Under the pieces are notes generated by a model. That model was not told the DNA's origin. It ran no database searches and worked only from the letters and a program-made list of their open reading frames with translations. A stretch of 64,000 nt of DNA from Patescibacteria group bacterium. Its GTDB lineage: Bacteria > Patescibacteriota > JABMPQ01 > JAHIRA01. The stretch lies in contig JAHISJ010000026.1 of assembly GCA_018818205.1 (NCBI GenBank), positions 29,994 through 93,993 of the forward strand, read 5' to 3'. The translations under genes were made by a program, and so were the position numbers. Numbering within the stretch: position 1 is the first letter of the stretch; each line of letters starts with the position of its first letter. Shown here piece by piece: positions 1 to 64,000 of the stretch.

Positions 1-1
1 T

Positions 2-328
2 GCGATTGAATCGACCCACGAATATAAAGGACTCTACCACGTACTGCACGGTGCGCTCTCACCCATAGACAATATAAACCCGGAAAATCTTAAGATTAAT
101 GAACTTGTTTTACGTGCTAAGAAAGATAAAGAAAAGCCGGAAGAAGTTATTATTGCAACAAACCCTTCACTTGAGGGTGAGGCGACGGCTATGTATATTG
201 TTAAGCTTTTAAGGCCACTCAATATTAATACCACGCGCATTGCGCGCGGTCTCCCTGTAGGCAGTGACCTTGAGTATGCGGATGAGATTACTATTGGGCA
301 AGCGCTTCTGGGTAGACGAGAGATGTAG
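2..328 (+). CDS. recR: Recombination protein RecR, C-terminal fragment (Toprim region); the 5' part lies outside the window
   Basis: Frame-2 translation from the window edge reads [30 protein letters not shown]...[22 protein letters not shown]...[24 protein letters not shown], which is the conserved RecR C-terminal region. Stop at about 326-328. Confidence 0.8.
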
Positions 329-339
329 ACACGCCTTCA

Positions 340-386
340 TTCAAAACCAAAAAAATACGTAAACTTTTACGTATTTTTTTTACTTT
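340..386. terminator. Bidirectional intrinsic terminator between convergent recR and rplU
   Basis: AAAAAAATACGTAAACTTTTACGTATTTTTTTT is a perfect hairpin flanked by an A-run and a T-run. Confidence 0.6.
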
Positions 387-399
387 ATTGTCTTGATCA

Positions 400-708
400 C
401 TACACACTCGTAATCTTCACCTGTGTATAATTCTGCCGATGTCCAAACTTTCTTCTATATCGCTTTTTTGATTTATACTTAACCCCAACAATCTTATCAT
501 CTTTGTATTCTTTTACCACCTCACCTTTTACTGTTTTACCCTTAAGTGTAGGTTTTCCGACCTCTACTTTGTCACCATCGGCAATGCACAGAACATCTTT
601 AAATTCGACTGCATCTTTTTCCTTTTTGTCGAGTTTCTCAACGTCTAAAACATCGTCTTTTGAGACAATATATTGCTTTCCACCAGTTTTAATGACTGCA
701 AATTTCAT
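400..708 (-). CDS. rplU: 50S ribosomal protein L21
   Basis: MKFAVIKTGGKQYIVSKDDVLDVEKL... matches the L21 N-terminus. The ORF-track start at 786 is an in-frame upstream extension; the Met at 708 gives the canonical 102-aa length. Confidence 0.85.
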   Translation of the reverse strand: MKFAVIKTGGKQYIVSKDDVLDVEKLDKKEKDAVEFKDVLCIADGDKVEVGKPTLKGKTVKGEVVKEYKDDKIVGVKYKSKKRYRRKFGHRQNYTQVKITSV

Positions 709-830
709 TTCTTTTCCTTTAATAAACACTATTATTGTACCAAAAAAATGAGCAGTGTCAAGCGGGAAATAAAAAAAAGCCGCCATTTTTTACTTGGCAG
801 CAATGTATCGATGTAAAACAAGTCACGAAA

Positions 831-2147
831 TTAAAATATTGGATCATCATTTTGAAAATCAATCTCAGGATTAACGACAGGTAGTGGTGAATCATCCTCT
901 TCAGGAATAATCTCATATTCAACCCAAACAACCTTGTCCTTAATGTGCCTAAGTTTTGCACTTACCTTTCCCAAAGAAGAAACGGAAAGCTCGTAAGGCT
1001 TATTAATATGTGGCTTTTCATTTCCAAATTGGAATCGATCAGAAAAGTTTGTTTGAATTTTCGCCTCTAAACGTCGTAAAATCTCTTTATGGTCCTCATG
1101 TAGAAGTCCGCAACGATCGGTTTTTTTTACCATTAACAACGCATTGTCACCACGTTTCTTAAGATCGGTTGTAATTAATGAATTATCATGCAAAAAAAGA
1201 AATTCATTTGGCAATGCATCGTGCACTCTATGCTCTTCGTCATGCCAGAACACTTCCCACATAACTTTTCCCTCAAAATTTGAAAGAAACTTTCTTGTCC
1301 GATCCCTTTCATCTTGCCACCCTGCACCTAAACAATCAGTCCACGTTGAATGCAAAGTAAAATATAAAGGAGTAACAAAACGTAAATAACGAATCGTGTA
1401 ATCTTCATAGGGATAGACAATTTTTGAAACCCTTTCTTCATCAAGACTGACTTCATGATACAACGCATCAACGTATATCTCTCCAAAGGTAGAATAATGA
1501 TCGAGACATGAGTAGCTTCTACGCCAAACTGAACTTCCATCAAAAAAAAGAATATGTAATGATTCGCTCTCAAAGAGTGCATCACAAATAGCATAAGGAA
1601 TATCACCTTTAACTACAAAACTGCCTTGTTCAATGTCCCATACTGCAAAGCGATCTTGTGAAAACGCAACAAGTTTACTCCCCTGTTCATTAAATTTCAT
1701 CCCTAAAATAGTTTGTCCAAAAAAATCACTAAATAGTTTGGATTTTTTATTAGAGTCTTCAAGCGAACGAATGACGACAGCTCCATTCCTAAGACCAAAC
1801 GCAATTTTATTTCCACAGGGATCAATCGCGCATAATGCTTCTTGTGGTCGTTCAAATTCCTCAATAAAGACTAAACCGTTTTCAAACAGTACGCTCAATT
1901 GATGCAATAAGAAACTGCTAGAAGTTTCGACACATAAATATGACCTGTTCATTGAGAGACTCAATGTCTCAGCGTGTCTGTCTTCCAAGTCAATAAATCC
2001 AAACCATCTCTTAGCTTTCCGAGAAAATACACCCAAGACATTCGCTCTAGTTAAAATGACAATAAAATCCCTATTTAGTACTCCCTGTTTAAGTACCTCT
2101 TTAAATAAATCTCGTTTCATAAATAGTGGAAAAACATATTTTTCCAA
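831..2147 (-). CDS. Hypothetical protein, probable beta-propeller (WD40-like) fold
   Basis: 438-aa ORF with repeated strand-like segments (FAVWDIEQGSFVVKG, GAVVIRSLED). No catalytic motif recognised. Confidence 0.4.
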   Translation of the reverse strand: MEKYVFPLFMKRDLFKEVLKQGVLNRDFIVILTRANVLGVFSRKAKRWFGFIDLEDRHAETLSLSMNRSYLCVETSSSFLLHQLSVLFENGLVFIEEFERPQEALCAIDPCGNKIAFGLRNGAVVIRSLEDSNKKSKLFSDFFGQTILGMKFNEQGSKLVAFSQDRFAVWDIEQGSFVVKGDIPYAICDALFESESLHILFFDGSSVWRRSYSCLDHYSTFGEIYVDALYHEVSLDEERVSKIVYPYEDYTIRYLRFVTPLYFTLHSTWTDCLGAGWQDERDRTRKFLSNFEGKVMWEVFWHDEEHRVHDALPNEFLFLHDNSLITTDLKKRGDNALLMVKKTDRCGLLHEDHKEILRRLEAKIQTNFSDRFQFGNEKPHINKPYELSVSSLGKVSAKLRHIKDKVVWVEYEIIPEEDDSPLPVVNPEIDFQNDDPIF

Positions 2148-2219
2148 AACATCCTCCTTTTTTTAAAACCAAAGATCAAAGCCTCACATTATATATAAAA
2201 AAAGGCAATACGTCAATAG

Positions 2220-3299
2220 CTACGCTACTTTTTTTGTTTTCCTTGCAATGAAAATGAGACTACAGAAAATAAGTACACCAAAAAGCGCAAAAAGAATAAT
2301 TTTTGTCTTCCCCTCAAACGTAAGCGCAATAACCCCCAAAATAGCAGAAACTGAGTAAATAATAAGAACGATGCTCCTAGTAGAAAGCCCAAGAGCTTTA
2401 AGTCTAAAGTGAAGATGCTTAGTATCCGCTGTTTTAACCGGCGACTGCTTCTTCCATATCCGCTCTATAAGCACAAACGTAAGATCAATAATAGGAATAC
2501 TCATAATCAAAAGCGCCGTTGCGAGTTTACCGCCTGAAATAATGGAAAGAGTACCTATCATAAACCCCGCAAACGTACTCCCCCCTTCTCCAAGGAAAAT
2601 CTTTGCCGGGTAAAAATTCCAAAACAGAAATCCAAAGAACGATCCTGCTAGAATAAGTGAAAGTAACGCTGTCTCCGGCTGCATTATCTGCTCCTTCATG
2701 CTCAAAAAGAACAGTACCACACCGGCAATGACCGTAAGACCGGAAACCAAGCCATCTAGTCCATCAAGTATCTTGGTAGTATACGTCATACCTAAGAGCC
2801 ACAAAATAGTAAACAAGTCAGCAAGAAGCACAAAGAAATAGGGGAGAGAATTAATCGTAAAAAGGTGAACCTTGATTGTCTCAAGATCAAACGCGGTGCC
2901 AAAAGGATTAGAAATGTAGGAAATGCCAATGCCAGAGACTATGACAATAATTGCTGAGACAAGCGGAAACAAAAATTGATACCGCGGCCTCAGTGAGTAT
3001 TTATCATCGAGTATTCCTCCCACAATAAGCACTGTAGATGCAAACAAAATGCCAAGAATGTGTTTTGGGAGTAAATAGCCGCCCAAAAGATCATCAGTAA
3101 AAAAAGTTACGAGTAAAACAACACTGGCAAAGCTCAAAAAAATACCAACTCCTCCAAGTAGCGGGGTTGGTTTTGTGTGAATCTTCCTCTTCTCTGATGG
3201 TAAATCAATAATAGAAAAACGAAGTGCAACTTTTTTTACACCAAACGTAAATATAAAGGAAAGAAGTGCAGCACTAATAAATGCAACAAAAAATATCAC
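2220..3299 (-). CDS. Polyprenyl-phosphate N-acetylhexosamine-1-phosphate transferase (WecA/TagO/MraY family)
   Basis: About 10 TM segments; DDxxD-type motif (ILDDKYSL) and the LDGLDGL motif characteristic of the MraY/WecA family. Confidence 0.75.
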   Translation of the reverse strand: MIFFVAFISAALLSFIFTFGVKKVALRFSIIDLPSEKRKIHTKPTPLLGGVGIFLSFASVVLLVTFFTDDLLGGYLLPKHILGILFASTVLIVGGILDDKYSLRPRYQFLFPLVSAIIVIVSGIGISYISNPFGTAFDLETIKVHLFTINSLPYFFVLLADLFTILWLLGMTYTTKILDGLDGLVSGLTVIAGVVLFFLSMKEQIMQPETALLSLILAGSFFGFLFWNFYPAKIFLGEGGSTFAGFMIGTLSIISGGKLATALLIMSIPIIDLTFVLIERIWKKQSPVKTADTKHLHFRLKALGLSTRSIVLIIYSVSAILGVIALTFEGKTKIILFALFGVLIFCSLIFIARKTKKVA

Positions 3300-3308
3300 G
3301 TAAGCAAT

Positions 3309-4814
3309 TTATGATTTTCTAAATTTTTGTGTCGTCCAAAACCCCATTCGCTTGCCAAACATCATACGTGTCTGAGCATCAATCGCCGGAAACGATCCAA
3401 GAAAAATAGTGGTAATGGGTAAAAAGAACCACTGGAGAAACATCATGACAAATCGACCACCACCATATTTTTTGGGTCTCTCGGGAAGCAAGAACAGGTT
3501 AAGCGTTGCTGAAATAAACATACCAACCATAGAAAACGTCATCAGCCACTGAGTAATGAGTGGAAGATTTTGTGCAAGAAGTGTTGTTTTAAATGCATCT
3601 CCTCCAACAATAAGCGGCAGCCACCCTAAAATAAAAATCATAAGCGCGTTAGTCGCCCACGAGTGAAACCCTTCAATCACCCTAAATCCATGTGAGAGCT
3701 TACTTGAAAACGGAATTTTTTTATTATGTCTAAAGTTCAGAAAGATATACGGTATATTCTCACTCCCCCATGCCCATCTCCGTTGCTGCTTATACTGATT
3801 GATAATACTTTTAGAGTACGTATCGGCAAGCACGGTATCCATATATACCGGGATCAAAAGCGGCTCGGTACGGTAATTTCCATTATACCGCATAAAACAC
3901 TGCCAAAAAATATGTGAATCTTCCGACACAAAATCAGTGTCCCAAAAATCAACATCAACCAATGCCTTAAAGCTCATGCTATGTGATGAAAAGGTATAGA
4001 GTCTCTCAGGGCGTGCCTGTTCCATAAGCATCCAAAACGTGTTACTCATAGCAACAACACGCATAAGCGCCGGTGCATCCCAAAAATTATTAAAAAACAT
4101 AGGCACTGGCTGATAGCTCGCGTGCAAAGGATCGTCAGTGTTAAAGAAGACATACGTAAGTCTAGCAAAATACTCCGGATGAACACACGTATCTACATCA
4201 AGGGTTGATACCAAAATATCTTCGTACGCTATCCCCTTTTCATCAATATATTCCTTCACTCTTCTCCCCGCCCATGCTTCATTTGAGCCTTTTCCGGGGA
4301 TCTCGCCTTCAAGATCTTTTGGATGCACCGTTATCATGAAGTGATGGAATATATCTCCAAACTCGTCCTTAATAATCTGAGCATTCTTCATGCCCCGCTC
4401 CTTATCACGTTCCTCAATAGCAAGCACAACGATCATCTTCTCGTTTGAGTAATTTGAGTTCACTAGTGCCTCAAATGTTGGCCGTACAATATTTATTTCC
4501 TCTTTATATGTAGGGATAATAACAAGATGATACAGCTCGTCACATTTTTTTATGTCATGAAGCTTGGCATGCCAATCGATTTTTGTGTTCTTTTTAATTT
4601 GCTTAAACGATCTAATCAAAAATGATGCCAAGTAGACTACACGAATAAGCCAATACACGTCAAAACAAATAATAAATATTGCGACAGGAATGGGATGTGT
4701 AAAAGAAAAAATAAAACAGGCGATAATCGTTGCCCAGGAAAGAAACCCAGGCATTATCCCTAATGCTCTGTAAAAAGCTTTGTCATAGCGACCATGCACA
4801 ACAAAATTACTCAT
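3309..4814 (-). CDS. Membrane-bound family-2 (GT2) glycosyltransferase, probable processive polysaccharide synthase
   Basis: N- and C-terminal TM blocks; DxD-like motifs (LDVDT, DVDFWDTD) and the QxxRW motif (QQRRWAWG) typical of processive GT2 synthases. Confidence 0.7.
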   Translation of the reverse strand: MSNFVVHGRYDKAFYRALGIMPGFLSWATIIACFIFSFTHPIPVAIFIICFDVYWLIRVVYLASFLIRSFKQIKKNTKIDWHAKLHDIKKCDELYHLVIIPTYKEEINIVRPTFEALVNSNYSNEKMIVVLAIEERDKERGMKNAQIIKDEFGDIFHHFMITVHPKDLEGEIPGKGSNEAWAGRRVKEYIDEKGIAYEDILVSTLDVDTCVHPEYFARLTYVFFNTDDPLHASYQPVPMFFNNFWDAPALMRVVAMSNTFWMLMEQARPERLYTFSSHSMSFKALVDVDFWDTDFVSEDSHIFWQCFMRYNGNYRTEPLLIPVYMDTVLADTYSKSIINQYKQQRRWAWGSENIPYIFLNFRHNKKIPFSSKLSHGFRVIEGFHSWATNALMIFILGWLPLIVGGDAFKTTLLAQNLPLITQWLMTFSMVGMFISATLNLFLLPERPKKYGGGRFVMMFLQWFFLPITTIFLGSFPAIDAQTRMMFGKRMGFWTTQKFRKS

Positions 4815-4819
4815 ACCAG

Positions 4820-5212
4820 TTAAAAAAGAGTTTTTTGTAAATTAAATATCCACAGTAATGCAATAACTAAAATCACTTGTACAAGCACGCTTGTGATATT
4901 GAGAAACGACGCAATAAATACGTCTTTCTTATAAATCACCGTTGAAAGTGCATAGTTTATTATAATGATTGCCGCACCGATAATCGGGATCAAGTAGAGT
5001 CTCGACCAAACGTCAACTAAGTCAATACCCTGATAAATATTGTAATGGAGCGGAAGTGGGTAGTCATCAGGTTTTGCAAAAAAATACATCAAAAACCACA
5101 TCACAATATTTAAAAGCACTGCAGTAAACGCAATAATAATACCTGAACGATTGGGAACAAACCGCTCAAATAGCGACTCTTTCTTCTGATGTGCTGTACT
5201 GCTTTTTTTCAT
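4820..5212 (-). CDS. Small integral membrane protein (3 TM), hypothetical; possibly a GtrA-like partner of the GT2 synthase
   Basis: 130-aa hydrophobic ORF directly downstream of the GT2 gene. Its start overlaps the 3' end of the next glycosyltransferase by about 47 nt. Confidence 0.4.
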   Translation of the reverse strand: MKKSSTAHQKKESLFERFVPNRSGIIIAFTAVLLNIVMWFLMYFFAKPDDYPLPLHYNIYQGIDLVDVWSRLYLIPIIGAAIIIINYALSTVIYKKDVFIASFLNITSVLVQVILVIALLWIFNLQKTLF

Positions 5213-6341
5213 GATACTCAGTTATCAAACGTAGCATACGCTTTGCCGTTTCTTCAACGGAAAACATACTTAAACGTTTGTTTGCTCGGCTTGTTAAACG
5301 ATTCCTTACCTCTGGTGATGTTAACATGGTATACAGTGCCTCGCTAAGCTCATATACATTGCACGGATCAATAAGGAGTGCCGCATTCCCAATAATTTCA
5401 AAAATCGACGAATGCGCTCCCGCGATTATGGGTGTTCCTGCTTCTGCGGCCTCAAGAAGAGGGAATCCAAACCCTTCGTAAAACGAGGGGTACACGAACA
5501 CAGACGCTGCTTCAAAAAGAGCATCCTTATCTTCTGGATCAATAAACCCAGTGAAGTGAATCTTGTCAAAATCACCTCTCTCTTGATACGAAGTAAACAT
5601 CTCGCGCATTTTCCACCCGGGAGCTCCAGCTACTACGAGCGAATATTCTGGAAGTTTCTTACTAACTGCACTAAACGCCTCAATGAGTGCCGGTAAATTC
5701 TTCCGTGGTTCAATAGTACCCATAAATAATATGTACTTTTTGGGTAATTGGTATTTCTCCCGTAACTCTGCGCGGGTTACCTTCTCTTCTGATGCTTTCT
5801 TTATAATACCAGAATGAATCGTATGTACTTTAGAATGATCAATATTGTACGTTTCTATAATATCATGTTTAGTAGAATCTGAAACGGCAACAATACAATC
5901 TGCCCCGCGAGCGATTTTTTGTGGATTAACAAATATATGCCACAATCGCCTCTTTGTCGTTAAAAATTCTTTGAAATGCTCAAACGATAGATCATGAAAC
6001 GTTACTATTTTTTTAGCATCATCACTTACCGCTTCAAACAAAATGTTAGGCATAAAAAAAACATCCACTGACTTTAAAAGCTTGTCAATCTTCGGATAGT
6101 TAAAGTAATGGAGCGAAAAATTAAAAAGTTTGTTTGGAATAGAGTATTCAATCAGCTCAACATTGTCAAACCGCTCAAAAAATGACTTTGGGAACTGAAC
6201 CGTATTATATCCATTAAAGAAGAGTTTAAACCGAACCCCACTACCCTTGGTAAACAAGGAATCTAAAAGTTGTAGCACATACTCCTCTACTCCCGTACGC
6301 TTGCCTGAAACAAGCGGTCGTAAATCGATACCAACAACCAT
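5166..6341 (-). CDS. Glycosyltransferase, group 1 (GT4 family)
   Basis: MVVGIDLRPLVSGKRTGVEEY... N-terminus and a C-terminal EGFGFPLLEAAEAGTPII retaining GT-B motif. Confidence 0.75.
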   Translation of the reverse strand: MVVGIDLRPLVSGKRTGVEEYVLQLLDSLFTKGSGVRFKLFFNGYNTVQFPKSFFERFDNVELIEYSIPNKLFNFSLHYFNYPKIDKLLKSVDVFFMPNILFEAVSDDAKKIVTFHDLSFEHFKEFLTTKRRLWHIFVNPQKIARGADCIVAVSDSTKHDIIETYNIDHSKVHTIHSGIIKKASEEKVTRAELREKYQLPKKYILFMGTIEPRKNLPALIEAFSAVSKKLPEYSLVVAGAPGWKMREMFTSYQERGDFDKIHFTGFIDPEDKDALFEAASVFVYPSFYEGFGFPLLEAAEAGTPIIAGAHSSIFEIIGNAALLIDPCNVYELSEALYTMLTSPEVRNRLTSRANKRLSMFSVEETAKRMLRLITEYHEKKQYSTSEERVAI

Positions 6342-6967
6342 TATTTCTCTTCGTTACTTCCTTTCAAAAAAAGATACTCATACAAAAAGACAAGTGCGAT
6401 TGAGATAAAAAGACCGCAGACAAGCCCAAAAACAAACGCAAGCAGTGGATCAACCTTTTGAGAATTCTTTATATATTCACCCGTTACAACGTCAAAAGAG
6501 TTAGTGTTTTCATCTGTGCTTTCAAGAGCTTGTACTTTTTCTGACATGACATCGCTTACCGCTGTTGCAACTTTTTCCGTTACTTCCGGATCAGCATGTT
6601 TAACTGTTACCGTAACTAAATGTGATGACTTCTGTCTCGCTTTAATACTCTTGATACGAGATTGGATTGAAGAATCATCAGATACTTGTGCGTTAGTATA
6701 AATTTCTTGCACCACATCAGGAGACGCAAGCATGCCGACAACAGTGTTTGAAACATACTCAGCTGCTTGTACTGAGTAATAATTATCGTACTGAAAATCC
6801 TCTGTTGTTTCACGATTTACTCTATGCACTGTAAGAGACATATCCACAACATGTTTTTCTGGAATAAGATATGCGGCAAAAAGCGCAACCAACGCCACAA
6901 TAAGCGTCATTGCCACTATTTGTATTTTTTTCTTGAAGATGATGTCTAAGTAGGATCGCGTGTTCAT
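6341..6967 (-). CDS. Wzz/polysaccharide co-polymerase-like chain-length determinant
   Basis: 208 aa with one N-terminal and one C-terminal TM helix flanking a hydrophilic periplasmic domain. The C-terminal TM (FVFGLVCGLFISIALVFLYEY) is Wzz-like. Located in the polysaccharide locus. Confidence 0.5.
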   Translation of the reverse strand: MNTRSYLDIIFKKKIQIVAMTLIVALVALFAAYLIPEKHVVDMSLTVHRVNRETTEDFQYDNYYSVQAAEYVSNTVVGMLASPDVVQEIYTNAQVSDDSSIQSRIKSIKARQKSSHLVTVTVKHADPEVTEKVATAVSDVMSEKVQALESTDENTNSFDVVTGEYIKNSQKVDPLLAFVFGLVCGLFISIALVFLYEYLFLKGSNEEK

Positions 6968-6976
6968 AAGATTTTG

Positions 6977-8083
6977 TTAACGTTTCGCTTGAAAATGTTT
7001 CTCGCATTCTTGTTCAAAATACTCCTTCATTTTAGCTTTAAATACAGCAGTGTCAAATTGCAACGCATGGTTACGAATCTCTTGAGGGTTATATTTGCTT
7101 GCATCAAAATCTCTAATAACATCAACAATATCCCACGGCATCTGTTCCTCAAAAAACTCACCCGTTTTGCCTTCAATGATAGTCTCTTTGGCACCTCCTG
7201 CCTTGTAGGCAATCACTGGTCTTCCCGACGCCATTGCCTCAAGAGCTGCAATGCCAAAATCTTCTTCCTGCGGATGTATAAACGCTTTGCATCGTGAAAG
7301 GTAGTAAGCAACTTTATCGTTGGACAGAGGTCCTAAAAATTCAATATTATCGCCTGCCATCTTTTTTAACTTTTCAGTCTCCTCTCCCGCACCAATAATC
7401 TTAAGAGGATATTCCAGAGCATTAAACGCTTGAATGGCTAAATCAACACGCTTGTAAGGTCTGAGTCTACTTACAATCAAATAGTAATCTTCAACCTCAT
7501 CTGAAATAGAAAATCGATCAGTGTCAACAGGCGGATAAATAATTTTGCTACCCCGTTGATAGTACTTTTTTATTCTTTTTTGAACAATCTCAGAATTAGC
7601 AACAAAGCTATCCACACGATCAGCAGCAAGCCTATCCCATAATCTAATCCTGCTCAAAACTACCGGCAACGCTTGTTTAATAATACTTGGCTGTTTTAGT
7701 TCCTCCGTGTAATCATGTGTATCACTCCAAAGATACCGTGTTGGAGAATGGCAGTAACACAAATGCAATGAATTTGGACTGGTAATAACGCCTTTAGCAT
7801 ACGCAGAACTATCAGAGATAACAACATCATATTTTGTCAGGTCAAGGCTCTCTATAGCTGCGGGCATCAAAGACAAATACCACTTATATCGCTTAATGCC
7901 AAAAGGCAAGTTTTGAATAAATGATGTTCGAATATCAAGGTCCTTAAATACACCATATGTTTCCTCTGGATCATGCGTGATTGTGTATATAGGTGCTTTT
8001 GGAAAAAGTTCATGAAAAACCTGCAGGACCTTCTCGGCCCCGCCTACTTGATTCAAAAAATCATGGACAAGTGCTACTTTCAT
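6977..8083 (-). CDS. Glycosyltransferase, group 1 (GT4 family)
   Basis: MKVALVHDFLNQVGGAEKV... and C-terminal FGIAALEAMASGRPVIAY motif. Confidence 0.75.
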   Translation of the reverse strand: MKVALVHDFLNQVGGAEKVLQVFHELFPKAPIYTITHDPEETYGVFKDLDIRTSFIQNLPFGIKRYKWYLSLMPAAIESLDLTKYDVVISDSSAYAKGVITSPNSLHLCYCHSPTRYLWSDTHDYTEELKQPSIIKQALPVVLSRIRLWDRLAADRVDSFVANSEIVQKRIKKYYQRGSKIIYPPVDTDRFSISDEVEDYYLIVSRLRPYKRVDLAIQAFNALEYPLKIIGAGEETEKLKKMAGDNIEFLGPLSNDKVAYYLSRCKAFIHPQEEDFGIAALEAMASGRPVIAYKAGGAKETIIEGKTGEFFEEQMPWDIVDVIRDFDASKYNPQEIRNHALQFDTAVFKAKMKEYFEQECEKHFQAKR

Positions 8084-8087
8084 ATAT

Positions 8088-9512
8088 TTACGAAAAATTT
8101 CTTCTCTTTAGTAACGTGAAGGGAGTTTTAAGGAGTATCTGTAAATCAGTGGCAAACGACCAGTTTTCCATATAGTACACATCAAGTTTAAACTCGTCGT
8201 TAAAATCAAGATCGGAACGCCCACTAATCTGTGCGAGCCCCGTAATGCCCGGTTTCATAGTAAGGATTCTTGTGTGTTGCTTGTCGTAGTTTGCAACCTC
8301 CCGTGGCTGGTGTGGCCGTGGACCAACTAAACTCATATTACCCATAAAAACGTTGAACAATTGTGGTAACTCGTCTAAACTTGTTCGTTCTAAAAACTTA
8401 CCAAGTTTAGTGCGTCGTGGGTCATCAATAACCTTGTAGATGGGCCCCTTCCGCGTACTTTTTTCTTGGATAAGCTCTTTTTCATACTCCAGTGCCTTCT
8501 TTCCTCCATATTCAGTACCAGTACAGTATTCTAATTTCATTGAACGAAGCTTGTACGTATTAAATTCTTTCCCTTTATACCCAACGCGTTTATTCCTGTA
8601 AATAACCGGCCCCGGTGAATCCATTTTAACAATAAGTGCAATAACTGCAAACAGTGGCAAGCAGAGTATGATACCAATGACAGCTGCAATCAAATCAAGT
8701 GTCCTTTTGACTATTCTTCCCCATCCATCAAGTGGTGTTTGCCTCAAGGAGACAATAGGGATACCGGCTAACGTTGTAACATCAATATTGGTTGCCTTGG
8801 TTTCAAAGAAATCAGGAATATAACGATAATCGATTCTAAACTCATCTGCAAGTTGAATAAGCTTTACATTTTTACGTTTATCAAGAGTGGGGTCGCCGTT
8901 GATAATTTCATCAACTCTTCCTTTTTCAAGATTATTCGTAATTTTTTTAAATTCCTCTTTATCAAGCTCCTTAAAATGGTTCATGACTCTATACCCCGCA
9001 TGCGGTTCCTCATGAAAAAATCTGACAAGAGACTTGCACACCTGGTTATCACCAATAACCACCACTCGTCTTACACCATAATCATACTTATACAGATAAC
9101 TTCTGACTCGCCTTACCATAAACCGCCCAAACGTAACCAGAAGCGTTGCCAGAATCCAGTTTGCAATCACAATAAACCGAGATGAAAACAGCTCGTGTCT
9201 AAAAAAGATAAAAATAATCGCACCCATCATCCCTGCAGAAACACCAATAAACACCCTATAGAGATCATCAACGAGGCGCTGTTGCCGTTTAATTTTGTAC
9301 AGCCCGGTAAGTGCAAAGATTCCTATCCAAATGGGAATCATTAAAAGCACCAGTGCAAAATACTCACCAAATGGTAACTCAAATTGCACCGGTCTAATTC
9401 CCTCAATCGTCTGAGAAAAACGAAGGGAATACACAAGAAGCGATGCAATAAGAAGCATCACAAAATCAACGGGAATGAGTAAAACTGTAAAAACAAGTTC
9501 TGCTCTCTTCAA
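8088..9512 (-). CDS. Polyprenyl-phosphate glycosyl-1-phosphate transferase (WbaP/CpsE bacterial sugar transferase family)
   Basis: N-terminal TM domain and a C-terminal sugar-transferase domain with KLRSM...DELPQLFNVFMGNMSLVGPRP. Confidence 0.8.
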   Translation of the reverse strand: MKRAELVFTVLLIPVDFVMLLIASLLVYSLRFSQTIEGIRPVQFELPFGEYFALVLLMIPIWIGIFALTGLYKIKRQQRLVDDLYRVFIGVSAGMMGAIIFIFFRHELFSSRFIVIANWILATLLVTFGRFMVRRVRSYLYKYDYGVRRVVVIGDNQVCKSLVRFFHEEPHAGYRVMNHFKELDKEEFKKITNNLEKGRVDEIINGDPTLDKRKNVKLIQLADEFRIDYRYIPDFFETKATNIDVTTLAGIPIVSLRQTPLDGWGRIVKRTLDLIAAVIGIILCLPLFAVIALIVKMDSPGPVIYRNKRVGYKGKEFNTYKLRSMKLEYCTGTEYGGKKALEYEKELIQEKSTRKGPIYKVIDDPRRTKLGKFLERTSLDELPQLFNVFMGNMSLVGPRPHQPREVANYDKQHTRILTMKPGITGLAQISGRSDLDFNDEFKLDVYYMENWSFATDLQILLKTPFTLLKRRNFS

Positions 9513-9564
9513 AATGATCCCTTTATTCTACAAATATTTTCTTGCAAATAGTCGTATTCGCAAG

Positions 9565-9995
9565 AAAGTGCATAAACAATAAATAAGCCGGATTCTGTAA
9601 CCTACGTTTTTCAAGTACTTAGCGCTTCTAAACATTTAAGCTAGGCTCTAACCTAGAAGCACTACGGGCACTAGTACCTAAAACTAGATGATAATCATTT
9701 ATCTAGCCCCGCTATTGCTAACGGAGTCAAACGACCTACCTATTTGGTCTTTCACCAGGTGGGGTTTGCCACTCATCCTGCTCACGCAGGAGAGAAGATA
9801 GTAGCTTCAAAAAGAAACATCTATCAACTTTTCACGTTTATCTAGCTTAAAAAAGCTAGATAGTATAGTCTCTGTGGCACTTTCCCTACCCCAACACTTT
9901 TTATGAAAAAGGTTGGGACGGTTGGCGTTACCAACCACCCTTATTATGGTGTCCGGACTTTCCTCCATGTACCGTGCTTGCACTGGTTCATGGCG
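9565..9995 (-). ncRNA. rnpB: RNase P RNA (bacterial type A)
   Basis: The minus strand carries GGAGGAAAGTCCGGACACC (P4 5' strand, CR-I; plus coordinates about 9950-9968), GGTAACGCCAACC and AGTGCCACAGAGAC (P10-P12 region), and ACAGAATCCGGCTTAT (CR-V, P4 3' strand; about 9581-9597). Ends are approximate. Confidence 0.75.
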
Positions 9996-10085
9996 ATTAT
10001 CTATATTGTGAATGCACATACCAAAAATGGTAGTAATACTATATCCAAATGGAGTCGATTTGTCAATGAAAATAATGCCTCTTCT

Positions 10086-11186
10086 TTATTTTCTTGAGCA
10101 CGCCTCAACCAACACATCCAACGTCTCTTTTGCGGCCTCATTCCATGAAAACAAAAGAGCATCCCTCCGACCATTTTCATTGTGGTACACTTTCCCATCT
10201 AAAACTTTCTTCATGCCGTCTTTAATGCTCTTAATATCAAACGGTGCAACAAGCGCGCACTTTCTCTCACAAATCTCTTCCATCGGACTATTTTTAGACG
10301 TAACGACAGGCACCCCAAGATACTGGGCATCCAAAACAGGCATACCAAACCCTTCAAACAGGCTCGGGAAAACAAGTGCAGTAGCTTTTTTGAGATAGCA
10401 GTAGTACTCTTTGTCAGAAACATATCCACGCGCAACCACATCACTCGCATATTTTGATGACTCAATTAGGTCACTACACTCTCTTAGAAAATAGTCAGTT
10501 TTACTCCCTGCCAAAATAAGTTGGACATTGACGTAGGCTATTTCTTTCTTTATTTCAAAAAAAGCCCTGAGAAGCCGTTTAATATTCTTTCTCTCTTCAA
10601 GTCTCCCAATAAAAAAGAAATAGGGTCTTTTCTTTTCAAAACATGAAAGCGATGCTCCAGCCTGCTCTATCTCCTGCGCAATACTCCCATGACGAATCAC
10701 TGAAACTTTTTTTTGCGGTACGCCATAGAACGATTCAAGATCTTTTTTTGTGTGTTCGCTGGGAACAATGACGCTCTTTGAATGACGAGCACCAAATCGC
10801 GTCGTCAGCCGCATATACAATCTATCTAAAAAAGAATACCCATCTGTTGTTTTTTCATACTCAAGACCATGCACCGTCACTACTGTTTTACGCCGATAGA
10901 GGAAAGGGACAATATGCGACGGTACAAACAAAATATCAAGCTTATCGCTGCGAGCAGCACGCGCAAGCGCACCTTGCGACCACAAAAAACGTCCTTTAAC
11001 AATACGTTCAAGTTTACGGTCGCTTAATAAACACCTCAGTTCATGCGGTAATTTTTCTTTTGTGTATAAGACAAAACGAGCTTCAGTGGGAAGCTGAAGC
11101 AGGTGCAAAATGAGATAATATGAATAGTTTTCCGTTCCAGTTCGTTTTTTTTTCGCCGCCCTTGATGCGTCTATGCCGATAACCAT
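10086..11186 (-). CDS. Glycosyltransferase, group 1 (GT4 family)
   Basis: MVIGIDASRAAKKKRTGTENY... and a C-terminal EGFGMPVLDAQYLGVPVV motif. Confidence 0.7.
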   Translation of the reverse strand: MVIGIDASRAAKKKRTGTENYSYYLILHLLQLPTEARFVLYTKEKLPHELRCLLSDRKLERIVKGRFLWSQGALARAARSDKLDILFVPSHIVPFLYRRKTVVTVHGLEYEKTTDGYSFLDRLYMRLTTRFGARHSKSVIVPSEHTKKDLESFYGVPQKKVSVIRHGSIAQEIEQAGASLSCFEKKRPYFFFIGRLEERKNIKRLLRAFFEIKKEIAYVNVQLILAGSKTDYFLRECSDLIESSKYASDVVARGYVSDKEYYCYLKKATALVFPSLFEGFGMPVLDAQYLGVPVVTSKNSPMEEICERKCALVAPFDIKSIKDGMKKVLDGKVYHNENGRRDALLFSWNEAAKETLDVLVEACSRK

Positions 11187-11187
11187 G

Positions 11188-12195
11188 TTATTTTGCTGAG
11201 AGAATGCTTCGTTTATATGATTCTAAATTTTCGAGTGCAATGCCCGTGCCCCGCGCCACGCAAAGTAATGGATCGTCAGCAACATAACACGGAACTCCAG
11301 TTGAATTGCTAATAAGTGTATCAAACTTTCTAAGCAATGCTCCGCCGCCAGAGAGCACCATTCCTTTATCTATAACATCGGCAGCAAGTTCTGGCGGTGT
11401 CTCTTGAAGCACTGATTTAACCGCCTGAATAATCTCGGTAAGTTCGTCTTTTATTGCCTCTGCAACCTCATTTGAAGTTACTGTGATTGTTTTTGGAAGA
11501 CCTTCAATCATGTCTCTACCTCTAATCTCAAGTTCTTCTTCTTTATCAACAGTTAATGCAGTACCAATACGTAGTTTAATCTCCTCAGAGGTTTGGTCAC
11601 CTATAGCAAGGCCATGTTCTTTTCTAATAAACTCTGCAATCGCGGAGTCAAACTTGTTCCCCGCAACTCTCACAGACGTAGATGACACAATGCCGCCAAG
11701 ACAGATAACAGCAATTTCCGTAGTGCCACCACCGATATCAATAATCATATTGCCGCTTGACTGTGCAATGGGAATACCTGAACCAATGGCAGCTGCAACA
11801 GGCTCTTTAATAATGTATGCTGCTTTAGCACCTGCCTGCATAGTTGCATCAACCACCGCACGCCGCTCAGTACTTGTAATCCCTGCAGGAACAGACACCA
11901 TGACCTCAGGCCTAAAAAACCGAATGTTGCCAATCGATTTATTAATAAAATAGCGAAGCATTGCCTCAGTAACTCGGTAATCAGCAATAACTCCTTCCTT
12001 CATTGGCTGAGACGCTACAATCGTATCAGGCGTTCTCCCAAGCATCTCTTTTGCCTCATTACCAACAGCAAGAACTTGATTGTCCTCAATAGACACAGCA
12101 ACCACCGATGGCTCATTAAGCACGATTCCTCGTTTTGGTAAAAAAACGAGCGTGTTTGCCGTGCCAAGGTCAATACCAATTTGCTTATTAAACAC
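11188..12195 (-). CDS. mreB: Rod shape-determining protein MreB (actin homolog)
   Basis: IGIDLGTANTLVF...DIGGGTTEIAV...GGGALL actin-fold ATPase motifs; length 335 aa. Confidence 0.9.
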   Translation of the reverse strand: MFNKQIGIDLGTANTLVFLPKRGIVLNEPSVVAVSIEDNQVLAVGNEAKEMLGRTPDTIVASQPMKEGVIADYRVTEAMLRYFINKSIGNIRFFRPEVMVSVPAGITSTERRAVVDATMQAGAKAAYIIKEPVAAAIGSGIPIAQSSGNMIIDIGGGTTEIAVICLGGIVSSTSVRVAGNKFDSAIAEFIRKEHGLAIGDQTSEEIKLRIGTALTVDKEEELEIRGRDMIEGLPKTITVTSNEVAEAIKDELTEIIQAVKSVLQETPPELAADVIDKGMVLSGGGALLRKFDTLISNSTGVPCYVADDPLLCVARGTGIALENLESYKRSILSAK

Positions 12196-12206
12196 TAGCG
12201 TTATCG

Positions 12207-13478
12207 TTAACTATTATTCTCTTCACGGACAATATGCGCACCAAGCGCAGTCAACTTCTTATCAATGTTCTCGTATCCCCTATCAATTTGTGCAATATTA
12301 TCAATAACACTTTCTCCTTCAGCAACCAGGGCTGCGAGTATAAGCGTTGCACCTGCCCGAAGATCAAAGCTCATCATTGTTTTTCCAGTGAGCAATGTCT
12401 TCCCAGTAATGAGTGCACGGTGGGGATCACAAATCACTGCGTTTGCTCCCATGTTCTGCAACTCAGGAATGTAGTTTCTTAGTCTTCCTTCATACAAAGT
12501 CTCGTGAACCATTGTTGTTCCTTCTGCCTGCGTCATCAAAAGCGCAAAGGGTGGCAATAAATCAGAAGGGAATCCTGGATATGGCAACGACTGAATTGCA
12601 CCGAGAGGTCTGATTTTTTTAGGCTTCTTAGCAGTAATAGCCGACTTTTCTACCGTTACAGGGATACCGGCATCTTCAAATGCTAAAAGTTCACGTTTCA
12701 TAAACTCAGGTGCAGCATTGGTCACCCGCACTTCTCCAAGGAGCGCACCAGCAACCAAAAATGTTCCCACTTCTATGGGATCTGCAATAAGCGTATGCTC
12801 AAACCCGGAAAGGGTGTTTGCTCCCAAAATAGAAAGCTCATGTGTCCCTTTACCAGATATTTGCGCACCCATTTTTTCTAAAACCGTAAGGCAGTCATAT
12901 ACATGTGGTTCAGCCGCTGCAAGAGAGATAGTAGTTGTTCCTTGAGCACGCGCTGCCGCAAGACACGTATTCTCTGTCGCGGTTACACTGATTTCTTGTA
13001 AAACAATATCTACTCCTTTAAGTCCTTTTGGAGCCTCAAGCACGATAGTATCATCAGAATCAACGGGCAAAGCACCGAGCTTTTCAAGTGCACTCAGATG
13101 AGTTGAAATAGGCCGTGAGCCAATAGAGCATCCACCTGGCTTAGTCATAGAAACACGTCCAAAACGTACGAGCAGTGGTCCGGATAGAAGTACGGACATC
13201 CTAATCTTTTCAATCAAAGAATGTTCTAGTCTCGAAGGATCAAGATTTGCAGTATTAATTTTTACCGTATGCTCATCAGTCCACTGGACTGATGCACCCA
13301 TTTTTTCAAGAATCTCTAAAAGACATACCACGTCATCGATCTTTGGCATGTTATGAATAACACAGTCTTCATCGGTAAGCACCGTAGCCGGGATAATCGA
13401 AGCAGCAGCATTTTTTGAACCACTGACGACAACATCTCCTGAAAGCGTAGCACCTCCCGTAATACGAAATCGTTCCAT
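12207..13478 (-). CDS. murA: UDP-N-acetylglucosamine 1-carboxyvinyltransferase
   Basis: MERFRITGGATLSGDVVVSGSKNAA... with the catalytic-Cys region KPGGCSIGSRPI; 423 aa. Confidence 0.9.
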   Translation of the reverse strand: MERFRITGGATLSGDVVVSGSKNAAASIIPATVLTDEDCVIHNMPKIDDVVCLLEILEKMGASVQWTDEHTVKINTANLDPSRLEHSLIEKIRMSVLLSGPLLVRFGRVSMTKPGGCSIGSRPISTHLSALEKLGALPVDSDDTIVLEAPKGLKGVDIVLQEISVTATENTCLAAARAQGTTTISLAAAEPHVYDCLTVLEKMGAQISGKGTHELSILGANTLSGFEHTLIADPIEVGTFLVAGALLGEVRVTNAAPEFMKRELLAFEDAGIPVTVEKSAITAKKPKKIRPLGAIQSLPYPGFPSDLLPPFALLMTQAEGTTMVHETLYEGRLRNYIPELQNMGANAVICDPHRALITGKTLLTGKTMMSFDLRAGATLILAALVAEGESVIDNIAQIDRGYENIDKKLTALGAHIVREENNS

Positions 13479-13580
13479 AGAAGTATTTTTCCTTTGTTAT
13501 TATACGTTTTCCCTTACAATTTGCAAGGTTGATTTTACACGCAGCATGCCGTATACTGCATGATGTAACTTATAGTGTAA

Positions 13581-15029
13581 GTGTATCATATGGTGTCATG
13601 GAAACGAAGAATTTTCCTTATTGTAGCGCTGATCACTTTTTGTACCGTATCGATCACCTTGGTGTTTTATGCCATGGGATACCGGTACAGCATAGACAAC
13701 AATGAAGTTCGATTTGTTGGACTTATTGACGTAGAAACACTACCAAAAAGTGTCAGAGTATACCTAAACGATACCCTTATTACACGTTCAACACCTAAAC
13801 AAATCAAGGATTTATTTCCACGAATCTACACCGTGCGCGTAGAAAAGGATGGTCACAACACGTGGCAAAAAAATGTATTTGTTGAATCAAAGAAGGTTAC
13901 GTGGATAAAAAACGTTCGCTTGTTTTTGAGCAATCCTACAATAGAAACACTCGTACCCGTAAAATCCGAATCCTACACAGTTTTTGATGATGGAAAAAAG
14001 ATTCTTTATACAAAAAACAACGAAGATTCAAAGGGCTTGTTTCTGTATGATGTGAAAGACAAAAAAATTACTCATATTTTTCCCGGTGAAAAAGAGTTTC
14101 TTTCTGACAAGATCCTCATAGATGAAGTAACCTACACAAATACGCTTTACTCAAATGATGGTAAGCTTTCCTTGCTCACACTTAGTGAATCCTCTGGCAA
14201 CGAGCACTACGTGCTTGTCCCCACTGATAAACCGGAATCGTCTAAGCTTATTACCAACGATGCACTGTCACCTACATCAACAAGTCACATTACTCTTGAC
14301 CCTAAAAACACAAACCATATCTACTTTATATCTGAAAATACCCTTTTTCTCTACGATCTTGAGAAAGAAGAAATCACAAAAATAAATGAAAATAGTGCCA
14401 CCTTTACGATCCACGAAGGCACTTTGTACGTTGCAGAAAAAAGTAAAGAGGGCAAAACAACAATTACACGCACACAAGACAGTATGTTCACTTTTGGTGA
14501 AAGTGTCGAAACACTCACCACCCTTTCTGCTGAAACAGTTTCTAGCATAGTTGCAAACGGAAACGGAGATATGGCAGTATTAGATTCAAAAAAGAACGTA
14601 TACCTTTACAATGCAGAAACAAAAGAAACCAAGCACATAGGATCACACATAAATAACCTTCTTTTTTCTAAGAGTGGAAAAAAGCTTCTCTTTTATAACG
14701 ATCAAGAGGTCTACTTCTATGAGATTTCTGAAAAAGAACTCGAGCAGCTAAAGCAACCGTATTCCACAAATACCACCAACCTTATTACCAGATACAGTAA
14801 ACAAATCACAGGAGCCGGGTTTTACGCCGATGAGGAGTGGGTATATGTCGCTTTCAATGATAGCCTGAAGCTCATTGAATTAGACGAGAGAGACAAACGT
14901 AATACATACCAGGCATTAACTGATTTTCCACTCGATCCATCCATTTTCTTTGATAAAGAAGGTGAAACACTTTTTATGCTGAATAAAGATACTAAACAAA
15001 TCCAGTCTGAAGTGATTTTTGAGAAATAA
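13581..15029 (+). CDS. Membrane-anchored PEGA-domain and beta-propeller (TolB-like) protein, hypothetical
   Basis: N-terminal TM helix, then a PEGA-like segment (VRVYLNDTLI...IYTVRVEKDGHNTWQKNV), then repeated beta-strand-rich units. Confidence 0.5.
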   Translation: MYHMVSWKRRIFLIVALITFCTVSITLVFYAMGYRYSIDNNEVRFVGLIDVETLPKSVRVYLNDTLITRSTPKQIKDLFPRIYTVRVEKDGHNTWQKNVFVESKKVTWIKNVRLFLSNPTIETLVPVKSESYTVFDDGKKILYTKNNEDSKGLFLYDVKDKKITHIFPGEKEFLSDKILIDEVTYTNTLYSNDGKLSLLTLSESSGNEHYVLVPTDKPESSKLITNDALSPTSTSHITLDPKNTNHIYFISENTLFLYDLEKEEITKINENSATFTIHEGTLYVAEKSKEGKTTITRTQDSMFTFGESVETLTTLSAETVSSIVANGNGDMAVLDSKKNVYLYNAETKETKHIGSHINNLLFSKSGKKLLFYNDQEVYFYEISEKELEQLKQPYSTNTTNLITRYSKQITGAGFYADEEWVYVAFNDSLKLIELDERDKRNTYQALTDFPLDPSIFFDKEGETLFMLNKDTKQIQSEVIFEK

Positions 15030-15039
15030 TAGGATTGAT

Positions 15040-15100
15040 GTTCGTTGTAGTAGGGGCGCCCCTGCGAAACAAAAAACTCCCCATACTGGAGAGTTTTTTA
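15040..15100. terminator. Terminator region between convergent genes
   Basis: GC palindrome AGGGGCGCCCCT followed by AAAAAACTCCCCATACTGGAGAGTTTTTT, a hairpin with A/T flanks. Confidence 0.5.
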
Positions 15101-15121
15101 AATTCATATTGCTAACGAGAC

Positions 15122-15550
15122 CTAACGCTTTGCCCACTGCGGCGCTCGTCTAGCTCCCCTCAGTCCGTATTTCTTTCTTTCTTTCATGCGTGAGTCTCTT
15201 TTGAGAAATCCTGCCTTTTTAAGTGGCAACCGTAAATCTTTATTGTACGTCTGAAGTGCTCGGGATAGACCAAGTCTAATCGCCTCAGCCTGTCCTTTTT
15301 TACCGCCACCTTTAACCCTCGCTTCCACTTTGTATTTCTTCTCTGCATCATCGCCAATAAGTGTAAGCGGCGCCTTTGCCACCAATGGAAGTTCATTATC
15401 AATAAAAAACTTCTCAAGTGATTTAGTGTTAACAATAAACCCGGTTCCTTTGTAAATACGAACAAGTGCGACTGCGGTTTTTCTTCGTCCAACAGCGGCA
15501 ATGTAGGTCTTTTCGTCTAGCTTAGGCTTCTTTTCTGTGGTTGTAGTCAT
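15122..15550 (-). CDS. rpsI: 30S ribosomal protein S9
   Basis: ...GGGKKGQAEAIRLGLSRAL...RDSRMKERKKYGLRGARRAPQWAKR, the canonical S9 C-terminus. Confidence 0.9.
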   Translation of the reverse strand: MTTTTEKKPKLDEKTYIAAVGRRKTAVALVRIYKGTGFIVNTKSLEKFFIDNELPLVAKAPLTLIGDDAEKKYKVEARVKGGGKKGQAEAIRLGLSRALQTYNKDLRLPLKKAGFLKRDSRMKERKKYGLRGARRAPQWAKR

Positions 15551-15558
15551 AAAACAAA

Positions 15559-15990
15559 TTAGTTATGCGAAAAGTGTTCTTTGTATGGATGATCAGTTCC
15601 CTCTACTACTTTAAGTCTTTTCAATCGTTCGTTTGCAAGCTTATTTTTAGGAAGCATCATCTCAACTGATTTTTTAAAAAGTGATACCGGGTCTTTTGAA
15701 GCCTTTTCTTCAAATGATTTTTCTTTAATTGACCCAGGATACCAGGAATGGCTGTAGTATTTTTTATCAGTTCGCTTGTTCCCTGTTACCTTTAGCTTGT
15801 CAACATTTGTTACCACCACATTATCACCAAAATCCTGATGTGGTGTATACTGTACCTTCTTTTTACCAATAAGATGTGTTGCAACCAAACTTACCACGCG
15901 ACCAAAAGTCTCTTTTGAAGCATCAACTTCAAGCCATGCACGCGTATACTCTTTGTTGCTATCTGCTAGCGGTGTTTTTCTTCTTTTCAT
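15559..15990 (-). CDS. rplM: 50S ribosomal protein L13
   Basis: MKRRKTPLADSNKEYTRAWLEVDASKETFGRVVS...TGNKRTDKKYYSHS... The ATG lies 5 nt after the rplQ stop; the ORF-track start at 16017 is a GTG extension overlapping rplQ. Confidence 0.85.
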   Translation of the reverse strand: MKRRKTPLADSNKEYTRAWLEVDASKETFGRVVSLVATHLIGKKKVQYTPHQDFGDNVVVTNVDKLKVTGNKRTDKKYYSHSWYPGSIKEKSFEEKASKDPVSLFKKSVEMMLPKNKLANERLKRLKVVEGTDHPYKEHFSHN

Positions 15991-15995
15991 AGTAT

Positions 15996-16352
15996 TTACA
16001 CTAATTCTACTTGGCACACAAGTGCATTATCACCTTGTCTATTACCTATTTTTATCACTCGCGTCATTCCACTTGCTCCCTTGCTATATTTGGGCAGTAC
16101 TTCCTTTAAAAACTTCTTCTCAACTTCTTTATTGTTAAGCAGTGAATGTAGGATGCGCTTCTTATTCCGAGAATCTTGCGCTTTCATGGTCTTTGTGACT
16201 AACTGTTCATATGACGATGAAACAACTCGTGCTTTTGCAGACGTTAACTGAAGTTTCTCATTCATAATGAGATCATTCATAAGACTTCGCACCATAAGGT
16301 TGCGATGGCTTGATTGCTTTCTTAACTTATCTCTCTTCTTACGATGACGCAT
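15996..16352 (-). CDS. rplQ: 50S ribosomal protein L17
   Basis: MRHRKKRDKLRKQSSHRNLMVRSL..., the L17 N-terminal signature. Confidence 0.9.
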   Translation of the reverse strand: MRHRKKRDKLRKQSSHRNLMVRSLMNDLIMNEKLQLTSAKARVVSSSYEQLVTKTMKAQDSRNKKRILHSLLNNKEVEKKFLKEVLPKYSKGASGMTRVIKIGNRQGDNALVCQVELV

Positions 16353-17308
16353 TACTTTTCTTCCTCATGTAATGTTAAGTCGAGTTTTTTTAGCGACGAC
16401 TTTATCTCTTTTAGTGCAGTTTCACCAAAACCTTCAAGTGAAAGCAAATCCCCTTCTGAACGTGAAGCAAGATCACCAACAGTTCTAATCTTTGCTCTAT
16501 CAAGTGCATTTGATGTTCGCGTTGAAAGATTGAGTTTTTGCACAATAGTATCAAGGACTGTATCAGGTTCTTCTACGTCTTCTTTCTTCTCTTCCTCTTT
16601 CATCTCCTCTTCCTTCTTTGCAGATTTTGCCCCAGTAATAAATGCGAAGTGATCAACAAGTAGCTCAGATGACTTAGTTAATGCTTCACGAGGAGAAATA
16701 GTACCATCAGTTACAATAGAAATTCTTAGCTGATCATAGTCTGTCCTCTGTCCAACACGAATGTTTTGAATATCATAGCTTACCTTTTCTATAGGACAAT
16801 ACGATGAATCAATCAAGATCATACCAATGTCTAAATCTTCACCATTCTTTTTCTCGACTGGTACATATCCTCTACCCTTTTCTACCATAAGTTCAGCCTC
16901 AAAATGCGCATCTTTGTTTGTTGCAGTAGCTATAAGAAGATCCGGAGTAACTATCTCGACATCTGACGGTGTTTCAATATCCTTAGCAAGAATATCTTTC
17001 TTACCTTTTACATCGAGCTTAAGGGTAACAGGCTCATCGCTATGAACCTTAAGTCTAAGCATCTTTAAATTCAAGATAATTTCAATAACATCCTCTTTGA
17101 TATTATCAAGAGTATCAAATTCATGACTTGCGCCCTTAATTTTTACACCACTTACAGCAGCTCCAGGAAGTGATGAAAGAAGAACACGTCTAAGCGCATT
17201 GCCAAGGGTATGGCCATAACCAGGATAGCACGGTTCAACGATAAAAATACCTTCGTTGCCCTCTTCTTTTTCTAACTTGATTGTATTTGGAATAAGTATC
17301 GCCTCCAT
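16352..17308 (-). CDS. rpoA: DNA-directed RNA polymerase subunit alpha
   Basis: MEAILIPNTIKLEKEEGNEGIFIVEPCYPGYGHTLGNALRRVLLSSLPGAAV...; the C-terminal domain is present. True start Met is 20 codons inside the ORF-track ORF. Confidence 0.9.
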   Translation of the reverse strand: MEAILIPNTIKLEKEEGNEGIFIVEPCYPGYGHTLGNALRRVLLSSLPGAAVSGVKIKGASHEFDTLDNIKEDVIEIILNLKMLRLKVHSDEPVTLKLDVKGKKDILAKDIETPSDVEIVTPDLLIATATNKDAHFEAELMVEKGRGYVPVEKKNGEDLDIGMILIDSSYCPIEKVSYDIQNIRVGQRTDYDQLRISIVTDGTISPREALTKSSELLVDHFAFITGAKSAKKEEEMKEEEKKEDVEEPDTVLDTIVQKLNLSTRTSNALDRAKIRTVGDLASRSEGDLLSLEGFGETALKEIKSSLKKLDLTLHEEEK

Positions 17309-17380
17309 AGTATGTTTCTCCGATAAATTGTTAATAGCACTAAACAAACACTTTACTCGTGGTAGCACACACGTAAGACA

Positions 17381-18061
17381 CTAAACACGTCTTACTTTTT
17401 TAGATCTGCACCCATTGTGTGGCACCGGCGTTACATCTTGAATAACATTAATTGCAAGACCACCACTTGATAATGCCCGTACTGCAGCTTCACGTCCACC
17501 CCCAATGCCTTTTACAAAAACATCTACTTCTGAGAGGCCAGTATCTTTAACTTTATCAAGAACCGTACGGGTAATAATCGTCGCAGCGTATGGTGTTGCT
17601 TTCTTTGGCCCTCTGAAATTGGAAAGTCCTGCACTACCCCATGCTAGAGTATTTCCGTTTAAATCAGTAATAGTAACAATAGTATTGTTGTACGTAGATT
17701 TAATAAACACCTTCCCACGAGAAATCTTTCTGCGTACCTTTCCTTTCTTCTTTCGTTTCTTCTTTGGCTTTTCCTCTTTCTTTTCTTCTCTTTGAGAGTC
17801 CGTCTTTGGTCCTGAGCTCAGACCTTGAGAGGAGGAATCCTCTCCTCGAGTCTGAGCGACCTCGGAGTCGAGGTCAGAGCCTCGAACGGCCTTTTCTTGA
17901 GTCTTCTTTTCTTTCATTTCAGCATCCTTGCCTTTCTTCGCTTCCTTTGTATCTGATGTATCTGAAACTTCCTTCTTTGCAGCAGGTTTCTTCTTTTTTT
18001 CCTCCGACTCAGGAGTTTTAGAGTCAGGAGCTGTCTCTTCTTTTTTCTTGGAGTCGTTCAT
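17381..18061 (-). CDS. rpsK: 30S ribosomal protein S11 with a roughly 100-aa K/E-rich N-terminal extension
   Basis: The C-terminal 125 aa is canonical S11 (KVFIKSTYNNTIVTITDLNGNTLAWGSAG...TPVPHNGCRSKKVRRV). The N-terminal low-complexity extension has no internal Met near the core, so the extension is translated. Confidence 0.8.
   Translation of the reverse strand: MNDSKKKEETAPDSKTPESEEKKKKPAAKKEVSDTSDTKEAKKGKDAEMKEKKTQEKAVRGSDLDSEVAQTRGEDSSSQGLSSGPKTDSQREEKKEEKPKKKRKKKGKVRRKISRGKVFIKSTYNNTIVTITDLNGNTLAWGSAGLSNFRGPKKATPYAATIITRTVLDKVKDTGLSEVDVFVKGIGGGREAAVRALSSGGLAINVIQDVTPVPHNGCRSKKVRRV
17794..17890 (+). repeat. GC-rich hairpin-containing repeat, copy A, inserted in frame inside the rpsK N-terminal extension
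   Basis: Near-identical to 20213-20310. Contains the palindromes CTCGAGAGGAGG..CCTCTCCTCGAG and GACCTCGGAGTCGAGGTC. About 60% GC against about 40% background. Confidence 0.7.
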
Positions 18062-18078
18062 ATATCTTTAAACTTAGC

Positions 18079-18468
18079 TTAAGTCTTTTGAGCTGCTGGT
18101 TTTCTTCCGCTTCCTGCTGTCCGTCTAATATTTCCCCGAACGGTTCTGGAATTAGTCTTTGTTCGCTGTCCCCGTACAGGCAAATTTTTTGCATGTCTGA
18201 GGCCTCTATACGAACCAATTTCTCTCAGTCTCTTAATATTTAAAAGCTTTTGCTGTCTTAAATCTCCTTCTATCTTGTAGCTCTTTTCTATAATGCTTCT
18301 AAGCTTATTGATATCAGCATCACTCAATTCACGCGCCCTCATATTTGGATCGAGTGAAGCATCTTTGATGAGCTTTTTTGCTCGCACAAGACCAATACCA
18401 TAAATATAGGTAAGAGCTACCTCAATTCTTTTTTCTGACGGAATGTTTACTCCAGCAATACGTGCCAT
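18079..18468 (-). CDS. rpsM: 30S ribosomal protein S13
   Basis: MARIAGVNIPSEKRIEVALTYIYGIG... Confidence 0.9.
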   Translation of the reverse strand: MARIAGVNIPSEKRIEVALTYIYGIGLVRAKKLIKDASLDPNMRARELSDADINKLRSIIEKSYKIEGDLRQQKLLNIKRLREIGSYRGLRHAKNLPVRGQRTKTNSRTVRGNIRRTAGSGRKPAAQKT

Positions 18469-18482
18469 AAATACTTATATTA

Positions 18483-18596
18483 TTATCCCTGTCTTTGCTT
18501 ATGACGAGGATTTGAACAAATGACAAACAAGCACCTTTGGCGCTTAACTATTTTACACTGATCACAAATTCTTTTAACTGAGGCTCTTACCTTCAT
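18483..18596 (-). CDS. rpmJ: 50S ribosomal protein L36 (below the ORF-track size cutoff; found by hand)
   Basis: The minus strand translates to [37 protein letters not shown], a canonical 37-aa L36 with a C..C...C..H zinc ribbon. The ATG is 1 nt after the infA stop. Confidence 0.8.
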
Positions 18597-18597
18597 G

Positions 18598-18849
18598 CTA
18601 GTTTCTCTTTACAATTCGTCCCTTTGTTAGATCATAGGGACTGAGTTCTACGTCTACTGGATCGCCCGGGAGTACACGAATATAGTTCATCTGCATCTTC
18701 CCTGACACTTTTGCCATAATTGTATGACCATTTTCTAGTTCAACCTTAAACGTCGCATTGGGAAGCATCTCAAGGACTGTACCACTTACCTGAACAACAT
18801 CCTTCTTTTTTCCTGAATTGCTACCCGAATGCTTGTTTTTGTTTCGCAT
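18598..18849 (-). CDS. infA: Translation initiation factor IF-1
   Basis: ...[65 protein letters not shown]. Confidence 0.9.
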
Positions 18850-18995
18850 TGAACCTCTATTGCTACAACTTACATAGAATTAAATAATCCCTGCCACAAA
18901 ATAGCAGGTGATATCATACACCTCACCCGTATGCTACCGCTAATTTACGGGAGCGTCAAGGGACAAAGAGTGTATAACATAAAAATGATACCAAT

Positions 18996-20888
18996 TTACT
19001 GAGCGATGTCAAGCTCTAATTCAATTTTCTTGTCTAGCTTGGGTGCCTTTTTGACCCAAAAAGGCCAAAAGGTGACTTCTGAGGAGAGAATATGGGGATT
19101 TTCCGCTAAAAAAGTTTTTATCTCTTCTTTGCTTTTGCCCTTCAATTCTTCTCGAACGTACGTCTCATCAAAAGTATAGTAAAATGTTTTTTCTATCTTG
19201 AGCACAATACCCATAGATTTGTCGTTAAAATCAAAGTTCTGGAGCGAGGCCGTTACACCCTCATCGATTCCTGCCTGAAGAACTTTCTTTCCATCGGTAA
19301 GAGCCTTTTCAACTTCATATGCTACAATTTCCTCCATGTCTTGTTGATTAAACGTCATAGTAGACACACGCACCGTTATCTGTAAATCATATTCGGTCAC
19401 TTCCTCACCAACTTCATTACTTGCTACACGTTCTATTATCTCGGTCTTGATTGCATCTTTGAAGAAGTACTGATCCTTTGGAATACGTGAGACAAGTTCG
19501 TCGATGGCCTTTTTTTCAACTTGAGTCAAAAGCTCATTGCTTGCATTTTGCATGTCCTCCTCGCTAATGATTCTCTTCACCTGTTTTTCCCCACCAGCTA
19601 TAGGACTTAACGTCTCTGCATATATCGCTGCTTGTTTTGCACCGGTGAGTCCAGGAATAATAAGCTTTGCGCTCTCAATGTTGTACTCGGTTCCTGGTTG
19701 ATCGGCCTCTAATACAACTTGAAGTCTCCCCGGTATTGTCTCTCCATCTTGTACTGTCGCACCCGGTACGTTTACGTCATTGAGTACACGGTAGATAGAT
19801 CCATTTGGTGCCTGGAAACGCGTCTGCGCAACAAGTGGCTGCGGAGATGAAGAAAAGGTATTATTAATGACCACTTCTCCCCGTGCCTTAGTGCTAATGT
19901 CTTGCTCCCCGTACGCCTCAAAGTGCTTCTTATCGCTTGTTTTTTCTACATAAAGAAGCTCTCCGGGCAACTGATTATTTGCTTGATCGACCTCGTCCGC
20001 CGCTTCACGCACTAAAACATCGACTTGGGAAATAAATTGCTCTGTCTCCGGCTGAATAGAAATCACTGCTTTAGGAAGAAGAATAAAGAAAATAAGACCA
20101 GCAAGTCCAAAACTTATAAGGAAAAAGACAACAAAAAACGTAACGCTGATTCGTGGTAAGAATACATTTTTTGAACGAGCTTTCCTTTGCTTCTTGTTCT
20201 TCTTTTCTCTTCGAGAGTCGGACATAGGCCCTGAGCTCAGACCTCGAGAGGAGGGCTCCTCTCCTCGAGTCTGAGCGGCCTCGGAGTCGAGGACAGAGCC
20301 TCGAACAGCTTTCCTTTTTGGCTTCTTTTCTTCGCTTTCTTTTTTTGCAGTCTCTAAAATCGTACGCACCGTTTCTTTACTTTTTTCCTTCTCGGAGATT
20401 GATTCTTCTTTGGGAACGTCTTTTTCTTTCGGTACTGAAAGTCTAGGCTCAATTTCCTTTGATTTTCCTGAAAGATAATCAGTAACTTTAAGCAGGTGTT
20501 TCTCCCCGGGAACAGTCGCTGCGACTATCGGTATCGTCTTTGCGGTAGGTAATACTTCCTTCTTCTCGTCCTGTTGGTTTTCAGGTTCCTGCCCAACCGG
20601 TTTCTCCTCTTGGTCTAAAAGTGTACTCTCCATTGATGAAGGTACCTCTTTTCTTACATCAAGTCCCGCACGTTTTGAAAGGTTGAACGCAACATCATCA
20701 CTGACTACAACGACAATTCTCTTACCAACCGCATCAACCTGTCTTTTTAAAAGCTTAAGAGTTACCGTGCTTTGTGTTAACATTGATCTTTTAGGGATCA
20801 CTAAAACAATCGCATGCTCCTTAGTTTTGCGAATCTTATCAATAACCGCAGTTATTTCCTCGTCTATGTCTAAATAGAGGACTTTCAT
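18996..20888 (-). CDS. Hypothetical bitopic membrane protein (about 250-aa cytoplasmic part, one TM, about 350-aa extracytoplasmic domain) immediately downstream of ftsA
   Basis: 630 aa. The start overlaps the ftsA stop. The central K/E-rich linker carries repeat copy B. TM segment ISVTFFVVFFLISFGLAGLIFFILL. No FtsZ tubulin motifs. Confidence 0.5.
   Translation of the reverse strand: MKVLYLDIDEEITAVIDKIRKTKEHAIVLVIPKRSMLTQSTVTLKLLKRQVDAVGKRIVVVVSDDVAFNLSKRAGLDVRKEVPSSMESTLLDQEEKPVGQEPENQQDEKKEVLPTAKTIPIVAATVPGEKHLLKVTDYLSGKSKEIEPRLSVPKEKDVPKEESISEKEKSKETVRTILETAKKESEEKKPKRKAVRGSVLDSEAAQTRGEEPSSRGLSSGPMSDSRREKKNKKQRKARSKNVFLPRISVTFFVVFFLISFGLAGLIFFILLPKAVISIQPETEQFISQVDVLVREAADEVDQANNQLPGELLYVEKTSDKKHFEAYGEQDISTKARGEVVINNTFSSSPQPLVAQTRFQAPNGSIYRVLNDVNVPGATVQDGETIPGRLQVVLEADQPGTEYNIESAKLIIPGLTGAKQAAIYAETLSPIAGGEKQVKRIISEEDMQNASNELLTQVEKKAIDELVSRIPKDQYFFKDAIKTEIIERVASNEVGEEVTEYDLQITVRVSTMTFNQQDMEEIVAYEVEKALTDGKKVLQAGIDEGVTASLQNFDFNDKSMGIVLKIEKTFYYTFDETYVREELKGKSKEEIKTFLAENPHILSSEVTFWPFWVKKAPKLDKKIELELDIAQ
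20213..20310 (+). repeat. GC-rich hairpin-containing repeat, copy B, in frame inside the 630-aa gene
   Basis: GAGAGTCGGACATAGGCCCTGAGCTCAGACCTCGAGAGGAGGGCTCCTCTCCTCGAGTCTGAGCGGCCTCGGAGTCGAGGACAGAGCCTCGAAC, about 90% identical to copy A. Confidence 0.7.
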
Positions 20889-20889
20889 A

Positions 20890-22143
20890 TTAATACTGCA
20901 TTAGTTTAACGGCTCGCCTCAGTGTTCCATGCAAAATATCTTCTCCACCCGCAAGCTCAAGTGCAAGGTTTGCAAGAGCCATGGGAGTTACATCTTGCTG
21001 TGTGGTGAGCTTGCCTGATTCATCAACAATATTGGTTACATTTTCCGGTTGAATGAAGTGTACCTTTGGTTTTTTTGCAAATGCTAAATCTTTTGCCCAC
21101 CCGGTTGAAAGAAGTGAGGTCTTGATTCCGGGAAGTGCACTTCCCCCACCACAAAGAAGAATACGAGATGGAAGCAAGTCGTCCTGTGAAAATTCTTCAA
21201 GCGCAAGCTCAACACCAGAAACCCAGACACTGCAATCCGACTCAAAACTATCTTTAATACGATGCATCATCTCTGCCGGCAATTTTCCATATGCATATTT
21301 AATTTTTATTCGCTCAGCTTCCTCAAAACTGACTGAAAGCATATCTGAAAGTCGCTTAGTAAAAGCACGACCGCCAAGTCCATACATTTTTGTTCCCTCC
21401 AATCCCCCGTTCCTGACAACCGCAATATCAGTCGTACCACCACCCACATCAATAAAAATAGCATTGAATTCAAGAGAATCTTCTACACCCATACACCGAG
21501 CAACAGCGTAAGGCTCCGCAGTGATTGAAAGAATATCAAGGCCAAGCTCTGACGCAATTGTCTCAAGCGCGCCAAGATGAACCAGTGGCGCATATGCGTT
21601 AAATATTGATATTGAAACGTCTTTCCCCTGAAATCCTAAAGGATTGGTGACACGATACCCATCAATACGTACATCGACTATTGCCGCATTAATCAATCTA
21701 ACATCAATCTCAGAATGACCTGTCTCCCAAGATAGCTGTTTCCTTACCTGATCAAACGCCTTCCATTGTACTTTTTGAATAATATTCTTTAGTTCAGGAA
21801 GATCGATTTTTGATTTTGGTTTCACTCGCTCGTAATTTACTGTCGTTGTGCTTCCTTTAACCAACTCTCCCGCGATACCTAAAACAACCTGATCGGGCTG
21901 TTCTCCACACATTTCAACAGCCTTGGCAATCGCCTTTTCACACGATCTTACAACACCCTCAATATCACTCACCGCACCGGACTGCATATCACCAAGCGCT
22001 TGCACTTCTTTCCCAACACCAATAACAACACCTTTACCGTCTTCAACACGGAATATTAGTGCTTTAATAAGATGTGTCCCAATATCAAGAGCAAGTGCAA
22101 AATCAGGACTTCTTTTGTTTTTTAATATGGATAAAAAACCCAA
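20890..22143 (-). CDS. ftsA: Actin-like ATPase, cell division protein FtsA (FtsA/PilM family)
   Basis: ALDIGTHLIKALIF...GIAGE...DVGGGTTDIAVV...LCGGGSALPG actin-fold phosphate and adenosine motifs; 417 aa. Confidence 0.7.
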   Translation of the reverse strand: MGFLSILKNKRSPDFALALDIGTHLIKALIFRVEDGKGVVIGVGKEVQALGDMQSGAVSDIEGVVRSCEKAIAKAVEMCGEQPDQVVLGIAGELVKGSTTTVNYERVKPKSKIDLPELKNIIQKVQWKAFDQVRKQLSWETGHSEIDVRLINAAIVDVRIDGYRVTNPLGFQGKDVSISIFNAYAPLVHLGALETIASELGLDILSITAEPYAVARCMGVEDSLEFNAIFIDVGGGTTDIAVVRNGGLEGTKMYGLGGRAFTKRLSDMLSVSFEEAERIKIKYAYGKLPAEMMHRIKDSFESDCSVWVSGVELALEEFSQDDLLPSRILLCGGGSALPGIKTSLLSTGWAKDLAFAKKPKVHFIQPENVTNIVDESGKLTTQQDVTPMALANLALELAGGEDILHGTLRRAVKLMQY

Positions 22144-22274
22144 GATTGTATTTTATGTAGCTTCAAAATTGTATGCACAGTGCATACGTTCACCACAGGT
22201 GAGTATACCATACATTACTGTTTTTGTTGAGAAAAATACAATAAAAAATGCCCCCTTTTAATCAACTGTTACAG

Positions 22275-22310
22275 AAAAACAAAAAAAGGCAGCCTTACAA
22301 AAGACTGCCT
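22275..22310 (-). terminator. Intrinsic terminator after secreted-protein paralog 1
   Basis: Minus strand reads AAAGGCAGTCTTTTGTAAGGCTGCCTTTTTTTG. Confidence 0.6.
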
Positions 22311-22321
22311 TTAAAAAAACG

Positions 22322-23224
22322 TTAGTACGGATTTGAAACCGTATATTTTACCCTAAGATCATAGATCTTATTGTCATCTTTCTCAAACTCACCTCTAACA
22401 TAATAACTTGATGATTCATTTACAACCGTATGATCCATGGTTGTGCTCACCGTCGTGTCACCACCAGAGAAGGATGCACCTGTCTCAAGTGTTGCAACAG
22501 TACTACTTGTATAGTTGCTGTCAATTTTGTTGAGCCACGCCTTTACGCTCGTTGCCGCATCAAGATCATTTGCTCTCATGGAGAGTTCAGTAATCTTTGC
22601 ACCATTTGGAAGATTCACTGGCGCCGCATATGTTGTTACCGATGTTGCATCTGAGTTTGCGTCCAGAGCACCTCCTGTATAGGAATAGCCAACGATAGCT
22701 GAGTCTTCTGCTTTAAAAGCACTACCAGGAACACGCATATATGAAGTGTATTCAGCGGTTCCTGTGGTAAGACCATTTACTGTTGCACCTGTAAAATCAA
22801 CAGTCTTTCCACTGGTAAAGCTTACATCACCTTCTAGCGTGGTTTTCCCTTTGACTTGTAAATCATCGTTTACAATAACAGGCATTGGATTTTCTGCATC
22901 TGCTGCTTCCGGCCCAGACGTTGCACCGCGCCAAATCCGTCCGTCAATTCTCACATTATCACCAAACGCTACCGGGTTATCAACACCATCATTTGTGGTG
23001 ATATTGACAATAGTACCGTTAAAGAAGGTAACTCCACCTTCTCCTTGGCGACCAATCTTGACTGAATCCATCATCATGGTTCCATCAACATTAAAGAAGT
23101 CACCGTCTTTACCACCGAGTTTCTCAGTGATATTGATCTCTGAAGCTGCGTACACTGCTCCGGCAACAAAGAGTGTTGCGATGAGAGAGGTAAGCACGAC
23201 AGAGAAAATTGCTTTTCTCTTCAT
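22322..23224 (-). CDS. Secreted hypothetical protein, paralog 1 (signal peptide, cleavage after AVYA)
   Basis: MKRKAIFSVVLTSLIATLFVAGAVYA signal peptide. Shares GGVTFFNGTIVNxTTNDGVDNPVxFGDNVRIDGxIWRG with the adjacent paralog. Ends in ...SNPY. Confidence 0.55.
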   Translation of the reverse strand: MKRKAIFSVVLTSLIATLFVAGAVYAASEINITEKLGGKDGDFFNVDGTMMMDSVKIGRQGEGGVTFFNGTIVNITTNDGVDNPVAFGDNVRIDGRIWRGATSGPEAADAENPMPVIVNDDLQVKGKTTLEGDVSFTSGKTVDFTGATVNGLTTGTAEYTSYMRVPGSAFKAEDSAIVGYSYTGGALDANSDATSVTTYAAPVNLPNGAKITELSMRANDLDAATSVKAWLNKIDSNYTSSTVATLETGASFSGGDTTVSTTMDHTVVNESSSYYVRGEFEKDDNKIYDLRVKYTVSNPY

Positions 23225-23285
23225 AGACTTTTTTTGTTAGTTCTCGCTAATGCGAGATTTTGTAATATAGCGTTCCTAGAAAACC

Positions 23286-24221
23286 TTAATACGGGCTTGT
23301 GAATTCATATTCAATCGTTATTCGTGCAATACCCATTGAAGTACTATCAGTCCCCTGCACATCAACCAGAAGCAAACAATAATTTTGAGTATTATCTACC
23401 ACTGTCTGGGTAATCGCAGGTGGTGTCCATGTTTGAAAAGTTGCAGAATCTGTTGAAGTCGCGGTACCAACAAGCACAGAGGAGGAGGGATCAGTTGGAT
23501 CAACTACTTTTCCAACAGTAACTTCAATTTGATTCCCGACTGTTGCATTATTATCAAGACCATACACCCAAAAATTGGTTATTTTAGCACCATGCGGCAG
23601 CTCTACAGGAGCTTCATAGAAAGCATTGGCTTCAGGGTTAAATAAGCCTCCTTCGTACTTCACATAATCGTTAATATAATCTCGTGATACTATCGCATTG
23701 CCAGGAATAGACACATACCCCTTTTGTGTATCCCAGCTTGGATTGCTTTTATTCACGTAATTCCCCAGATCTGAATTATTCGCTTTCTCGGCTAGTCCTG
23801 AGTCAACATAGGATGTATCAGCTTTGCCATCTACCGTTGGGTTAGAGAGTGCACCATCAATAGTTGTATTACCATATACCTTCAAGTCATCATTCACTTT
23901 GACCGGCATATCTTTAGCATCTGCACCAGCAAACGGTCCTGATTGTTCACCGCGCCAGATCTCACCGTCGATTCGAACGTTATCACCAAACGTGACGGGG
24001 TTGTCTACGCCGTCGTTGGTGGTTGAGTTGACGATGGTACCATTAAAGAAGGTAACACCACCGGTGCCTTGTTTACCTATGTAGACAGAGTCAAATCTGC
24101 CGGTGTTGTTTACAACGAGTTCGTCGTTGTAGGTGATAGTACCTGCATACACTGCGCCTGCTACGAAGAGTGTTGCGAAGAGGGTGGTGGCTATCACGGA
24201 GAAGATTGTCTTTTTCTTCAT
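23286..24221 (-). CDS. Secreted hypothetical protein, paralog 2
   Basis: MKKKTIFSVIATTLFATLFVAGAVYA signal peptide. N-terminal 110 aa about 70% identical to paralog 1; divergent C-terminal half ending ...TSPY. Confidence 0.55.
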   Translation of the reverse strand: MKKKTIFSVIATTLFATLFVAGAVYAGTITYNDELVVNNTGRFDSVYIGKQGTGGVTFFNGTIVNSTTNDGVDNPVTFGDNVRIDGEIWRGEQSGPFAGADAKDMPVKVNDDLKVYGNTTIDGALSNPTVDGKADTSYVDSGLAEKANNSDLGNYVNKSNPSWDTQKGYVSIPGNAIVSRDYINDYVKYEGGLFNPEANAFYEAPVELPHGAKITNFWVYGLDNNATVGNQIEVTVGKVVDPTDPSSSVLVGTATSTDSATFQTWTPPAITQTVVDNTQNYCLLLVDVQGTDSTSMGIARITIEYEFTSPY

Positions 24222-24237
24222 GTTGTTTTTTGGTTAT

Positions 24238-24335
24238 GTTGAGACGCAAGATGTTGCGCCTTTACTTTCTATATTAGCTGAGACGCAAGATTTTGCGTCT
24301 TTACTGTTGAGACGCAAGATGTTGCGTCTTTACGC
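24238..24335. repeat. Three tandem 25-nt palindromic repeats (GAGACGCAAGATGTTGCGTCTTTAC)
   Basis: Copies at about 24241, 24280 and 24309. Each is an 8-bp-arm inverted repeat AGACGCAA-N4-TTGCGTCT. Located between the alaS stop and the promoter region of paralog 2. Confidence 0.6.
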
Positions 24336-24408
24336 TGAAATTCGGGTGGGATAAATCCTACCCCTACGACTTTCAAGTATATCACAAGTAAACATTTTTT
24401 CACAGCAA

Positions 24409-26262
24409 TCATTCCAAAATCGCCTTTATTCTTCTTACTCCCGCGGAACTTGATTCTTCTTTTTTTATCTTAAAATGTCCAAGTTCTTTTGTATTATCAA
24501 CATGCGGACCGCCGCATATCTCTTTTGAAAAATCACCAATGCTATAGACCTTTACTCTATCCCCATACCTATCTACAAAAAGACCAATGGCACCTTCTTC
24601 CTTTGCTTCTTGCAGCGACTTTTCATCACATGCTATTAAAACCTCTTCTGCAATCTTAATATTCACAAGGGCCTCTACCTGCTTTTTTTCTTCATCGGTT
24701 AATTTGTCCGGATGGGTAAAATCAAACCTGAGCCGCTTTGCAGTAATATTGCTGCCCCGCTGCTCAACATGATCTCCCAAAACTTTTCTAAGCGCTTGAT
24801 GCAATAAATGTGTTGCCGTATGATACTTTTTTGATGTCTCAGAGTCGTCCGCAAGGCCACCTTTAAACTTTTTCTCTCCGCCCTTTCTGGATAATTCTTG
24901 ATGTTTTTTAAATTCGTTCTCAAATGCCTTTTTGTCCACAGCAAAGCCCCTCTCTATTGCAAGCTCCTCAGTGAGTTCAAGCGGGAATCCATACGTTGAA
25001 AACAGCATGAACGCGGTTTTGCCATCTACTGCATCTAGTTTATTAAATTCCTTTAGCCCTCTCTCAAGCGTTTTCTCAAATTTCTTCTCTTCCTTTTCCG
25101 CCTCATCCAAAATAGCGTCTTTCTTTTCACCCAAACCAGGGTATTCATTCTTATAGACGTCAATATATGACTCAATAATATTCCGACAAATATCACTTTC
25201 TATCCCTAACACTTCACGTGCTGATCTAACTGCCCTTCTAATAAGTCTTCTGGTAAAATACCCCTGATCTTTATTTGACGGAAAAGCACCGTCCGAAATA
25301 AGAAACAATGCAGCACGGAGATGATCCATAATAATACGAAAGTGCTTTTGAGTATCACCATACTTTTTACCGGAAAGTTCCTCGAGCTTCTCTATAACAG
25401 GCAAAAAGACATCAATCATAAAAACGTCCGGATTTTCATTTTTTGCTGCTGCAACTCTCTCAAGCCCTCCACCAAAATCAACATTTTTTTGCGGCAATGG
25501 GTCAAATTCCCCATCAGTTTTTTTATATTCCATAAACACATTATTGCCAATCTCCAAAAACCGACCCGAATCACTATTCACATGGTCCACTGTTATATCT
25601 GTACTATGATGTGCATATTTCTCACCAAAATCATAAAATATCTCCGAGTCAGGACCGCCCGGTTCACCGACAGGCATATTTTGAGGTACACCCACTCGTG
25701 ACCACCAATTTTTTTCTTCTCCATACAAAAATATACGGTTTTCGCCACCGAGTACCGTCTCTTTTCCTTCTTTCCCCTTCATATCGCAAACGCCAGAACT
25801 CAGTCCAGCTCTTGAAAAAAAGCTCTTCCAGATTTCTATAGACGTATCATCTCGGGGAATACCCAACGTATCATTACCACGAAAAACCGTAACGTAGATA
25901 TTTTCCTTTTTGAGACCAATACCTGTATTTTCATCGGTTAAAAACTCAAAAATCCACTCGAGCTGCTCTTTCTTAAAATAATCACCAAACGACCAATTTC
26001 CAAGCATTTCAAAAAACGTCGTATGGGAACAGTCTCCTACTTCATCTATATCCCCCGTTCTAAAGCATTTTTGAGAATCAGCGACCCGCTTCCCCTCAGG
26101 ATGACTCTCTCCCAAAAGATACGGCACCATTGGCTGCATACCTGACCCAGTAAAAAGTGTTGTGGGATCGTTTTCCGGAATCAAAGAAGATGAAGGAACG
26201 ATTTTATGCCCCTTATTTTCAAAAAATTCTAAGTACTTTTTTCTGATATCAAATAGTGTCAT
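24409..26262 (-). CDS. alaS: Alanine--tRNA ligase, short form (617 aa, lacking the C-terminal DHHA1-type extension)
   Basis: MTLFDIRKKYLEFFENKGHKIVPSSSLIP.NDPTTLFTGSGMQP...FEMLGNWSFGDYFK class-II AlaRS catalytic core. Editing-domain motif HTATHLLHQAL...CGGPH present. Confidence 0.9.
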   Translation of the reverse strand: MTLFDIRKKYLEFFENKGHKIVPSSSLIPENDPTTLFTGSGMQPMVPYLLGESHPEGKRVADSQKCFRTGDIDEVGDCSHTTFFEMLGNWSFGDYFKKEQLEWIFEFLTDENTGIGLKKENIYVTVFRGNDTLGIPRDDTSIEIWKSFFSRAGLSSGVCDMKGKEGKETVLGGENRIFLYGEEKNWWSRVGVPQNMPVGEPGGPDSEIFYDFGEKYAHHSTDITVDHVNSDSGRFLEIGNNVFMEYKKTDGEFDPLPQKNVDFGGGLERVAAAKNENPDVFMIDVFLPVIEKLEELSGKKYGDTQKHFRIIMDHLRAALFLISDGAFPSNKDQGYFTRRLIRRAVRSAREVLGIESDICRNIIESYIDVYKNEYPGLGEKKDAILDEAEKEEKKFEKTLERGLKEFNKLDAVDGKTAFMLFSTYGFPLELTEELAIERGFAVDKKAFENEFKKHQELSRKGGEKKFKGGLADDSETSKKYHTATHLLHQALRKVLGDHVEQRGSNITAKRLRFDFTHPDKLTDEEKKQVEALVNIKIAEEVLIACDEKSLQEAKEEGAIGLFVDRYGDRVKVYSIGDFSKEICGGPHVDNTKELGHFKIKKEESSSAGVRRIKAILE

Positions 26263-26474
26263 AATTCATATTCTAATGTTCGTCTTTTTTGCTCTAACCC
26301 GGTCTTTTCTTTATACATCTTCTCGAGCTCGTCTTCAAGCAGCTCTTGTCTTTTTGAAAGCGATGCAACTTCTTGCGTTAATGTTAAAAGCTCCCGCTCT
26401 TTGCGATCAATGTCAACTTGAACATCTTCTATTTCCCCGGTCATTTGTTTGATAGGGTCTGAAAAATCGGACAT
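26259..26474 (-). CDS. Small coiled-coil protein (71 aa), hypothetical; overlaps the alaS start by 4 nt
   Basis: Heptad-rich sequence ...DIDRKERELLTLTQEVASLSKRQELLEDELEKMYKEKTGLEQKRRTLEYEL. The ATGA-type overlap suggests translational coupling. Confidence 0.4.
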   Translation of the reverse strand: MSDFSDPIKQMTGEIEDVQVDIDRKERELLTLTQEVASLSKRQELLEDELEKMYKEKTGLEQKRRTLEYEL

Positions 26475-26608
26475 AGTTCTTATCTATTAAAAATATCCTA
26501 AAAAGACTGCAAAAAACGGTCACCTTGCTTACTTTAGTATAGACCATTCTCAAAAATAAGAAAAGTTTTTTAGAATCAAAAAAAGCAGCACTGCGTATGA
26601 ATACTGCT

Positions 26609-27043
26609 CTAAGCGGGCATCCGTCTGGGCGGAGCCGGTGGTTTAAGGTAACGTCTATTAAAGTCAGGAACGTGCCAATAATTCTTTTCATACCATTCAT
26701 CCTTTTTAGGAAACATTCTGCAAATAACACTCGACAATGGATACTTTGCCATCAATATGAATTTTCCTTTGTAGCGACCCATAACTTTTGCGGTAACTAC
26801 ATCACTCAGCGACAAATTGAATTGAGCACTGCGACTTTTAATATTAAGTCTTGAAACACAATATGCTCGCAAAAGTTCCGGTGGTGGTGGAAATTCTTTT
26901 TGCGGCTTTAAGCTCAACCACTTGAACGTAACAAACTTTTTTTTGTAATTTATCTTTGGTGTGCAAAATATTTGGGCATGAATAGAGGTAACGCATGAAC
27001 TCGTAAAAAATAACATCAAAAAAACTACAAGGTATTTTCTCAA
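26609..27043 (-). CDS. Secreted or lipoprotein-like hypothetical protein
   Basis: N-terminal MRKYLVVFLMLFFTSSCVTSIHA signal sequence; Pro-rich tail; followed by a hairpin and T-run terminator at about 26578-26608. Confidence 0.45.
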   Translation of the reverse strand: MRKYLVVFLMLFFTSSCVTSIHAQIFCTPKINYKKKFVTFKWLSLKPQKEFPPPPELLRAYCVSRLNIKSRSAQFNLSLSDVVTAKVMGRYKGKFILMAKYPLSSVICRMFPKKDEWYEKNYWHVPDFNRRYLKPPAPPRRMPA

Positions 27044-27130
27044 AACTTTTTTCCTCCTAAAATGTAAATATCAATGCATCTTTGAGCTTTCTTTTATACC
27101 ATAATAATTAGTCCGCGTCAATTGGAAGTT

Positions 27131-28231
27131 TCACCCTGGACCAGACTCAGAAGTCGATTCAGGGTGTATCACCCCGCCGCCAAGCACCGTGTCGCTATCA
27201 TAAAAAACCACACTTTGTCCTGGCATAATAGCTCGCTCTGAATCACTGCATCCAACAGTCATAATGCCATTTTCAAACGAGACAATCTCAAGTGGCACTG
27301 CTTTTTTTCTATACCTCACTTTCCCCTTACACTCAAAAGGAAAAGACGGTAGCTCACCTAGCCAATTGACATCACGTACGGTAAATGACGTGGAATAGAG
27401 TGCAGGATCCTTCGAGTCGTTTGTCACAAAAAGCGTATTTGTCTTAAAATCCCTTTTAAACACATAATACGGTCCCGTCCCACCCACACCAATATTTCTT
27501 CTCTGTCCAAGAGTGTAAAAGGGGAGTCCTTTGTGCGTTCCAATGACCGCTCCATTTTGATCAACAATATCCCCTTCGTTCCATTTTTTCATGTGTCGCT
27601 TTAAAAAACCTTCAAGCCTCTTCTTAGAAACAAAACACACTTCCTGACTCTCTCTCCGCGTTGCAGTCGGTAGATCAATTTTTTTTGCAATCGCTCTAAC
27701 TTCTTTTTTGGTAAGCGTACCTAAGGGAAATAATGTTTTTGAAAGTATTTCTTGAGTTAATGTATATAAAAAATATGACTGGTCTTTTGTTGCATCAATC
27801 CCTTTTTTTAGAAAAAAAGTTTCTCCCACTTTTTGATTTTGCACATAGTGCCCTGTTGCTAGATAGTCATATCCCTTTTTTTGAGCAAGATCTATAAGAT
27901 GTGCAAATTTAATCGTGTCATTACAGACTACGCAGGGATTGGGCGTTTCTCCGTTTTCATACGAAGAGACAAAATAATCGACCACATGCTTTTTAAACTT
28001 CTTTGATACATCAACTGAATAGAAAGGAATGTCGAGTTCTTGACACACTTTGCACGCAAGTTTTTCTGCCTCTACTGAACAGCATGTGTTTTCCGATTTT
28101 TTACCCTCACACTCTTTTTCACTCCAGAAATGACAAAAGACACCCGTTACATCATATCCCTCTTTTTCAAGAAGATACGCGACAACAGATGAGTCAACCC
28201 CTCCAGACATGGCTACCAGTACTTTTTTCAT
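27131..28231 (-). CDS. mnmA: tRNA-specific 2-thiouridylase MnmA
   Basis: MKKVLVAMSGGVDSSVVAYLL PP-loop motif and conserved catalytic cysteines; 366 aa. Confidence 0.9.
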   Translation of the reverse strand: MKKVLVAMSGGVDSSVVAYLLEKEGYDVTGVFCHFWSEKECEGKKSENTCCSVEAEKLACKVCQELDIPFYSVDVSKKFKKHVVDYFVSSYENGETPNPCVVCNDTIKFAHLIDLAQKKGYDYLATGHYVQNQKVGETFFLKKGIDATKDQSYFLYTLTQEILSKTLFPLGTLTKKEVRAIAKKIDLPTATRRESQEVCFVSKKRLEGFLKRHMKKWNEGDIVDQNGAVIGTHKGLPFYTLGQRRNIGVGGTGPYYVFKRDFKTNTLFVTNDSKDPALYSTSFTVRDVNWLGELPSFPFECKGKVRYRKKAVPLEIVSFENGIMTVGCSDSERAIMPGQSVVFYDSDTVLGGGVIHPESTSESGPG

Positions 28232-28317
28232 GATTTTCTTATTGACATTGCGTGATTTTTGTGATTATAATGAAAAGTCTTAAAGACGTCAATATGGTCT
28301 TTCTTTTAGGAGGAGAG

Positions 28318-28920
28318 ATGAAACAAAAATATGACTGGTTTGAAAGATTAATGGATTGGATGGCTTCTAAAGAAGGCTTTATAAGTCGATTTCAAGATTT
28401 TCTTTTTGCTGCTTTTGAGTATATTATTGTTAAATCCGGATGGGACACCATGGAAGATCCCGAGTACCTTGAAGGAGAAGAAGAAAAAGCATTCGCGGAA
28501 GAAGGAAAACTTTTCTTTAAATCACTCAAGATTGAACTTACGGAAGAGAAAATGCCTATCGATAACGTCCTAAAAATAATTCTCCACTACTTCTTTTTGA
28601 TAGTTAACAAAGAGTATCGCATTGGACAAAAATGGGCGCGATTTGTTGTGTGGAGTTCTGAGGGTCACAGACTTCACCCACAGTTCTTTGGAAGACTACA
28701 CATATGTTTAGGAGAAGACTCTATTAAAGAAAGTCTTTATACACAACCTTCTCCTGATTTTACAAAGATCTATGTTGTTTTTCCAAGAAGACCAGAAGAG
28801 ATTACCTTCACTGAATTTAATCTTCGCTATAGTGGAATATATCAATTCCACTATCCGTTCCAACAAACAGCAACTACTACATCATTCTTAAATACAAACG
28901 CCACGCAAGCATCAAGCTAG
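28318..28920 (+). CDS. Hypothetical protein (200 aa)
   Basis: Start reassigned to the Met preceded by the strong SD TAGGAGGAGAG-ATG (MKQKYDWFERL...). No recognisable domain. Confidence 0.45.
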   Translation: MKQKYDWFERLMDWMASKEGFISRFQDFLFAAFEYIIVKSGWDTMEDPEYLEGEEEKAFAEEGKLFFKSLKIELTEEKMPIDNVLKIILHYFFLIVNKEYRIGQKWARFVVWSSEGHRLHPQFFGRLHICLGEDSIKESLYTQPSPDFTKIYVVFPRRPEEITFTEFNLRYSGIYQFHYPFQQTATTTSFLNTNATQASS

Positions 28921-28956
28921 CGTGGCATTTTTGATTGCGCTGAGATTTTTGCGTTA

Positions 28957-31413
28957 CTATATGCTAAGCTCAACTTCTTTTATGAGAACTGCATTGTGAG
29001 CGGTATCATATTCATCTTTTGCAACTGCAATTCTTTCATTAAGCTCTCTTAAAGGTTTAGTTTGAGCGTCCATTTTTTGAGATGCAGTCATAAGCTCATC
29101 AAACACCGCATTGTCCAGCTGAACATTATCAATTTTATTATACGTTTCTTCTCTAAGAAGCGGAGAACCATCTTCTGCCTGATAGTTTCTAAGCGCTCCA
29201 ATAACGTCCATTGACCCAGTAGAAAGTGTAGCGAGTCCTCTTCTAAGTGCTTTTCTATTCTTCATTGTTTGAAAATAGCCAAGCGTAAATGCTTTTTTTG
29301 CTGGATCTTTGTACCCCAGTCTACCAAGTAAATTATCAAGCTCGCCTTTCATTCGGGCAACATCAGCAATATTTGATTCTCTTTCCATATTTTCTTTTTC
29401 ACCCAGCAAGCTACTCAACTTCAATTGCTTTTCATTTGCTTGTTGATCAAGTGCACGTAACTCGTCAGGTCGGGCATTTGCCTCTCTTTGTCTTCTTACA
29501 ATCATTTCTGCCTGCTTTAACGCCATTTGTCTATCAAAGCCTGGAAGCTCTTCAGTTGGCTCTTCACCAAAAGTTGCCCCTTCTTCATGAAAGCCTGGAA
29601 GCTCCAACGTTTTCCCTGCTCCAAAAGCTTCTTCCCACATATTGTCATAGCTCAAGCCAGGTGAGGTGTATTGGTCATATACCTGAGAAGCTTGATCTAA
29701 TCCAAACGTTCGCGCAGTGTCATTACTTGGCTGAACTCCTGCAGCTTCGGCAGTTTGTACGTATTGATTTTCTGCAAACTGACGCTGACTTTGTACTTGG
29801 GCTGTAAGCAAAGAATCTGCTATCTCTTGATCAACGCGCTGCAGCTCTCTCAGTCGTGATTCTAAAAGCATTGTAAGTCCTAAAGGGTTTTTTGCGCTTT
29901 GAGATACTACATCTATAAGACTTTGTTCCATGCCACGAACATTGGCAAGAGACTCATTTATTCTTTGAATTCTTTCTTGTGATACTTCCTTTTCACCCCT
30001 TATTTCTTCTGGCGAAAGCCTTACTGCATCCCGTGCAGTAGTTGCGGAAAGCAAAAGACCATCAGCAAAATCAATAGCTTGAGTAAATTCTTCACGTACA
30101 GATTCTGGATATAGCTTTGATATCTCTGTTTGATTAATAAGGAAGAGGTTCATTTCCATTCTCTTTCCAGTAAATCTAAGAGAAAACTTTTGAATTTTTG
30201 CCTCATATTCTTTTTCATCTCTTCGTTTCAATTCATCCCACCCAAGCTGTGCTATTATTTCAGGACTATAATTTGTATCCTTTACACTACCATCATCTAA
30301 ATTATAAATAGTGTTGAGTACTTGATATTCTTCAGCAGACATTGCACGAGTCATTTCAAGAAGCCTCTGATTATTTTGCATCATTGTATATGCTTCGCCC
30401 ATACTTATTGACAAATCATAATACGTATCCCAACTCATCTGCGCAACTGAAGTAAGTCTCCCCTTTTCACCTTCCTGGAGTTGAATCATTCTTTCAAAAC
30501 GAAGATCTCTCTCACCCTTGGGATAGTCCGTTTTTATATCGTGTTTTTCATATGCTTCTGCTACAGCTCTCTTGCCAGAATCCAATAATCCTTTAAAGTC
30601 TCTTTCTGCTTTTTGAGCAAGACGTTTTTGCTCAGATTGCTCTATACCTTTAGGAAAACCAACCATTTCCTCAGTTTGATTTAATACTTCTGGCGTTTTT
30701 TGAGATAATCGAGCCTGATGTTCTTGCAAGAAATTTTGAACACCTGTACTAAGGTTTTGTTCTATAGTGCGAACAGTATCATTTGGTACTTCTTCATTCC
30801 TAAGAGTATCATAAACAGCACCTTCAGCATCTAAAGCAAATCGAAGGGCTTCCATTTTTAGGGTCACTTTTTGATTAAGCTCAGTCTTTGCAAGTTGCTC
30901 CGAAATATTTGATCTTACTGTAGCAAGCTCAGCACTTGTTTGATCAATCACTTGTCTTTGTGCTTCTTCTGGAAGCTCTTCACCTCGTTTTTCTGCTTCA
31001 TTAACTGCACGAGTAACTACTCCAGGAGTATCAAGTACAACATCCTTAACTTCTTCAGGAGAAACTGGGCCTTCTAACATTTCAGCAAGGATTCTATTTC
31101 TCTCTTCCTCATCTACATACCGTTCTTTCACTGGTCTCAAAGCAGCTCGTTTTTCTTCCTCCGTCAAAGCAATTTCTTGCTTCAATACTCTTTTTTGATT
31201 TGCTTGAGACATACTGGAAACTTCTGCAAAAAAATCACGCAGGGGTGTTTCTTCAGACTGTTCTTCTGACCTTGTTCCTTGACTAAAAACTAAATCTGCC
31301 CATTCTTTTGCTTTTTGGCTTAATGCATCCATATTTCCTTCACGCGCTGCTGCTTCAGCTTCTGCATGTTTTGCGTCGGAATAGATATCTCCTGTTGACA
31401 TTTTTCTAGCCAT
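28957..31413 (-). CDS. Large (818 aa) predominantly alpha-helical, E/Q/R-rich hypothetical protein
   Basis: Long intact ORF with heptad-like periodicity and no TM segment. Lies downstream of the VirD4-like ATPase module on the same strand. Confidence 0.5.
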   Translation of the reverse strand: MARKMSTGDIYSDAKHAEAEAAAREGNMDALSQKAKEWADLVFSQGTRSEEQSEETPLRDFFAEVSSMSQANQKRVLKQEIALTEEEKRAALRPVKERYVDEEERNRILAEMLEGPVSPEEVKDVVLDTPGVVTRAVNEAEKRGEELPEEAQRQVIDQTSAELATVRSNISEQLAKTELNQKVTLKMEALRFALDAEGAVYDTLRNEEVPNDTVRTIEQNLSTGVQNFLQEHQARLSQKTPEVLNQTEEMVGFPKGIEQSEQKRLAQKAERDFKGLLDSGKRAVAEAYEKHDIKTDYPKGERDLRFERMIQLQEGEKGRLTSVAQMSWDTYYDLSISMGEAYTMMQNNQRLLEMTRAMSAEEYQVLNTIYNLDDGSVKDTNYSPEIIAQLGWDELKRRDEKEYEAKIQKFSLRFTGKRMEMNLFLINQTEISKLYPESVREEFTQAIDFADGLLLSATTARDAVRLSPEEIRGEKEVSQERIQRINESLANVRGMEQSLIDVVSQSAKNPLGLTMLLESRLRELQRVDQEIADSLLTAQVQSQRQFAENQYVQTAEAAGVQPSNDTARTFGLDQASQVYDQYTSPGLSYDNMWEEAFGAGKTLELPGFHEEGATFGEEPTEELPGFDRQMALKQAEMIVRRQREANARPDELRALDQQANEKQLKLSSLLGEKENMERESNIADVARMKGELDNLLGRLGYKDPAKKAFTLGYFQTMKNRKALRRGLATLSTGSMDVIGALRNYQAEDGSPLLREETYNKIDNVQLDNAVFDELMTASQKMDAQTKPLRELNERIAVAKDEYDTAHNAVLIKEVELSI

Positions 31414-31495
31414 ATTTTTTTATTACTTATATTATTTTTACTAGCTATGAACTATAGCATAAAATTGCCAATCTGTCAATACTTTTCCTTATTCT

Positions 31496-32077
31496 TCATT
31501 GCACGAGACATTTTTTACACTTCTCTATCATTAACTGCTGTGCTTCTTCTTCAAACTTCTGAGCATCGAGAAGTAATTGTGACCCATGCTCAAACGTCTG
31601 TGCACCATCTTCACCTGCCAAAAGGTTGTCAAAACCCTTTACGTACGACTCATATCCCTCTGCTTGAAACGTATACTTTGAAATAAGTTTTTCTTGAATG
31701 CCTACCGATGTACCTTTGGCTGAAATGGTACCCATCTTTTCCTGAGCACGCGACGCCTCTTTGCTAGCCTCATTGAAAAGCTCTTTTCTCTGCCTCCAGA
31801 CTGAACGTCTAGCTTCATTCTCTTCCCCCTGGTCTTTTTCTTGAAGGTTGCCGTCTTTTTCCATTAGGTCAGCAATAGCTAGCCCCTCATGTATATACAC
31901 TTCTTTGTTATACTCTTCAACAAACAAGACAACGTCTCGCGTTTGAAAGTAACCCTCGAGCGCAGGTCCCAGTTGAAACCTGTACATCACTGCCCCAAAA
32001 ACTACAAAAAGAATGACGATACCACTACTGATTATTTTCTGTCTTTTTAGTATACTCTCTTCTTTAGAAGAAATCAT
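31496..32077 (-). CDS. Membrane-anchored hypothetical protein (N-terminal TM, charged helical ectodomain)
   Basis: 193 aa with TM segment IISSGIVILFVVFGAVMY. Its start overlaps the stop of the upstream ATPase gene. Confidence 0.45.
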   Translation of the reverse strand: MISSKEESILKRQKIISSGIVILFVVFGAVMYRFQLGPALEGYFQTRDVVLFVEEYNKEVYIHEGLAIADLMEKDGNLQEKDQGEENEARRSVWRQRKELFNEASKEASRAQEKMGTISAKGTSVGIQEKLISKYTFQAEGYESYVKGFDNLLAGEDGAQTFEHGSQLLLDAQKFEEEAQQLMIEKCKKCLVQ

Positions 32078-33567
32078 TACGTATCGTTATCCTTCTGCAC
32101 TGACTGAAATGCCTTCTTAAACGGTTTATGAGAATCATCGTTAACCTTAGATTGGGAGTGGGATTGATTCTGTCTCGGCTGAGTATCGCTGCGATTTTGA
32201 TACTTTTTTGGTTCTCGTTTTTTTTGATACTCATTGGGTCTTGACCTTGGACTTGACTTTGGGGATTCCATTTCACCCTTTGTCGGTTCCGTACTATCTG
32301 TAAACCCACTAAAGCGAGCAATTTTCCCCTCAATTATTTCTCGTTTTTTTGCATACCGTTCACGAGAGATACGAATAATTTTATCCTGAAATCCATCTGG
32401 CTCCCATGTTGGTGCAATAGACTGAGCACTAAACGCCTGGGACGCCACACCATTTATCATAAGTTTTAAGTACACATTATACTTAGTCAGATTTACGAGA
32501 TGGTTTGCGGTAAACACCGGTTCAAACTCTGTCTCAAACATCTCTGAATCTTGTGCACCAATTCTAAAAACAATCATAGTCCCCACATTGCCAAACACCG
32601 CATCGTACACCGTCTCCGGAAGCTGGTTAATATACTGATGGGCCATAATTAAATTTAATCGATACTTACGCGCTTCAGATAAAATGTCAGCAAAACTGTC
32701 CGTAGCAAAATTTTGGAACTCATCAACGTAGAGATAGAAGTCCACACGCTTTTCCTCCTGAATATCAACACGACTCATTGCCGCAAGTTGTAGTTGCGTA
32801 ATCATCATAGCACCAAAAAGCGCAGAGGCGTCTTCACCGACTTTTCCTTTGGATAGGTTTAAAAGCAAGATCTTCTTTGAATCAATAACATCACGCATAT
32901 TTATGGTCGACTTTGGTTGTCCAACAATGTTTCTGATAAGTGAAATCGACAAAAACTGACCAACCTTATTCTGAATTGGCGCAATTGCCTCTTGCTGAAA
33001 CTTGTCGGGATACCGCGAGTACTCGTCTACCCAAAAAGATTTTACCACTGGGTCAGTAACCTTACTTATAACCTTTTTTCTAAACGACTTGTCCGTAAGC
33101 ATACGCATGATACCAAGAAGCGTACTCCCCGGGTAATCAAGCAAAGCAAGAATGGTATTCCGAAGCACATACTCAAGCCGTGGTCCCCACGAATCTGCCC
33201 AAATCTTTTTAAAAACACCTAAAAGTCCTGATGCAACAAGATGTTTGTATTCAGGATTGACGCTTTCCATCACATTAAACCCAAGAGGATAATTAATATC
33301 CCCGGCATCAAAATATATGACGTCGTTTACTCTATTTGACGGCACATATTGAAGCATCTTGTGAGCAAAGTCGCCATGAGGGTCAACGACGCAAAGACCA
33401 TTGCCTTTCCGTATGTCGCTAATAACCATATTCTCAAGAAAAGTCGTCTTTCCCATTCCGGTTTTTCCAATGACATACATATGACGTCTTCTGTCATCCC
33501 TGCGAATACCAAATTTGGTAAACTTTCCTCTATAATTTGTCTCTCCGAGTATTGTTACATCATCCAT
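32077..33567 (-). CDS. P-loop ATPase of the VirD4/TraG/TrwB (type IV coupling protein) and FtsK-HerA superfamily
   Basis: Walker A VIGKTGMGKTT, Walker B FYLYVDEF, a C-terminal HQYINQL motif and a basic/low-complexity tail. No N-terminal TM helices of its own. Confidence 0.55.
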   Translation of the reverse strand: MDDVTILGETNYRGKFTKFGIRRDDRRRHMYVIGKTGMGKTTFLENMVISDIRKGNGLCVVDPHGDFAHKMLQYVPSNRVNDVIYFDAGDINYPLGFNVMESVNPEYKHLVASGLLGVFKKIWADSWGPRLEYVLRNTILALLDYPGSTLLGIMRMLTDKSFRKKVISKVTDPVVKSFWVDEYSRYPDKFQQEAIAPIQNKVGQFLSISLIRNIVGQPKSTINMRDVIDSKKILLLNLSKGKVGEDASALFGAMMITQLQLAAMSRVDIQEEKRVDFYLYVDEFQNFATDSFADILSEARKYRLNLIMAHQYINQLPETVYDAVFGNVGTMIVFRIGAQDSEMFETEFEPVFTANHLVNLTKYNVYLKLMINGVASQAFSAQSIAPTWEPDGFQDKIIRISRERYAKKREIIEGKIARFSGFTDSTEPTKGEMESPKSSPRSRPNEYQKKREPKKYQNRSDTQPRQNQSHSQSKVNDDSHKPFKKAFQSVQKDNDT

Positions 33568-33597
33568 TGTAGTAGTACATATACACGTTTATTCTTA

Positions 33598-34878
33598 TTA
33601 CATTGGGACAGGCAGATCCGGTGGTGGCTCTGCTTTTCTGGTATCAAGACGCTCAAGTGTTGGCGTCCGCACACTCTCATAGGGGAAGTGATACATTGTA
33701 GCAATTTCCTCGGTACTCATAACATAGGCATTGCCACCCATCCACGGATCCCGCCCTTTAAATCCTTTCATAATTAACCGTTTTCTTCTTGGAACACGCA
33801 TTTTTTTAAAGTAGTCAACCGATGTCCAGTTTTTGGTGTTCGGTTTCAAACCATTGAGATTCTCCGTAGTAAATATGCGCATGAACATAAACATAGGCAT
33901 CATACCTTTTGGCTTATTAAAAACCTCGTTTTTGCCAACATATACAAACCGCATCTTGACAAAAAACGCAATCTTGGAGATACTCTCCTCTATTGCTTTA
34001 ATAACTTCCCGTTCTCCTGGAGAAAGGAAGGACATCTCCATACCCTCTTCATCTTCAATCTCAGAAGGAGGAAACCCAAGTGCATTATCAATATTCTTCT
34101 CTACATTATGCCACCCTCCCAAAACGTACCGAGAAACCCAAGATTCAGACGATTTTGGTGAACGGTTCATAAGTTCATCTACAACCGCTAACGCTTTTTT
34201 TTGCCACTTCTCGTCCCACCGTGGCTGTATGATTATCTGAAACCACAACTGTTCACCGGGATTTAATCCACTCATTGCCTCAGTAAGCGTTGAGACGGGG
34301 TCAATAAAACCCTTTTCAATATCTTCAGCAAACGACTTGTACGTACGGATAGGATAGGGATCTGGACGCACTAGAGCTATTTCTGTTCCATACATATCAT
34401 ACTCCTCATTTGGATACGTGTCAGGCGCAAAAGTTACATAGTCCTCGACAAGCATGATTTCAGCCTCTGGATAATACGCATAAATCATTGCCTCAAGTGA
34501 TTCTCTGTACTTGTTAGGCATGCGCATAAGAAACCGCACCTGGCCATTAATACCTACTATCTCAAGGCTTACACTGAGCTGAAACTCGCCATACCAGTAC
34601 TTTTCATACATATTTGGAGGATGTTCAATAGAGTGAATAGCAGTAATAATTTGCTCCATTGATTTTGGATCCTTGATATTATCAGCAGGAATAGTAATGG
34701 CAATTAAGTCATAGTCAATAGAGAGCGCGAATTTAATCTGCCTTCTAAAAAGAAATAGCTGAAATCCCAAATACAAAAAAAGTGGTATTAAAATAAACCA
34801 CGTATATGAAATTACTAAAGAGATATAACCCCAAAGCTCGATTAAGCCCGGTCCAACTTCTTGAAGCATACTACTCAC
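33598..34878 (-). CDS. Polytopic membrane protein, hypothetical, partner of the VirD4-like ATPase
   Basis: 426 aa with an N-terminal TM pair (WFILIPLFLYLGFQLFLF) and a large soluble domain. Separated by 30 nt from the ATPase gene on the same strand. Confidence 0.5.
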   Translation of the reverse strand: MSSMLQEVGPGLIELWGYISLVISYTWFILIPLFLYLGFQLFLFRRQIKFALSIDYDLIAITIPADNIKDPKSMEQIITAIHSIEHPPNMYEKYWYGEFQLSVSLEIVGINGQVRFLMRMPNKYRESLEAMIYAYYPEAEIMLVEDYVTFAPDTYPNEEYDMYGTEIALVRPDPYPIRTYKSFAEDIEKGFIDPVSTLTEAMSGLNPGEQLWFQIIIQPRWDEKWQKKALAVVDELMNRSPKSSESWVSRYVLGGWHNVEKNIDNALGFPPSEIEDEEGMEMSFLSPGEREVIKAIEESISKIAFFVKMRFVYVGKNEVFNKPKGMMPMFMFMRIFTTENLNGLKPNTKNWTSVDYFKKMRVPRRKRLIMKGFKGRDPWMGGNAYVMSTEEIATMYHFPYESVRTPTLERLDTRKAEPPPDLPVPM

Positions 34879-34934
34879 TTAAATTTGATCTCTGTTTTAC
34901 GGCCCCTAACTATTCAGTGCACCCTATAATAGTC

Positions 34935-36020
34935 TTATGACTTTGTAACGTATACAAAACCATCACCTTGTTTCTGAATTGCATCTCTACTTTGTAATGC
35001 TAACACGATTGTATTTTTCTTTACAAGACGTTGTTTGCGTACTTTTTCAACAATTTCTTCTTTGGTAAGTGGTCCATCAGCATTTTTTAGAACATCTAAG
35101 ACAACATCAGCTACAGTACCGGTCTGATATCCCCATGACGTCAACGCATAAATGCCACGCCCTACAAGAACAAATCTACCATCTTTGATAAGCTCATTGT
35201 GGACAGTCTGTGCGATAGCTTCTTTTTTACTAAAGCCAGCTTCGTTAATTTTCTTTGTAATCTCTGTAAAGTGAAGAGGCTTTCCTTCTTTTTTGAGGAT
35301 AATATATGCCTTATCTTTTACTCCACGAGGAATAATCTCACTCCAATGTGCAAGACCCCATTCATCAAATGGATTACGCTTAATACGTTTACCAATAAGT
35401 AAATATGACTTCACTCGCTCAGAGTCACGCTTCTCATCAGTTATTTCTTCCGCTTTTGGATGATTTACCACATGCTCGACAGCGAGACCATGGTTAACAG
35501 GCTCATTTTTTTCTTCAAGAATTTCAATAAAAGACTGGATTACCTTTTCCGGAACACGCAAGTCAGCGTCTTTAATGTACCAGTGTTTATTGTATTCGTC
35601 GGTCTCTTTATTATCAAAAAATCGATCACTAATATGCAGTACAAACTCAACATGATTATCATGTACGTCACCAGGAAGTTCTTCTTTTGATTTTTCTACC
35701 AAGTACTGATGTTCCATGATATGACCGTAGTCTGCAATAATGTGCTCAATAATATCTTCCGTTGGAATAAGATCCTCCATTTTTTCTGAGGATTTTAATT
35801 CCTTTAATGCCGCAGATTCTATTTGTCTTACACGCTCACGAGTAATCTCGTACGCTTTACCTATTTCTTCAAGTGTCATCTTGCGTGATCTATCAAGCCC
35901 GTATCGTTTAAGAACAATGTCTCTTGTTCGCTCAGGGAGATCAGTAATGAACGCACGAATAACAGCCTCAAGATCTTTTGAGACAGTGTCTGCTGCGTAT
36001 TGTTCAGCTGCGTTCACCAT
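34935..36020 (-). CDS. Sigma-70 region-4 (HTH) domain protein with a long C-terminal extension
   Basis: The N-terminus DLPERTRDIVLKRYGLDRSRKMTLEEIGKAYEITRERVRQIESAALKELK is a classic sigma-70 region 4.2 HTH. Regions 2 and 3 are not recognisable. Confidence 0.55.
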   Translation of the reverse strand: MVNAAEQYAADTVSKDLEAVIRAFITDLPERTRDIVLKRYGLDRSRKMTLEEIGKAYEITRERVRQIESAALKELKSSEKMEDLIPTEDIIEHIIADYGHIMEHQYLVEKSKEELPGDVHDNHVEFVLHISDRFFDNKETDEYNKHWYIKDADLRVPEKVIQSFIEILEEKNEPVNHGLAVEHVVNHPKAEEITDEKRDSERVKSYLLIGKRIKRNPFDEWGLAHWSEIIPRGVKDKAYIILKKEGKPLHFTEITKKINEAGFSKKEAIAQTVHNELIKDGRFVLVGRGIYALTSWGYQTGTVADVVLDVLKNADGPLTKEEIVEKVRKQRLVKKNTIVLALQSRDAIQKQGDGFVYVTKS

Positions 36021-36184
36021 ACTAGTAGGATTAAAATACTAACGTAACTATTTTATAAAATTAATTTCTAACAACCATATCACCAATAATGTATCATGTT
36101 TTACAACAATTGTCAACCCTTAACAACACAGTCTACACTACTATTCAAATTATGTCAAGGACCTTTACAAAAAAGAGTGTACTG

Positions 36185-36221
36185 CGAAAGCAAAACACTC
36201 ACTTTTTATCTATTTTAAGCC
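36185..36221 (-). terminator. Intrinsic terminator after the 95-aa gene
   Basis: Minus strand reads GAGTGTTTTGCTTTCGCAGTACACTCTTTTTTG. Confidence 0.55.
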
Positions 36222-36509
36222 CTAAATAAAGGATTGAATCCTCTGAGCTTCTTCTTGAACAACAGCACTTTCTTCATCTTCATAACACCTAACTCCCTTT
36301 TTATGCATTGGACGTCTGGCATCAAAATGGAGATCTAAAATGACACTGTAATCTGATCCGTACTTTAAAAGTACATGAAAACGAGGATAAAAAGATGCTC
36401 CCGTTCTTCTGATATAGCTCTCGCCACCTGTCGTGGGGTTGCGCCACGGTTTATATCCTGCTTTTCGCATGACGTTCCGGGGATTTGTTTGTCCTATAGA
36501 TATTTTCAT
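36222..36509 (-). CDS. Hypothetical basic protein (95 aa); weak RelE/ParE-like resemblance
   Basis: The FYPRFHVLLKYGSDYSVILDLHFDARR segment loosely resembles the RelE-fold C-terminus. No antitoxin-like partner is evident. Confidence 0.3.
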   Translation of the reverse strand: MKISIGQTNPRNVMRKAGYKPWRNPTTGGESYIRRTGASFYPRFHVLLKYGSDYSVILDLHFDARRPMHKKGVRCYEDEESAVVQEEAQRIQSFI

Positions 36510-36551
36510 AGTAATACTCTTGATAACTGATCATTGAAAAATTGAAATTCC

Positions 36552-36857
36552 TTACCTAAGCTCTTCTTTGACTTTCTCCTTCAACGTATCATCAATCTCA
36601 TCCGGAAGCATATCGCCTTCGGGATTATGTTCTGTGGCTTCCTCGTACACCTTATACTTAGCGTCAGTCACTGCGCCTCTTAATGATTCTTTTTCTTCCG
36701 CAGTAAGATCTTGCCTGAGCTTAAGCACATAGTAATCTTTAAAGGTTTTATACGTAACGACACCAACATCTTTCTTTACAGTATATGCTGCATAACCAAT
36801 AACGCCCCCGATAGTGAGCAAAACAATGAGTATAAATCCTGCGATAAATCGAATCAT
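36552..36857 (-). CDS. Small single-TM membrane protein, hypothetical
   Basis: N-terminal TM FIAGFILIVLLTIGGVIGYAAY and an acidic tail. Overlaps the MiaB-like gene stop by 4 nt. Confidence 0.4.
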   Translation of the reverse strand: MIRFIAGFILIVLLTIGGVIGYAAYTVKKDVGVVTYKTFKDYYVLKLRQDLTAEEKESLRGAVTDAKYKVYEEATEHNPEGDMLPDEIDDTLKEKVKEELR

Positions 36858-38068
36858 TCTGGTTTGATTATATTCTTACCTTCTAGTGTAAATTGTTTTA
36901 TGGTATTTCGCAAATCTCGTTTTGACGGCATATAGACACGCACATAGTTTTCTGTATAGCCCTCAAAATAGCCATTTCTTTGGTCCTCAAAAAGCACTGA
37001 TACGGTGGTCCCTATACACTCTTTTTTAAATTGATGCTCACTCTCGCTAGCATAATCTCGCAGAATATGTGCTCTCTTTTGTTTTACCTCCTCTAAAACC
37101 TGATCTTTCATTGTTGCAGCAGGCGTCCCCTCCCTGGCTGAAAAGGGGAATACATGCACACTAGAAAACCGTGCCGCGTCAATAATTGAGAGACTTTCCA
37201 TAAAATCACGATCCGTCTCACCGGGAAACCCTACAATAATATCCGTTGTTACCCCAAATAGAGGATCAATCTTGCGTATTTTTTTTACCAGTGATACATA
37301 TTCTTCTCTAGTATAGCACCTATTCATTTTGGCTAAAATATCACTTGAGCCGCTCTGCAAAGAAAGATGCCAGTGGTTTAACAGTCTTTTACTCTCCCAA
37401 AGGGCAATAAAATCATCGTCAATAAATCTTGGATCAAGGGAGCCAAGCCGAATACGCTTGATACTTGTATTAGCAAGAACATACTCAAGTAGCTGAGTAA
37501 GATTTAAACTCTCTTTGTAAGAATATTTATTGATGTTCACTCCGGTAAGCACTACCTCTTTAAACCCTTCCTTCTGTCTTTTTTTAATTTCTGAAACAAT
37601 CTTTGTTGGCGAAACACTGTTTAATGGACCTCGTCTACGTGAAATAATGCAATACGTGCAAAACATATCACATCCCTCCTGAATTTTGATGAGTGCTCTG
37701 TCTTTTTCAGAAACGAAAACAGTGGGTGTTTGAGGCGAATCATCTTGATTGTCTTTTTTTAGGAAAGAAAGTACGTCGTGAACAAGTGTATCTTTATTGC
37801 TTAAAAAAAGATCAACATCCTTCTTTTGCTCAATGGAACACCCCGTTGCGACAATAACCGTATTTGAATTACTATTTCTTATTTTATTGATCATCTGACG
37901 TGTTTTCCTCACTGCCTGATGTGTCACTGCACATGAGTTTACTACACACACGTCAGGACTCTCTTTAAATGGCACAACGTTAAAGCCGCGACTTTGGAAC
38001 TCGCGTGAAAAGGTATCGCTTTCTGCTTGATTGAGCTTACAACCAAGGGTGAGGATTGAGATTTTCAT
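36854..38068 (-). CDS. Radical-SAM methylthiotransferase, MiaB/MtaB/RimO family
   Basis: MTTase N-terminal domain (ILTLGCKLNQAESD...VVNSCAVT) and the radical SAM CxxxCxxC motif (EGCDMFCTYCII). Confidence 0.8.
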   Translation of the reverse strand: MKISILTLGCKLNQAESDTFSREFQSRGFNVVPFKESPDVCVVNSCAVTHQAVRKTRQMINKIRNSNSNTVIVATGCSIEQKKDVDLFLSNKDTLVHDVLSFLKKDNQDDSPQTPTVFVSEKDRALIKIQEGCDMFCTYCIISRRRGPLNSVSPTKIVSEIKKRQKEGFKEVVLTGVNINKYSYKESLNLTQLLEYVLANTSIKRIRLGSLDPRFIDDDFIALWESKRLLNHWHLSLQSGSSDILAKMNRCYTREEYVSLVKKIRKIDPLFGVTTDIIVGFPGETDRDFMESLSIIDAARFSSVHVFPFSAREGTPAATMKDQVLEEVKQKRAHILRDYASESEHQFKKECIGTTVSVLFEDQRNGYFEGYTENYVRVYMPSKRDLRNTIKQFTLEGKNIIKPE

Positions 38069-38155
38069 AGTGATTATTCTAAATCAACTGTTATAATATG
38101 CAAGAGAGAAAAACTATATTCAAACAAGAGAATTACCTTAAATCTACAAAATTTC

Positions 38156-39445
38156 ATGCAACCTTCAAAAACAGCGTTCATTATAGGCTCAGGATTTTCT
38201 AAAGATCTTTGTGGACTACCTACCTTAACTGGCGAAAATAGCTTAAGTTCATTAGTTATTGAAAAACTTCAAGAACATGAAAACGAATCAGTCAAACTAT
38301 TCATTAATAGTATCTCAAGCGAAATAAAGGATAACATTGAACACTTAATGAGCTATCTTATCCAGGATAATCCATGGTCAAATGAAACAGAAAAGCACTT
38401 AGCAAAAGCCTCGTATCATGTAATTACGGATTTAATACATAAAGTACTTGATGAAAATGATCAGGAACTGAAAACTGAAGAAGAATACATTCAACAACTT
38501 TTTTCATTTTGGCACAAATATGAAACTGACGTCATTAGTTTTAATTATGATACTTTAATTGAAAAATATACTCAAAAATTCTTAAAAGTGAAAAAGGTAG
38601 AAACCCCTGAAAATAAAAGAAATGCAATAAAAACAGTACTCATAATAGCTGACGAGCATAATAAATTAGCACAAGAAAAAGAAATACATATCTATAAAAA
38701 AAACAACATACGTTATATTTACTTAAAAAATAGAAGTATAGTAACTGATGGATTGCTCTCTCAAATTCATAGTAAACTTTACGGAGAAACTGCTCCAGAA
38801 AAGTCTAGTTATATAAACCCTTTGATAAATAAGTTGAAAGAAAAAGTAACTCTCAAAGATATTTATCAGATTCCTATACCTAATGTTAATGAAAGAGTAG
38901 GAGGTCTGTGGCTAAATAGCAGTAGAAATAACTCATTAAAACTTCTAAAACTGCATGGATCAACAAACTGGCTTTATTCAGGTGACGAAAATCTTACTGG
39001 TGAAGATATTCGTCATATTCCTCTTGATCGAAAATCAAGCAAAATAAGCCTCTCTGGTCTTGTTAGGTATATTATTCCTCCAGTCTTAGATAAAAGTCCT
39101 TTTTATAAAAACAATTCTTTAAAAACCCAATGGACTAAAGCAAGAGAAGCGCTCGAAACTGCCAATGATATTATTATTATTGGATATTCTTTCCCAGAAA
39201 CAGATCTCTCAACAAGATTCATGATCCAGCAAGCACTTAAAGAAAATAAAAAAGCAACTATACATCTAGTATCTAGACCACAAAAAGTAGTAGAAGGTGG
39301 AAAAGAAAAGAAACAAACAGAAGAAGAAATACGTGAAGAATCTGCAGAAAACTTGAAGGAGTTTTTAAAACATAACCTTATAAAAGTTTATGTTCCTGAA
39401 AAAAGTTCAATAGTTGAAACTTGTAAATTGCTTAAGAAAAAATAA
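38156..39445 (+). CDS. SIR2-like (SIR2_2/DHS-like NAD-binding) family protein, candidate defense-type NADase
   Basis: N-terminal glycine-rich loop AFIIGSGFSKDLCGLPT; a central HG motif (LKLHGSTNWLY); and a C-terminal IIIIGYSFPETD motif. These are the three hallmark blocks of the SIR2_2 family. About 30% GC, clearly below its neighbours. Lies next to tRNA-Lys. Confidence 0.5.
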   Translation: MQPSKTAFIIGSGFSKDLCGLPTLTGENSLSSLVIEKLQEHENESVKLFINSISSEIKDNIEHLMSYLIQDNPWSNETEKHLAKASYHVITDLIHKVLDENDQELKTEEEYIQQLFSFWHKYETDVISFNYDTLIEKYTQKFLKVKKVETPENKRNAIKTVLIIADEHNKLAQEKEIHIYKKNNIRYIYLKNRSIVTDGLLSQIHSKLYGETAPEKSSYINPLINKLKEKVTLKDIYQIPIPNVNERVGGLWLNSSRNNSLKLLKLHGSTNWLYSGDENLTGEDIRHIPLDRKSSKISLSGLVRYIIPPVLDKSPFYKNNSLKTQWTKAREALETANDIIIIGYSFPETDLSTRFMIQQALKENKKATIHLVSRPQKVVEGGKEKKQTEEEIREESAENLKEFLKHNLIKVYVPEKSSIVETCKLLKKK

Positions 39446-39447
39446 CA

Positions 39448-39478
39448 AACAAAAAAAACGGACATCATCCGTATTCTT
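39448..39478. terminator. Bidirectional terminator between the SIR2-like gene and tRNA-Lys
   Basis: AAAAAAAACGGACATCATCCGTATTCTTT. Confidence 0.55.
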
Positions 39479-39480
39479 TG

Positions 39481-39556
39481 TGGTGGGCGTTAAAGGATTC
39501 GAACCTTTGACCTTCTCCTTAAAAGGGAGCTGCTCTACCAACTGAGCTAAACGCCC
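39481..39556 (-). tRNA. tRNA-Lys (anticodon UUU), CCA encoded
   Basis: Minus strand reads GGGCGTTTAGCTCAGTTGGTAGAGCAGCTCCCTTTTAAGGAGAAGGTCAAAGGTTCGAATCCTTTAACGCCCACCA. It has a 7-bp acceptor stem, D arm GCTC/GAGC, anticodon loop CTTTTAA and a T arm with TTCGAAT. Confidence 0.85.
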
Positions 39557-39659
39557 AAAATCTTTAATACAAAAAGTGTACCAAATACGAATCGTCAAAT
39601 CAAGTCTTTACGTAAAAATAGCCCAGCTTTGGGCTATTTAAAAGTACGATCATTCCCTA

Positions 39660-40184
39660 TTAAACTTCCCGTGGCTCACTATACTTTACCAAATACATTG
39701 CACCAATAGGCGCAACTAGCCACGCAAAATGTCCAATCTCTGACGTAAATACCACGCGTGTCATTGATGACAAGTTCTCAACAACAGTTGTGGGCATAAA
39801 AGAAAGGACAATACTAATAAACAGACCAACATGTAAGATACTAAAGAGCACCACAATAGGTAAGCTTGTTTTTGCACTTAAGGTAGTAAAAAGTCCCATA
39901 CGAGAAAACAAAAAGAAAAGAGCAACAATAAACACGAGCAACACCAGTGTTCTCATAACAAACACCGGTCCAAGATTGAACTTTTGTGACATTTTCTCAT
40001 TAATAAACGGCAAGTTGCTCGAGACAGCAAACGCAATATAGATACTGACCAAAATAACGAGGATTCGTTCTCTACCGAGTGAAAGACCATACACAAATAC
40101 TGAGATCACAAAAAACAAACCAATGAAAAGGTCCCACGTAGGAACACCCCAATTTAACCCTGTAAGTACTCCGGACGGATCCAT
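39660..40184 (-). CDS. Integral membrane protein (4-5 TM), hypothetical; possibly CvpA-like
   Basis: 174-aa hydrophobic ORF followed by a hairpin and T-run terminator at about 39605-39635. Confidence 0.45.
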   Translation of the reverse strand: MDPSGVLTGLNWGVPTWDLFIGLFFVISVFVYGLSLGRERILVILVSIYIAFAVSSNLPFINEKMSQKFNLGPVFVMRTLVLLVFIVALFFLFSRMGLFTTLSAKTSLPIVVLFSILHVGLFISIVLSFMPTTVVENLSSMTRVVFTSEIGHFAWLVAPIGAMYLVKYSEPREV

Positions 40185-40435
40185 GAATGTACTCCTTCGT
40201 TTTTTATTTTTCTAAAAAACCTATCTACATAAAACAGCATAGCACAGTAAGGAAGAAAAAGAAATCCACACTTAGGATTTCAACAAGCATGTCATTCCGG
40301 ACAGTCATTCTTATGGCTGAGCCGGAATCTCGTTTTTTCTCTTGTAAGCTACGAGATCCCGGATAATCATTCAGAAATGATTTCCGGGATGACAGAGAAG
40401 ACGTTTTTCAAAGTAGAGAAATCAACAAGTCTAAA

Positions 40436-41557
40436 TTATGAAAACAGTTTAGACCAGAAGCTTTTTTCTTTTACAACACTTGTCTCGCCTTCTTCTTTTT
40501 GGAGAGCTTTAACAAGTTCTTTCTCTTTTTTGGTCAGCTTTCTTGGTGTTACTACATTGACGTGAACTCTGAGATCTCCTACTCGACCGGTACTGGGATT
40601 TTGAAAGCCTTTATCCGAGAGTCTATGAATATACCCTGATTGTGTTCCCGGTTCAATAGCAACTTCTAGTGTTTCATCAAAATAAGTAAGCTCTACCGCA
40701 CTCCCAAGCGCTGCCTGTGTAAAACTAATAGGTAAGAGTGCTACCAAATCATCACCATCTCTATCAAGTTTTTTATGCTTTTGTACATGAACCGTTGCAT
40801 AGAGATTGCCCGGTGAGCCACCACTTCTACCAGCTTCACCTTTGCCTGGAATCTCGATTGTTTGGCCATCTGCAATACCTTTTGGTACCGCAATAGAAAC
40901 ATCAACATCTGCATTTACTCTTCCATCTCCACCACACGTAGTACAGGGAGTTTTTGGCTTTTTACCTTCGCCTTTACAAGATGGACATGTTTTTGATTGG
41001 GCAAACGCCCCTAACACTGTCTGCATCTGTTGGGTAACCTTGCCTGCACCGTTACACGTACTACAGGTCTCAATGGGAGTCCCCGGCTCAGCGCCGTTCC
41101 CGTGACAGTTTTCACATGACGTTCGTTTATATAAACTGACATCTCGCTTTACACCAAAATATGATTCTTTAAACGAGATAGTAAGATCGACTTTAATATC
41201 ACTCCCTTGAACCGCACCACTTTGACTTCTCCGTCTCCCTCCACCAAAAAAGTCATCAAAGATGCTACTGAAATCAAAACCCTCGAAGTTTGCATTAAAC
41301 CCTTGTGCTCCACCAAAACCAGCACCACCTCCGGGCGCGCCTGCTTGATCAAACGTTTGGCCATATTGATCATACTGCTGCCGTTTTTGGTTATCAGAAA
41401 GAACCTGATACGCTGAGTTTATCTCTTTAAATTTTTCCTCGTCTCCATCTTTTTTGTCAGGATGATATTTGTGGGCGAGTTTTCTATACGCCTTTTTTAT
41501 CTCATCGTCTGACGCGTCTTTGGAGACGCCGAGGGTGTTGTAGTGGTCGTTTGGCAT
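40436..41557 (-). CDS. dnaJ: Chaperone DnaJ
   Basis: J domain with HPD ([14 protein letters not shown]), G/F-rich linker, and four CxxCxGxG zinc-finger repeats. Confidence 0.9.
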
Positions 41558-41663
41558 GGAATAATGTTAGGGGAAAATGGGGGTTGTGTAAAGACGGGTT
41601 TCAAGCCCGTCTTCAAAACCAGTCAGGGCGCCCACAAGGGGCGCCCCTACATACCGCCAAAAG

Positions 41664-44139
<2,476 letters not shown>

Positions 44140-44144
44140 TGAGC

Positions 44145-44888
44145 TTAAATTAATGTAAACGAGATAAGAAGAACGAGCGACCCTCCACTGAGCAGTTTAG
44201 AAAGATAACTCACCAAAGAAATGTTTTTATCGTAACGCATTCTCTTTGGTCCAAGCACCGCAATCACACCATGTTCACCATTTGGCAATTCAAACTCTGA
44301 AATCAGCAGGGAACATTTGTTCATCTCTGAAACGGGGTTTTCTGAACCAATGAATGTCTGTACCTGCCGCTCCTTTGGCTTATGGTCAAGTAAAACATCT
44401 ACCGTATCTTCAAATTGATCAAGTGCCTCACACACAGACGCAACTTCCCTTTTATCCTCAAACTCAGGCTGATCCAAGAGCTTTTGAAGCCCTGACGTTG
44501 CGTACTCTTCTTGCTCTTTGATTCCTGACACCACCATGCTTTGTGAGTGCAAAGATAGAAGCTTTGCCGTAACACGCGCAAGCCGCTTGTATTGAGCCTG
44601 CAATTTTAAGAGATCTGACTGAAGTTTAACTTGATCTTCTTTGGAAAGCGATTTGCCTTCCATAAGTAAGTTCACATAATACCGATATCCTTTGTCAGTT
44701 GGCACACGCCCCGCCGAAGTGTGAGGCTGGTAAATATACCCTTCCTTCTCTAACGCTGACATCTCATTTCTCACCGTTGCCGGCGAACAATCGAGTTTTT
44801 CAGCAAGCATCTTAGACCCTACTGGTAACGCAGTTTTTACGTAATATTCGATAATATAATGTAAAATTGTTTCTTGCCGAGTGGTCAT
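44145..44888 (-). CDS. hrcA: Heat-inducible transcription repressor HrcA
   Basis: MTTRQETILHYIIEYYVKTALPVGSKMLAEKLDCSPATVRNEMSALEKEGYI.. wHTH N-terminus. Start placed at the Met downstream of the CIRCE element. Confidence 0.85.
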   Translation of the reverse strand: MTTRQETILHYIIEYYVKTALPVGSKMLAEKLDCSPATVRNEMSALEKEGYIYQPHTSAGRVPTDKGYRYYVNLLMEGKSLSKEDQVKLQSDLLKLQAQYKRLARVTAKLLSLHSQSMVVSGIKEQEEYATSGLQKLLDQPEFEDKREVASVCEALDQFEDTVDVLLDHKPKERQVQTFIGSENPVSEMNKCSLLISEFELPNGEHGVIAVLGPKRMRYDKNISLVSYLSKLLSGGSLVLLISFTLI

Positions 44889-44897
44889 ATTAGTGAC

Positions 44898-44924
44898 TTG
44901 GCACTCCTCTACCGAGAGTGCTAA
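44898..44924 (-). promoter_or_regulatory. CIRCE operator (HrcA binding site) in the hrcA promoter
   Basis: Plus strand TTGGCACTC-CTCTACCGA-GAGTGCTAA; minus strand TTAGCACTC-N9-GAGTGCCAA. Matches the CIRCE consensus TTAGCACTC-N9-GAGTGCTAA with one mismatch. Confidence 0.8.
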
Positions 44925-44971
44925 TTTCATAGTAGCGTGTTCTGCTTATTTGTCAAGTGTGGATGAAATAA

Positions 44972-45000
44972 GTCAAAAGACTTGACAAAACAAAATATAT
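44972..45000 (+). promoter_or_regulatory. Near-consensus sigma70 promoter P1 (TTGACA-N17-TATAAA with extended -10 TG) for gene A
   Basis: CTTGACAAAACAAAATATATGATGTATAAAG. The -35 forms an inverted repeat with an upstream TTGTCAAG. Confidence 0.6.
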
Positions 45001-45068
45001 GATGTATAAAGTAAGGCACATTTCGTGCGTTTCATATATGTTCATTTTTCAAAAGGAGAGGAAAATTG

Positions 45069-45659
45069 ATGAAATTCAATTTCCGATTTTTATTGATTAG
45101 CATATTCTTCGTAGGCCTCATTGTAGTGACCTTCTCTGGATGTAAAGACAAATCCAGTTTTGATTTGAAACCCTTTGCAAAGGGTTACAAACATCGTTTA
45201 AAGGTCATCACCAAATTGACATACGCCAAAGTTATTTACGAACTTGGCAAATCCACTGAAAATGAATTTGTAAATTATCCGTGGAGCAGCAGACTTCTTG
45301 TTAAAAGCTTAAAGCGGGACTTCGCCCATGGTGGACGCAGAATTATGAGTCTTGAACGCCTCGGCACACGCCTTGGTGGAGTTATTGAATACTTAAGAAG
45401 AGATTCCAGAACAAAACATATTTTGCAGCCATTACTTTGGAATCTTTACAAAATGCGTGACAAGGCGTATTACACTTACGACAATGCAAAATTCTGGAAA
45501 GAGTTTGATACATTCAAGAAAAAATTTCTCTCATTCAAACAATGCTTTCATGATAGATTTTGTAAAGCAAACCAACTTTGTTGTGTCAATTTAATCTGCA
45601 TTGAAAAAAAATACTTTCCAGGCTACAGAAAGCCTGCATCGAGACCGGTCAAGAAATAA
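45069..45659 (+). CDS. Basic lipoprotein-like hypothetical protein (gene A)
   Basis: SD AAGGAGAGG 8 nt before the ATG. Signal peptide MKFNFRFLLISIFFVGLIVVTFSGC with Cys at a lipobox-like position. 196 aa, K/R-rich. Confidence 0.5.
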   Translation: MKFNFRFLLISIFFVGLIVVTFSGCKDKSSFDLKPFAKGYKHRLKVITKLTYAKVIYELGKSTENEFVNYPWSSRLLVKSLKRDFAHGGRRIMSLERLGTRLGGVIEYLRRDSRTKHILQPLLWNLYKMRDKAYYTYDNAKFWKEFDTFKKKFLSFKQCFHDRFCKANQLCCVNLICIEKKYFPGYRKPASRPVKK

Positions 45660-45694
45660 GACTGGTCATAAATTGTACAAAAATTAATTGTACA

Positions 45695-45860
45695 GACTCC
45701 CCTTCTACCAGCTTGGTGGATAGGGGTTTTTGTTTTGGGAAATTCTTACCCCCTCCCCTTTACTAAGGGGAGGGTTAGGGTGGGGTTCTTTCTACGCTAT
45801 ACTTACATACACCCCCTCCTAACCTCCCCCTTGGAAAAGGGGGAGGGACCATAACAAATC
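45695..45860 (+). repeat. Inter-cassette repeat unit R1: terminator hairpin with T-run, then GC-rich spacer with two hairpins
   Basis: ACTCCCC..GGGGTTTTTGTTTTGG terminator; then CCTCCCC-TTTACTAA-GGGGAGG and CCTCCCCC-TTGGAAAA-GGGGGAGG hairpins. About 85% identical to R2 over roughly 110 nt. Confidence 0.65.
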
Positions 45861-45862
45861 AC

Positions 45863-45890
45863 TTGACAAAACAAAACATATAGTGTATAA
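45863..45890 (+). promoter_or_regulatory. Sigma70 promoter P2 (TTGACA-N17-TATAAA) with a leader about 90% identical to P1
   Basis: CACTTGACAAAACAAAACATATAGTGTATAAAGTAAGGCAC, followed by a conserved leader and SD AAGGAG. Confidence 0.6.
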
Positions 45891-45939
45891 AGTAAGGCAC
45901 TTATTGTGCATTCACACGTTCTTTTTCAAGGAGTGAAAA

Positions 45940-46320
45940 ATGAAAAATACTCTAAAAAAAATTATTGAGCTTATTGCAGTGATAATTCTTGGAATTCCAG
46001 CAGTTATCATTTTGTTTTTGGCATTAATCGCTTACTATGGTTTGACCATTGGAATTATTCCGTACGGCATTTGCATTGCTACTTCTAACTATATTACTGC
46101 AAATCCCATTATTATTGGCTTTATGGCTATGTGTGGCATCCTTCTTGAACTATTGTTTTTTGTAGTATACAAAGGCGAATTCTACGAACCCTCAGGTAAT
46201 CACCACAGTGCGTATTGGAAAAATGGCACTGCAGAATTTATCTGGGAAGCTTATTTTTGGATTCCAAGTAGATTGGATGATCTGTTTTGTTGGCTTTCTG
46301 ACAGGAAGGAGAAAACATGA
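45940..46320 (+). CDS. Small polytopic membrane protein (gene B), hypothetical
   Basis: 126 aa, 3-4 TM helices, W/Y-rich C-terminal tail. The stop overlaps the gene C start (ATGA). Confidence 0.5.
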   Translation: MKNTLKKIIELIAVIILGIPAVIILFLALIAYYGLTIGIIPYGICIATSNYITANPIIIGFMAMCGILLELLFFVVYKGEFYEPSGNHHSAYWKNGTAEFIWEAYFWIPSRLDDLFCWLSDRKEKT

Positions 46321-46589
46321 ACAAACTAATACTAGCAACTATCGTACTTATTCTGTCCATTCATTCTATGTTTTGTGACAAAAAACCACAATTCGACCAA
46401 AAAACATTGTCAAGTAGCAAAAAAATTAATTATTCCAAAGTTAAAAAGGTGAAACCTAAAATTAAGCCAACGTCATTGCCTTCAAATAGTTATCACAAAA
46501 AAGAATGTGACGATGACTGCGATTGCCCCGAATCAAAACCCTATTGTTTGGAACATGATTGCGTGAAGGATAAGCCTGAACGCAAATAA
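46317..46589 (+). CDS. Small secreted Cys-rich protein (gene C), hypothetical
   Basis: Signal peptide MNKLILATIVLILSIHSMFC. K-rich middle. C-terminal six-Cys cluster CDDDCDCPESKPYCLEHDC. Confidence 0.5.
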   Translation: MNKLILATIVLILSIHSMFCDKKPQFDQKTLSSSKKINYSKVKKVKPKIKPTSLPSNSYHKKECDDDCDCPESKPYCLEHDCVKDKPERK

Positions 46590-46624
46590 GTTCAAAAAAG
46601 AATTGAAAAACGATTAACACGAGA

Positions 46625-46800
46625 GACTCCCATCTGCCACCGGCGGATTGGGAGTTTTATTTTGGAAAAAATATATGGACATATAGAACGGTCCCCTCCC
46701 CTTTACTAAGGGAAGGGTTAGGTTGGGGTTCTTTTTTGTATCACACACCATACACCCCCTCCTAACCTCCCCCTTGGAAAAGGGGGAGGAATAACCCCAA
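46625..46800 (+). repeat. Inter-cassette repeat unit R2
   Basis: Terminator ACTCCCATCTGCCACCGGCGGATTGGGAGTTTTATTTTGG, then the same two GC-rich hairpins as R1. Confidence 0.65.
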
Positions 46801-46805
46801 AAAAC

Positions 46806-46834
46806 TTGACAAAACCAAATATTACATGTATTAT
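46806..46834 (+). promoter_or_regulatory. Sigma70 promoter P3 (TTGACA-N17-TATTAT)
   Basis: CTTGACAAAACCAAATATTACATGTATTATG. Downstream SD AGGAGGAAAAGG precedes the GTG/ATG region of gene D. Confidence 0.55.
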
Positions 46835-46873
46835 GATTAGCTTTAATTGTTATTTCCAAAATAGGAGGAAAAG

Positions 46874-47428
46874 GTGAAAAAACTCGTTTTTTTATCATTT
46901 TTTTTATTTGTATTCTGTTCAAACGCCATTGCTGAAAATCACCAATTGACCAAATGGCATGTTAGTATTGGAAACAGCTTTCTTCTTGATGACGCACTGA
47001 GAGTGTATACGCTTGTTGGACTTAAAGCATCGTTTGGCTACTCGTGGGAGCGCTTCAGCACCGAACTTGAGATTACTTGGGCAGCTCCCCCCAATGAACA
47101 AATTACCAGACACGGTCTTACTTTAGAGATTCCCTTTCTCTTCTACGCATTTCGATACGAAACGGCGAAGCAACTATTTCACGTTCGTACCGGTATAAGC
47201 GTCATCGGAGGGTTAGGAATTACCAGCAGAGTTAAAACCGGAAGCGTGGGGATGTCGCTGCTCATTGGCGACGTTGGATTCAGCATAGTAAAGATTGGTA
47301 AAGGATTTCTTATGTGGAGAACACAGCTTGGGTATAGTCCCATTGAGTTTGCTTTCCACACAAGTGGTTTGATTGTATTAGCACTATTTAGAATTGACCT
47401 TCACTTCTCACTGGAATACCGGTGGTAA
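46874..47428 (+). CDS. Secreted beta-barrel-like protein (gene D), OmpA/OmpW-like 8-strand outer-membrane-barrel signature
   Basis: Signal peptide MKKLVFLSFFLFVFCSNAIA. Alternating hydrophobic beta-strand pattern. C-terminal aromatic ...HFSLEYRW typical of a beta-signal. Confidence 0.45.
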   Translation: MKKLVFLSFFLFVFCSNAIAENHQLTKWHVSIGNSFLLDDALRVYTLVGLKASFGYSWERFSTELEITWAAPPNEQITRHGLTLEIPFLFYAFRYETAKQLFHVRTGISVIGGLGITSRVKTGSVGMSLLIGDVGFSIVKIGKGFLMWRTQLGYSPIEFAFHTSGLIVLALFRIDLHFSLEYRW

Positions 47429-47551
47429 GAATATAACAATAATTTCGGCAGCACGCTCCATTAGAGCCTCGCTGTCTTTTTTTGTTTAAAACAGCGTATT
47501 GCCACTCTTAAATTTACACATACAAAATAGAGTAACCTAAATCAAAAAACC

Positions 47552-47580
47552 TTGACAAATATATAATAGTATGCTATAAT
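47552..47580 (+). promoter_or_regulatory. Consensus sigma70 promoter P4 (TTGACA-N17-TATAAT)
   Basis: CCTTGACAAATATATAATAGTATGCTATAATG. No ORF of 60 aa or more within the next roughly 450 nt. Confidence 0.6.
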
Positions 47581-47783
47581 GTTCTCGCTAAAGATCACTA
47601 TGTGTTCTTAGCGTATTACACCATGATTTACATCATGTCTGTTTAACCCTCCGGACTTCTCTCCTCCTTTCTTCTTTATTACTGAACCAATTGTTTTGTT
47701 TCTTGGTTGTTTGAGCAAAACTCAAATAACTAAACGTACAAAAGAATTGCACCTAGCATACTTTTTGGAGGACTAAAGAATAC

Positions 47784-47841
47784 GTGTCTTGGCGACCTGT
47801 GGCCTTGTGGTGATCCACAAGTCTACAGTTTGCCAAGACAC
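47784..47841 (+). ncRNA. Stable stem-loop in the P4 leader transcript (possible regulatory RNA structure)
   Basis: GTGTCTTGGC...GCCAAGACAC 10-bp outer stem enclosing an inner CTTGTGG-TGAT-CCACAAG hairpin. Confidence 0.35.
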
Positions 47842-47869
47842 AGACCCGACAAGTAAACGGAGGTGACCC

Positions 47870-48049
47870 TTGTCATTATTATCAAACGCCATTTTCTTTT
47901 TTGTTGCATTACTTCAATTCGCTGGCGGGCTTACCACAACGGTAACCTGCTTCCGAGATCCGCTTTATCGCAATCTCGGGATCGAGGACATACGTTTCTC
48001 GATAGCGTTGATACGTTTTAGTATTGCGACTCTAGGAAATGATGGGTAG
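47870..48049 (+). CDS. Putative small hydrophobic peptide (59 aa, TTG start), below the ORF-track cutoff
   Basis: SD GGAGGTGA 7 nt upstream of TTG. Both the SD and the start sit in a GACAAG/CTTGTC hairpin. Translates to MSLLSNAIFFFVALLQFAGGLTTTVTCF... The stop overlaps the gene E start. Confidence 0.25.
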   Translation: MSLLSNAIFFFVALLQFAGGLTTTVTCFRDPLYRNLGIEDIRFSIALIRFSIATLGNDG

Positions 48050-48284
48050 GCTGATATACATCATTATTTACATCACCCCTACCCCTGCAACCCTGGCATA
48101 CACTTTTGTGGTGAATGACAGAGTCAGCAGTGTATACAAAGGAGATATTGTGGGAGTTGCAATGATAATCCTCGGCTGCATGTATATGCGGCACGAGGTT
48201 TTGTGGGGAGTATTCATTGCCGTATTTGGCACAGTAGTACTCTTCGGAGAAGGTTTTTGTATTAAAGACCTTCTCCAAAAATAA
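48039..48284 (+). CDS. Small membrane protein (gene E), hypothetical
   Basis: 81 aa with two hydrophobic segments; followed by terminator AACCATCCTAGCTTGTACGGTCAGGATGGTTCTTTTTTTG. Confidence 0.4.
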   Translation: MMGRLIYIIIYITPTPATLAYTFVVNDRVSSVYKGDIVGVAMIILGCMYMRHEVLWGVFIAVFGTVVLFGEGFCIKDLLQK

Positions 48285-48353
48285 TGTCCCTCACAACAAA
48301 AACCATCCTAGCTTGTACGGTCAGGATGGTTCTTTTTTTGTTTATATTTCTCG

Positions 48354-51300
48354 CTATCCCTTCTTAAGCCCAATATCTTCCTTGACTAGCCCCTTCTCAC
48401 CCCCATGAATAGGAACCTTACCCTCAGGAAAGCTAAACCCTTCACGTTTTGGAATAAGCACATAATCGTCATCTCCCACCAAAAAGCCATATCGTCCATC
48501 TGAGTTGGTAACTCTGGCCATGAGAATCCTCCCAAACCGTGGCTCAAAGAGTCTAACTATTACTTTAGAAAGAGTGTAGTTGGTATCAGTATCATAGGTA
48601 TGTCCCCAAGGCTTTGCAATCTTACGAGCGGCAAGCCGTCTAAAGAGAAAGAATAATAGAATGTGAACTACAAATAGGACTGCGGTAAACCACGACGGTG
48701 CAAGCACCAATGCAATAAGCCCCAGAAGTGGACCAAGGAATGAAAACACAAAAGAGATCTTGCGAGCCCTGTCTGCACGTACCATGCGCTTGTCCTCAAT
48801 CGCGATCTCTTCCTTTGAAAGTGTCTGCATGTCCTGCATGGTCGTGACACTCGTTTTAATTGGTTTTCTATACTTATCATCCAAAAATGCCATACCCTGC
48901 GCCGGATCTATTGGTACATCAAAAGCAATGATTCCATCCGTGGTAGACTTTTCATTAACATCAAAACTAAAGATCTCTCCGTTATATACCCGCTTACCCC
49001 CATGCACCGATTTACTGTTAGTGTGAGAAGGAAACGTAAACCCATCCCTAGTTACGGTCATGTAGTAGGCTTTCCCCTTTTCAGCCAAAAAGTAATATCG
49101 TCCCTTTGCATCCGTGACTGATGACTCGAGTAACTTCCCGGTTTCTTTGTCAAAAAGCCTCACAATAGCTAGATCAAGAGGTTCATCTGTCAGCGAATTA
49201 TAAACTGATCCCCACTTTCTCCTGCCTTTGACCGCAAAGAACCTAAATGGCTCGCTAAAGAGTTGTGCAAGGTATTTTAAATACGGAAAAAGTGTCTGAG
49301 CGACTGACACGGATGCAAGAATATTGGTCAATGCGACAAGAGCGGTAAGCGGCACCAATCCTGCATCAACAGCTCTCTTCACTGACTCATTTTGCCAGAC
49401 CGGTTCAAAAAATGCCGCAACAAATCCTTTTTCTTCTACTTGCGGCTCGTCAATGAGTATCTCCTCTTTTTTGTCCTCTACTATTACCTCTTTCTTATCA
49501 TCCTTTTTGTCCTCAACAATGATCTCTGTTTTATCTTCAATAATCACGTCATCCTTTTTGTCCTCTACCGTATCCTCAATAACTTCAATGATCTCAACTG
49601 GTGGCTCCTCAATCGGGGTGATTGGTGTCACTTGAGGAACTTTAGGACCACCAAGAATACCTCTTACAACCGGAGGAACAACACGACTAATAATCCTAGT
49701 TTTTGCCGCATACCCAAATTTCGCTCCATTATATGCGATAAGACTCGTCTTTAAAACGACCTGCCCGGGGTTCCTTTTGGTTGTTGGTTCATAGTTAGAA
49801 AGCGCCTGTGACCCTTCATCAACCGAGACCATATAAAATCCTGCAGACATACCGTACACATCAAACGTTCCTATTCTGCCGGTAGCTCCCGTAAACGCAA
49901 GCGTATCACCAACATCTATTTTGCCATCATGGTTGTTGTCATTATATACACGGACAGTTACACCAGAGATACCTCCCTCGCCTTGATTTTGAACACCATT
50001 TTTATTGATGTCATTAAATACAAGGCCGGAGATACTCCCTTGTGCCCGTACTGTATTTTGAATCGTATTAGAACGTGCACCTAGTCTCCCAGGATTATAC
50101 GCACCTGCTGCACGACTATCTATTACATCCCCATCAAACGCTGTGTTACTCACTAACACCTTAAAGCTGAATGTTCCCTTCTCACCCACCTTAAGCGACC
50201 CAATATCAAAATAGACATTATTTTTCATAGTAACGCTATAGTCACCTTGATCAACGTCCTTTCTGTCACTAATAGCTCGCCCGTTATACATAAGTGAACC
50301 GGAAATATACGAGGTATGCCCCGGAATGCTGTCAGAAATGTAGAACCCAAACGCATCGCCTGAACCGATATTCTCATACGCAACTTCATACAAGAGTTCA
50401 TCTCCTGGTTTTACATCACCATTGCCAAATGTGCCTGAGGTTGCGGTCATGGTTTTTGTAAGAGTAACAACCGGTCCCGTCGATAAAATAGCGTAGAGCT
50501 CAGTGTGCACTGTCTCCTGATTTCCCGCCCTATCTATAGAGAAATATTTGAGTGTCGCTCCTCGACTAATTGTAAAGGGGGCATTATAACGCAATGAATG
50601 TACCGTTGGTGTTGAATTGTCAAGTGTATAATACGTGGCATCACACCCAGAGCCACCGGGATCTTGGCAGATAAGCGTAACGGATACGGGATTTTGGTAG
50701 TTGCCGCCTGCAGGAGAAACGGTTGTAGTTGGAGGAGTTTTATCTTGATTAACCAACACAAAAACAGGAGATGATACAAACGCGCCATTTGTCCCGGAAA
50801 AACCGCGTATGCGCACCTGTGTATTTGGTGCATTAATAAACGGTTCATTAAGCACAGAATCCCATATTGTTGTCACCGCGTTTTTGCCCGATGCGGTAGT
50901 AACATAGCCAGATGAGTTCCCTATTTGGTTTGTATTGTTGTTGTCTACTTTAGGATCACCGGTTGTTGCCGAGGTGTTTGCATCAACAGTGCTGATTGTC
51001 GCTTTACCAAAAGCACCGCCAACTGAATACTCAACGTACGCCTCTGTGTCTGCTGCGTTGTCTTCTGTTTCAACATCAAAGCTAATATCAACGTAGCCGC
51101 TACCACCCTGCCGCTCGCTTGCAGTGAGATTTGAAATAGTTGGTGCTAAACTCGGATACACTAGCGCGCTTGTTCCTACAAATCTAGAAATACTAAAAAG
51201 GGTAACACTTTTGTAAGTAATGGCATCGAGCACGCCTGAATTATCCGATGCACTTGCATCGTTAAACACATCATTAAAGCCGTTAGTATTTTGCTGGGCA

Positions 51301-52277
51301 TACACACCACCGGATTTTGATACAAATAGCTGAGCTCCATCCGTGCTGTTATCACCCGTCACATAAAACAAATCGTTCCTTTCTCCAAAGGTTGAAATTG
51401 AAGTGACACCGGCACTTGCCCCAACGTTCACGAGTGCATATTGCCCTGCACCAGACGCCGTTTGAGACTTACGTACTTCTCCCCCATTAACGTTGCTCGT
51501 ACCTACATACAATTCATTATTATGTACATATAATGCGGTTACTCGACCGTTGTTCACATCGCCAAATCCATCATTATTTACCTGCGCCCAACCTGTACCA
51601 TTGTTTGTTCTGTGAAGCTCACCGCCGGTTGCCAAATTAGTTGTACCAACATATAGATAAGAATTAAAGACAGCCATGGATCGAGGCCAATTGTTACTTG
51701 CATCGCCAAAACCATTATTGACGACTTTAGTAAACGACGTTCCAGTATTGGTTCGCCAAATCTGAAATCCGGCAACATTGTTAAAGGTGCCCACATAGAG
51801 ATACCCGTTAAACACTTCCATGTTGTACATGCGTAGATTTGCAGCCTCACCAAAACCATCCCCGCCTACCTGTGACCAACTGGATCCGTCAGATGTACGC
51901 CACACCTCTCCAGGATCAACCTCTTTACCCGTTCCAAGATACAAAAAACCATCGTACACTTTCATGGAATGACACGAAGAATTGCTCACCTCACCAAATC
52001 CTCCACTTAAAACCTTACTCCACGTAAGTGCGTCAGTGCTCTTCCAAACCTGCACACCACCGGAATTTGACGTACACGCATACAAATCACCGTTAAACTC
52101 TGCCATGGCACCAGCATCTAAATTTCCTGCTTCACCAAAACCTGCGCTGCCTGACTCGAAAAAGGGATACGCTGCATGTGCACTATACGCAACAAAAAAC
52201 ATACACACAAAAATCGCAAAACTAATAAGCGATGTGTAGATTAACGAAAAGTATTTTTTGTTTGATTTAGTACGCAC
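48354..52277 (-). CDS. Giant (1307 aa) cell-surface adhesin-like protein
   Basis: Signal/TM N-terminus. About 7 beta-propeller-type repeats (GFGDxxN...FNGYLYVGT...W). A DUF11-type conserved repeat domain, an SdrD/Cna-B-type domain, and an acidic K/E/D linker. C-terminal region with TM helices and two carboxypeptidase-regulatory-like domains. Confidence 0.6.
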   Translation of the reverse strand: MRTKSNKKYFSLIYTSLISFAIFVCMFFVAYSAHAAYPFFESGSAGFGEAGNLDAGAMAEFNGDLYACTSNSGGVQVWKSTDALTWSKVLSGGFGEVSNSSCHSMKVYDGFLYLGTGKEVDPGEVWRTSDGSSWSQVGGDGFGEAANLRMYNMEVFNGYLYVGTFNNVAGFQIWRTNTGTSFTKVVNNGFGDASNNWPRSMAVFNSYLYVGTTNLATGGELHRTNNGTGWAQVNNDGFGDVNNGRVTALYVHNNELYVGTSNVNGGEVRKSQTASGAGQYALVNVGASAGVTSISTFGERNDLFYVTGDNSTDGAQLFVSKSGGVYAQQNTNGFNDVFNDASASDNSGVLDAITYKSVTLFSISRFVGTSALVYPSLAPTISNLTASERQGGSGYVDISFDVETEDNAADTEAYVEYSVGGAFGKATISTVDANTSATTGDPKVDNNNTNQIGNSSGYVTTASGKNAVTTIWDSVLNEPFINAPNTQVRIRGFSGTNGAFVSSPVFVLVNQDKTPPTTTVSPAGGNYQNPVSVTLICQDPGGSGCDATYYTLDNSTPTVHSLRYNAPFTISRGATLKYFSIDRAGNQETVHTELYAILSTGPVVTLTKTMTATSGTFGNGDVKPGDELLYEVAYENIGSGDAFGFYISDSIPGHTSYISGSLMYNGRAISDRKDVDQGDYSVTMKNNVYFDIGSLKVGEKGTFSFKVLVSNTAFDGDVIDSRAAGAYNPGRLGARSNTIQNTVRAQGSISGLVFNDINKNGVQNQGEGGISGVTVRVYNDNNHDGKIDVGDTLAFTGATGRIGTFDVYGMSAGFYMVSVDEGSQALSNYEPTTKRNPGQVVLKTSLIAYNGAKFGYAAKTRIISRVVPPVVRGILGGPKVPQVTPITPIEEPPVEIIEVIEDTVEDKKDDVIIEDKTEIIVEDKKDDKKEVIVEDKKEEILIDEPQVEEKGFVAAFFEPVWQNESVKRAVDAGLVPLTALVALTNILASVSVAQTLFPYLKYLAQLFSEPFRFFAVKGRRKWGSVYNSLTDEPLDLAIVRLFDKETGKLLESSVTDAKGRYYFLAEKGKAYYMTVTRDGFTFPSHTNSKSVHGGKRVYNGEIFSFDVNEKSTTDGIIAFDVPIDPAQGMAFLDDKYRKPIKTSVTTMQDMQTLSKEEIAIEDKRMVRADRARKISFVFSFLGPLLGLIALVLAPSWFTAVLFVVHILLFFLFRRLAARKIAKPWGHTYDTDTNYTLSKVIVRLFEPRFGRILMARVTNSDGRYGFLVGDDDYVLIPKREGFSFPEGKVPIHGGEKGLVKEDIGLKKG

Positions 52278-52324
52278 AAACGTCGTCCATTATGAACGAT
52301 TGGTAAATGAAAAATAGTTCAGAA

Positions 52325-52400
52325 AATAAGAATTGGTACTCCCAAGGGGAATTGAACCCCTGTTTTCGGGATGAGAACCCGATGTCCTAGTCCACTAGAC
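52325..52400 (-). tRNA. tRNA-Glu (anticodon CUC), CCA encoded
   Basis: Minus strand reads GCTCCCATCGTCTAGTGGACTAGGACATCGGGTTCTCATCCCGAAAACAGGGGTTCAATTCCCCTTGGGAGTACCA. Anticodon loop TTCTCAT. Acceptor pair G1-U72. Confidence 0.8.
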
Positions 52401-52454
52401 GATGGGAGCATACACTTACTTTACCCAACAAATACACACAAAACAAGTGTTTTT

Positions 52455-53726
52455 CTATGTACTTTGAGGCACAATGAGCGCTCTCACAATCTCCTCCATA
52501 TGCATCAATCGAGACCCCTTTATTAAGAGCAAATCACCTTCTGCCATATAGTGCTCAGAAAGTGCTTGGATCAACTCTTGCTTGTCAGTAAAATGAGCAA
52601 AGCATTTTTTTTCCGGACACGTTTTTTGCGCTTCATCGGTTATAAATGCTGCTCTATCGCCATACGTAAGGAGACAATCTACCGAATCGCATACTTTTTT
52701 CCCCACTTCCCTGTGCCCTTTTTCTGTGTGTACTCCAAGTTCTAGCATATCACCAAGGACTGCAATTTTTTTGCCTTTTGCATCTAAAAGGCGTGTGGTA
52801 CCGAGTGCCGCATCGCATGACGCGGGCGATGCATTAAAGGTATCATCAATAATGATTGAATTTTTAATTCCTTTTAATGCCTCCATTCTATGATGCGGCG
52901 GTTTGAAATGAGTGAGCGCCGCAGCAATTTCCACAAGGTTCATCTCAAACGTCAGCCCAATAACAATCGAGAAGAGAGAGGGGTAAATCTGGTGAACACT
53001 AAAAATGTGGGGAAGCCTAATCGGAATACTGTTTTGTTCATAGTGTAACTTGTACGTAATACCGCACGGATTGCTCTTCCCTCTATAAAAAATATCATCT
53101 GAACAAATGTTAGGACTTTCGGCAAAATAATCCGCATCATTATCAAAACCAATGCGAATAACGTTACGCGTTACTTTCCTTAGAGCCTTCACTACACGAT
53201 CATCATCCATATTTACCAGCGCAAGTGCCCTGGGGCTAAGCAGAGAAATGATGCTCATTTTCTCACGAGTAAATGCTTCAATATCCTTAAAATTTTCTAC
53301 ATGCGAGGGAATATCTGAAATCGCTGTCAATACCCCAACATCAACAGTACCTAAATACTCATACACCTTTTTTATGTCACCCGGATTTTTGACACGAATC
53401 TCTAGGATCACAAACTCTGCAAAAGTGCTCTGGAAAAAATAGTTGCTGTATCCTCGTAAAAGCATACGAACCATATCAAACCATCCGTGTGGGTCTCTTC
53501 CCTCACCAAGAATAGCTATGGGGATGCTCTCCCTGTCATCAAGCGCACTATCATAGTTTTTTATACACCGGTACTTTTTTGAAAGCACGGCAAAACAAGC
53601 TTCTCTGGTGCTTGTTTTCCCCACTGACCCAGTAATTGCCACAATTTTTGGCGAATACTTTACGAGAAACTTTTTTGACAAAGCCTGAATAGATTCAATT
53701 GCTTTTTTTCTGAAAAATGATTTCAT
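52455..53726 (-). CDS. Mur ligase family protein (MurF/MurE-like) with a very short N-terminal domain
   Basis: P-loop ITGSVGKTSTRE at residues 31-42; central and C-terminal Mur ligase domains present (ALVNMDD..., DDTFNASPAS). Sits in the murE/murF position after ftsI. Confidence 0.6.
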   Translation of the reverse strand: MKSFFRKKAIESIQALSKKFLVKYSPKIVAITGSVGKTSTREACFAVLSKKYRCIKNYDSALDDRESIPIAILGEGRDPHGWFDMVRMLLRGYSNYFFQSTFAEFVILEIRVKNPGDIKKVYEYLGTVDVGVLTAISDIPSHVENFKDIEAFTREKMSIISLLSPRALALVNMDDDRVVKALRKVTRNVIRIGFDNDADYFAESPNICSDDIFYRGKSNPCGITYKLHYEQNSIPIRLPHIFSVHQIYPSLFSIVIGLTFEMNLVEIAAALTHFKPPHHRMEALKGIKNSIIIDDTFNASPASCDAALGTTRLLDAKGKKIAVLGDMLELGVHTEKGHREVGKKVCDSVDCLLTYGDRAAFITDEAQKTCPEKKCFAHFTDKQELIQALSEHYMAEGDLLLIKGSRLMHMEEIVRALIVPQST

Positions 53727-55501
53727 TTGTCTACCTTTTCTGTTGGTGGAATTTGATAATATTTAATAAGTTCCTCGGCGATTTTCTTAAATGTCGGCGC
53801 TGCTGTGGACGCTCCCCACACATCACCACCGGGATTGTTAAACTTGACCAGTACTACAAACTTGGGATCATGTACCGGGCCAAAACCAACAAATGACGTA
53901 ATCTTCTTATTTGGATCGTATCCGCGAGCACCTTCCTTTGCGACCTGAGCCGTGCCTGTTTTACCCGCAATTTTGTATCCGGGTATTTTTGCGGTATTTG
54001 CATTTCCATGTTCTACCACGCTCACCATCATAGCTGCGACTGTATCGGCAGTTGATTTGGATACTGCTTCACGATGAAAATCAGTCGGTACCAATTCTTC
54101 TGACTCATCTGAATGAATGTACTTTTTAACAATATGGGGCTTAACAAGCTTGCCACCATTGGCGATCGATGCCATAGCATTCACCAATCTAAGAGGTGTA
54201 ACAGCAACACCTTGTCCAAACGAGACAGTAGCAAGATCAACTTCTGACCACGTCCGCGGTTCAGAAATGTTTGTCATTGCCTCAGAATTTAAATCGATTC
54301 CCGTAAGATCGGTAAACCCAAATCGCTCAAGATAATTGTAGAGTCTGTCGCGTCCAAGCATGTTGCCAACCTGGACCATACCAATATTGCTTGAGCGTTC
54401 TAAAACTTCAGTAATAGTGATGTTTCCGTTTGCGGCAAGATCGGAGTTTTTGATCGTATACTTGTCGATCTTCACTGACCCTGAATCCTCAATAACGGTA
54501 TTGGGTGAGATAAGACCACTATTGATTGCAGCAGCTACGACCAGTGGCTTAAACGCAGACCCTGGCTCATACAATTCATAAATAGCTGTGTTCGTAAACA
54601 CCCCTACATCGTCAACTTTTGAGTACTCGTTTGGATTAAAGTCCGGAGAGTTGGCAAGTGCTATTATTTCTCCGTTGGTTGGATCCATTATGACTACGCT
54701 CCCGCTTTCCGCGCCAAATTGTTCAACCGACTCTTTGAGAATCTTTTCAACTTTATACTGAATGACGCGATCAATCGTAAGTACTAAATGAGATCCATCA
54801 GTCGCCTCGGTAAAAAGTTTTCTCCCACCAATGACAAATCGTCCAAGCGCATCTTTGTCTGCCGCCAAAAATCCTTTTTCACCTGCAAGCTTCGTATCAT
54901 AGTATCCTTCCAGTCCATATTTACCCGTTTGTTTGTCACCTTCGTACCCTAAAAACCCAAGGATGTGTGAAGCAAATTCATTTTCTGTGTAGTATCTGAC
55001 ATGCTCCGGTTGATATGAAATACCTCTGATGTGTTCCTCCATCACTTCATCCTTAACATCCTCGGGTACTCTCCTTTTTATTGGCTCATACACGTCGTCC
55101 TCTTTTGATAATCGAGCATATATTTCTTCAGTAGGCATATCCAAAACATCATGGAGCTTTTCTGACGTTCCATGAGGATCTTCAACGCTTCTAGGAACGG
55201 CATAGATCAGATACATTTTTTTGTTCACCGCAAGCGGATATAGATCCTTAGAAAATTTATCCTCAATATAGATAGTTCCTCGCGAGGGAAATAAATCTTC
55301 AAAAATTTGATGCTGACCAGATGCAAGTGCACTGTAGTAGTTCCCTCTAAGAATCTGAACATCAAAAAGTCGCCCAAGCACAATTACCAAGACGACAATA
55401 ACTGCAATAATTAACGTATTTATTCGAGAAGAAACACCCGAACTATTCTGATTTTTCTCCTGCGTTTTACGATATGTGTAAGGTCTTCTCTTCTGTCTCA
55501 T
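53723..55501 (-). CDS. ftsI: Penicillin-binding protein 2/3 family transpeptidase (FtsI)
   Basis: N-terminal TM and PBP dimerisation domain. Transpeptidase motifs SAFK (GSAFKPLVVAAA), SSN (RSSN) and KTGT (AGKTGTAQ). Confidence 0.85.
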   Translation of the reverse strand: MRQKRRPYTYRKTQEKNQNSSGVSSRINTLIIAVIVVLVIVLGRLFDVQILRGNYYSALASGQHQIFEDLFPSRGTIYIEDKFSKDLYPLAVNKKMYLIYAVPRSVEDPHGTSEKLHDVLDMPTEEIYARLSKEDDVYEPIKRRVPEDVKDEVMEEHIRGISYQPEHVRYYTENEFASHILGFLGYEGDKQTGKYGLEGYYDTKLAGEKGFLAADKDALGRFVIGGRKLFTEATDGSHLVLTIDRVIQYKVEKILKESVEQFGAESGSVVIMDPTNGEIIALANSPDFNPNEYSKVDDVGVFTNTAIYELYEPGSAFKPLVVAAAINSGLISPNTVIEDSGSVKIDKYTIKNSDLAANGNITITEVLERSSNIGMVQVGNMLGRDRLYNYLERFGFTDLTGIDLNSEAMTNISEPRTWSEVDLATVSFGQGVAVTPLRLVNAMASIANGGKLVKPHIVKKYIHSDESEELVPTDFHREAVSKSTADTVAAMMVSVVEHGNANTAKIPGYKIAGKTGTAQVAKEGARGYDPNKKITSFVGFGPVHDPKFVVLVKFNNPGGDVWGASTAAPTFKKIAEELIKYYQIPPTEKVDK

Positions 55502-55735
55502 ACACCACTTTGCACTCCTTTCAGTTTAGAGATAGGCTCTAGTCTTGATCACTCAAATATGCTACACTTTAGGTGGCTCTACTCGGATCTTCAGTGATCA
55601 TATTTGGCTCAACACCATTTACATTGGTTCTCCGTTGTCTACAGATTCGCGATTCGCGATCGGTAGCAGGTAAACCACTTTCAATATATGGAACCAAATT
55701 ATATCATCGAACAAGCCGGTAGAGCTTTTTAAATA

Positions 55736-56107
55736 CTACAAATCATCATTTGCTGCAGCAACGACTGAACCGGTTGACTTTATGTATACCATGTCTTGCA
55801 CGGGAACCATATTGATTTCCTCCACAGAACGTTCAATGGAATCAAGCGATCTAAGCTCAGCTGCTTTTACCTCAAGATCCTTATTTTGATCTTTTAACTC
55901 TTCGATTTCATCTTGCAGTGCAGAGACCTCAAATCCGGTCGTTGATGATTGAAACACTTGCGTTAAGAAAAACAAACTCAGCACACAAAAAAGCACGACA
56001 ATAGCGATAGTGAGTGTCACTGGACCAACTCTAAATGGTTGAGACAGCGTTCTATTTCTCACTCCTTTTCTATTCTTTTTTCGTGTGACGGTTAAATATT
56101 TTCCCAT
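55736..56107 (-). CDS. ftsL: FtsL/FtsB-like cell division protein (single TM plus coiled coil)
   Basis: TM VTLTIAIVVLFCVLSLFFL followed by a heptad coiled coil (ALQDEIEELKDQNKDLEVKAAELRSL). Sits in the canonical dcw position. Confidence 0.5.
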   Translation of the reverse strand: MGKYLTVTRKKNRKGVRNRTLSQPFRVGPVTLTIAIVVLFCVLSLFFLTQVFQSSTTGFEVSALQDEIEELKDQNKDLEVKAAELRSLDSIERSVEEINMVPVQDMVYIKSTGSVVAAANDDL

Positions 56108-56112
56108 GTGTA

Positions 56113-57039
56113 TTATCTTTTTTCTACAACGCGTAATTTTGCACTGCGTCCTCGCGGATTAGTGCTAATCTCTTTTTCTGAAGGCACTACTGGTTTTCTT
56201 GTAAGCACCTCAACCCTTTGTTCATGTTCGCATATACATAGGGGGCTTTTTGGCGGACAAATGCATTCCTTACTTTCTGCTCTAAATAATTGTTTAACTA
56301 CTCTGTCCTCAAGCGAATGATATGAAATTACGGCAACGCGCCCCTTTGGCTTTACAACAGACAGCGCAGCGGTAAGCCCTTTTTTTAATTCCTCAAGCTC
56401 ATTATTGACTTCTATCCTGAGTGACTGAAACACTTGAGCCAAATACTTGTTCTCCTTTCCAATGTAGAACCTGGGCATAGCCTCTTTTGCAAGTGCGCAT
56501 AGATCGCTTGTCGTTTCTACTCTTGTGTCTCGATTCATAACAATGTGCCGTGCAAGTTTTGCGTTGTTCTTAAGCTCTCCGTACTCCTTAAACAATGCTC
56601 TCAACTCATCAAATGAATACTCGTTTACTACATCTGCTGCGGTCTTTCCTCGACTTTCAGAAAAACGCATATCGAGTGGTTCAGTCCGTTTAAAACTAAA
56701 TCCTCTACCACTTTGATCAAGTTGAAACGATGACAGACCAAGATCAAAGAGCACTCCAGAGATTGGCGATATTCCAGCGTTTAAAACTATTTCATCAAGA
56801 TTCCCAAACGTATCATTCACGGGAACAAATCGGTCTCCATACTGCTGCAGAGAATCTCTAGCCTCAGCCAGTGCTTGCAAATCTAAATCAATGCCAATGA
56901 GCTTTCCACTTGGAGACGTCTTCTCAAGAATTGTTGCAGCGTGTCCACCACCACCAAGGTTACAATCAATAAGGTGTTCGTTTTGCTTTGGACTCAGAAA
57001 CTCAACAACCTCGCTCAGTAAAACAGGTTTGTGGAACAT
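56113..57039 (-). CDS. rsmH: 16S rRNA (cytosine1402-N4)-methyltransferase RsmH (MraW)
   Basis: MFHKPVLLSEVVEFL...DCNLGGGGHAATIL...GIDLD SAM-binding motifs. Confidence 0.9.
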   Translation of the reverse strand: MFHKPVLLSEVVEFLSPKQNEHLIDCNLGGGGHAATILEKTSPSGKLIGIDLDLQALAEARDSLQQYGDRFVPVNDTFGNLDEIVLNAGISPISGVLFDLGLSSFQLDQSGRGFSFKRTEPLDMRFSESRGKTAADVVNEYSFDELRALFKEYGELKNNAKLARHIVMNRDTRVETTSDLCALAKEAMPRFYIGKENKYLAQVFQSLRIEVNNELEELKKGLTAALSVVKPKGRVAVISYHSLEDRVVKQLFRAESKECICPPKSPLCICEHEQRVEVLTRKPVVPSEKEISTNPRGRSAKLRVVEKR

Positions 57040-57041
57040 AA

Positions 57042-57473
57042 TTAAACCCCTAGTTCAGAAAGTTGTTCAGCAATTTCCTCACTCTGCTTTTCTGTTTCTG
57101 CCTTATATGTACTCCACTTTTTCTCATCCCAAATTTCTAACCGACTATAGAGACCGGCAATAACGCTGCTCTTAACAATGCCCGCATACGTTCGTAAATA
57201 CTCAGGAATAGTGATTCTCCCTTGTTTATCAAGTGATACATCCATAGCACCCGCAAGCATCAATCGCGAAAAAGCACGAGTATTTTTCTGACTCATAGGA
57301 AGTGAACTCAGTTTACGCGCTATCTCCTCCCACTCTTTTTTTGTGTATAAAAAGAGGCACGAATCAAGTCCACGCGTAATAACCGCGCCTTTAAGCAATG
57401 CGCTTCTAAACTTCTTAGGCACTGCAAGCCTTCCTTTACTGTCTATTGAGTAACTATATTCTCCGATAAACAT
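57042..57473 (-). CDS. mraZ: Transcriptional regulator MraZ
   Basis: MFIGEYSYSIDSKGRLAVPKKFR...DKQGRITIP duplicated SpoVT/AbrB-like MraZ halves. Confidence 0.9.
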   Translation of the reverse strand: MFIGEYSYSIDSKGRLAVPKKFRSALLKGAVITRGLDSCLFLYTKKEWEEIARKLSSLPMSQKNTRAFSRLMLAGAMDVSLDKQGRITIPEYLRTYAGIVKSSVIAGLYSRLEIWDEKKWSTYKAETEKQSEEIAEQLSELGV

Positions 57474-57489
57474 TGCGGCATGTTAGGAT

Positions 57490-57552
57490 TAAAAGTAGAG
57501 TTATCCACAACTCGCTCCCCATATCCCCACTTTTGTACACATTTTTTATATG
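57490..57552 (-). promoter_or_regulatory. Candidate MraZ boxes: three helically phased direct repeats (TGGGGATA/GTGGATA) upstream of mraZ
   Basis: Minus-strand repeats at about 57543-57550, 57512-57519 and 57492-57499 (spacing 31 and 20 nt) with an extra GGGGAG. MraZ is known to bind spaced TGGGN-type direct repeats in its own promoter. Confidence 0.45.
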
Positions 57553-57639
57553 TATCCCCATTGTACACCACCGCCACTCACCCCGCAAGTATGAGACTGT
57601 GTACAAATAGAAACTGAGCGGTCCCTCCCCCTTTCCAAG

Positions 57640-57700
57640 AGAGAGGGACCAGGACAAAAAAAAGACCCCTGCAGGTCTTTTTAAATCTATAGTATTGTTC
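57640..57700 (-). terminator. Terminator after the wHTH regulator gene, followed by a GC-rich hairpin of the same family as R1/R2
   Basis: Minus strand reads AAAAAGACCTGCAGGGGTCTTTTTTTTG, then GGTCCCTCTCTCTTGGAAAGGGGGAGGGACC. Confidence 0.55.
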
Positions 57701-57711
57701 TTAAACTTTCC

Positions 57712-58314
57712 TTAAAACGACTTCACTATCTTCTTAACTGGAGCAGCAACCTTCTTTTCTTCATCAATTTTATTGATGAGTTCAATATAATCTCCGTCAT
57801 AAATCCGTCGTATAAATCGGTCGCCATATTCTTTTCTAAATAGATATTCACCTGTTTTCATAAGTGAATAATTGAGCTCGTTCCCATCTTCTTTTTCAAG
57901 TTTAGTTACAACCTTCTTTACCTCAACTTTGTCGAAGTCACCAACAAGCAACAAATCAACACTACTTGGTGATTGAGTAAATCGTCCTGAAAGCACCACT
58001 AACGTTGGTGTTCCCGCTTTTTCTATAAGACTAATCATCTTCTCACGTGGCATAGTACTTGCCTTAACAATGAGCGCTCTGAGTTCCTTGTAATAATGAA
58101 AGTTTTTATCAACTTGGTAGTATCGCCGCTTATCATTCCTAAAATCAGAGAGAAGACCCATTTTGGATAGATTTTCTAGCTCACGACGAACAGAATTGAT
58201 ACGCTCATCAATCTGACGTGTAAGCTCTCTCACATAATATTTCTTATCCGGATTTCGTAAAAAGAGGGATAAGAGTTTTAATCTGGTTTTTGAACTAAAT
58301 AGATGTTCAAGCAT
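57712..58314 (-). CDS. Winged-helix DNA-binding transcriptional regulator, hypothetical
   Basis: N-terminal wHTH (TRLKLLSLFLRNPDKKYYVRELTRQIDERINSVRRELENLSKMGLL). Start placed at the Met 23 codons inside the ORF-track ORF. Confidence 0.45.
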   Translation of the reverse strand: MLEHLFSSKTRLKLLSLFLRNPDKKYYVRELTRQIDERINSVRRELENLSKMGLLSDFRNDKRRYYQVDKNFHYYKELRALIVKASTMPREKMISLIEKAGTPTLVVLSGRFTQSPSSVDLLLVGDFDKVEVKKVVTKLEKEDGNELNYSLMKTGEYLFRKEYGDRFIRRIYDGDYIELINKIDEEKKVAAPVKKIVKSF

Positions 58315-58542
58315 ATAAGGTTGATAACATATAGTACTAAGGAACTGAACACAATATAGTATCACAGTTTTTCTATATGTCATAGTACTTTATTTTAAGG
58401 GTAAATGTCAACTATTTTTTGAGAAATAGTTGGAACATTTTTTTGTACACAACAACTCACCACTTAATGCGTACTATTTTTACCATCACTACTTGATTGT
58501 TTCTGTTGTTCACAGTATAATCCAAAGTGTAAACTTCACCAC

Positions 58543-60693
58543 ATGGTTCATATTGTAAACAAAAAGTTAATACTCGGTGAACAAAAAAACACGAAGGCTT
58601 TTTCTACGTGTCTTGAACTTACTGAATCGAGTCTTGAGAAGAGGCTTGGCCTTTCGTACCTTATTTTGGAAGCGCATGTTGAACCTGAGACTGCAGAAAA
58701 AATAACCGACATTCTAAGGGACGTGTTCCAAAACGAGTATTACAAGAAGGATTCCCATGCAAACACAATAGGCAACGTATCCATTGGGTCAATGTTTGAG
58801 CATGCAATTTCCAGGGTCAATAAAGCCCTACACGCTCTCCTCGCAGAAGGCTACCTAAAAGCTGATACTACATTAAATGCATGTATTATCGGAATAAAGA
58901 ATACAGAGATACACTTGGTGTCTACCGGAAAGGCAAAAGCATATCTGATCAGAAATGACTCAATGCTTGAACTCACAGAAGAAGATACAAAGATGTCAGG
59001 TAAAAAATATTTTTCGCATATTATTAGTGGTGCTGTAGAAATTGGTGACGTTTTGTTCTTTTCTACGCCAGAATTTTTGAATTTTGTTTCTACGGAAAAA
59101 ATAAAACGTACGCTAAAAACAAAAACACTCGATGAAGCCAGAGAAGAGCTTAAAGAACTCATTGAAGACACTGACTTTTCTGCACCAATCGCAAGTCTGT
59201 TTCTTGAAGTAAAATCAAACATCAAGCCCGTGAGTGAAGCAAAACAAACACCTTTTCTCCCTCCAGAAAGAGAGAAACAGAAGCCATACACGTATCCATC
59301 ACTAGGTGATGATAAAGCGAGTACGAATGATTTGCCAGAGCATGAACACGCAAAAGATGGGAAAGACCCGTTGGCAGCTGCAAAAAAGTCTGCATCTATT
59401 ATCACCGCAAAGATTAAAGATACTTTTTCTCTTAAACCATCAAAAAAAAGATCTGTAGAGACAGGTTTGAAACCCGTCTCTACAGATCTCTCAACCAAAA
59501 AGTACACCGACCCTGCTACTGGCACAGAGCCTGCCTCCCCTGCCAAAAAAATTGCGAGTGGTGTTGCAAAAAAAGCAACAAGCTTTCTCCCAGACAGAAA
59601 CAAACAAAAAACGTATATTTTTCTGGCGATTGTTCTGATCATCATATTTCTTGTAGCAGTTACATACTTTATATTTGCAAGAAAAGAAAAGAGTCAGACT
59701 GAAATTCAAACAAACTATATTTCTGAAATTCAAGAAAAAGAAAAAAAGGCTGCCGACGCAATTATCTACAGAGATTATGACCAAGCAGAAAAACTCTTAA
59801 ACGACGCAACTGAAATAATCAACACTCAGTTAGACGAAGAACAAAAAATATCGAGTGAAATCAAATCACTCGAATCAAAAATCAGTGAACACTACGACAC
59901 TGTTAATAGAATCCAGAGAATAACACCGGAAAAGGTTGCTTCATTTGGTGGCAATGCATATGAGACACTCATGGGTTCAAAGGATACACTCTATTCCTCC
60001 TCAAACAAAGATATAGGAGTATACAGATTTATCCCCGAATCTAAAAAATTTGAAGAGTTTAGTCAGAAGGTTGAAGGCATAACTAAACTTGCGCTTGGAA
60101 CGTTTAATGACCAAAAAAATACGGTCGTTTTCTTGACACCAAATGGAATAGCAGAAATGGCAGTATTCTCACGGCACCTCAAAAAGCTTGCCTCTGAGTT
60201 TCCGGAAAGCAACCACAACTTCGTTGATATGGCCGTTTACTCGGATAAAATTTATCTGCTTGATACTGCGAACAATCAGATATATAGGATGGTGAGAACC
60301 GTTGATGGCTACAGCGTTGCAAAGGAATGGGTTACTGACGAATCAGTATCACTGCAAGACGCAACCTCGCTTGCAATCGACTCAAATGTCTATGTTCTCA
60401 AGAAAAACGGTACAATCCTAAAGTTTCTAAGCGGCCAAGTAGAACCATTTACTATGGATGAGCTTCAAAGTCCGCTATCAGAAGATACGGTACTCTTTAC
60501 CTCGTCTGATGTAGAAAATTTGTACATACTTGATAAAGAACATAACACAGTTATTGAGATCACTAAGAAAGGAAAGGTGGTAAACCAGTTTGTCATGTCA
60601 CTTGATTCAACGCCTAAAGACATCTATGTTGATCCTGATTCCAAGAAAATATACGTCTTGACCGAAGACGGCCTCTACACAGTATCCAAATAA
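58543..60693 (+). CDS. Membrane protein with an N-terminal PP2C-like (possibly catalytically degenerate) domain and a C-terminal extracytoplasmic beta-rich domain
   Basis: PP2C-like blocks (ACIIGIKNTEIHLVSTGKAKAYLIRNDSMLELTEED; GDVLFFSTPEFLNFV) with the canonical GDSR Asp replaced. TM TYIFLAIVLIIIFLVAVTYFIFA. Low-complexity linker carrying a strong hairpin. Confidence 0.4.
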   Translation: MVHIVNKKLILGEQKNTKAFSTCLELTESSLEKRLGLSYLILEAHVEPETAEKITDILRDVFQNEYYKKDSHANTIGNVSIGSMFEHAISRVNKALHALLAEGYLKADTTLNACIIGIKNTEIHLVSTGKAKAYLIRNDSMLELTEEDTKMSGKKYFSHIISGAVEIGDVLFFSTPEFLNFVSTEKIKRTLKTKTLDEAREELKELIEDTDFSAPIASLFLEVKSNIKPVSEAKQTPFLPPEREKQKPYTYPSLGDDKASTNDLPEHEHAKDGKDPLAAAKKSASIITAKIKDTFSLKPSKKRSVETGLKPVSTDLSTKKYTDPATGTEPASPAKKIASGVAKKATSFLPDRNKQKTYIFLAIVLIIIFLVAVTYFIFARKEKSQTEIQTNYISEIQEKEKKAADAIIYRDYDQAEKLLNDATEIINTQLDEEQKISSEIKSLESKISEHYDTVNRIQRITPEKVASFGGNAYETLMGSKDTLYSSSNKDIGVYRFIPESKKFEEFSQKVEGITKLALGTFNDQKNTVVFLTPNGIAEMAVFSRHLKKLASEFPESNHNFVDMAVYSDKIYLLDTANNQIYRMVRTVDGYSVAKEWVTDESVSLQDATSLAIDSNVYVLKKNGTILKFLSGQVEPFTMDELQSPLSEDTVLFTSSDVENLYILDKEHNTVIEITKKGKVVNQFVMSLDSTPKDIYVDPDSKKIYVLTEDGLYTVSK

Positions 60694-60747
60694 TTTTCCC
60701 GCAAAAAAAGCCGCTTATTGATAAGCGACTTTTTTGTAGTATTCGTT
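60694..60747. terminator. Bidirectional terminator between convergent genes
   Basis: AAAAAAAGCCGCTTATTGATAAGCGACTTTTTTG. Confidence 0.55.
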
Positions 60748-63700
60748 TTAGTAGATGTATCTACATGCTCTGTTTGAGATACTTGATGTGTTCCCTGCTA
60801 CATCCTTTGCTTCAATACCGAAGCAGTAGACTTTGACCGGGTCATACCCTGCATGAACCTCAATATAGTCATCGTATCCGTCGTTGTCTGAATCAGCGTT
60901 CCCAGGATTGGTACCATAAATGTATCGCTCCTCATAGTCGGTTAGCTTATCGTGGTCATAGTCATAGAGATTACTGCGGGGATTTGCATCTCTTGGATCG
61001 TATTTGTTGTCTTTTTCTACGTTATCGTTAAACGAATCACCATCAGTATCAGGATTGGTTGGATCAAGACCATGACGCTCTTCCCATTTATCAAGCAAGG
61101 TATCGTTATCTTGATCCGGTCTATATGGATACGGAAAGAGCGGAGAAAAGTTATGGTATGTCTCGGTTGCATCGTGAAAGGAATCTCCATCAGTATCTTG
61201 GTTTACCGGGCTTGATCCCCATAAAAACAGTTCCATATAGTCGGTGAGACCATCATCATCATAGTCGACTTTTCTTCCTGCAGTTCCAGAAGCATTAACG
61301 GGCATAGTGAGACTTTCTTTGGTTCCCGGTGTTCCCGGCGTAAGCGTATATTTAATACGTGTTCCCTTGTCCCAGTTACCCTCGGTCAAATAAGAATGGA
61401 GATATCTAATATCATACTCTGTTGCAGCTCCACCGCTTGTTGATGGTGCAGTCCACGTAAGTTCAACAGTGCTTGCTTTTACATTCCAATGAGCAATGGA
61501 AAGATCATTGATTTGTCCAGGCGCACCGGTTCCTGCTGCTACAACATTTGTGTACGCATCGTATCCAGAAGGAGCTGCCTCACTGTGACCAACGTTATCA
61601 AGAGCGATGCTGTAAAATTGATACAGTCCATCACCACCAACTGTCGAGGAATTAAAGCTAATCGGAGATGAAGTAAAAAGCCCATCAGCGTGTGCCGGAT
61701 CAGTGTATTTAGTAAATGAACCGGTGACTCCTTTTCTAAAGTAAAGTTCTACTCCTTTAAGTCCGCTTGGTCCGGCGGAAGCACTGTAAAAGACATCAAA
61801 GCTTGCAGTTTTTGTTGTTTCCGGAAGACTGTTTACTGAAGAAGTAAGTTGACCGCCACTTCCCAAATCAACATTTACCGTAAATGAAACGCCATCACTC
61901 TCAAGATCCATTTGGTTAGCCGTTCTCACTGATACAGAATAGGATCCAGAAGTGCCAAAACTTGAGGGAGTGATTTCATACGTGCTGCGTTCACCATTCG
62001 TATTTGTACAATTTGGTGCATTGCAATTGTAGTCGAGGTTATTGTCTTCGCCTTTTATCGCATCATCAACATACACACGCATCATTTTTCCCGCATCTGC
62101 GTTGTTAACACCGGTGATCCCGGTAATAGTAGGAGTACTTGTATTAACACTAACTGATCCTCCCTGAGTAACTTGGGTACCTTCAACAAAAACTTCTGCG
62201 GGATTGTTCTGAGGTTTTTGAATGTCAGCTCCACCATATGCGCCAATATCACCTCGTACCCCGCCTCTACCTGGTGGACGGTATTTATCTTCAAAACTAG
62301 GATTGGGTTGAGATTTATCTACAGAAGGACTGGTTCCAACACCATACCCATCAGCGAGACTTTGCAGTGCATATGCAGGCGTAAGTGCAGTTGTATTGTC
62401 TTTAAGATAAAGTGGATTAAATGAAATATCACCAGTGCCTTGGGTCCATCCGGAGTAATTTGCTCCATTGTTCCAGATGTTGTTGTACCCGGCAGTCGCC
62501 GCGGCACCGGTGGTCAAAACACCACTACCAGTATTTTTGGTTATTTGGTTTGAAGTAATGCTTACTGTAGTAAACGTTGCCGTATCAATACCATTTCCCC
62601 CATTTTGATCAATGATATTGCTTGCAATTGTCGGCGCAGATGGACACGCCGCAGCTGCTACAAGATAGCCATCATTTGTATTCTTGGTAATTAAATTATA
62701 TGTTGTAGAAACACTCGACGTACACGCAAATTCCCAAACACCGATGTTATTTGAATCAATAGCATTGCCTTTTATATCAACCGACCACCCAAGTCCTGTT
62801 TTGATTCCAGCAAGCGCATTCGAGTTAATATAGTTATCGGTTACAGTAAGTGTGCCCGTTGCAGCGGCAAGTAAAATACCGTTTTGGCCAGCATTAATGA
62901 TTCTATTGCCTATAATAGTAGCCGTTCCTCCAACCTGGAAATTGATGTTTTCGAGTGCATTGTATTGAATGGTATTTCCCGAAACATACATGCCACTTAC
63001 TGTATTGGTGCTCACATAAATGCCACTCCCCGTAAGAGGACTTGAAATATCACCAATGGTATTGTCTATAATTATTGGCGCACCACCATCAACTTCAATA
63101 CCATACGTTTGTGTTGGCCCTCTAAACGTGTTTTTAAAAACATGCGCCTGAGAAAGATGAAGAAATATTCCAGATGTGTTGTTTGAGTAAAATTCGTTAC
63201 TATAAATAATCCCTTTTGTCGAATCATGCGTTATTCCCGTTGTCGTATTTGAATAAAATCGATTATTAAATATCTGAATGCCATCTCCCGCAGAAGAACT
63301 TTGGACACCGGAATTTCCGTTGGTATGAAAAACATTACCAGAAATCACCGGAGCAGCGCCATTGTTGTTATATATACCATCTTGGCTGTTACCAGTAAAT
63401 GTACAATTTGTTATTTGAGGTGATGTTCCTGAATTATAGATTCCAAAAAATGCACCTTGAACTGTAAATCCGGAGAATAGCACATTGTCTGATCCGGTTA
63501 CCTTTTCATTATTTGGTCCAATGGATGGACCCGAGACTAAGGTAGTCCCCGCTCCCTCACCAATAACATCAACATTTGGCTTAAGAGTAAGCCGTTCTAA
63601 ATAGGTTCCTGCTTTTACATTTACCGTTCCTCCACCTTGACTCTCAACATAATTAATGGCAGCCTGAATCTCAGTGTAATCACATCCTGAAGGTTTACAC

Positions 63701-63822
63701 ACAGAGACACTGGTTGCACTCACCGTATCTTTGACCAAAGAATGGCTTCCAAAACTAACATAGAAGACCATAACTAGGGCCAGAAATAGCGCAAAAAATT
63801 TGTTTATTTTCTTTCTTGACAT
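60748..63822 (-). CDS. Large (1024 aa) secreted right-handed parallel beta-helix protein with C-terminal thrombospondin-type-3-like calcium-binding repeats
   Basis: Signal peptide MSRKKINKFFALFLALVMVFYVSFGSHS. Many NxxGxxxxxNxI-type beta-helix rungs. The C-terminal D-rich DxDxDG-like motifs (DTDGDSFHD, DTDGDSFND, DSDNDGYDD) match the TSP3 consensus. Confidence 0.6.
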   Translation of the reverse strand: MSRKKINKFFALFLALVMVFYVSFGSHSLVKDTVSATSVSVCKPSGCDYTEIQAAINYVESQGGGTVNVKAGTYLERLTLKPNVDVIGEGAGTTLVSGPSIGPNNEKVTGSDNVLFSGFTVQGAFFGIYNSGTSPQITNCTFTGNSQDGIYNNNGAAPVISGNVFHTNGNSGVQSSSAGDGIQIFNNRFYSNTTTGITHDSTKGIIYSNEFYSNNTSGIFLHLSQAHVFKNTFRGPTQTYGIEVDGGAPIIIDNTIGDISSPLTGSGIYVSTNTVSGMYVSGNTIQYNALENINFQVGGTATIIGNRIINAGQNGILLAAATGTLTVTDNYINSNALAGIKTGLGWSVDIKGNAIDSNNIGVWEFACTSSVSTTYNLITKNTNDGYLVAAAACPSAPTIASNIIDQNGGNGIDTATFTTVSITSNQITKNTGSGVLTTGAAATAGYNNIWNNGANYSGWTQGTGDISFNPLYLKDNTTALTPAYALQSLADGYGVGTSPSVDKSQPNPSFEDKYRPPGRGGVRGDIGAYGGADIQKPQNNPAEVFVEGTQVTQGGSVSVNTSTPTITGITGVNNADAGKMMRVYVDDAIKGEDNNLDYNCNAPNCTNTNGERSTYEITPSSFGTSGSYSVSVRTANQMDLESDGVSFTVNVDLGSGGQLTSSVNSLPETTKTASFDVFYSASAGPSGLKGVELYFRKGVTGSFTKYTDPAHADGLFTSSPISFNSSTVGGDGLYQFYSIALDNVGHSEAAPSGYDAYTNVVAAGTGAPGQINDLSIAHWNVKASTVELTWTAPSTSGGAATEYDIRYLHSYLTEGNWDKGTRIKYTLTPGTPGTKESLTMPVNASGTAGRKVDYDDDGLTDYMELFLWGSSPVNQDTDGDSFHDATETYHNFSPLFPYPYRPDQDNDTLLDKWEERHGLDPTNPDTDGDSFNDNVEKDNKYDPRDANPRSNLYDYDHDKLTDYEERYIYGTNPGNADSDNDGYDDYIEVHAGYDPVKVYCFGIEAKDVAGNTSSISNRACRYIY

Positions 63823-63914
63823 GCAAATTGTTGTTTGTTTTATCTAGACACTCTGTTCACTACGGTAATTATAGCAAATATTCTGTCAAGTGTCAATGTA
63901 AGCTATACACAAAA

Positions 63915-63950
63915 GGGACCCCATATAGGGTCCCTTTTACTACAATCTGG
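63915..63950 (-). terminator. Intrinsic terminator after rplL
   Basis: Minus strand reads AAAGGGACCCTATATGGGGTCCCTTTTGTG. Confidence 0.55.
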
Positions 63951-63960
63951 ATAGTGCTTA

Positions 63961-64000
63961 TTTAAGCGTAACAGTTGCGCCTGCTTCTTCAAGCTTCTTT
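63961..64000 (-). CDS. rplL: 50S ribosomal protein L7/L12, C-terminal fragment; the rest lies outside the window
   Basis: The minus strand translates to ...KKLEEAGATVTLK*, the conserved L7/L12 C-terminus. Confidence 0.55.

Follow-up and report, generated by a model that had tools for sequence, protein, structure and literature searches.

The closest described counterparts of the repeats reported here are the RPEs of Rickettsia (Ogata et al. 2000, 2002), which, in the passages of the accounts drawn on here (PMC10969869, PMC3733652), appear as palindromes of ~100-150 bp that lie in frame in housekeeping genes, have no transposase of their own and form families limited to one genus. GTAG- and CGTC-tagged repetitive extragenic palindromes (REPs) include intragenic members (Di Nocera et al. 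2013, PMC3733652), and bacterial MITEs such as Coxiella QMITE1, ERIC and Correia-type elements make in-frame fusions (PMC10969869, PMC5896051). In classical MITEs, the terminal inverted repeats are clear, the target site is duplicated and a parent IS can be recognised.

Genomes of CPR bacteria (Patescibacteria) are ~1 Mb in size and are regarded as highly streamlined. Within a 64,000-nt stretch of one Patescibacteria genome (the window), two segments inside neighbouring genes (Table 1) are very probably non-autonomous, GC-rich palindromic repeats of a large CPR family, REP-, RPE- or MITE-like in kind, that tolerates translation. The family is apparently undescribed; the literature searched contained no description of its core, plasmid and phage collections gave no match to the core, and IMG/VR yielded no family member. 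Like RPEs as those accounts portray them, the repeat is a palindrome of ~100-150 bp in the small, AT-rich genome of a host-dependent bacterium, dispersed, present in frame in unrelated genes, where it adds hydrophilic residues and leaves the protein intact, and lacking its own transposase. Set against the same accounts, it occurs in another phylum, its copies are mostly intergenic, it uses several reading frames rather than encoding one conserved peptide, and its 33-nt core is common to phylum-level lineages, whereas RPE families stay within one genus. Judged by description, it is an analogue of RPEs, with Patescibacteria as its hosts, and not a member of them.

Table 1. Positions of host genes, repeat copies, core hairpins and flanking repeats in the window
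Feature	Position	Strand	Details
rpsK (ribosomal protein S11), host gene 1	17381..18061	-	Pfam Ribosomal_S11 at aa 116-225
630-aa ORF, host gene 2	18996..20888	-	directly downstream of ftsA
Element copy 1	17788..17891	+ (family-core orientation)	104 nt; codes S11 residues ~57-92 on minus strand
Element copy 2	20207..20310	+	104 nt; codes residues ~193-228 of 630-aa ORF on minus strand
Core hairpin, copy 1	17843..17875	+	TCCTCGAGTCTGAG-CGAC-CTCGGAGTCGAGGTC; core pattern 17845-17871; -19.5 kcal/mol; nhmmer E 5e-12
Core hairpin, copy 2	20262..20294	+	TCCTCGAGTCTGAG-CGGC-CTCGGAGTCGAGGAC; core pattern 20264-20290; -21.2 kcal/mol; nhmmer E 3e-11
Candidate 7-nt direct repeat, copy 1	17781..17787 and 17892-17898	.	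TTTTCTT; candidate target-site duplication; low-complexity T/C-rich
Repeat flanking copy 2	20200-20206 and 20311-20317	.	TTCTTTT and TTCCTTT; low-complexity T/C-rich

A first-pass annotation had described two ~90% identical copies with ~60% GC on a ~40% background, and both figures were borne out. With refined boundaries, 91 of 104 positions are identical without gaps (blastn: 89.2% over 102 nt, 17786-17887 against 20205-20306, E 1.6e-28). GC content is 0.59 in copy 1 and 0.63 in copy 2 against 0.402 for the window, and the copies are its top two 80-nt GC islands (0.61 and 0.66; mean 0.40, sd 0.06). Folding energy per nucleotide is most negative in the window at both copies and at one unrelated hairpin pair (41566-41665). 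Folding of both strands gave minimum free energies of about -47 to -50 kcal/mol (copy 1: -46.8 on the plus and -47.3 on the minus strand; copy 2: -49.4 and -50.5), with modest dinucleotide-shuffle z-scores of -1.3 to -2.9. As originally described, the copies share an orientation and one frame inside two minus-strand ORFs, rpsK and the one after ftsA. They would be translated as AVRGSxLDSExAQTRGE..SS.GLSSGP. This is the sole frame without stops in both copies, and it is shared by the two hosts because the other frames carry stop codons. Roughly two-thirds of the codon differences between the copies are nonsynonymous, and their divergence looks neutral-like from the sequences.

Neither repeat searches nor blastn-short nor an nhmmer profile built on the family core detected a third copy in the window, and there were none in ~10 kb past either end. 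Two neighbouring copies in ~84 kb fit local duplication as well as transposition, and the two cannot be separated. The similarity of the K/E-coding flanks is low-complexity sequence. With the candidate duplication at copy 1, the inserted length would be 104 + 7 = 111 nt, or 37 codons; four other subfamilies (loci L007/L010, L129, L029/L128 and L104/L131) show no target-site duplication, and neither do the IF-2 cases described below. CTCTTYGAGAG opens the window elements and CCTCGAACRG closes them; the two are complementary at 8 of 9 positions when read by eye, and the ends differ in other subfamilies.

At the centre of both copies lies a 33-nt imperfect hairpin, TCCTCGAGTCTGAG-CGAC-CTCGGAGTCGA, with a 4-nt loop between 14-nt arms and with mismatches that are conserved: a G.G (GAGTC occurs in each arm), a U.G wobble and a C.A. 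The family form (33-34 nt) is 5'-UC-C-UCGA-G-UCUGAG-[CGAC]-CUCGGA-G-UCGA-A-GA, and related variants retain GAGCC on both arms. Next to the core stand CTC and AGAC/TGAC in essentially all copies, and GGTC/GGAC in the window copies. Farther out the flanks are variable and mutually complementary, giving a full unit of ~100-130 nt whose loop sometimes carries extra hairpins. Of the two palindromes per copy initially reported, the second is perfect in copy 1 only, and the first is imperfect, with one mismatch and one G.U. The core takes in the whole second palindrome and the right arm of the first. The window copies form a derived subfamily, where the left arm is present once more upstream, inverted, and so makes the first palindrome.

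An 18-mer from the element was found at 12 GTDB loci, nine of which have the same ~37-nt module; five CPR MAGs account for eight of these nine, and one Saccharibacteria MAG contains four copies. The gapped core pattern identified at least 120 metagenome loci, with ~110 distinct copies of the full core (the same 27-nt core). The hairpin's hosts are thus both named CPR MAGs and contigs from metagenomes, and groundwater or sediment was the source of many. All family members were found with exact core patterns, so their diversity is under-sampled and their invariance partly arises by construction; positions outside the search patterns are also conserved, namely the 3' half in the first scan and the inner GACCTCG, flanking CTC and AGAC/TGAC in the second. 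RNAfold gives the same core hairpin in copy after copy, and the 5' and 3' flanks of one copy pair better with each other than with those of other copies (-15.9 vs -12.6 kcal/mol, p 1e-5).

In both host genes the segments are supported by sequence comparison as insertions and not ancestral sequence. S11 relatives that are 82% identical in the domain lack the segment, as do all 119 other S11 homologues among the matches listed. A fully syntenic relative (L135) lacks it both in rpsK and in the gene downstream of ftsA, where its 560-aa orthologue of the 630-aa ORF aligns on both sides of the element with a gap across it. Copy 1 lies in a K/E-rich N-terminal extension of S11 that is predicted to be disordered. 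AlphaFold assigns the S11 fold a pLDDT of ~90 and aa 51-96 one of 43-49; placement in the least confident stretch of the tail suggests that an insertion would be tolerated there. NCBI annotates the alternative start M49 (ATG 17915-17917), giving a 178-aa protein; from the element to the S11 domain the only start codon is a GTG at aa 118, itself within the domain. In the second host, a variable linker with the element and a predicted transmembrane helix separate a conserved N-terminal domain from a C-terminal region that is also conserved; Pfam places a GlxA beta-barrel at aa 334-423.

Beyond the window pair, the core occurs in more than 100 unrelated loci of other CPR bacteria, mostly intergenic and in both orientations. 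By crude ORF heuristics, under which out-of-frame copies that interrupt genes would score as intergenic, 97 of 114 copies lie outside long ORFs; 76-85% are extragenic and about 15-25% are in frame inside conserved genes. Neither orientation prevails relative to the neighbouring genes (26 vs 26 between co-directional genes, with 8 copies between convergent and 8 between divergent genes), and inside host genes the ratio is 13:8. Pfam-verified in-frame hosts comprise the IF-2 G domain, a class II aaRS, PGK, MraW/RsmH, a pseudouridine synthase, enolase, a Cu-oxidase_4 protein and TopA, and they use four reading frames and both orientations. The high GC content leaves five of the six frames of the core free of stop codons. 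These loci, the other in-frame hosts and the orthologues without the segment uphold the first-pass suggestion of a MITE/REP-like repeat that tolerates read-through; as a mechanism, its 'intein-less insertion module' found no support.

Within 4 kb of the core, neighbouring proteins recur in 4 of ~100 loci at most, and no transposase is among the recurrent ones. Annotated neighbourhoods of the window contain no transposase Pfam, and no parent IS with the same ends was present among the fetched loci. Like REPs, the core is a GC-rich imperfect hairpin of 20-40 nt whose foot has conserved unpaired bases; it is mostly extragenic and lies in genes only occasionally (where REPs add 20-30 residues), and, like CGTC REPs, it has no dedicated transposase nearby. 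Unlike REPs, its foot is CTC...AGAC/TGAC (GTCT/GTCA on the other strand) instead of GTAG or CGTC, a larger self-complementary unit of 100-130 nt surrounds the hairpin, copy number per genome seems low, and the crude gene calls revealed no convergent or 3' preference. No RAYT was seen near the ~100 loci, a weak test as RAYTs are single-copy and may sit elsewhere in the genome. MITEs are likewise short, non-autonomous, strongly structured and translatable within ORFs, but here inverted repeats are weak, doubtful duplications occur only at the window copies, and a parent element was not found. The conserved imperfect hairpin with mismatches, the conserved short unpaired motif by its foot and the absence of target duplication in most subfamilies recall IS200/IS605-derived palindrome-associated elements (PATEs) and other HUH systems that recognise hairpins. 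However, no TnpA or TnpB occurs in the ~100 neighbourhoods or the annotated parts of the window, and single-strand transposition would be expected to bias orientation, whereas the 26:26 ratio against gene direction (a proxy for replication direction on these short contigs) is even.

We suggest that copies multiply within genomes and, seemingly, between lineages, moved in trans by an enzyme that would recognise the conserved hairpin. Most would survive in intergenic DNA; inside a gene, a copy may persist if its length is a multiple of three, its frame is open and it falls in a tolerant part of the protein, and such insertions can persist because the core is mostly stop-free. The product would be ~33-37 hydrophilic residues. 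Continuity of the ORFs suggests that the segments are translated, and they are probably near-neutral for the host. In the window, one copy lies in the disordered S11 tail, and the variable linker of the membrane protein encoded 2.4 kb from it has the sister copy.

If so, streamlined CPR genomes carry a lineage-wide family of structured selfish repeats even in essential genes, where they add 30-40 residues, as in S11, PGK, topoisomerase I and the GTPase domain of IF-2. What is known from Rickettsia as the 'protein-coding palindrome' would then have a second, unrelated group of host-dependent bacteria, and the repeats may explain some puzzling insertions in CPR proteins. The element also breaks assemblies, can mislead gene-start calls and could serve as a lineage marker.

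The IF-2 gene serves as a test case. A 108-nt, phase-0 block is missing from the closest relative (90% amino acid identity, flanking DNA 92-94% identical), and a block 106/108 identical occupies the same codon in IF-2 of another clade, where the flanks are only 74-77% identical. Synonymous differences affect 1 of 36 element codons vs 28 of 60 host codons (Fisher p 2e-6). In each of the two block-bearing clades, the nearest relatives are empty; loop variants in other IF-2 relatives could be decayed remnants. Because the blocks match at the same codon in hosts that differ at about half of their synonymous sites, the hairpin might be the handle of a CPR-wide, protein-less, site-selective mobile system, homing-like and run by conserved host or helper machinery that would copy the element to particular sites in conserved genes of different lineages; or it might be under nucleotide-level selection as a functional structure inside mRNAs. 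We consider this pair of readings unlikely. A core that is near-invariant across CPR phyla, mismatches included, is more than a purely selfish repeat needs and hints at a function or at recognition machinery. Is there a recogniser of the hairpin, and is the repeat exchanged between CPR species? Both questions are testable, since the core is extremely conserved and the IF-2 insertions are same-site and near-identical.

One improbable alternative is a structured RNA with a function, be it a cis-regulatory hairpin, a small or antisense RNA, a self-cleaving ribozyme, or a site for processing or stabilisation; the coding copies would then be incidental or regulatory. It would fit the near-invariance of unpaired and mismatched core positions across phylum-level lineages, a basal stem that varies yet stays self-complementary, a loop that takes extra hairpins, and slightly better folding of the core strand than of its complement (68 vs 42 of 110 copies, p 0.002); nucleotide-level constraint would also explain the scarcity of synonymous changes in the IF-2 element. 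However, no RNA strand is consistently transcribed in sense, because orientation is unbiased outside genes (26:26) and inside them (13:8), and copies of both orientations lie inside essential coding regions. Rfam 15 gave no match at the elements at gathering thresholds (window and nine loci) and only chance miRNA/snoRNA-type matches at E <= 5-10 in short excerpts. Threading of HDV-like and hammerhead ribozyme cores by hand was unsuccessful, and there is no U-tract for an intrinsic terminator.

Very improbable is a DNA motif recruited by the host, in which the hairpin or cruciform is a site for a CPR-wide protein (a methyltransferase, nucleoid protein, recombinase or replication factor) and multiplication is secondary. 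Binding- or modification-site roles have been proposed for REP/BIME and for Caulobacter CcrM-associated repeats, and this hairpin carries two same-strand GAGTC (GANTC) sites, CTCGAG and TCGA. A DNA-level role would suit the independence of orientation, the intergenic preference, the conservation of the core beside freely varying flanks, and the G.G mismatch, which persists as both arms keep GAGTC (or GAGCC in the variants). Density is low and uneven, though, with two copies in 84 kb of this genome, none in 12.8 kb of the syntenic relative and, in long contigs, ~1 exact-pattern copy for every 100-200 kb; copies in IF-2, PGK and S11 are hard to explain as placed sites, and no candidate binding protein was found.

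Hardly tenable, and largely refuted, is a protein-level module (a ~35-aa peptide kept by selection as a motif or linker or shared by ancestry, or the gene conversion between K/E-rich linkers that the first-pass annotation had allowed for): the window copies do share frame, orientation and similar contexts at close range, but stops in other frames explain the frame, their differences are mostly nonsynonymous, their composition is foreign, the core is mostly non-coding elsewhere and read in four frames where coding, orthologues lack the peptide, the region is predicted to be disordered, and among 1.84 billion representative proteins the peptide profile matched only the 630-aa ORF itself.

As a minor observation, one Logan contig stops exactly at the core.

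The window carries two copies of a GC-rich element, both on the same strand within minus-strand ORFs, one in rpsK (ribosomal protein S11) and one in a 630-aa ORF next to ftsA (table below). With refined boundaries the copies align without gaps and match at 91 of 104 positions (blastn: 89.2% identity over 102 nt, E = 1.6e-28). At GC 0.59 and 0.63, against 0.402 for the window, they are its top two GC islands in an 80-nt window scan. The presence of the two copies, their similarity and their high GC agree with the first-pass annotation, as does the shared frame: the ORF listing and the alignment give AVRGS(D/V)LDSE(V/A)AQTRGE... for both copies. Around two-thirds of the codons that differ between them change the amino acid, a pattern that points to unconstrained DNA rather than to a conserved peptide. 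Together with an unrelated hairpin pair in a third GC-rich island, the copies have the strongest folding per nucleotide in the window. Both strands fold strongly (minimum free energy -46 to -50 kcal/mol), with z-scores against dinucleotide shuffles of only -1.3 to -2.9, because any equally GC-rich sequence folds well. Of the internal palindromes reported earlier, the first is imperfect and arises because the left arm recurs upstream in inverted form (GCTCAGACCTYGAGAGGAGG); the second is free of mismatches in copy 1 only. Repeat search, blastn and nhmmer found no third copy within the window, and there are none in ~10 kb past either end.

Positions of the two elements, their host genes and other features of the window
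Feature	Position	Strand	Remarks
Copy 1	17788-17891		inside minus-strand ORF 17381-18061; refined boundaries
Copy 2	20207-20310		inside minus-strand ORF 18996-20888; refined boundaries
rpsK (S11) ORF	17381-18061	-	226 aa; Pfam Ribosomal_S11 is the C-terminal 110 residues
630-aa ORF	18996-20888	-	begins two bases past ftsA
ftsA	20890-22143		FtsA Pfam match
RNase P RNA, class A	9572-10009	-	Rfam, 182.8 bits
tRNA gene	39484-39556	-	Rfam
tRNA gene	52337-52409	-	Rfam
Tandem paralogous ORFs	22322-23224, 23286-24221	-	300 and 311 aa; signal-peptide-like N-termini
Secretion/coupling-protein-like ORFs	32077-33567, 33598-34878		set 1, window ~31-34 kb
SIR2_2-domain ORF	38156-39445
Third GC-rich island	41566-41665		GC 0.61; MFE/nt -0.45; between ORFs 40436-41557 and 41664-43775
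Repeated upstream regions	44974-46855		58-100 nt, three times, ~0.9 kb spacing

Comparison with relatives indicates that the segments are insertions and not ancestral sequence. The nearest S11 proteins in a search of 5.8 billion clusters share 82% identity over the domain and do not have the element peptide; it is missing from all other 119 S11 homologues among the matches listed. In L135, a fully syntenic relative (ftsA, 560-aa ORF, infA, rpsM, rpsK, rpoA, rplQ, rplM, rpsI and onward), the 33-nt hairpin core that is the hallmark of the element has no match with up to 3 mismatches. The 560-aa orthologue aligns with the 630-aa ORF over a conserved N-terminal stretch of ~80 residues and from a transmembrane helix onward, and is gapped in the variable linker where copy 2 lies. 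A 40-aa peptide profile run with HMMER against 1.84 billion representative proteins recovered only the 630-aa ORF and a few spurious repeat proteins.

Copy 2 lies without doubt inside the predicted coding sequence of the 630-aa ORF. Copy 1 corresponds to residues 57-92 of S11. Ahead of the conserved domain there are just two start codons, M1 and M49; both precede copy 1, and the next start-like codon is already within the domain. The NCBI record (P0001, 'Patescibacteria group bacterium') starts at M49, which an AAGGA motif precedes by 7 nt. The K/E-rich N-terminal extension of S11 is itself ancestral, since relatives also have one, beginning MAE(D/E)K. AlphaFold2 models residues 1-110 as coil, with a pLDDT minimum of 43-49 exactly over residues 51-96 and ~90 for the S11 fold. 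Both segments are probably translated; predicted tryptic peptides are GSDLDSEVAQTR and GEDSSSQGLSSGPK for S11 and GSVLDSEAAQTR for the 630-aa ORF. In this clade, S11 proteins generally have a 35-100-aa K/E-rich N-terminal extension, and the gene order at 16352-18468, rpsM-rpsK-rpoA-rplQ, lacks an rpsD gene between rpsK and rpoA.

The two copies belong to a large repeat family. When an 18-mer from the element (CCTCTCCTCGAGTCTGAG) was scanned against one genome per GTDB species, 12 loci matched. At nine of these the match continues into a ~37-nt module, CCTCTCCTCGAGTCTGAGCGACCTCGGAGTCGAWGAC, or into the module with a mid hairpin insert; the 3' half of the module was outside the query. Five MAGs of the Candidate Phyla Radiation (CPR) account for eight of the nine (three Saccharibacteria, one Kuenenbacteria, one Uhrbacteria), and Saccharibacteria JACPKF01 holds four copies on two contigs with ~125 nt in common. 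The ninth, on CAZQEI010000005.1, has a 15-nt loop insert and is the sole module locus in an apparently non-CPR host, a 36%-GC MAG labelled 'uncultured Gammaproteobacteria'; the label could reflect mis-binning, mis-labelling or real transfer.

A second scan, of JGI/ENA metagenome contigs with the pattern CTCGAGTCTGAGC-N5-35-GAGTCGA, returned at least 120 loci, 0.1-µm groundwater filtrates being among the samples. Dropping ~15 GC-rich chance matches left ~110 distinct copies, and among the matches listed 88 share an identical 7-nt spacer, GACCTCG or a one-base variant, and the copies have CTC before the core and AGAC or TGAC after it, none of which the pattern demanded. All members were fetched by exact core patterns, so divergent relatives are missed and core invariance is partly built in. 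IMG/VR gave one chance match and no family member, and the plasmid and phage collections held none.

The core folds alike in copy after copy (RNAfold: UC-C-UCGA-G-UCUGAG-[CGAC]-CUCGGA-G-UCGA-A-GA), as a hairpin with 14-nt arms that include a U.G wobble, a C.A mismatch and a central G.G mismatch, the last because GAGTC occurs on both arms in the same strand. Weaker, related copies follow this scheme too, as in CTTCGAG(T/C)CTGAGC...CTCAGAG(T/C)CGAAG. Natural variants are compatible with the fold, CUCAGA by restoring U-A and UUCGGA through a G.U pair. Some copies carry an extra 10-30-nt hairpin in the loop. Flanks outside the core differ by subfamily, yet the 5' and 3' flanks are mutually complementary (CCTGCCTGC/GCAGGCAGG, GGTCTTCGAC/GTCGAAGACC, GYCCT..TCGAC/GTCGA..AGGRC). 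Because the flank classes run in differing registers, duplex energies were used in place of covariation statistics; a copy's own flanks pair at -15.9 kcal/mol, against -12.6 kcal/mol for flanks swapped between copies (p = 1e-5). The core strand as written is more stable than its complement in 68 copies versus 42, a slight difference (p = 0.002).

The window copies are a derived subfamily. Their C.A mismatch is repaired (CCUCGA/UCGAGG), giving core hairpins of -19.5 and -21.2 kcal/mol, GGTC/GGAC replaces AGAC, the inverted left-arm copy offers an alternative long hairpin, and the 3' tail CAGAGCCTCGAACGG is common to the metagenome copies L023 and L100. Strings of short GC-rich modules surround or adjoin the core at L023, L052, L067, L104, L120, L124, L131 and other loci, with recurring words (CTTCGAG, CCTGAGC/GCTCAGG, CCGAAGG, GTCGAAC), which suggests that the elements grow by reiterating palindromic sub-units. 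In the thyA-folA interval of Saccharibacteria JACPKF01 (L002:6100-6330), a complete inner element and further hairpins lie nested between outer half-cores CTCTTCGAGTCTGAGC ... AGAGTCGAATGACCGG, an arrangement that resembles insertion of one copy into the loop of another. An independent sequencing run yielded a Logan contig (SRR6514274_414711) that is 100% identical to window 17844-22468 and terminates exactly at the first base of the rpsK core hairpin. This end is an assembly break at the repeat, expected where a community-shared repeat breaks the de Bruijn graph.

Non-coding DNA is scarce in the host genomes. Copies lie inside ORFs in 17 of 114 cases under a strict rule (at least 50 ORF codons on each side) or 21 of 89 with greedy gene calls, and otherwise are intergenic, although these calls are ORF heuristics under which an out-of-frame copy that splits a gene would score as intergenic. 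Orientation is balanced: both neighbouring genes are on the core strand for 26 copies and on the opposite strand for another 26, and 8 copies have convergent and 8 divergent neighbours; inside genes the split is 13 to 8. When the 745 ORFs located within 4 kb of the copies were compared all against all, no neighbour family occurred in more than four loci, and the few that recurred were housekeeping families. Pfam annotation of the window neighbourhoods contains no transposase.

By Pfam, in-frame hosts include IF-2 (within the GTP_EFTU domain, between switch I and DTPGH), a class II aminoacyl-tRNA synthetase, phosphoglycerate kinase, MraW/RsmH, an RluD-type pseudouridine synthase, enolase, a Cu-oxidase_4 (PgeF-like) protein and topoisomerase I; a RecJ-like protein and a glycosyltransferase were recognised by inspection only. 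Four frames are in use (..FDSEVAQTRG.., ..LRLRGRSDSR.., ..LLESERPRSRR.., ..SSSLSDLGVE..), and in the core only one of the six frames contains a stop. Each 104-nt window element has two open frames, of which the only one open in both copies is the frame used. Their common frame and orientation are therefore what selection would leave.

IF-2 provides a case of presence and absence at a single site. The 551-aa IF-2 of metagenome locus L113 has a 98% identical database twin (P0127). P0128, a close relative from Candidatus Wildermuthbacteria (GCA_016181405.1), is 90% identical to the L113 protein once insertion columns are removed, with GAYQADLQGEKITF in place of GAYQVEVPQEAKSRASETSRGTLRQAQVFDSEVAQTRGGDTASNGRSITF; in DNA, flanks 92-94% identical surround a missing 108-nt block, in a register uncertain by a few codons. 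P0131/L144 is an IF-2 from another clade, and its nearest relatives all lack the block. It carries the block itself at the same codon and phase, identical to that of L113 at 106 of 108 positions, with flanks 74-77% identical. Synonymous differences between the two number 28 in 60 downstream codons versus 1 in 36 element codons (Fisher p = 2e-6). In several other relatives the loop varies (QVEVPGGQT, QVEVPWAPKSAEALREGGQT), and these forms may be what is left of a decayed element. The pattern fits recent entry into the same site more than once; it also fits an old element under nucleotide-level constraint that was repeatedly lost. Under either reading the element has dynamics of its own, separate from those of its host gene. 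The same L113 gene has a second short family-like insert at 1844-1882, CTCTTCGAGTCTGAGCCTCAGAGCCGAAGG (nhmmer E = 2e-4), which may encode ..GSEAQTRR.. and, if so, would explain the remaining ~10 aa relative to the empty relative.

The element is a dispersed, multi-copy, non-autonomous palindromic repeat with presence/absence polymorphism. Intergenic elsewhere for the most part, in frame in other genes and absent from orthologues, it matches the first-pass proposal of a small structured MITE/REP-like repeat that is readable as protein. Multiplication would occur in trans, through an enzyme recognising the conserved hairpin. In the window, one copy may have been the source of the other, 2.4 kb away, or both may derive from a lost master, and the survivors would be copies in disordered linkers with an open frame and a length of 3n. 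Direct repeats of 7 nt flank the window copies (TTTTCTT/TTTTCTT and TTCTTTT/TTCCTTT) in T/C-rich low-complexity sequence and are a candidate, unproven target duplication, with 104 + 7 = 111 nt making 37 codons; five other comparisons, across subfamilies and IF-2, showed no target-site duplication.

A functional structured RNA is disfavoured as the identity of the repeat, given the random orientation of copies, their occurrence inside coding regions and the lack of a matching Rfam family: neither gathering nor permissive thresholds gave anything at the elements in the window, nine genome loci and eight small metagenome loci. Hand threading was promising for an HDV-like ribozyme in its J4/2-like GUCGAAUGAC and L3-like CCUCUCC, but there was no consistent P1 and a variable insert falls where HDV allows none, so this fold was dropped; the hammerhead core CUGANGA...GAAA is not present. 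That the repeat is a DNA site recruited for a host protein is improbable. A protein motif, or gene conversion between the linkers as had been raised at first pass, is essentially excluded. A diversity-generating retroelement was rejected on differences beyond adenines, no reverse transcriptase and the mid-gene position of both copies, and a CRISPR repeat on matches that are single per locus or irregularly spaced.

The closest analogue of this repeat is the Rickettsia palindromic element, which shares in-frame insertion and is found in dozens of unrelated genes (PMC10969869). Among REP super-families, copies inside genes are on record for Rickettsia conorii and Opitutus terrae, and the CGTC class has no dedicated transposase (PMC3733652). 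The CPR family has neither a GTAG nor a CGTC tag and does not clearly show the hallmarks of a classical MITE; we therefore class it as a new family within a known kind, protein-coding-capable palindromic repeats, and outside every named family. Weak pointers to REP/RAYT and IS200/IS605 systems are the lack of duplication elsewhere and a conserved unpaired motif at the hairpin foot; the lack of orientation bias and of a nearby Y1 transposase speaks against such a mechanism. A full-text literature search, incomplete in coverage, found neither such elements in CPR/Patescibacteria nor the core sequence described, so the novelty of the family is provisional.

Elsewhere in the window, the RNase P RNA and two tRNAs are the only Rfam matches above gathering thresholds. 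The third GC-rich island has two perfect hairpins, AAGACGGG..CCCGTCTT and GGGCGCCC..GGGCGCCC, and resembles a terminator; in sequence it has no relation to the element family. The tandem paralogous ORFs share DNA stretches 73-74% identical (repeat families D1 and D6) and are probably a duplicated surface-protein gene. The repeated upstream regions (D3, D5) contain a TTGACA...TATAAAG promoter-like motif, and a hairpin, CCCCTCCCC...GGGGAGGG, recurs at 45750 and 46693 (D10); small paralogous genes that share conserved regulatory DNA seem to be arrayed in tandem here. Besides set 1 of the type IV secretion/coupling-protein-like genes, with a SIR2_2-domain ORF nearby, a second set lies beyond the window start (L138:18842-20387). 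With TrwB_AAD_bind, TraG-D_C, DUF87 and DUF8128 domains, the two sets may represent Patescibacteria T4SS/competence-like machinery.

Follow-up and report, generated by a model that had tools for sequence, protein, structure and literature searches.

Gene organization of the locus

The window, i.e., the whole 64-kb stretch of Patescibacterial DNA analyzed here, contains five ORFs under study, all on the minus strand, and each of them was present where the initial annotation had placed it (Table 1; coordinates are positions in the window). No VirB4, VirB6, relaxase, or integrase gene was found across the 64 kb, nor any other mobile-element or T4SS gene, in agreement with the earlier description of these ORFs as an orphan module. 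The GC content of the module was the same as that of its flanks. The division and cell-wall genes ftsA, mreB, murA, and PBP are located near the module. On the opposite strand, 4.6 kb away, a SIR2-like gene (38156–39445) occupies an island of low GC content (GC 0.33); none of the syntenic loci contains it.

Table 1. Positions of the five ORFs in the window.
Feature	Position	Strand	Remarks
Sigma-70 region-4 and HARE-HTH protein, 361 aa	34935–36020	−	Domains from Pfam
DUF8128 protein, 426 aa	33598–34878	−	NCBI start 3 codons later
TrwB/VirD4-type P-loop ATPase, 496 aa	32077–33567	−	Pfam TrwB_AAD_bind
Single-TM protein, 193 aa	31496–32077	−	Clade-specific; 1-nt overlap with ATPase stop
E/Q-rich ORFan, 818 aa	28957–31413	−	Occupant of ATPase–mnmA variable island

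Comparison of gene order across genomes revealed a conserved core consisting, in gene order, of the sigma-like/HARE-HTH gene, the DUF8128 gene, and the TrwB/VirD4-type ATPase gene. The proposed recurrence of the module in Patescibacteria therefore applies to this core and not to the 193-aa and 818-aa proteins, neither of which had a tblastn match among 84 related loci; the five genes do not form a recurrent module as a whole. The latter two proteins, as such or as positional analogues, were found in the closest clade only, and are clade-specific additions in the variable island between the ATPase gene and mnmA, outside the phylum-wide core.

In the 193-aa ORF, a single hydrophobic segment is found at the N terminus, and the start codon (ATG) overlaps the stop codon of the ATPase gene by one base, consistent with the overlapping, membrane-anchored protein described initially; from this stop/start overlap, it is predicted to be translationally coupled to the ATPase gene. 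The only homologue found for it, a 217-aa ORF (31% identity, E 2e-18), occupies the equivalent position in the closest relative, L092. The 818-aa protein is indeed rich in E and Q (19% in total). A search of 1.84 billion representative proteins returned only itself and one weak match (E 5e-4), no match was obtained in Pfam, NCBIfam, PADLOC, or PDB at reporting thresholds, and the sole PHROGs match was phrog_20948 (E 0.066). At the same position, relatives carry 813-, 823-, or 878-aa proteins without Pfam domains that align to the 818-aa protein only with E values of 0.02–1.4. Thus, the 818-aa protein is an ORFan and the hypervariable occupant of the variable island. A promoter-like site, TTGACA-17-TATAGT with TG, precedes its gene (31479–31451), and the counts of such sites were not above those in shuffled sequences.

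Characteristics of the ATPase and its membrane partner

The 496-aa ATPase scored 37.4 bits against Pfam TrwB_AAD_bind (gathering score, 20.5) and also matched DUF87 and TraG-D_C. The FtsK_SpoIIIE model gave 15.7 bits, below its threshold of 24, and neither an FtsK gamma domain nor a Pfam match to AAA_10 or CagE was found in the protein. When the AF2 model was searched against PDB with Foldseek, TrwB was the top match (E 3e-9, TM 0.60–0.63, 14–16% identity), followed by DotL, Cagβ, HerA, and the C-terminal domain of VirB4 (9e-6). These results support the initial assignment to VirD4/TrwB-like proteins, and the ATPase did not fall into an unrelated P-loop family such as KaiC/RecA or ABC. The Walker A, Walker B, and HQY motifs reported for it are present at G34–K40, D282/E283, and H310-Q311-Y312, and these residues, together with R335, were invariant in 28 homologues. 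The protein has no TM segment, as had been noted. Its C-terminal tail (about residues 421–496) is disordered and basic; tails were net positive in 24 of the 28 homologues, and CxxC…CxxC was present in 12.

The initial annotation was right that the ATPase has a dedicated membrane partner, which is recurrent beside it in Patescibacteria, and missed that this partner is Pfam DUF8128 (its homologues carry PF26449). A polytopic topology had been proposed. The only hydrophobic stretch of the 426-aa protein, however, is at about residues 11–45, coinciding with one long helix (residues 2–53) in the AF2 model (pLDDT 86, pTM 0.80), and the remainder is a soluble α/β domain of roughly 370 aa. With one N-terminal TM helix and a cytoplasmic α/β domain, the partner is bitopic. 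A full-text literature search for DUF8128 retrieved zero papers.

Among PDB structures, the closest Foldseek matches of the DUF8128 protein were full-length TrwK/VirB4 chains (E 2.4e-4), and among viral proteins, phage G gp156 (E 1e-15) and the VirB4-like gp155 (E 2e-7). VirB4 (TrwK of R388) is likewise built of two parts, in which a non-ATPase domain at the N terminus precedes a VirD4-like motor. However, the TM scores were low (0.32–0.38), sequence-profile comparison between DUF8128 and VirB4 gave no signal, and the ATPase half is nearer to TrwB.

Single-chain homologues outside Patescibacteria

DUF8128 and the ATPase are found as one protein of 800–900 aa on plasmids of Bacillus and Embleya and in phages of Bacillus (G and SPO1-like). 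The family phrog_5156, matched by the ATPase with an E value of 9e-59, aligns to the DUF8128 protein at positions 76–363 and to the ATPase at positions 406–804. In hhalign comparisons, the DUF8128 profile matched the N-terminal parts of phage G gp156 (prob 97%, E 5e-11) and of an 886-aa protein encoded on a B. subtilis plasmid (prob 97.4%, E 1e-11), and more weakly the Embleya fused protein (22%, E 1e-3). The ATPase matched residues 326–714 of the B. subtilis plasmid protein (prob 99.9%, E 3.5e-33) and did not match VirB4 of the same plasmid (prob 1.6%).

The genes around the fused proteins are arranged as follows: fused protein, Replic_Relax, conjugal-transfer protein, TcpE, and VirB4 (AAA_10, 389 bits) in the B. 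subtilis plasmid; PrgI, VirB4-like, fused protein, Replic_Relax, and NlpC/P60 in the Embleya plasmid; and TrbL-like, VirB4-like, and fused protein in phage G. The fused protein thus occupies the coupling-protein position of monoderm conjugation systems. All non-Patescibacterial homologues with readable context were in T4SS/conjugation clusters, except for an isolated copy in Sulfitobacter.

As judged from these alignments, the partner and the ATPase each correspond to one half of a coupling protein that is a single chain in plasmids of Firmicutes and Actinobacteria and in Bacillus phages, a relation that the initial annotation had missed. The DUF8128 protein is the membrane-anchor, N-terminal half, and the ATPase, comprising a nucleotide-binding domain and an all-α motor with intact catalytic motifs, is the motor half. 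Because the fused homologues lie in the position of a type-IV coupling protein (T4CP), the Patescibacterial pair is a split, domesticated T4CP placed in housekeeping synteny. This two-gene, chromosomally fixed, split T4CP is the core finding of this study.

Both halves of the known single-chain proteins (WP_121549396 of B. subtilis plasmid NZ_CP032854, WP_331738717 of Embleya, gp156, and CampHawk_129 of the SPO1-like phage) are homologous to the genes in the window, and the domain order is identical. They are, however, encoded by one gene, whereas the Patescibacterial version consists of two chromosomal, vertically inherited genes. An N-terminal TM helix is present in the DUF8128 protein of the window and, at residues 34–56, in the Embleya protein, but gp156 lacks one and no TM-like segment was predicted in the B. 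subtilis plasmid and CampHawk proteins. Unlike the fused homologues, the pair in the window has no adjacent Replic_Relax, VirB4, TcpE, or PrgI gene, and its ATPase carries a basic or zinc-ribbon tail.

TrwB (R388) and other VirD4-type T4CPs share with the ATPase the fold of a RecA-like NBD plus an all-α domain and the Walker A and B motifs. The ATPase differs from them in that it lacks a TMD, has its large N-domain encoded as a separate protein, and is not linked to a relaxase or MPF genes. A recognized subfamily of T4CPs lacks a TMD and acts together with a distinct membrane protein (PMC7434980). In pIP501 TraJ/TraI, a soluble coupling ATPase is brought to the membrane by a separately encoded protein (PMC7434980), the same logic as proposed for the pair; DUF8128, by contrast, is not a small membrane protein but a large one of about 430 aa with an α/β domain, and the pIP501 genes belong to a conjugative plasmid operon, whereas the pair in the window is chromosomal.

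Conservation and vertical inheritance of the pair

The DUF8128 gene was directly followed by the ATPase gene in 71 of 80 assessable Patescibacteria genomes. The backbone dnaK-dnaJ…miaB-like…module-mnmA-alaS-ftsA…rpoA was kept across classes. Median identity across loci was 62.5% for the ATPase and 49.6% for AlaRS, with the ATPase more conserved in all 16 loci compared, which indicates strongly purifying selection on the ATPase sequence. The locus is vertically inherited chromosomal backbone and not an accessory module, which had also been missed initially. The cross-class backbone, the conservation above AlaRS, the flank-like GC content, and the lack of mobile-element and T4SS genes indicate that the pair has been domesticated.

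The nearest non-Patescibacterial relatives are plasmid and phage genes, as would also be expected if the pair were left over from a prophage or integrated conjugative element undergoing decay. Such an origin is hardly credible: integrase, relaxase, repeats, and GC anomaly are all absent, the catalytic motifs are intact under strongly purifying selection, and the chromosomal position is constant across classes. The synteny and conservation data effectively refute it.

PADLOC gave matches to HerA models and, over almost the whole profile, to mad8 (E 2e-15). Together with the SIR2-like gene 4.6 kb away, these matches could point to a module for defence against phages, with a HerA/MADS-type ATPase at its centre. 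We consider this very improbable, since defence systems are patchy whereas the pair is near-universal, is inherited vertically, and surpasses AlaRS in conservation. There are no partner genes of MADS or HerA systems, and the strand, low GC, and missing synteny of the SIR2-like gene set it apart from the pair.

The sigma-like neighbour

The initial identification of a sigma-70 region-4 HTH protein was confirmed by Pfam (Sigma70_r4 at residues 27–76, 52 bits), and a HARE-HTH domain was additionally found at residues 234–296 (58 bits). The family profile matched region 4 of primary sigma factors in PDB (E 2e-19), TIGR04567 (RNAP-delta N-domain) scored 42.1 against a cut-off of 42, and no similarity to Replic_Relax was found. 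Among the best 120 of >7,000 candidate matches, the proteins were about 340–414 aa long with the same two Pfam domains, and every named taxon was Patescibacteria/CPR. Of 83 assessable loci, 60 had this gene immediately upstream of DUF8128, and the genes farther upstream varied. It is probably co-transcribed with the pair, and a functional link is plausible; the protein may supply DNA or RNAP binding to the pair.

This arrangement would also fit a motor that, together with the sigma-like protein, acts on endogenous DNA or RNA polymerase, e.g., in FtsK-like chromosome handling at the membrane or as a remodeller of transcription complexes. Adjacency in differing upstream contexts, the RNAP- and DNA-binding nature of primary-sigma region 4 and the delta-like HARE-HTH, and the proximity of ftsA, mreB, murA, and PBP argue for such a role. 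We nevertheless regard it as improbable: the subthreshold FtsK_SpoIIIE score and absent gamma domain do not suggest an FtsK, ftsK is encoded separately in at least one Patescibacterium, TM7x (PMC10768705), and the fused homologues elsewhere have no sigma-like partner. In addition, the gene is non-adjacent in 23 of the 83 loci, and neighbourhood conservation in compact, highly syntenic genomes may be historical.

Relationship to Patescibacterial T4SSs and proposed role

Orphan VirD4-like genes in Patescibacteria are already known: 5,713 were reported in 2,918 of 3,035 genomes (96%) (Quiñonero-Coronel et al. 2025, PMC12102498), in line with the initial description of recurrent, functionally uncharacterized orphan coupling proteins. 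The ATPase in the window, likewise unlinked to virB4, is almost certainly one of them. Neither the DUF8128 partner nor the sigma-like neighbour is described in that study, which also does not cover the split/fusion relationship and the conserved housekeeping synteny, and we found no paper reporting the partner, the sigma-like neighbour, or the evidence from fused homologues. VirB4 was present in 80% of the 3,035 genomes, the T4SS was MPF-FATA-like, and relaxases were rare (PMC12102498).

The best explanation of the whole, held with middling confidence, is that the pair is a split T4CP acting as the membrane-tethered receptor and motor of a domesticated Patescibacterial T4SS encoded elsewhere. 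Besides the findings of PMC12102498 given below, two results count against it: DUF8128 lacked an adjacent ATPase in 9 of the 80 genomes, and the ATPase scored far under the cut-offs of the NCBIfam T4CP equivalogs (TraD, CD1115).

Alternatively, the split T4CP may have been exapted as an autonomous membrane-tethered nucleic-acid pump uncoupled from VirB4, for example importing or exporting DNA or RNA through a different channel (ComEC, for instance, or some unknown pore). The T4CP-like gene occurs in more genomes than VirB4 (2,918 versus 2,417), and only 148 of the 5,713 genes are near virB4, both of which argue against coupling to a T4SS (PMC12102498). In Ca. Southlakia epibionticum, a t4cp homologue, which may or may not be the DUF8128-linked orthologue, was dispensable for epibiotic growth while T4SS genes were essential, and the authors raise exaptation (PMC12102498). 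The basic or zinc-ribbon tails, as opposed to the acidic tails typical of T4CPs (PMC7434980), the extreme conservation in housekeeping synteny, and the still open mechanism of host RNA uptake in Patescibacteria (bioRxiv 10.64898/2026.06.21.733656) point in the same direction. However, T4CP genes are commonly away from virB4, about two copies per genome inflate T4CP detection in MAGs relative to single-copy virB4, no candidate channel gene is linked, and the readable non-Patescibacterial homologues, the Sulfitobacter copy excepted, are in T4SS/conjugation clusters. We therefore consider an autonomous pump possible but rather unlikely.

In the preferred, T4SS-coupled reading, DUF8128 would tether the ATPase to the cytoplasmic membrane, where the ATPase would form a hexameric ring, by analogy with TrwB and FtsK–HerA-superfamily rings. 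Powered by ATP, the ring would recruit its polymeric substrate and move it toward a membrane channel. Because the C-terminal tails are disordered, net-basic, and often equipped with a zinc ribbon, the substrate is most probably nucleic acid or nucleoprotein. The pair would thus be the substrate receptor and motor of a monoderm-type (MPF-FATA-like) T4SS with its virB4 cluster at a different genomic location, and, because a relaxase is absent, this Patescibacterial T4SS would have been domesticated for a non-conjugative task.

Gene organization of the ATPase region

The initial annotation had grouped five minus-strand ORFs into an orphan VirD4/TraG-like module, and all five, encoding a sigma-like protein, a membrane partner, an ATPase, a 193-aa protein, and an 818-aa protein, were found where it had placed them. 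The gaps between the sigma-like and partner genes, the partner and ATPase genes, and the 193-aa and 818-aa ORFs were 56, 30, and 82 nt, respectively. The ATPase gene and the 193-aa ORF overlap by 1 nt (gap of -1 nt), the final A of the ATPase stop codon TAA being the A of the next ATG. The GC content of the five-gene region (0.39–0.41) was equal to that of its flanks, and the remaining window is ordinary chromosome, carrying genes for glycosyltransferases, mreB, murA, rpoA, S11, ftsA, alaS, mnmA, a MiaB-like radical-SAM enzyme, dnaJ, dnaK, grpE, hrcA, a Mur ligase, a PBP, and mraW. The 64-kb window contained no gene for VirB4, VirB6, a relaxase, or an integrase and no Replic_Relax (PF13814)-like ORF, in agreement with the orphan status claimed for the ATPase. 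VirB4, VirB6, and relaxase families were also absent from the called genes of the Patescibacterial neighborhoods with Pfam listings (±8–10 kb).

Coordinates of the features discussed in the window and in related loci
Sequence	Positions	Strand	Length (aa)	Feature
Window	28242-28271			Perfect TTGACA-18-TATAAT site
Window	28252-28920	+	222	ORF between the 818-aa gene and mnmA
Window	28957-31413	-	818	Large variable protein
Window	31496-32077	-	193	Variable protein
Window	32077-33567	-	496	ATPase
Window	33598-34878	-	426	DUF8128 partner
Window	34935-36020	-	361	Sigma-like protein
Window	36222-36509	-	95	Small basic ORF
Window	36552-36857	-	101	Small ORF with N-terminal TM
Window	38156-39445	+	429	SIR2-like protein
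Window	48354-52277	-	1307	Very large protein
Window	60748-63822	-	1024	Very large protein
Bacillus phage G, JN638751 (L087)	1798-7362			T4SS-like trio gp153 (TrbL/VirB6-like), gp155, gp156
Bacillus phage CampHawk, KF669649 (L088)	3759-9284			Block of ParM-like actin, fused homologue (906 aa), and Replic_Relax protein
Sulfitobacter mediterraneus plasmid, NZ_CP081110 (L089)	6983-8170		395	ATPase homologue

Two small ORFs without a Pfam match lie between the MiaB-like and sigma-like genes. By tblastn, six related genomes had matches to the 95-aa ORF (35–59% identity), which in two loci (L004 and L007) immediately precede the sigma-like gene and in the rest lie at other places in the locus; the 101-aa ORF was matched in L004 and L007 (41–59% identity). 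In the closest clade (loci L085, L092, and L093), ORFs of 101 aa and 95–96 aa occupy the same position, matched by position alone. On the strand opposite to the module, a SIR2-like gene (PADLOC SIR2 models, best E 2e-14) lies in a stretch of low GC (0.33 vs about 0.40). It was missing from all syntenic loci and is therefore probably a horizontally acquired defence gene; located 4.6 kb from the HerA-superfamily ATPase, it is apparently unrelated to it. The two very large proteins, one with CHB_HEX_C, SdrD_B, and CarboxypepD_reg domains (1307 aa) and the other with a right-handed β-helix (1024 aa), are probable surface proteins and look typical of epibiont adhesins.

The ATPase is of the TrwB type

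The ATPase had been described as VirD4/TrwB-like, and both family models and structure comparison upheld this description. TrwB_AAD_bind matched residues 22–337 with 37.4 bits (gathering score, 20.5), DUF87 and TraG-D_C were likewise above threshold, and T4SS-DNA_transf scored 18.1, under its threshold of 20.1. Among the Pfam models, KaiC-type and ABC families, looked for as competing placements of the KaiC/RecA/ABC kind, were absent or below threshold, and an FtsK/SpoIIIE identity was rejected, as FtsK_SpoIIIE reached 15.7 bits against 24 and matched the P-loop only. Searches of NCBIfam gave sub-threshold matches only, to TraD, CD1115, CedD, and VirB4 equivalogs, and scores for the equivalogs of type-IV coupling proteins (T4CPs) stayed below their cut-offs (51.2 vs 366 for SXT_TraD, TIGR03743; 49.8 vs 250 for CD1115, NF045973).

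TrwB was the best solved structure by sequence (E 8e-7). The AF2 model of the ATPase (pLDDT 79, pTM 0.77; tail residues 423–485 disordered) also had TrwBΔN70 as its top PDB match in Foldseek (E 3e-9, TM 0.60–0.63 normalised to target), with a structural alignment covering about 420 columns, followed by DotL, Cagβ, HerA (about 1e-6), and the VirB4 C-terminal domain (9e-6). Assignment to the VirB4 C-terminal type was rejected on this ranking below TrwB and HerA and on an hhalign probability of 1.6% against the VirB4 of a B. subtilis plasmid; there was no Pfam match to the VirB4-type families AAA_10 or CagE. A helical block at about residues 105–230 of the model, between K40 and D282, forms an all-α insertion between Walker A and Walker B. 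The catalytic residues are intact, and Walker A (G34…K40), Walker B (D282 E283), H310-Q311-Y312, and R335 were invariant in 28 homologues. The ATPase also has an 'HQPFKKAF' motif. No hydrophobic segment was found in the ATPase, so it has no TM domain in the same polypeptide, and its anchor would be the product of the preceding gene.

The partner and the ATPase correspond to the two parts of a fused protein of plasmids and phages

The preceding gene encodes a 426-aa protein initially annotated as polytopic, a description that had to be revised: it has a single hydrophobic stretch, at about residues 11–45. Its AF2 model (pLDDT 86, pTM 0.80) consists of one long helix (residues 2–53) followed by a soluble α/β domain of ~370 residues. 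The C-terminus of DUF8128 ends in a conserved 'EPPxxLP' tail. The protein itself had no DUF8128 match in searches against Pfam, NCBIfam, and PADLOC models, and its identity as DUF8128 was taken solely from the precomputed Pfam labels (PF26449) on its homologues. Sequence and profile searches against the PDB returned nothing at E≤10.

In the PHROGs phage family phrog_5156 (824 positions), the partner matched positions 76–363 (E 5e-8) and the ATPase matched positions 406–804 (E 9e-59). By hhalign, the DUF8128 profile aligned with residues 4–323 of gp156 of Bacillus phage G (825 aa; probability 97%, E 5e-11) and with residues 53–302 of an 886-aa 'DUF87' protein from a 24.7-kb B. subtilis plasmid (97.4%, E 1e-11), whose residues 326–714 aligned with the ATPase profile (99.9%, E 3.5e-33). 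Foldseek searches of viral models with the DUF8128 model retrieved gp156 with E 1e-15 and a second fused protein, that of phage JL, with E 2e-14. The results from phrog_5156, the profile alignments, and Foldseek together establish that the products of the two window genes correspond to the two parts of one fused polypeptide in plasmids and phages. The fused N-domains were visible to profile methods only, as tblastn with DUF8128 gave no match in plasmids. The two halves are not one polypeptide here, being encoded by two tightly adjacent ORFs; they were also separate genes in every Patescibacterial neighborhood with gene calls, and in the remaining loci their tblastn matches were distinct and did not overlap.

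When the DUF8128 model was compared with the PDB by Foldseek, full-length TrwK/VirB4 chains ranked first (E 2.4e-4, probability 1.0), though with a TM of only 0.32–0.38, and VirB4-like gp155 of phage G was matched among viral models (E 2e-7). No signal was obtained by hhalign against VirB4-like proteins (phage G gp155 and the B. subtilis plasmid VirB4), so the likeness is one seen by Foldseek. Because DUF8128 lacks a P-loop, its likely counterpart is the VirB4 N-terminal domain, which we treat as a lead awaiting confirmation. If this likeness is true, the T4CP lineage would combine a VirD4-like motor with a retained two-domain plan of the VirB4 kind.

Gene neighborhoods of the single-chain relatives

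Downstream of the fused gene, the B. subtilis plasmid carries, in order, genes for Replic_Relax (PF13814), a conjugal-transfer protein, TcpE, VirB4 (AAA_10, 389 bits), and another conjugal-transfer protein. The order on an Embleya linear plasmid is PrgI-family, XF1762, VirB4-like ATPase, 812-aa fused T4CP, Replic_Relax, and NlpC/P60; the 812-aa protein was above threshold for T4SS-DNA_transf and TrwB_AAD_bind, and its N-domain matched DUF8128 weakly (probability 22%, E 1e-3). In phage G, TrbL-like gp153 and VirB4-like gp155 lie upstream of gp156. The fused protein thus occupies the coupling-protein position of a monoderm-type conjugation/T4SS-like cluster in both plasmids and in phage G. Other tblastn matches were on Streptomyces, Clostridium, Staphylococcus, haloarchaeal, and Sulfolobus plasmids, a spread that corresponds to the host range of the FATA mating-pair-formation class. 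An assignment of Replic_Relax to the MOB_L relaxase family is not borne out by PMC5313138 and was not used.

In JN638751, gp156 is annotated as an 'MsbA-like permease'. In the SPO1-like phage CampHawk, the 906-aa fused DUF8128–T4CP gene, annotated as hypothetical, sits between the ParM-like and Replic_Relax genes, and this block is a plasmid-like segregation/transfer module within a lytic phage. Outside the Patescibacteria, the ATPase was best matched (38% identity, E 1e-92) by an isolated gene on the alphaproteobacterial Sulfitobacter plasmid, flanked by transposases and a recombinase and with no DUF8128 annotation beside it; this copy may reflect inter-phylum transfer.

The pair belongs to a conserved core locus of Patescibacteria

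ATPase homologues formed at least 8,000 clusters, and the best 120 of these were 60–77% identical to the query, its own 100% cluster excluded; the sources named among them included Buchanan-, Kerfeld-, Andersen-, and Pacebacteria. When each GTDB species was scanned through one genome, at least 585 DUF8128 loci were confirmed, of which 80, together with four others, were sampled for synteny. The ATPase gene directly followed DUF8128 in 71 of the 80 loci where the contig permits judgement, and the sigma-like gene directly preceded it in 60 of 83. The backbone dnaK-dnaJ … miaB-like … sigma-like–DUF8128–ATPase … mnmA–alaS–ftsA … infA-S13-S11-S4-rpoA was repeated across classes. Median identities to the window proteins were 62.5% for the ATPase, 49.6% for AlaRS, 42.5% for MnmA, 37.4% for the sigma-like protein, and 34.8% for DUF8128, and the ATPase exceeded AlaRS in all 16 loci with both. 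On these synteny and identity figures, the locus of the pair belongs to the vertically inherited core and is very strongly constrained, rather than being accessory or mobile.

No ATPase gene adjoined DUF8128 in nine of the 80 genomes. In five of the loci (L028, L031, L051, L058, and L072; Magasanikbacteria-type and related), DUF8128 was also without the sigma-like gene and directly followed secD-secF.

PADLOC matched the ATPase to mad8 (E 2e-15) and HerA (E 7e-11), matches that reflect the shared fold. A role as the HerA or MADS mad8 defence ATPase was rejected, as partner effector genes are absent and the core synteny and extreme conservation differ from the patchy, island-like spread of such systems. 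Readings of the pair as a defence system, a mobile-element remnant, or an FtsK replacement were discarded as rivals.

A variable island follows the ATPase gene

The 193-aa and 818-aa proteins had been counted as members of the recurrent module, which the comparison does not bear out: neither had a tblastn match in the first 84 related loci compared, and the layout is restricted to the closest clade. In other lineages, mnmA directly follows the ATPase gene, or UDP-glucose dehydrogenase and permease genes lie in between. In the closest clade, with ATPases about 70% identical, the ATPase gene is followed by sometimes a ~200-aa single-TM protein, a protein of 813–878 aa with no Pfam match, an opposite-strand ORF of 160–220 aa, and mnmA. 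The 193-aa protein is homologous to a 217-aa protein of L092 (31% identity, E 2e-18). The positional analogues of the 818-aa protein were barely alignable with it (BLASTP, insignificant E of 0.02–1.4), and two of them were 38% identical to each other. The 818-aa protein retrieved only itself and one weak match (E 5e-4) from 1.84 billion representative proteins; it had no Pfam, NCBIfam, PADLOC, or PDB match and a sub-threshold PHROGs match only (E 0.066). Since the large proteins at this fixed position can barely be aligned, the ATPase–mnmA interval is a variable island with an extremely fast-evolving large occupant; the position is conserved within one clade, outside the recurrent module.

A consensus-like promoter site (11/12 matches plus TG) precedes the 818-aa gene, a weak hint only, as site counts in the promoter/terminator scan were no higher than in shuffles. 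The 222-aa ORF next to mnmA had no family match, and ORFs of 160–206 aa at the same place in relatives were unrelated to it or diverged. The perfect TTGACA-18-TATAAT site overlaps the GTG start listed for this ORF, and translation therefore probably begins downstream of that codon.

The sigma-like neighbor

The N-terminus of the sigma-like protein closely matched region 4 of primary sigma factors (profile vs PDB, E 2e-19); a HARE-HTH domain lies at residues 234–296, and the RNAP-delta N-domain model was just reached (42.1 vs 42). Its best 120 matches were about 340–414 aa long with the same two Pfam domains, and all named taxa among them were Patescibacteria/CPR. Adjacency to DUF8128 was kept when the upstream context changed (secDF, sugar transferase, or miaB-like), as well as in at least two loci (L052 and L073) where the ATPase gene does not adjoin. 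This persistence makes a functional link to the pair plausible, although the protein consists of RNAP- and DNA-binding modules; we put the chances of the link at about even. By homology, the protein is not an analogue of a relaxase accessory factor, being unrelated to Replic_Relax by BLASTP and hhalign.

Possible functions of the pair

From what is known of TrwB and FtsK–HerA-superfamily motors, the DUF8128 partner would tether the ATPase to the membrane, and the ATPase would assemble into a hexameric ring, which would both recruit the polymeric substrate and drive it. A subfamily of TM-less T4CPs is recognised, and TraJ/TraI of pIP501, a TM-less T4CP with a separately encoded membrane protein, resembles the DUF8128/ATPase arrangement (PMC7434980). 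Beyond residue 420, the ATPase tails measured 64–322 aa; of 28 homologues, 24 had a net-positive tail and 12 a CxxC…CxxC zinc ribbon (PF23477). Acidic tails are described for many T4CPs (PMC7434980), whereas those of the Patescibacterial ATPases are basic or zinc-ribbon tails, which points to nucleic acid as their ligand.

We favor the reading that the pair is the coupling protein of an MPF-FATA-like, relaxase-poor Patescibacterial T4SS encoded at a distance, which in our judgement could equally prove right or wrong. The main rival, a translocase independent of any T4SS, appears rather unlikely to us. It draws on a survey in which a VirD4-like gene was present in 2,918 of 3,035 genomes vs VirB4 in 2,417, only 148 of 5,713 VirD4-like copies were near virB4, and the t4cp homologue of Southlakia was non-essential while the T4SS was essential (PMC12102498); redundancy, at about two copies per genome, could however explain the last observation.

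A more speculative reading, which we consider improbable, is that the split pair is an inner-membrane motor pulling host nucleic acid (RNA/DNA) into nucleotide-auxotrophic Patescibacteria, at the base of a T4SS/pilus or another pore, with the basic/zinc-ribbon tail, and possibly the sigma-r4/HARE-HTH protein, holding the polymer. If true, the motor for host nucleic-acid uptake would be a conjugation coupling protein 'in reverse', serving as a feeding device. As a smaller corollary of the uptake-motor reading, the ~820-aa hypervariable proteins encoded right after the ATPase in the closest clade could be its secreted substrates.

Implications for Patescibacteria

Much of bacterial diversity belongs to the Patescibacteria. 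Being unable to synthesize nucleotides, lipids, and most amino acids, they need host material, and the route by which this crosses their membrane is an open question (bioRxiv 10.64898/2026.06.21.733656). The abundance of orphan VirD4-like genes in these bacteria and the idea of exaptation have already been published (PMC12102498). Our literature search found no paper under the name DUF8128 and nothing on this partner, its split/fusion relation to the T4CPs of plasmids and phages, the fixed housekeeping synteny, the unusual conservation, the basic/zinc-ribbon tails, or the sigma-r4/HARE-HTH neighbor.

Being present in about 96% of Patescibacteria genomes (PMC12102498) and conserved at ~62% identity, more tightly than AlaRS, the VirD4-like motor clearly does something central. 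The split-T4CP finding gives a role to Pfam DUF8128 as well as to a PHROG family of SPO1-like and jumbo Bacillus phages that lacks annotation. It presents the motor as a machine of two subunits, related to single chains that are bona fide coupling proteins of conjugation; DUF8128 is its defined membrane partner, and the sigma-like protein is a candidate DNA-binding neighbor.

Follow-up and report, generated by a model that had tools for sequence, protein, structure and literature searches.

A standalone SIR2-like gene inserted between tRNA-Lys and mtaB in a Patescibacteria bacterium: a candidate single-protein NADase of the immune SIR2 branch

In the stretch of Patescibacteria DNA analysed here (64,000 nucleotides, hereafter the window), a SIR2-like open reading frame of 429 aa lies on the plus strand at positions 38156-39445, and the entire protein that it encodes consists of one SIR2 domain plus an insertion. 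The span of 38156-39556 given in an earlier sequence-only reading has the correct start, but its end takes in the neighbouring tRNA, since the frame stops at 39445. On the left flank is the core gene mtaB (36854-38068, minus strand), coding for a radical-SAM tRNA methylthiotransferase with Pfam Radical_SAM and UPF0004 domains, named MtaB by NCBI and syntenic in relatives, the start codon of which faces the SIR2 gene over a divergent spacer of 87 nt. Direct reading of this spacer revealed an extended -10 promoter-like motif, TGtTATAAT (38089-38097, plus strand), 58 nt upstream of the SIR2 ATG, which presumably acts as the promoter of the gene; a two-hexamer promoter scan did not report this motif, and there is no recognisable -35 element and no clear Shine-Dalgarno sequence upstream of the gene. 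The right boundary of the insertion is a tRNA-Lys with anticodon UUU (39481-39556, minus strand), found by ARAGORN and scoring 74.9 bits in Rfam, whose 3' side adjoins the frame, as had been claimed from the sequence, with the stop codon of the latter 35 nt away from the facing tRNA 3' end. Between the two lies a GC-rich hairpin, ACGGACATCATCCGT (39458-39472), with its T-run on the minus strand, which we assign to the tRNA-Lys as its own terminator because an equivalent hairpin is present at the empty site of a syntenic relative (L091, described below). The bidirectional terminator proposed earlier for this interval stands in the sense that the hairpin is terminator-like on both strands, but the T-tract is strong on the tRNA strand only; the SIR2 transcript, which runs towards it from the other side, probably ends there as well. 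Further to the right there is a core gene for a 174-aa membrane protein (39660-40184, minus strand), syntenic in the relatives L091 and L093, followed by dnaJ-dnaK-grpE-hrcA. The SIR2 gene is embedded in a minus-strand run (28957-44930) with eight genes on its left and the tRNA plus five genes on its right, and within this run it is the sole plus-strand gene, as previously noted, although a possible plus-strand frame at 28252-28920 lies just outside.

The frame is a real gene and not a chance ORF, given that it has homologues with E-values down to 1.6e-62 and that NCBI already lists an identical Patescibacteria protein, annotated as hypothetical. Its nearest homologue is only 36% identical, and there is one known copy of the exact gene sequence, on one contig. 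The composition of the gene is foreign to its surroundings, with 30.3% GC and a GC3 of 20.0%, against a mean GC of 40.6% (sd 2.5) for the other 43 ORFs of the window, which corresponds to z = -4.1 for GC and z = -3.4 for GC3. The lowest-GC segments of 1,290 nt in the whole 64 kb fall over this ORF, and none of them goes below its own 30.3%, so that the low GC of about 30% described beforehand is not only below that of the flanking genes but the lowest in the window.

The empty site came to light by protein search and contig look-ups; among genome contigs, MtaB as the query found Firmicutes MtaB alone, with 31-44% identity. One relative (L091/L092) has the same hrcA-grpE-dnaK-dnaJ-membrane protein-tRNA-Lys-mtaB order without any SIR2 gene, and there the tRNA-Lys is followed by the hairpin and then by mtaB, with 99 nt from tRNA to mtaB; its tRNA-Lys is identical to that of the window in 73 of 76 nt. 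Another relative (L093/L094) carries a different ORF at the tRNA-Lys/mtaB junction, and the ORFs of 227 aa and 274 aa (both L093) and of 264 aa (L090) at this variable junction gave no Pfam match. The MtaB of the window is 51-55% identical to that of the syntenic relatives, as compared with the 36% of the nearest SIR2 homologue. The syntenic relatives lack the gene instead of carrying an ortholog in the core genome at the same position, and the compositional anomaly together with the empty site bears out the inserted gene beside tRNA-Lys that had been announced from the sequence: a single gene of foreign composition has been inserted where tRNA-Lys and mtaB meet. The direct repeat of the tRNA 3' end that might have been expected was searched for and not found, as no second copy of this end (16-25 nt, up to 3 mismatches) exists anywhere in the 64-kb window, and neither is there an integrase among the neighbours of the gene. 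Duplication of a tRNA att site was accordingly rejected, repeat finding and mismatch-tolerant searches having returned only the tRNA itself. The locus is hence no classical tRNA-integrated island, but the evidence supports a horizontally acquired islet of one gene between the tRNA-Lys terminator and the mtaB promoter.

As to the protein itself, it matches Pfam SIR2_2 (PF13289) with 26.5 bits against a gathering cut-off of 24.5 (E 7.5e-6), which is a marginal pass and covers aa 253-386 only; another family member (L102) is likewise above the cut-off, with 27.4 bits. Apart from SIR2_2, the Pfam scan brought up only TNFAIP8, which at 17.3 bits stays under its cut-off of 22.5; SLOG, Macro and TIR domains are absent from the scan, and the protein has no APAZ domain either. 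Eight PADLOC models named "SIR2" match the ORF (best E 2.2e-14), this name being the PADLOC output label for GAO_19. The AlphaFold2 model is confident, with a pLDDT of 89.5, a pTM of 0.90 and no segment below pLDDT 50, and its top Foldseek match is 8wld (E 1.8e-7), the SIR2 of an antiphage SIR2/HerA complex, followed by KomC (8zsf, E 2.4e-4) and BcThsA (8bto, E 3.4e-4), with these immune SIR2s ranking above canonical sirtuins (3jwp, E 5e-3). TM-scores of the structural matches are low, 0.47/0.57, at 14-15% identity, and DSR2 chains are absent from the 50 best Foldseek matches listed. A profile of the family finds 8w9l among PDB sequences (E 2.3e-10), and it takes this profile to do so, given that a single-sequence search of PDB sequences with the ORF gave no meaningful match; searches of NCBIfam and PHROGs with the ORF gave no match at all, and the BFVD viral fold library yielded canonical sirtuins only, and weakly. 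With only two cysteines in the protein (C19 and C423), the sirtuin zinc module is absent. Taken together, the profile searches detect SIR2_2, the PADLOC models agree and the fold is confidently that of SIR2, as the sequence-only reading had held, and the protein belongs to the SIR2_2/SIRim ("immune") branch of the SIR2 superfamily.

All three blocks quoted earlier (FIIGSGFS, LHGS and IIIIGYSFPETD) are present and fall on invariant columns of an alignment of 60 homologues. The glycine loop FIIGSGFS (aa 8-15, 38177-38200, plus strand) is the NAD-binding Rossmann motif that follows strand beta1, with G11, G13, F14 and S15 invariant across the 60 homologues; in the AlphaFold2 model this strand (aa 6-10) is the first element of the protein, and the N-terminal helix before the glycine loop is missing. 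The LHGS block occupies aa 266-269, and its H267-G268-S269 (38954-38962, plus strand) is invariant and aligned with the KLHGS of 8w9l (His212), H267 (codon at 38954-38956) being the predicted catalytic histidine. The IIIIGYSFPETD block (aa 339-350, 39170-39205, plus strand) is the conserved C-terminal Rossmann strand and loop inside the Pfam SIR2_2 match, with G343, S345, P347 and D350 invariant in the same 60 homologues. N130-Y131-D132 (38543-38551, plus strand) constitutes a fourth invariant block, missed in the first reading and predicted to be catalytically important, which contains the predicted catalytic Asn and Asp and is aligned with the TTNYD of 8w9l. N130, D132 and H267 thus stand in alignment opposite N163, D165 and H212 of the Paenibacillus SIR2 (PaSIR2), the putative catalytic residues of that protein, and all 21 of the 21 invariant family residues are kept in the ORF, which is full-length and colinear with its homologues from start to stop. 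Two further parts deserve attention. A helical small domain (aa 30-121, 38243-38518, plus strand), made of AlphaFold2 helices and aligned to residues 32-180 of 8w9l, sits where the lid that autoinhibits PaSIR2 lies, the small domain of the latter being the cause of its autoinhibition (PMC11472057). An insertion of about 95 aa (aa 143-235, 38582-38860, plus strand), composed of four strands and two helices at a pLDDT of 72-90, is located where PaSIR2 carries its oligomerisation insertion, the alpha8-beta3 insertion that mediates assembly (PMC11472057).

The homologues form a large and unnamed family of 1,160 clusters (50% identity, E≤1e-30), with members of 330-430 aa in two classes of about 335 aa and about 410-435 aa, and the family alignment confines the insertion of about 95 aa to the longer class. 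Relatives of the protein are often found among defence genes. Some homologues lie next to or within restriction-modification operons, near OLD-like ATPases, toxin-antitoxin genes or integrases, and single members were found beside an Mrr_cat-helicase and SLFN_AlbA_2, beside an NTase/HEPN pair, beside integrases and an SLFN-g3 helicase, beside a Gp49/HTH pair, and between terL and portal on an IMG/VR (phage) contig; others are placed among housekeeping or metabolic genes, PGM and ABC-F for example. By raw counts obtained with a crude ORF caller, AAA_21, N6_Mtase, SMC_N, Eco57I and Phage_integrase are the families met most often as neighbours, with AriA, GajA, AbiLi and MTase_I also among the commonest, and 3 of 48 family loci adjoin an N6_Mtase. 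For SIRim proteins of bacteria, NADase activity and a 12-fold enrichment in the vicinity of defence systems have been reported (10.1101/2024.09.18.613514). In the window itself, the scan of 20 other ORFs against PADLOC gave nothing, or weak or partial matches, the best being that of a DUF87 ATPase to mad8 (E 2e-15), which look to us like generic hits to ATPases, HTH proteins or methyltransferases. As the window offers no further defence genes, the argument from a "defence island" holds for the homologues and not for the SIR2 locus itself.

No partner gene could be recognised. When the 223 genes within ±3 positions of the SIR2 gene at 48 non-redundant loci of the family are grouped by homology, the largest cluster of neighbours covers 4 loci, so that no partner recurs; the 25 commonest neighbour families of these loci do not include HerA/DUF87. 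In the window, the neighbours of the gene are mtaB and tRNA-Lys; there is no co-oriented adjoining HerA gene (DUF87-type, about 570 aa or more) and no TIR gene among them. The only DUF87 (DUF87/TrwB/TraG) ATPase, at 32077-33567, shows partial PADLOC HerA matches and was rejected as a HerA partner, given that it is on the opposite strand, 4.6 kb and six genes away, and belongs to the core synteny, keeping its pairing with DUF8128 in relatives without the SIR2 gene. The standalone state claimed beforehand, without SLOG, TIR or STAND partner, consequently holds here, with no HerA partner either, and relatives elsewhere are standalone too. The accompanying proposal of a minimal or novel variant is right as to the standalone short form, but the form is not unique, with more than 1,000 clusters at 50% identity, nor is a standalone protein novel as such, since another single-protein defence, "sole-Sir2", was reported earlier.

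SIR2-type NAD+ depletion is among the commonest effector strategies of prokaryotic immunity, and from the analysis above the protein is most likely an NAD-destroying anti-phage protein. In our preferred reading, to which we give a probability of roughly 0.6, it is the product of a single-protein, horizontally acquired SIRim gene and works as an autoinhibited NADase giving abortive infection. We infer its NADase chemistry, autoinhibition, trigger, oligomerisation and phage protection from the features described, as follows. The protein would be expressed from its own extended -10 promoter, and the helical small domain probably occludes the NAD+ pocket, keeping it inactive like its closest solved relative. 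Upon phage infection, the trigger would act directly on the SIR2 protein, because no partner gene exists, with the insertion of about 95 aa as a candidate sensing or oligomerisation surface. Once the pocket opened, N130, D132 and H267 would hydrolyse NAD+ to ADP-ribose and nicotinamide, and exhaustion of NAD+ would stop cell and phage replication alike. PaSIR2 alone, without HerA, shows no NADase activity (PMC11472057), and therefore a partner-less form would need another activation route.

This same inactivity of PaSIR2 on its own can be turned into a different account, according to which the protein is the orphan effector of a multi-gene system, inert alone and with its partner or signal encoded elsewhere, be it HerA, a TIR/ThsB-like protein, a KomA/B-like pair or the DUF87 ATPase. 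It is in favour of such an orphan that the best relatives in sequence, fold and PADLOC models come from two-gene SIR2-HerA systems, of which they form the SIR2 subunit, that the next fold matches, KomC and ThsA, are signal-activated effectors, and that 4.6 kb off there is an ATPase which matches HerA models in part; however, that ATPase is on the other strand and part of the core synteny, the 48 family loci offer neither a recurrent partner nor HerA/DUF87 among their 25 commonest neighbour families, the HerA-docking alpha1 helix is missing from a protein whose beta1 begins at residue 6, and SLOG, Macro and APAZ domains are absent, which makes this account rather unlikely. Less probable still is a non-immune enzyme, an NAD-dependent deacylase or ADP-ribosyltransferase of the CobB or SirTM kind, with a housekeeping or regulatory task and AT-rich by chance. 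Such enzymes do exist in the SIR2 superfamily, canonical sirtuins are among the weaker fold matches, some homologues sit between metabolic genes, and no defence genes surround the SIR2 gene in the window, but the zinc-binding module is lacking, sequence and fold are nearer to the immune SIR2s than to sirtuins, and the homologues recur in restriction-modification, toxin-antitoxin, integrase and phage contexts. Its absence from the syntenic relatives and its sporadic distribution, with a nearest homologue at 36% identity, are also hard to reconcile with a housekeeping role.

The gene could, in addition, be a decaying or silent remnant, acquired with a larger element of which the rest was lost and no longer functional, as might be thought from the missing integrase, att repeat and neighbouring cargo, from the single known copy on one contig, and from the lack of a clear -35 element or Shine-Dalgarno sequence. 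We consider this the least probable account, since decay is contradicted by the full-length frame colinear with its homologues, the 21 retained invariant residues, the confident model throughout, and the presence of an extended -10 motif and a terminator. Moreover, Patescibacteria genomes are streamlined, and intact dead genes are unlikely to persist in them.

Returning to the reading of a self-contained NADase, the closest known system is SIR2-HerA (Nezha/GAO_19), represented by the SIR2 of Paenibacillus sp. 453MF (8W9L/8WLD) and the E. coli Sir2 (8J4U/8SU9), which gives both the best profile match and the best fold match and shares with our protein the G-loop, NYD and HGS motifs, the helical small domain and an insertion that separates NYD from HGS; a zinc module is lacking in both. 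In contrast to SIR2-HerA, no HerA gene adjoins the SIR2 gene here or at the 48 family loci, the long class has an extra insertion of about 95 aa, and identity is about 15%. The alpha1 helix is missing as well, with profile position 7 aligning with residue 32 of 8w9l, and it is this N-terminal helix that in PaSIR2 docks between the HerA beta-barrels (PMC11472057). Thoeris ThsA (SIR2-SLOG or SIR2-Macro) and Kongming KomC are also SIRim-type, being NADase effectors autoinhibited until activated, but they match more weakly than the HerA-type SIR2, and our protein has no SLOG or Macro ligand-binding domain and no ThsB/TIR or KomA/KomB genes nearby. DSR1 and DSR2 offer single-gene SIR2 NADase defence with direct sensing of phage proteins, although with about 1,000 aa and a large C-terminal sensor, whereas here the SIR2 domain of a 429-aa protein runs to the C-terminus and the insertion is the sole extra. 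The protein is therefore no SIR2-HerA system, ThsA or DSR. A functional precedent is provided by sole-Sir2 of the CRISPR-supervised immune system (CRISIS), a single protein of about 440 aa which hydrolyses NAD+ in vitro, a homologue of which protects E. coli from T2 and T4, and which combines a C-terminal DSR2-like Sir2 domain with a distinct N-terminal substructure (10.1101/2024.12.27.630466). Both are small proteins with a Sir2-like domain and no partner; compared by description only, ours looks different, with the SIR2 domain from residue 6 across the whole protein, the G-loop at aa 8-15, and HerA-type SIR2s as closest relatives. The vertebrate FAM118A/B (SIRal) are likewise short SIRim-type proteins without a fused sensor, and their activity depends on self-assembly (PMC12700824), but they are eukaryotic, closer to ThsA and form filaments via vertebrate-specific surfaces, and their match to our protein is weak by profile (E 0.019) and not significant by fold (Foldseek E 0.11).

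To our knowledge, every well-understood SIR2 case is coupled to a sensor or partner, be it HerA, SLOG, Argonaute, STAND or a large C-terminal domain, and more than 1,000 clusters of partner-less SIR2 proteins thus raise the questions of how a bare SIR2 domain stays off and how infection activates it. The defence repertoires of Patescibacteria/CPR bacteria, whose genomes are very small, are, as far as we know, poorly charted, and an immune module of one gene and 1.3 kb would be affordable for such genomes. If the protein is inactive or non-immune, this would set a limit on predicting defence from SIRim-domain membership alone.

More tentatively, and with rather less confidence than the reading of a single-protein NADase, we put forward that the protein may be the first to be recognised from a large family, as yet without a name, in which the SIRim NADases are self-contained. 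Such a family would be sister to the SIR2 of SIR2-HerA, would have dispensed with HerA and built in its sensing and activation by means of the variable insertion between the catalytic Asn and His and/or self-assembly, and may in some lineages provide a PrrC-like guard in type I restriction-modification operons. On this view, a member in a Patescibacteria episymbiont would carry NAD+-depletion immunity into bacteria with ultra-small genomes. PrrC, the guard in type I restriction-modification loci, is an anticodon nuclease and no SIR2, and the SIR2 gene of the window, unlike such guards, has no restriction-modification neighbour. The likeness comes from the family member P0098, which is embedded in a type I operon in the order hsdR-hsdM-SIR2-hsdS with overlapping frames, followed by an AAA_15/21 ATPase, and members of this kind, together with the insertion of the long class, are two concrete entry points to the questions raised above.

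The SIR2 ORF (38156-39445, plus strand; 429 aa) lies between a tRNA-Lys(UUU) gene (39481-39556, minus strand; ARAGORN and Rfam) and mtaB (36854-38068), which encodes the radical-SAM methylthiotransferase MtaB and diverges from it across an 87-nt spacer, mtaB start to ATG, where an extended -10 motif, TGtTATAAT, can be read at 38089-38097. On its other side, 35 nt separate the stop codon from the 3' end of the tRNA, which faces it, and within them a GC-rich hairpin (39458-39472) scores as terminator-like on both strands, with a long T-run on the tRNA strand. The sequence-only reading had described a low-GC, SIR2-like gene, alone on its strand beside the tRNA, and this observation is confirmed: the ORF has a GC content of 30.3% and a GC3 of 20.0%, against a mean GC of 40.6±2.5% for the other 43 ORFs of the window (z = -4.1 for GC and -3.4 for GC3), the 1,290-nt windows of lowest GC in the 64 kb lie over it, and it is the only plus-strand gene within 28957-44930. 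The surroundings are of a housekeeping kind, with MnmA, AlaRS, RNase P RNA, the dnaK operon, a Mur ligase, a PBP and MraW.

The closest MtaB relatives (51-55% identity) are found on contigs that share the gene order of the window. In one Patescibacteria assembly (GCA_018818905.1, loci L091 and L092), the order runs hrcA-grpE-dnaK-(IS200-type Y1 transposase)-dnaJ-177-aa membrane protein-tRNA-Lys-hairpin-99 nt-mtaB and continues with a 101-aa protein, a 96-aa protein, a sigma70_r4/HARE-HTH protein, DUF8128 and a DUF87 ATPase; the window repeats it except that 1,412 nt separate tRNA-Lys and mtaB, the extra sequence being the SIR2 ORF and a short promoter region. When the two DNAs are aligned, 73 of the 76 tRNA nucleotides are identical, with a compensatory T-stem change, the hairpin after the tRNA is present in both, and L091 shows a 1.3-kb gap. 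The SIR2 gene is an insertion and not a core gene, as judged against syntenic relatives that are distant. Two other loci (L093 and L094; the stretch concerned is L093 2437-4902) have a different ORF at this junction, ~227 aa long and unmatched in Pfam, and, across the tRNA, two further genes, for a protein of 274 aa and for a NUDIX hydrolase, and both sides of the tRNA are therefore variable in this lineage; in L090, an unrelated 264-aa gene stands ahead of mtaB. From the comparison of the window with L090-L094, therefore, the tRNA-Lys/mtaB junction is a variable spot of the lineage that has taken alternative cargoes, the SIR2 gene among them.

A classical integrative island was rejected, given that no integrase was found at the SIR2 locus and that the search proposed earlier, for a direct repeat of the tRNA 3' end, found no partial copy in the whole window even when as many as 3 mismatches were tolerated. 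We also rejected the idea that the insertion brought the hairpin, which is the tRNA's own terminator and is also present in L091; the bidirectional terminator described earlier stands as to its score on both strands, and the structure belongs to the tRNA. Two of the three positions that differ between the tRNA-Lys copies (window 39481-39556, L091 6826-6901) form the compensatory T-stem pair, aaagg/ccttt versus agagg/cctct, and both copies encode the CCA end. The Y1 transposase gene, of IS200/IS605 type, lies between dnaK and dnaJ at L091 4238-4798 and L092 4249-4797, and is missing from the window.

As to the protein itself, Pfam SIR2_2 (PF13289) matches aa 253-386 with 26.5 bits, just over the gathering score of 24.5, and eight PADLOC models match under the name "SIR2", which PADLOC output gives to the SIR2 protein of GAO_19, the SIR2+HerA system (PMC11514479), with a best E of 2.2e-14; NCBIfam and PHROGs gave no match. 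The identical protein is recorded in NCBI for a Patescibacteria group bacterium, where it is called hypothetical, and the next-best homologue among 5.8 billion proteins searched has only 36% identity. In an alignment of 60 homologues, the invariant residues are G11, G13, F14 and S15; N130, Y131 and D132; H267, G268 and S269; P308, P309 and K313; and G343, S345, P347 and D350. The three motifs quoted by the sequence-only reading are all among these columns, and N130-Y131-D132 is a fourth invariant block that it overlooked. The alignment splits into two size classes, of ~335 aa and ~410-435 aa, the latter including the window protein and having an extra insertion of ~95 aa immediately after the NYD block. 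The family profile matches best the Paenibacillus SIR2, PaSIR2 (8w9l, E 2.3e-10), followed by FAM118B (E 0.019) and the E. coli Sir2 of SIR2-HerA (E 0.1), and its alignment with 8w9l, whose putative catalytic residues are N163, D165 and H212 (PMC11472057), pairs the family NYD with TTNYD and HGS with KLHGS; the active site is apparently intact. Because the protein has just two cysteines, it has no sirtuin zinc module.

The AlphaFold2 model built with the same alignment is confident (pLDDT 89.5, pTM 0.90) and shows strand beta1 at residues 6-10 without a preceding helix, a helical lobe or small domain at residues 30-121, an insertion of four strands and two helices at residues 143-235, and the rest of the Rossmann domain in the remainder. 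A Foldseek search of this model against the PDB returned, from the best match down, the SIR2 chains of 8wld, the SIR2/HerA complex of Paenibacillus (E 1.8e-7, TM 0.47/0.57), KomC 8zsf (E 2.4e-4), Bacillus cereus ThsA 8bto (E 3.4e-4) and a canonical sirtuin, 3jwp (E 5e-3). Fold, profile, motifs and cysteine content therefore place the window protein as an immune-type ("SIRim") SIR2 as Bonhomme et al. (10.1101/2024.09.18.613514) define the term.

Because the closest characterised relatives act together with HerA, a partner was searched for. A DUF87/TrwB/TraG-type ATPase of 496 aa (32077-33567, minus strand) has partial PADLOC HerA matches and a better one to mad8 (E 2e-15); we rejected it as a HerA partner, given that it is encoded on the opposite strand, at a distance of six genes, and that in every relative examined, the SIR2-less ones included, it has DUF8128 for a neighbour, a kept position that therefore makes it core synteny. 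At 48 non-redundant family loci, gathered from contig look-ups and scans of viral and metagenome collections (46 full-length matches to the family profile and two cut by contig ends), the 223 genes within ±3 positions contain no recurrent partner: the largest cluster of mutually homologous neighbours covers only 4 loci and includes an integrase (that of L008), and smaller ones are N6-methyltransferases (3), ABC-type ATPases (3) and HsdR (2). At these loci, the family goes without a companion gene. The HerA-docking N-terminal helix of PaSIR2 stands before the glycine loop, which falls at chain residue ~32, and the window protein opens directly with beta1, with no such helix ahead.

The DUF8128-like protein (426 aa) and the DUF87 ATPase form a pair (32077-34878, minus strand) that keeps its place relative to mtaB in L090, L091 and L093-L095; it may serve Patescibacteria as a conserved module for DNA translocation or secretion. 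A 361-aa protein (34935-36020, minus strand), syntenic in relatives, combines Sigma70 region 4 with HARE-HTH and has a partial PADLOC MzaA match in its HTH region only. No other defence gene was recognisable among 20 other ORFs of the window compared with PADLOC, which gave weak, partial or no matches.

We have, then, a SIRim-type fold in which the residues for NAD binding and catalysis are conserved, a helical small domain, no partner gene, and an accessory, foreign origin. Characterised bacterial SIRim proteins are NAD+ glycohydrolases whose activation depletes NAD+ and aborts infection (PMC12700824; 10.1101/2024.09.18.613514). In PaSIR2, the small domain blocks the NAD+ pocket; SIR2 alone is inactive and becomes active once this domain is deleted, and ThsA has a comparable autoinhibition. 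Assembly of PaSIR2 into higher-order forms goes through its alpha8-beta3 insertion, which lies between the catalytic Asn and His (PMC11472057); the ~95-aa insertion of the long class occupies the same inter-motif segment. We propose, with a probability of about 0.6, that the window protein would be an autoinhibited single-chain NADase, that a phage-derived cue would act on the protein itself, and that the ~95-aa insertion and/or self-assembly would be the switch. An orphan effector dependent on a distal partner or signal would recall the inactivity of PaSIR2 alone, and with no recurrent partner at the 48 family loci we hold it to be unlikely. A non-immune SIR2 enzyme, to be set beside the sirtuin among the fold matches and the SIRim-type motifs, is less probable still, and a silent remnant, in a locus of foreign composition with an apparently intact active site, is the least probable of these.

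The autoinhibited NADase that we favour is predicted to work like the known SIR2 NADase effectors. The window protein falls outside SIR2-HerA, with neither a HerA nor the docking helix, outside Thoeris, with no SLOG, Macro or TIR, and outside DSR, with no large sensor domain. A functional precedent is "sole-Sir2", likewise a single short SIR2 protein, which hydrolyses NAD+ in vitro and has a homologue that protects against T2 and T4 (10.1101/2024.12.27.630466); compared by description only, it differs from the window protein in its C-terminal DSR2-like Sir2 domain, and the window protein is not assigned to it. The family of the window protein is sizeable, has neither a name nor a partner, and is sister to the HerA-type SIR2s. 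Bonhomme et al. already make the case that immunity is the function of most bacterial SIRim proteins (10.1101/2024.09.18.613514), and a specialist would not be very surprised by this one; its moderate interest comes from the question of what turns on a SIR2 domain that stands bare, from the members embedded in restriction-modification (R-M) loci, and from the Patescibacteria host.

Among 1.84 billion representatives clustered at 50% identity, the family profile matches 1,160 when E ≤ 1e-30 is required and 7,643 when the limit is relaxed to E ≤ 1e-10, and the best 150 matches listed are mostly 320-480 aa long. For one member (P0098, 18 contigs), the surroundings are a type I R-M operon, hsdR-hsdM-SIR2-hsdS, whose reading frames overlap and which is followed by an AAA_15/AAA_21 ATPase. 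Others adjoin, respectively, a Mrr_cat-helicase and a SLFN_AlbA_2 protein; an NTase/HEPN pair; two integrases and a SLFN-g3 helicase; and a Gp49/HTH pair and a DNA methylase; one is found amid housekeeping genes with IS110 near. As raw counts from crude ORF calling, without background control, the commonest Pfam families among 150 immediate neighbours are AAA_21 (5), N6_Mtase and SMC_N (4 each), then ABC_tran, Eco57I, Phage_integrase and HTH_3 (3 each), and the commonest PADLOC models among neighbours are mad3 and AriA (5 each), MTase_I, mad2, mad8, GajA, AbiLi and ATPase-Toprim_I-B (4 each) and Specificity_I (3). One member, in an IMG/VR viral contig, stands between large terminase and portal genes, beside an S24-peptidase repressor-like gene, and looks like phage-borne cargo. 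These contexts, typical of defence and mobile cargo, give support that is qualitative only.

The R-M-embedded member, of 347 aa, sits between hsdM and hsdS at L098 1211-9837 (also L099 and L100), an arrangement that resembles the prrC locus. The viral one (L102 2052-7492, IMGVR_UViG_2791355313_000001) has 376 aa and a SIR2_2 score of 27.4 bits, and also has a DUF4760 gene beside it. Five distant SIR2_2 proteins (L103, L104, L173, L180 and L152; 77-150 bits to the family profile) have a co-oriented upstream ORF of ~420-470 aa, abutting or overlapping, which may form with them a separate two-gene SIR2 system; the neighbour analysis, which covered the upstream ORFs of L152, L173 and L180 but not the other two, put none of these in a cluster together.

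Elsewhere in the window, the bacterial class A RNase P RNA is found at 9572-10009 (minus strand, 182.8 bits), and the mechanically called dnaK ORF (41664-43775, minus strand) has a TTG start and a 140-nt overlap with grpE, the real start probably being an ATG ~60 codons downstream. Two very large predicted surface proteins, of 1,307 aa (48354-52277, minus strand; CHB_HEX_C_1, Fn3_assoc and SdrD_B domains) and 1,024 aa (60748-63822, minus strand; beta-helix/NosD repeats), are of a kind typical of episymbiotic Patescibacteria.
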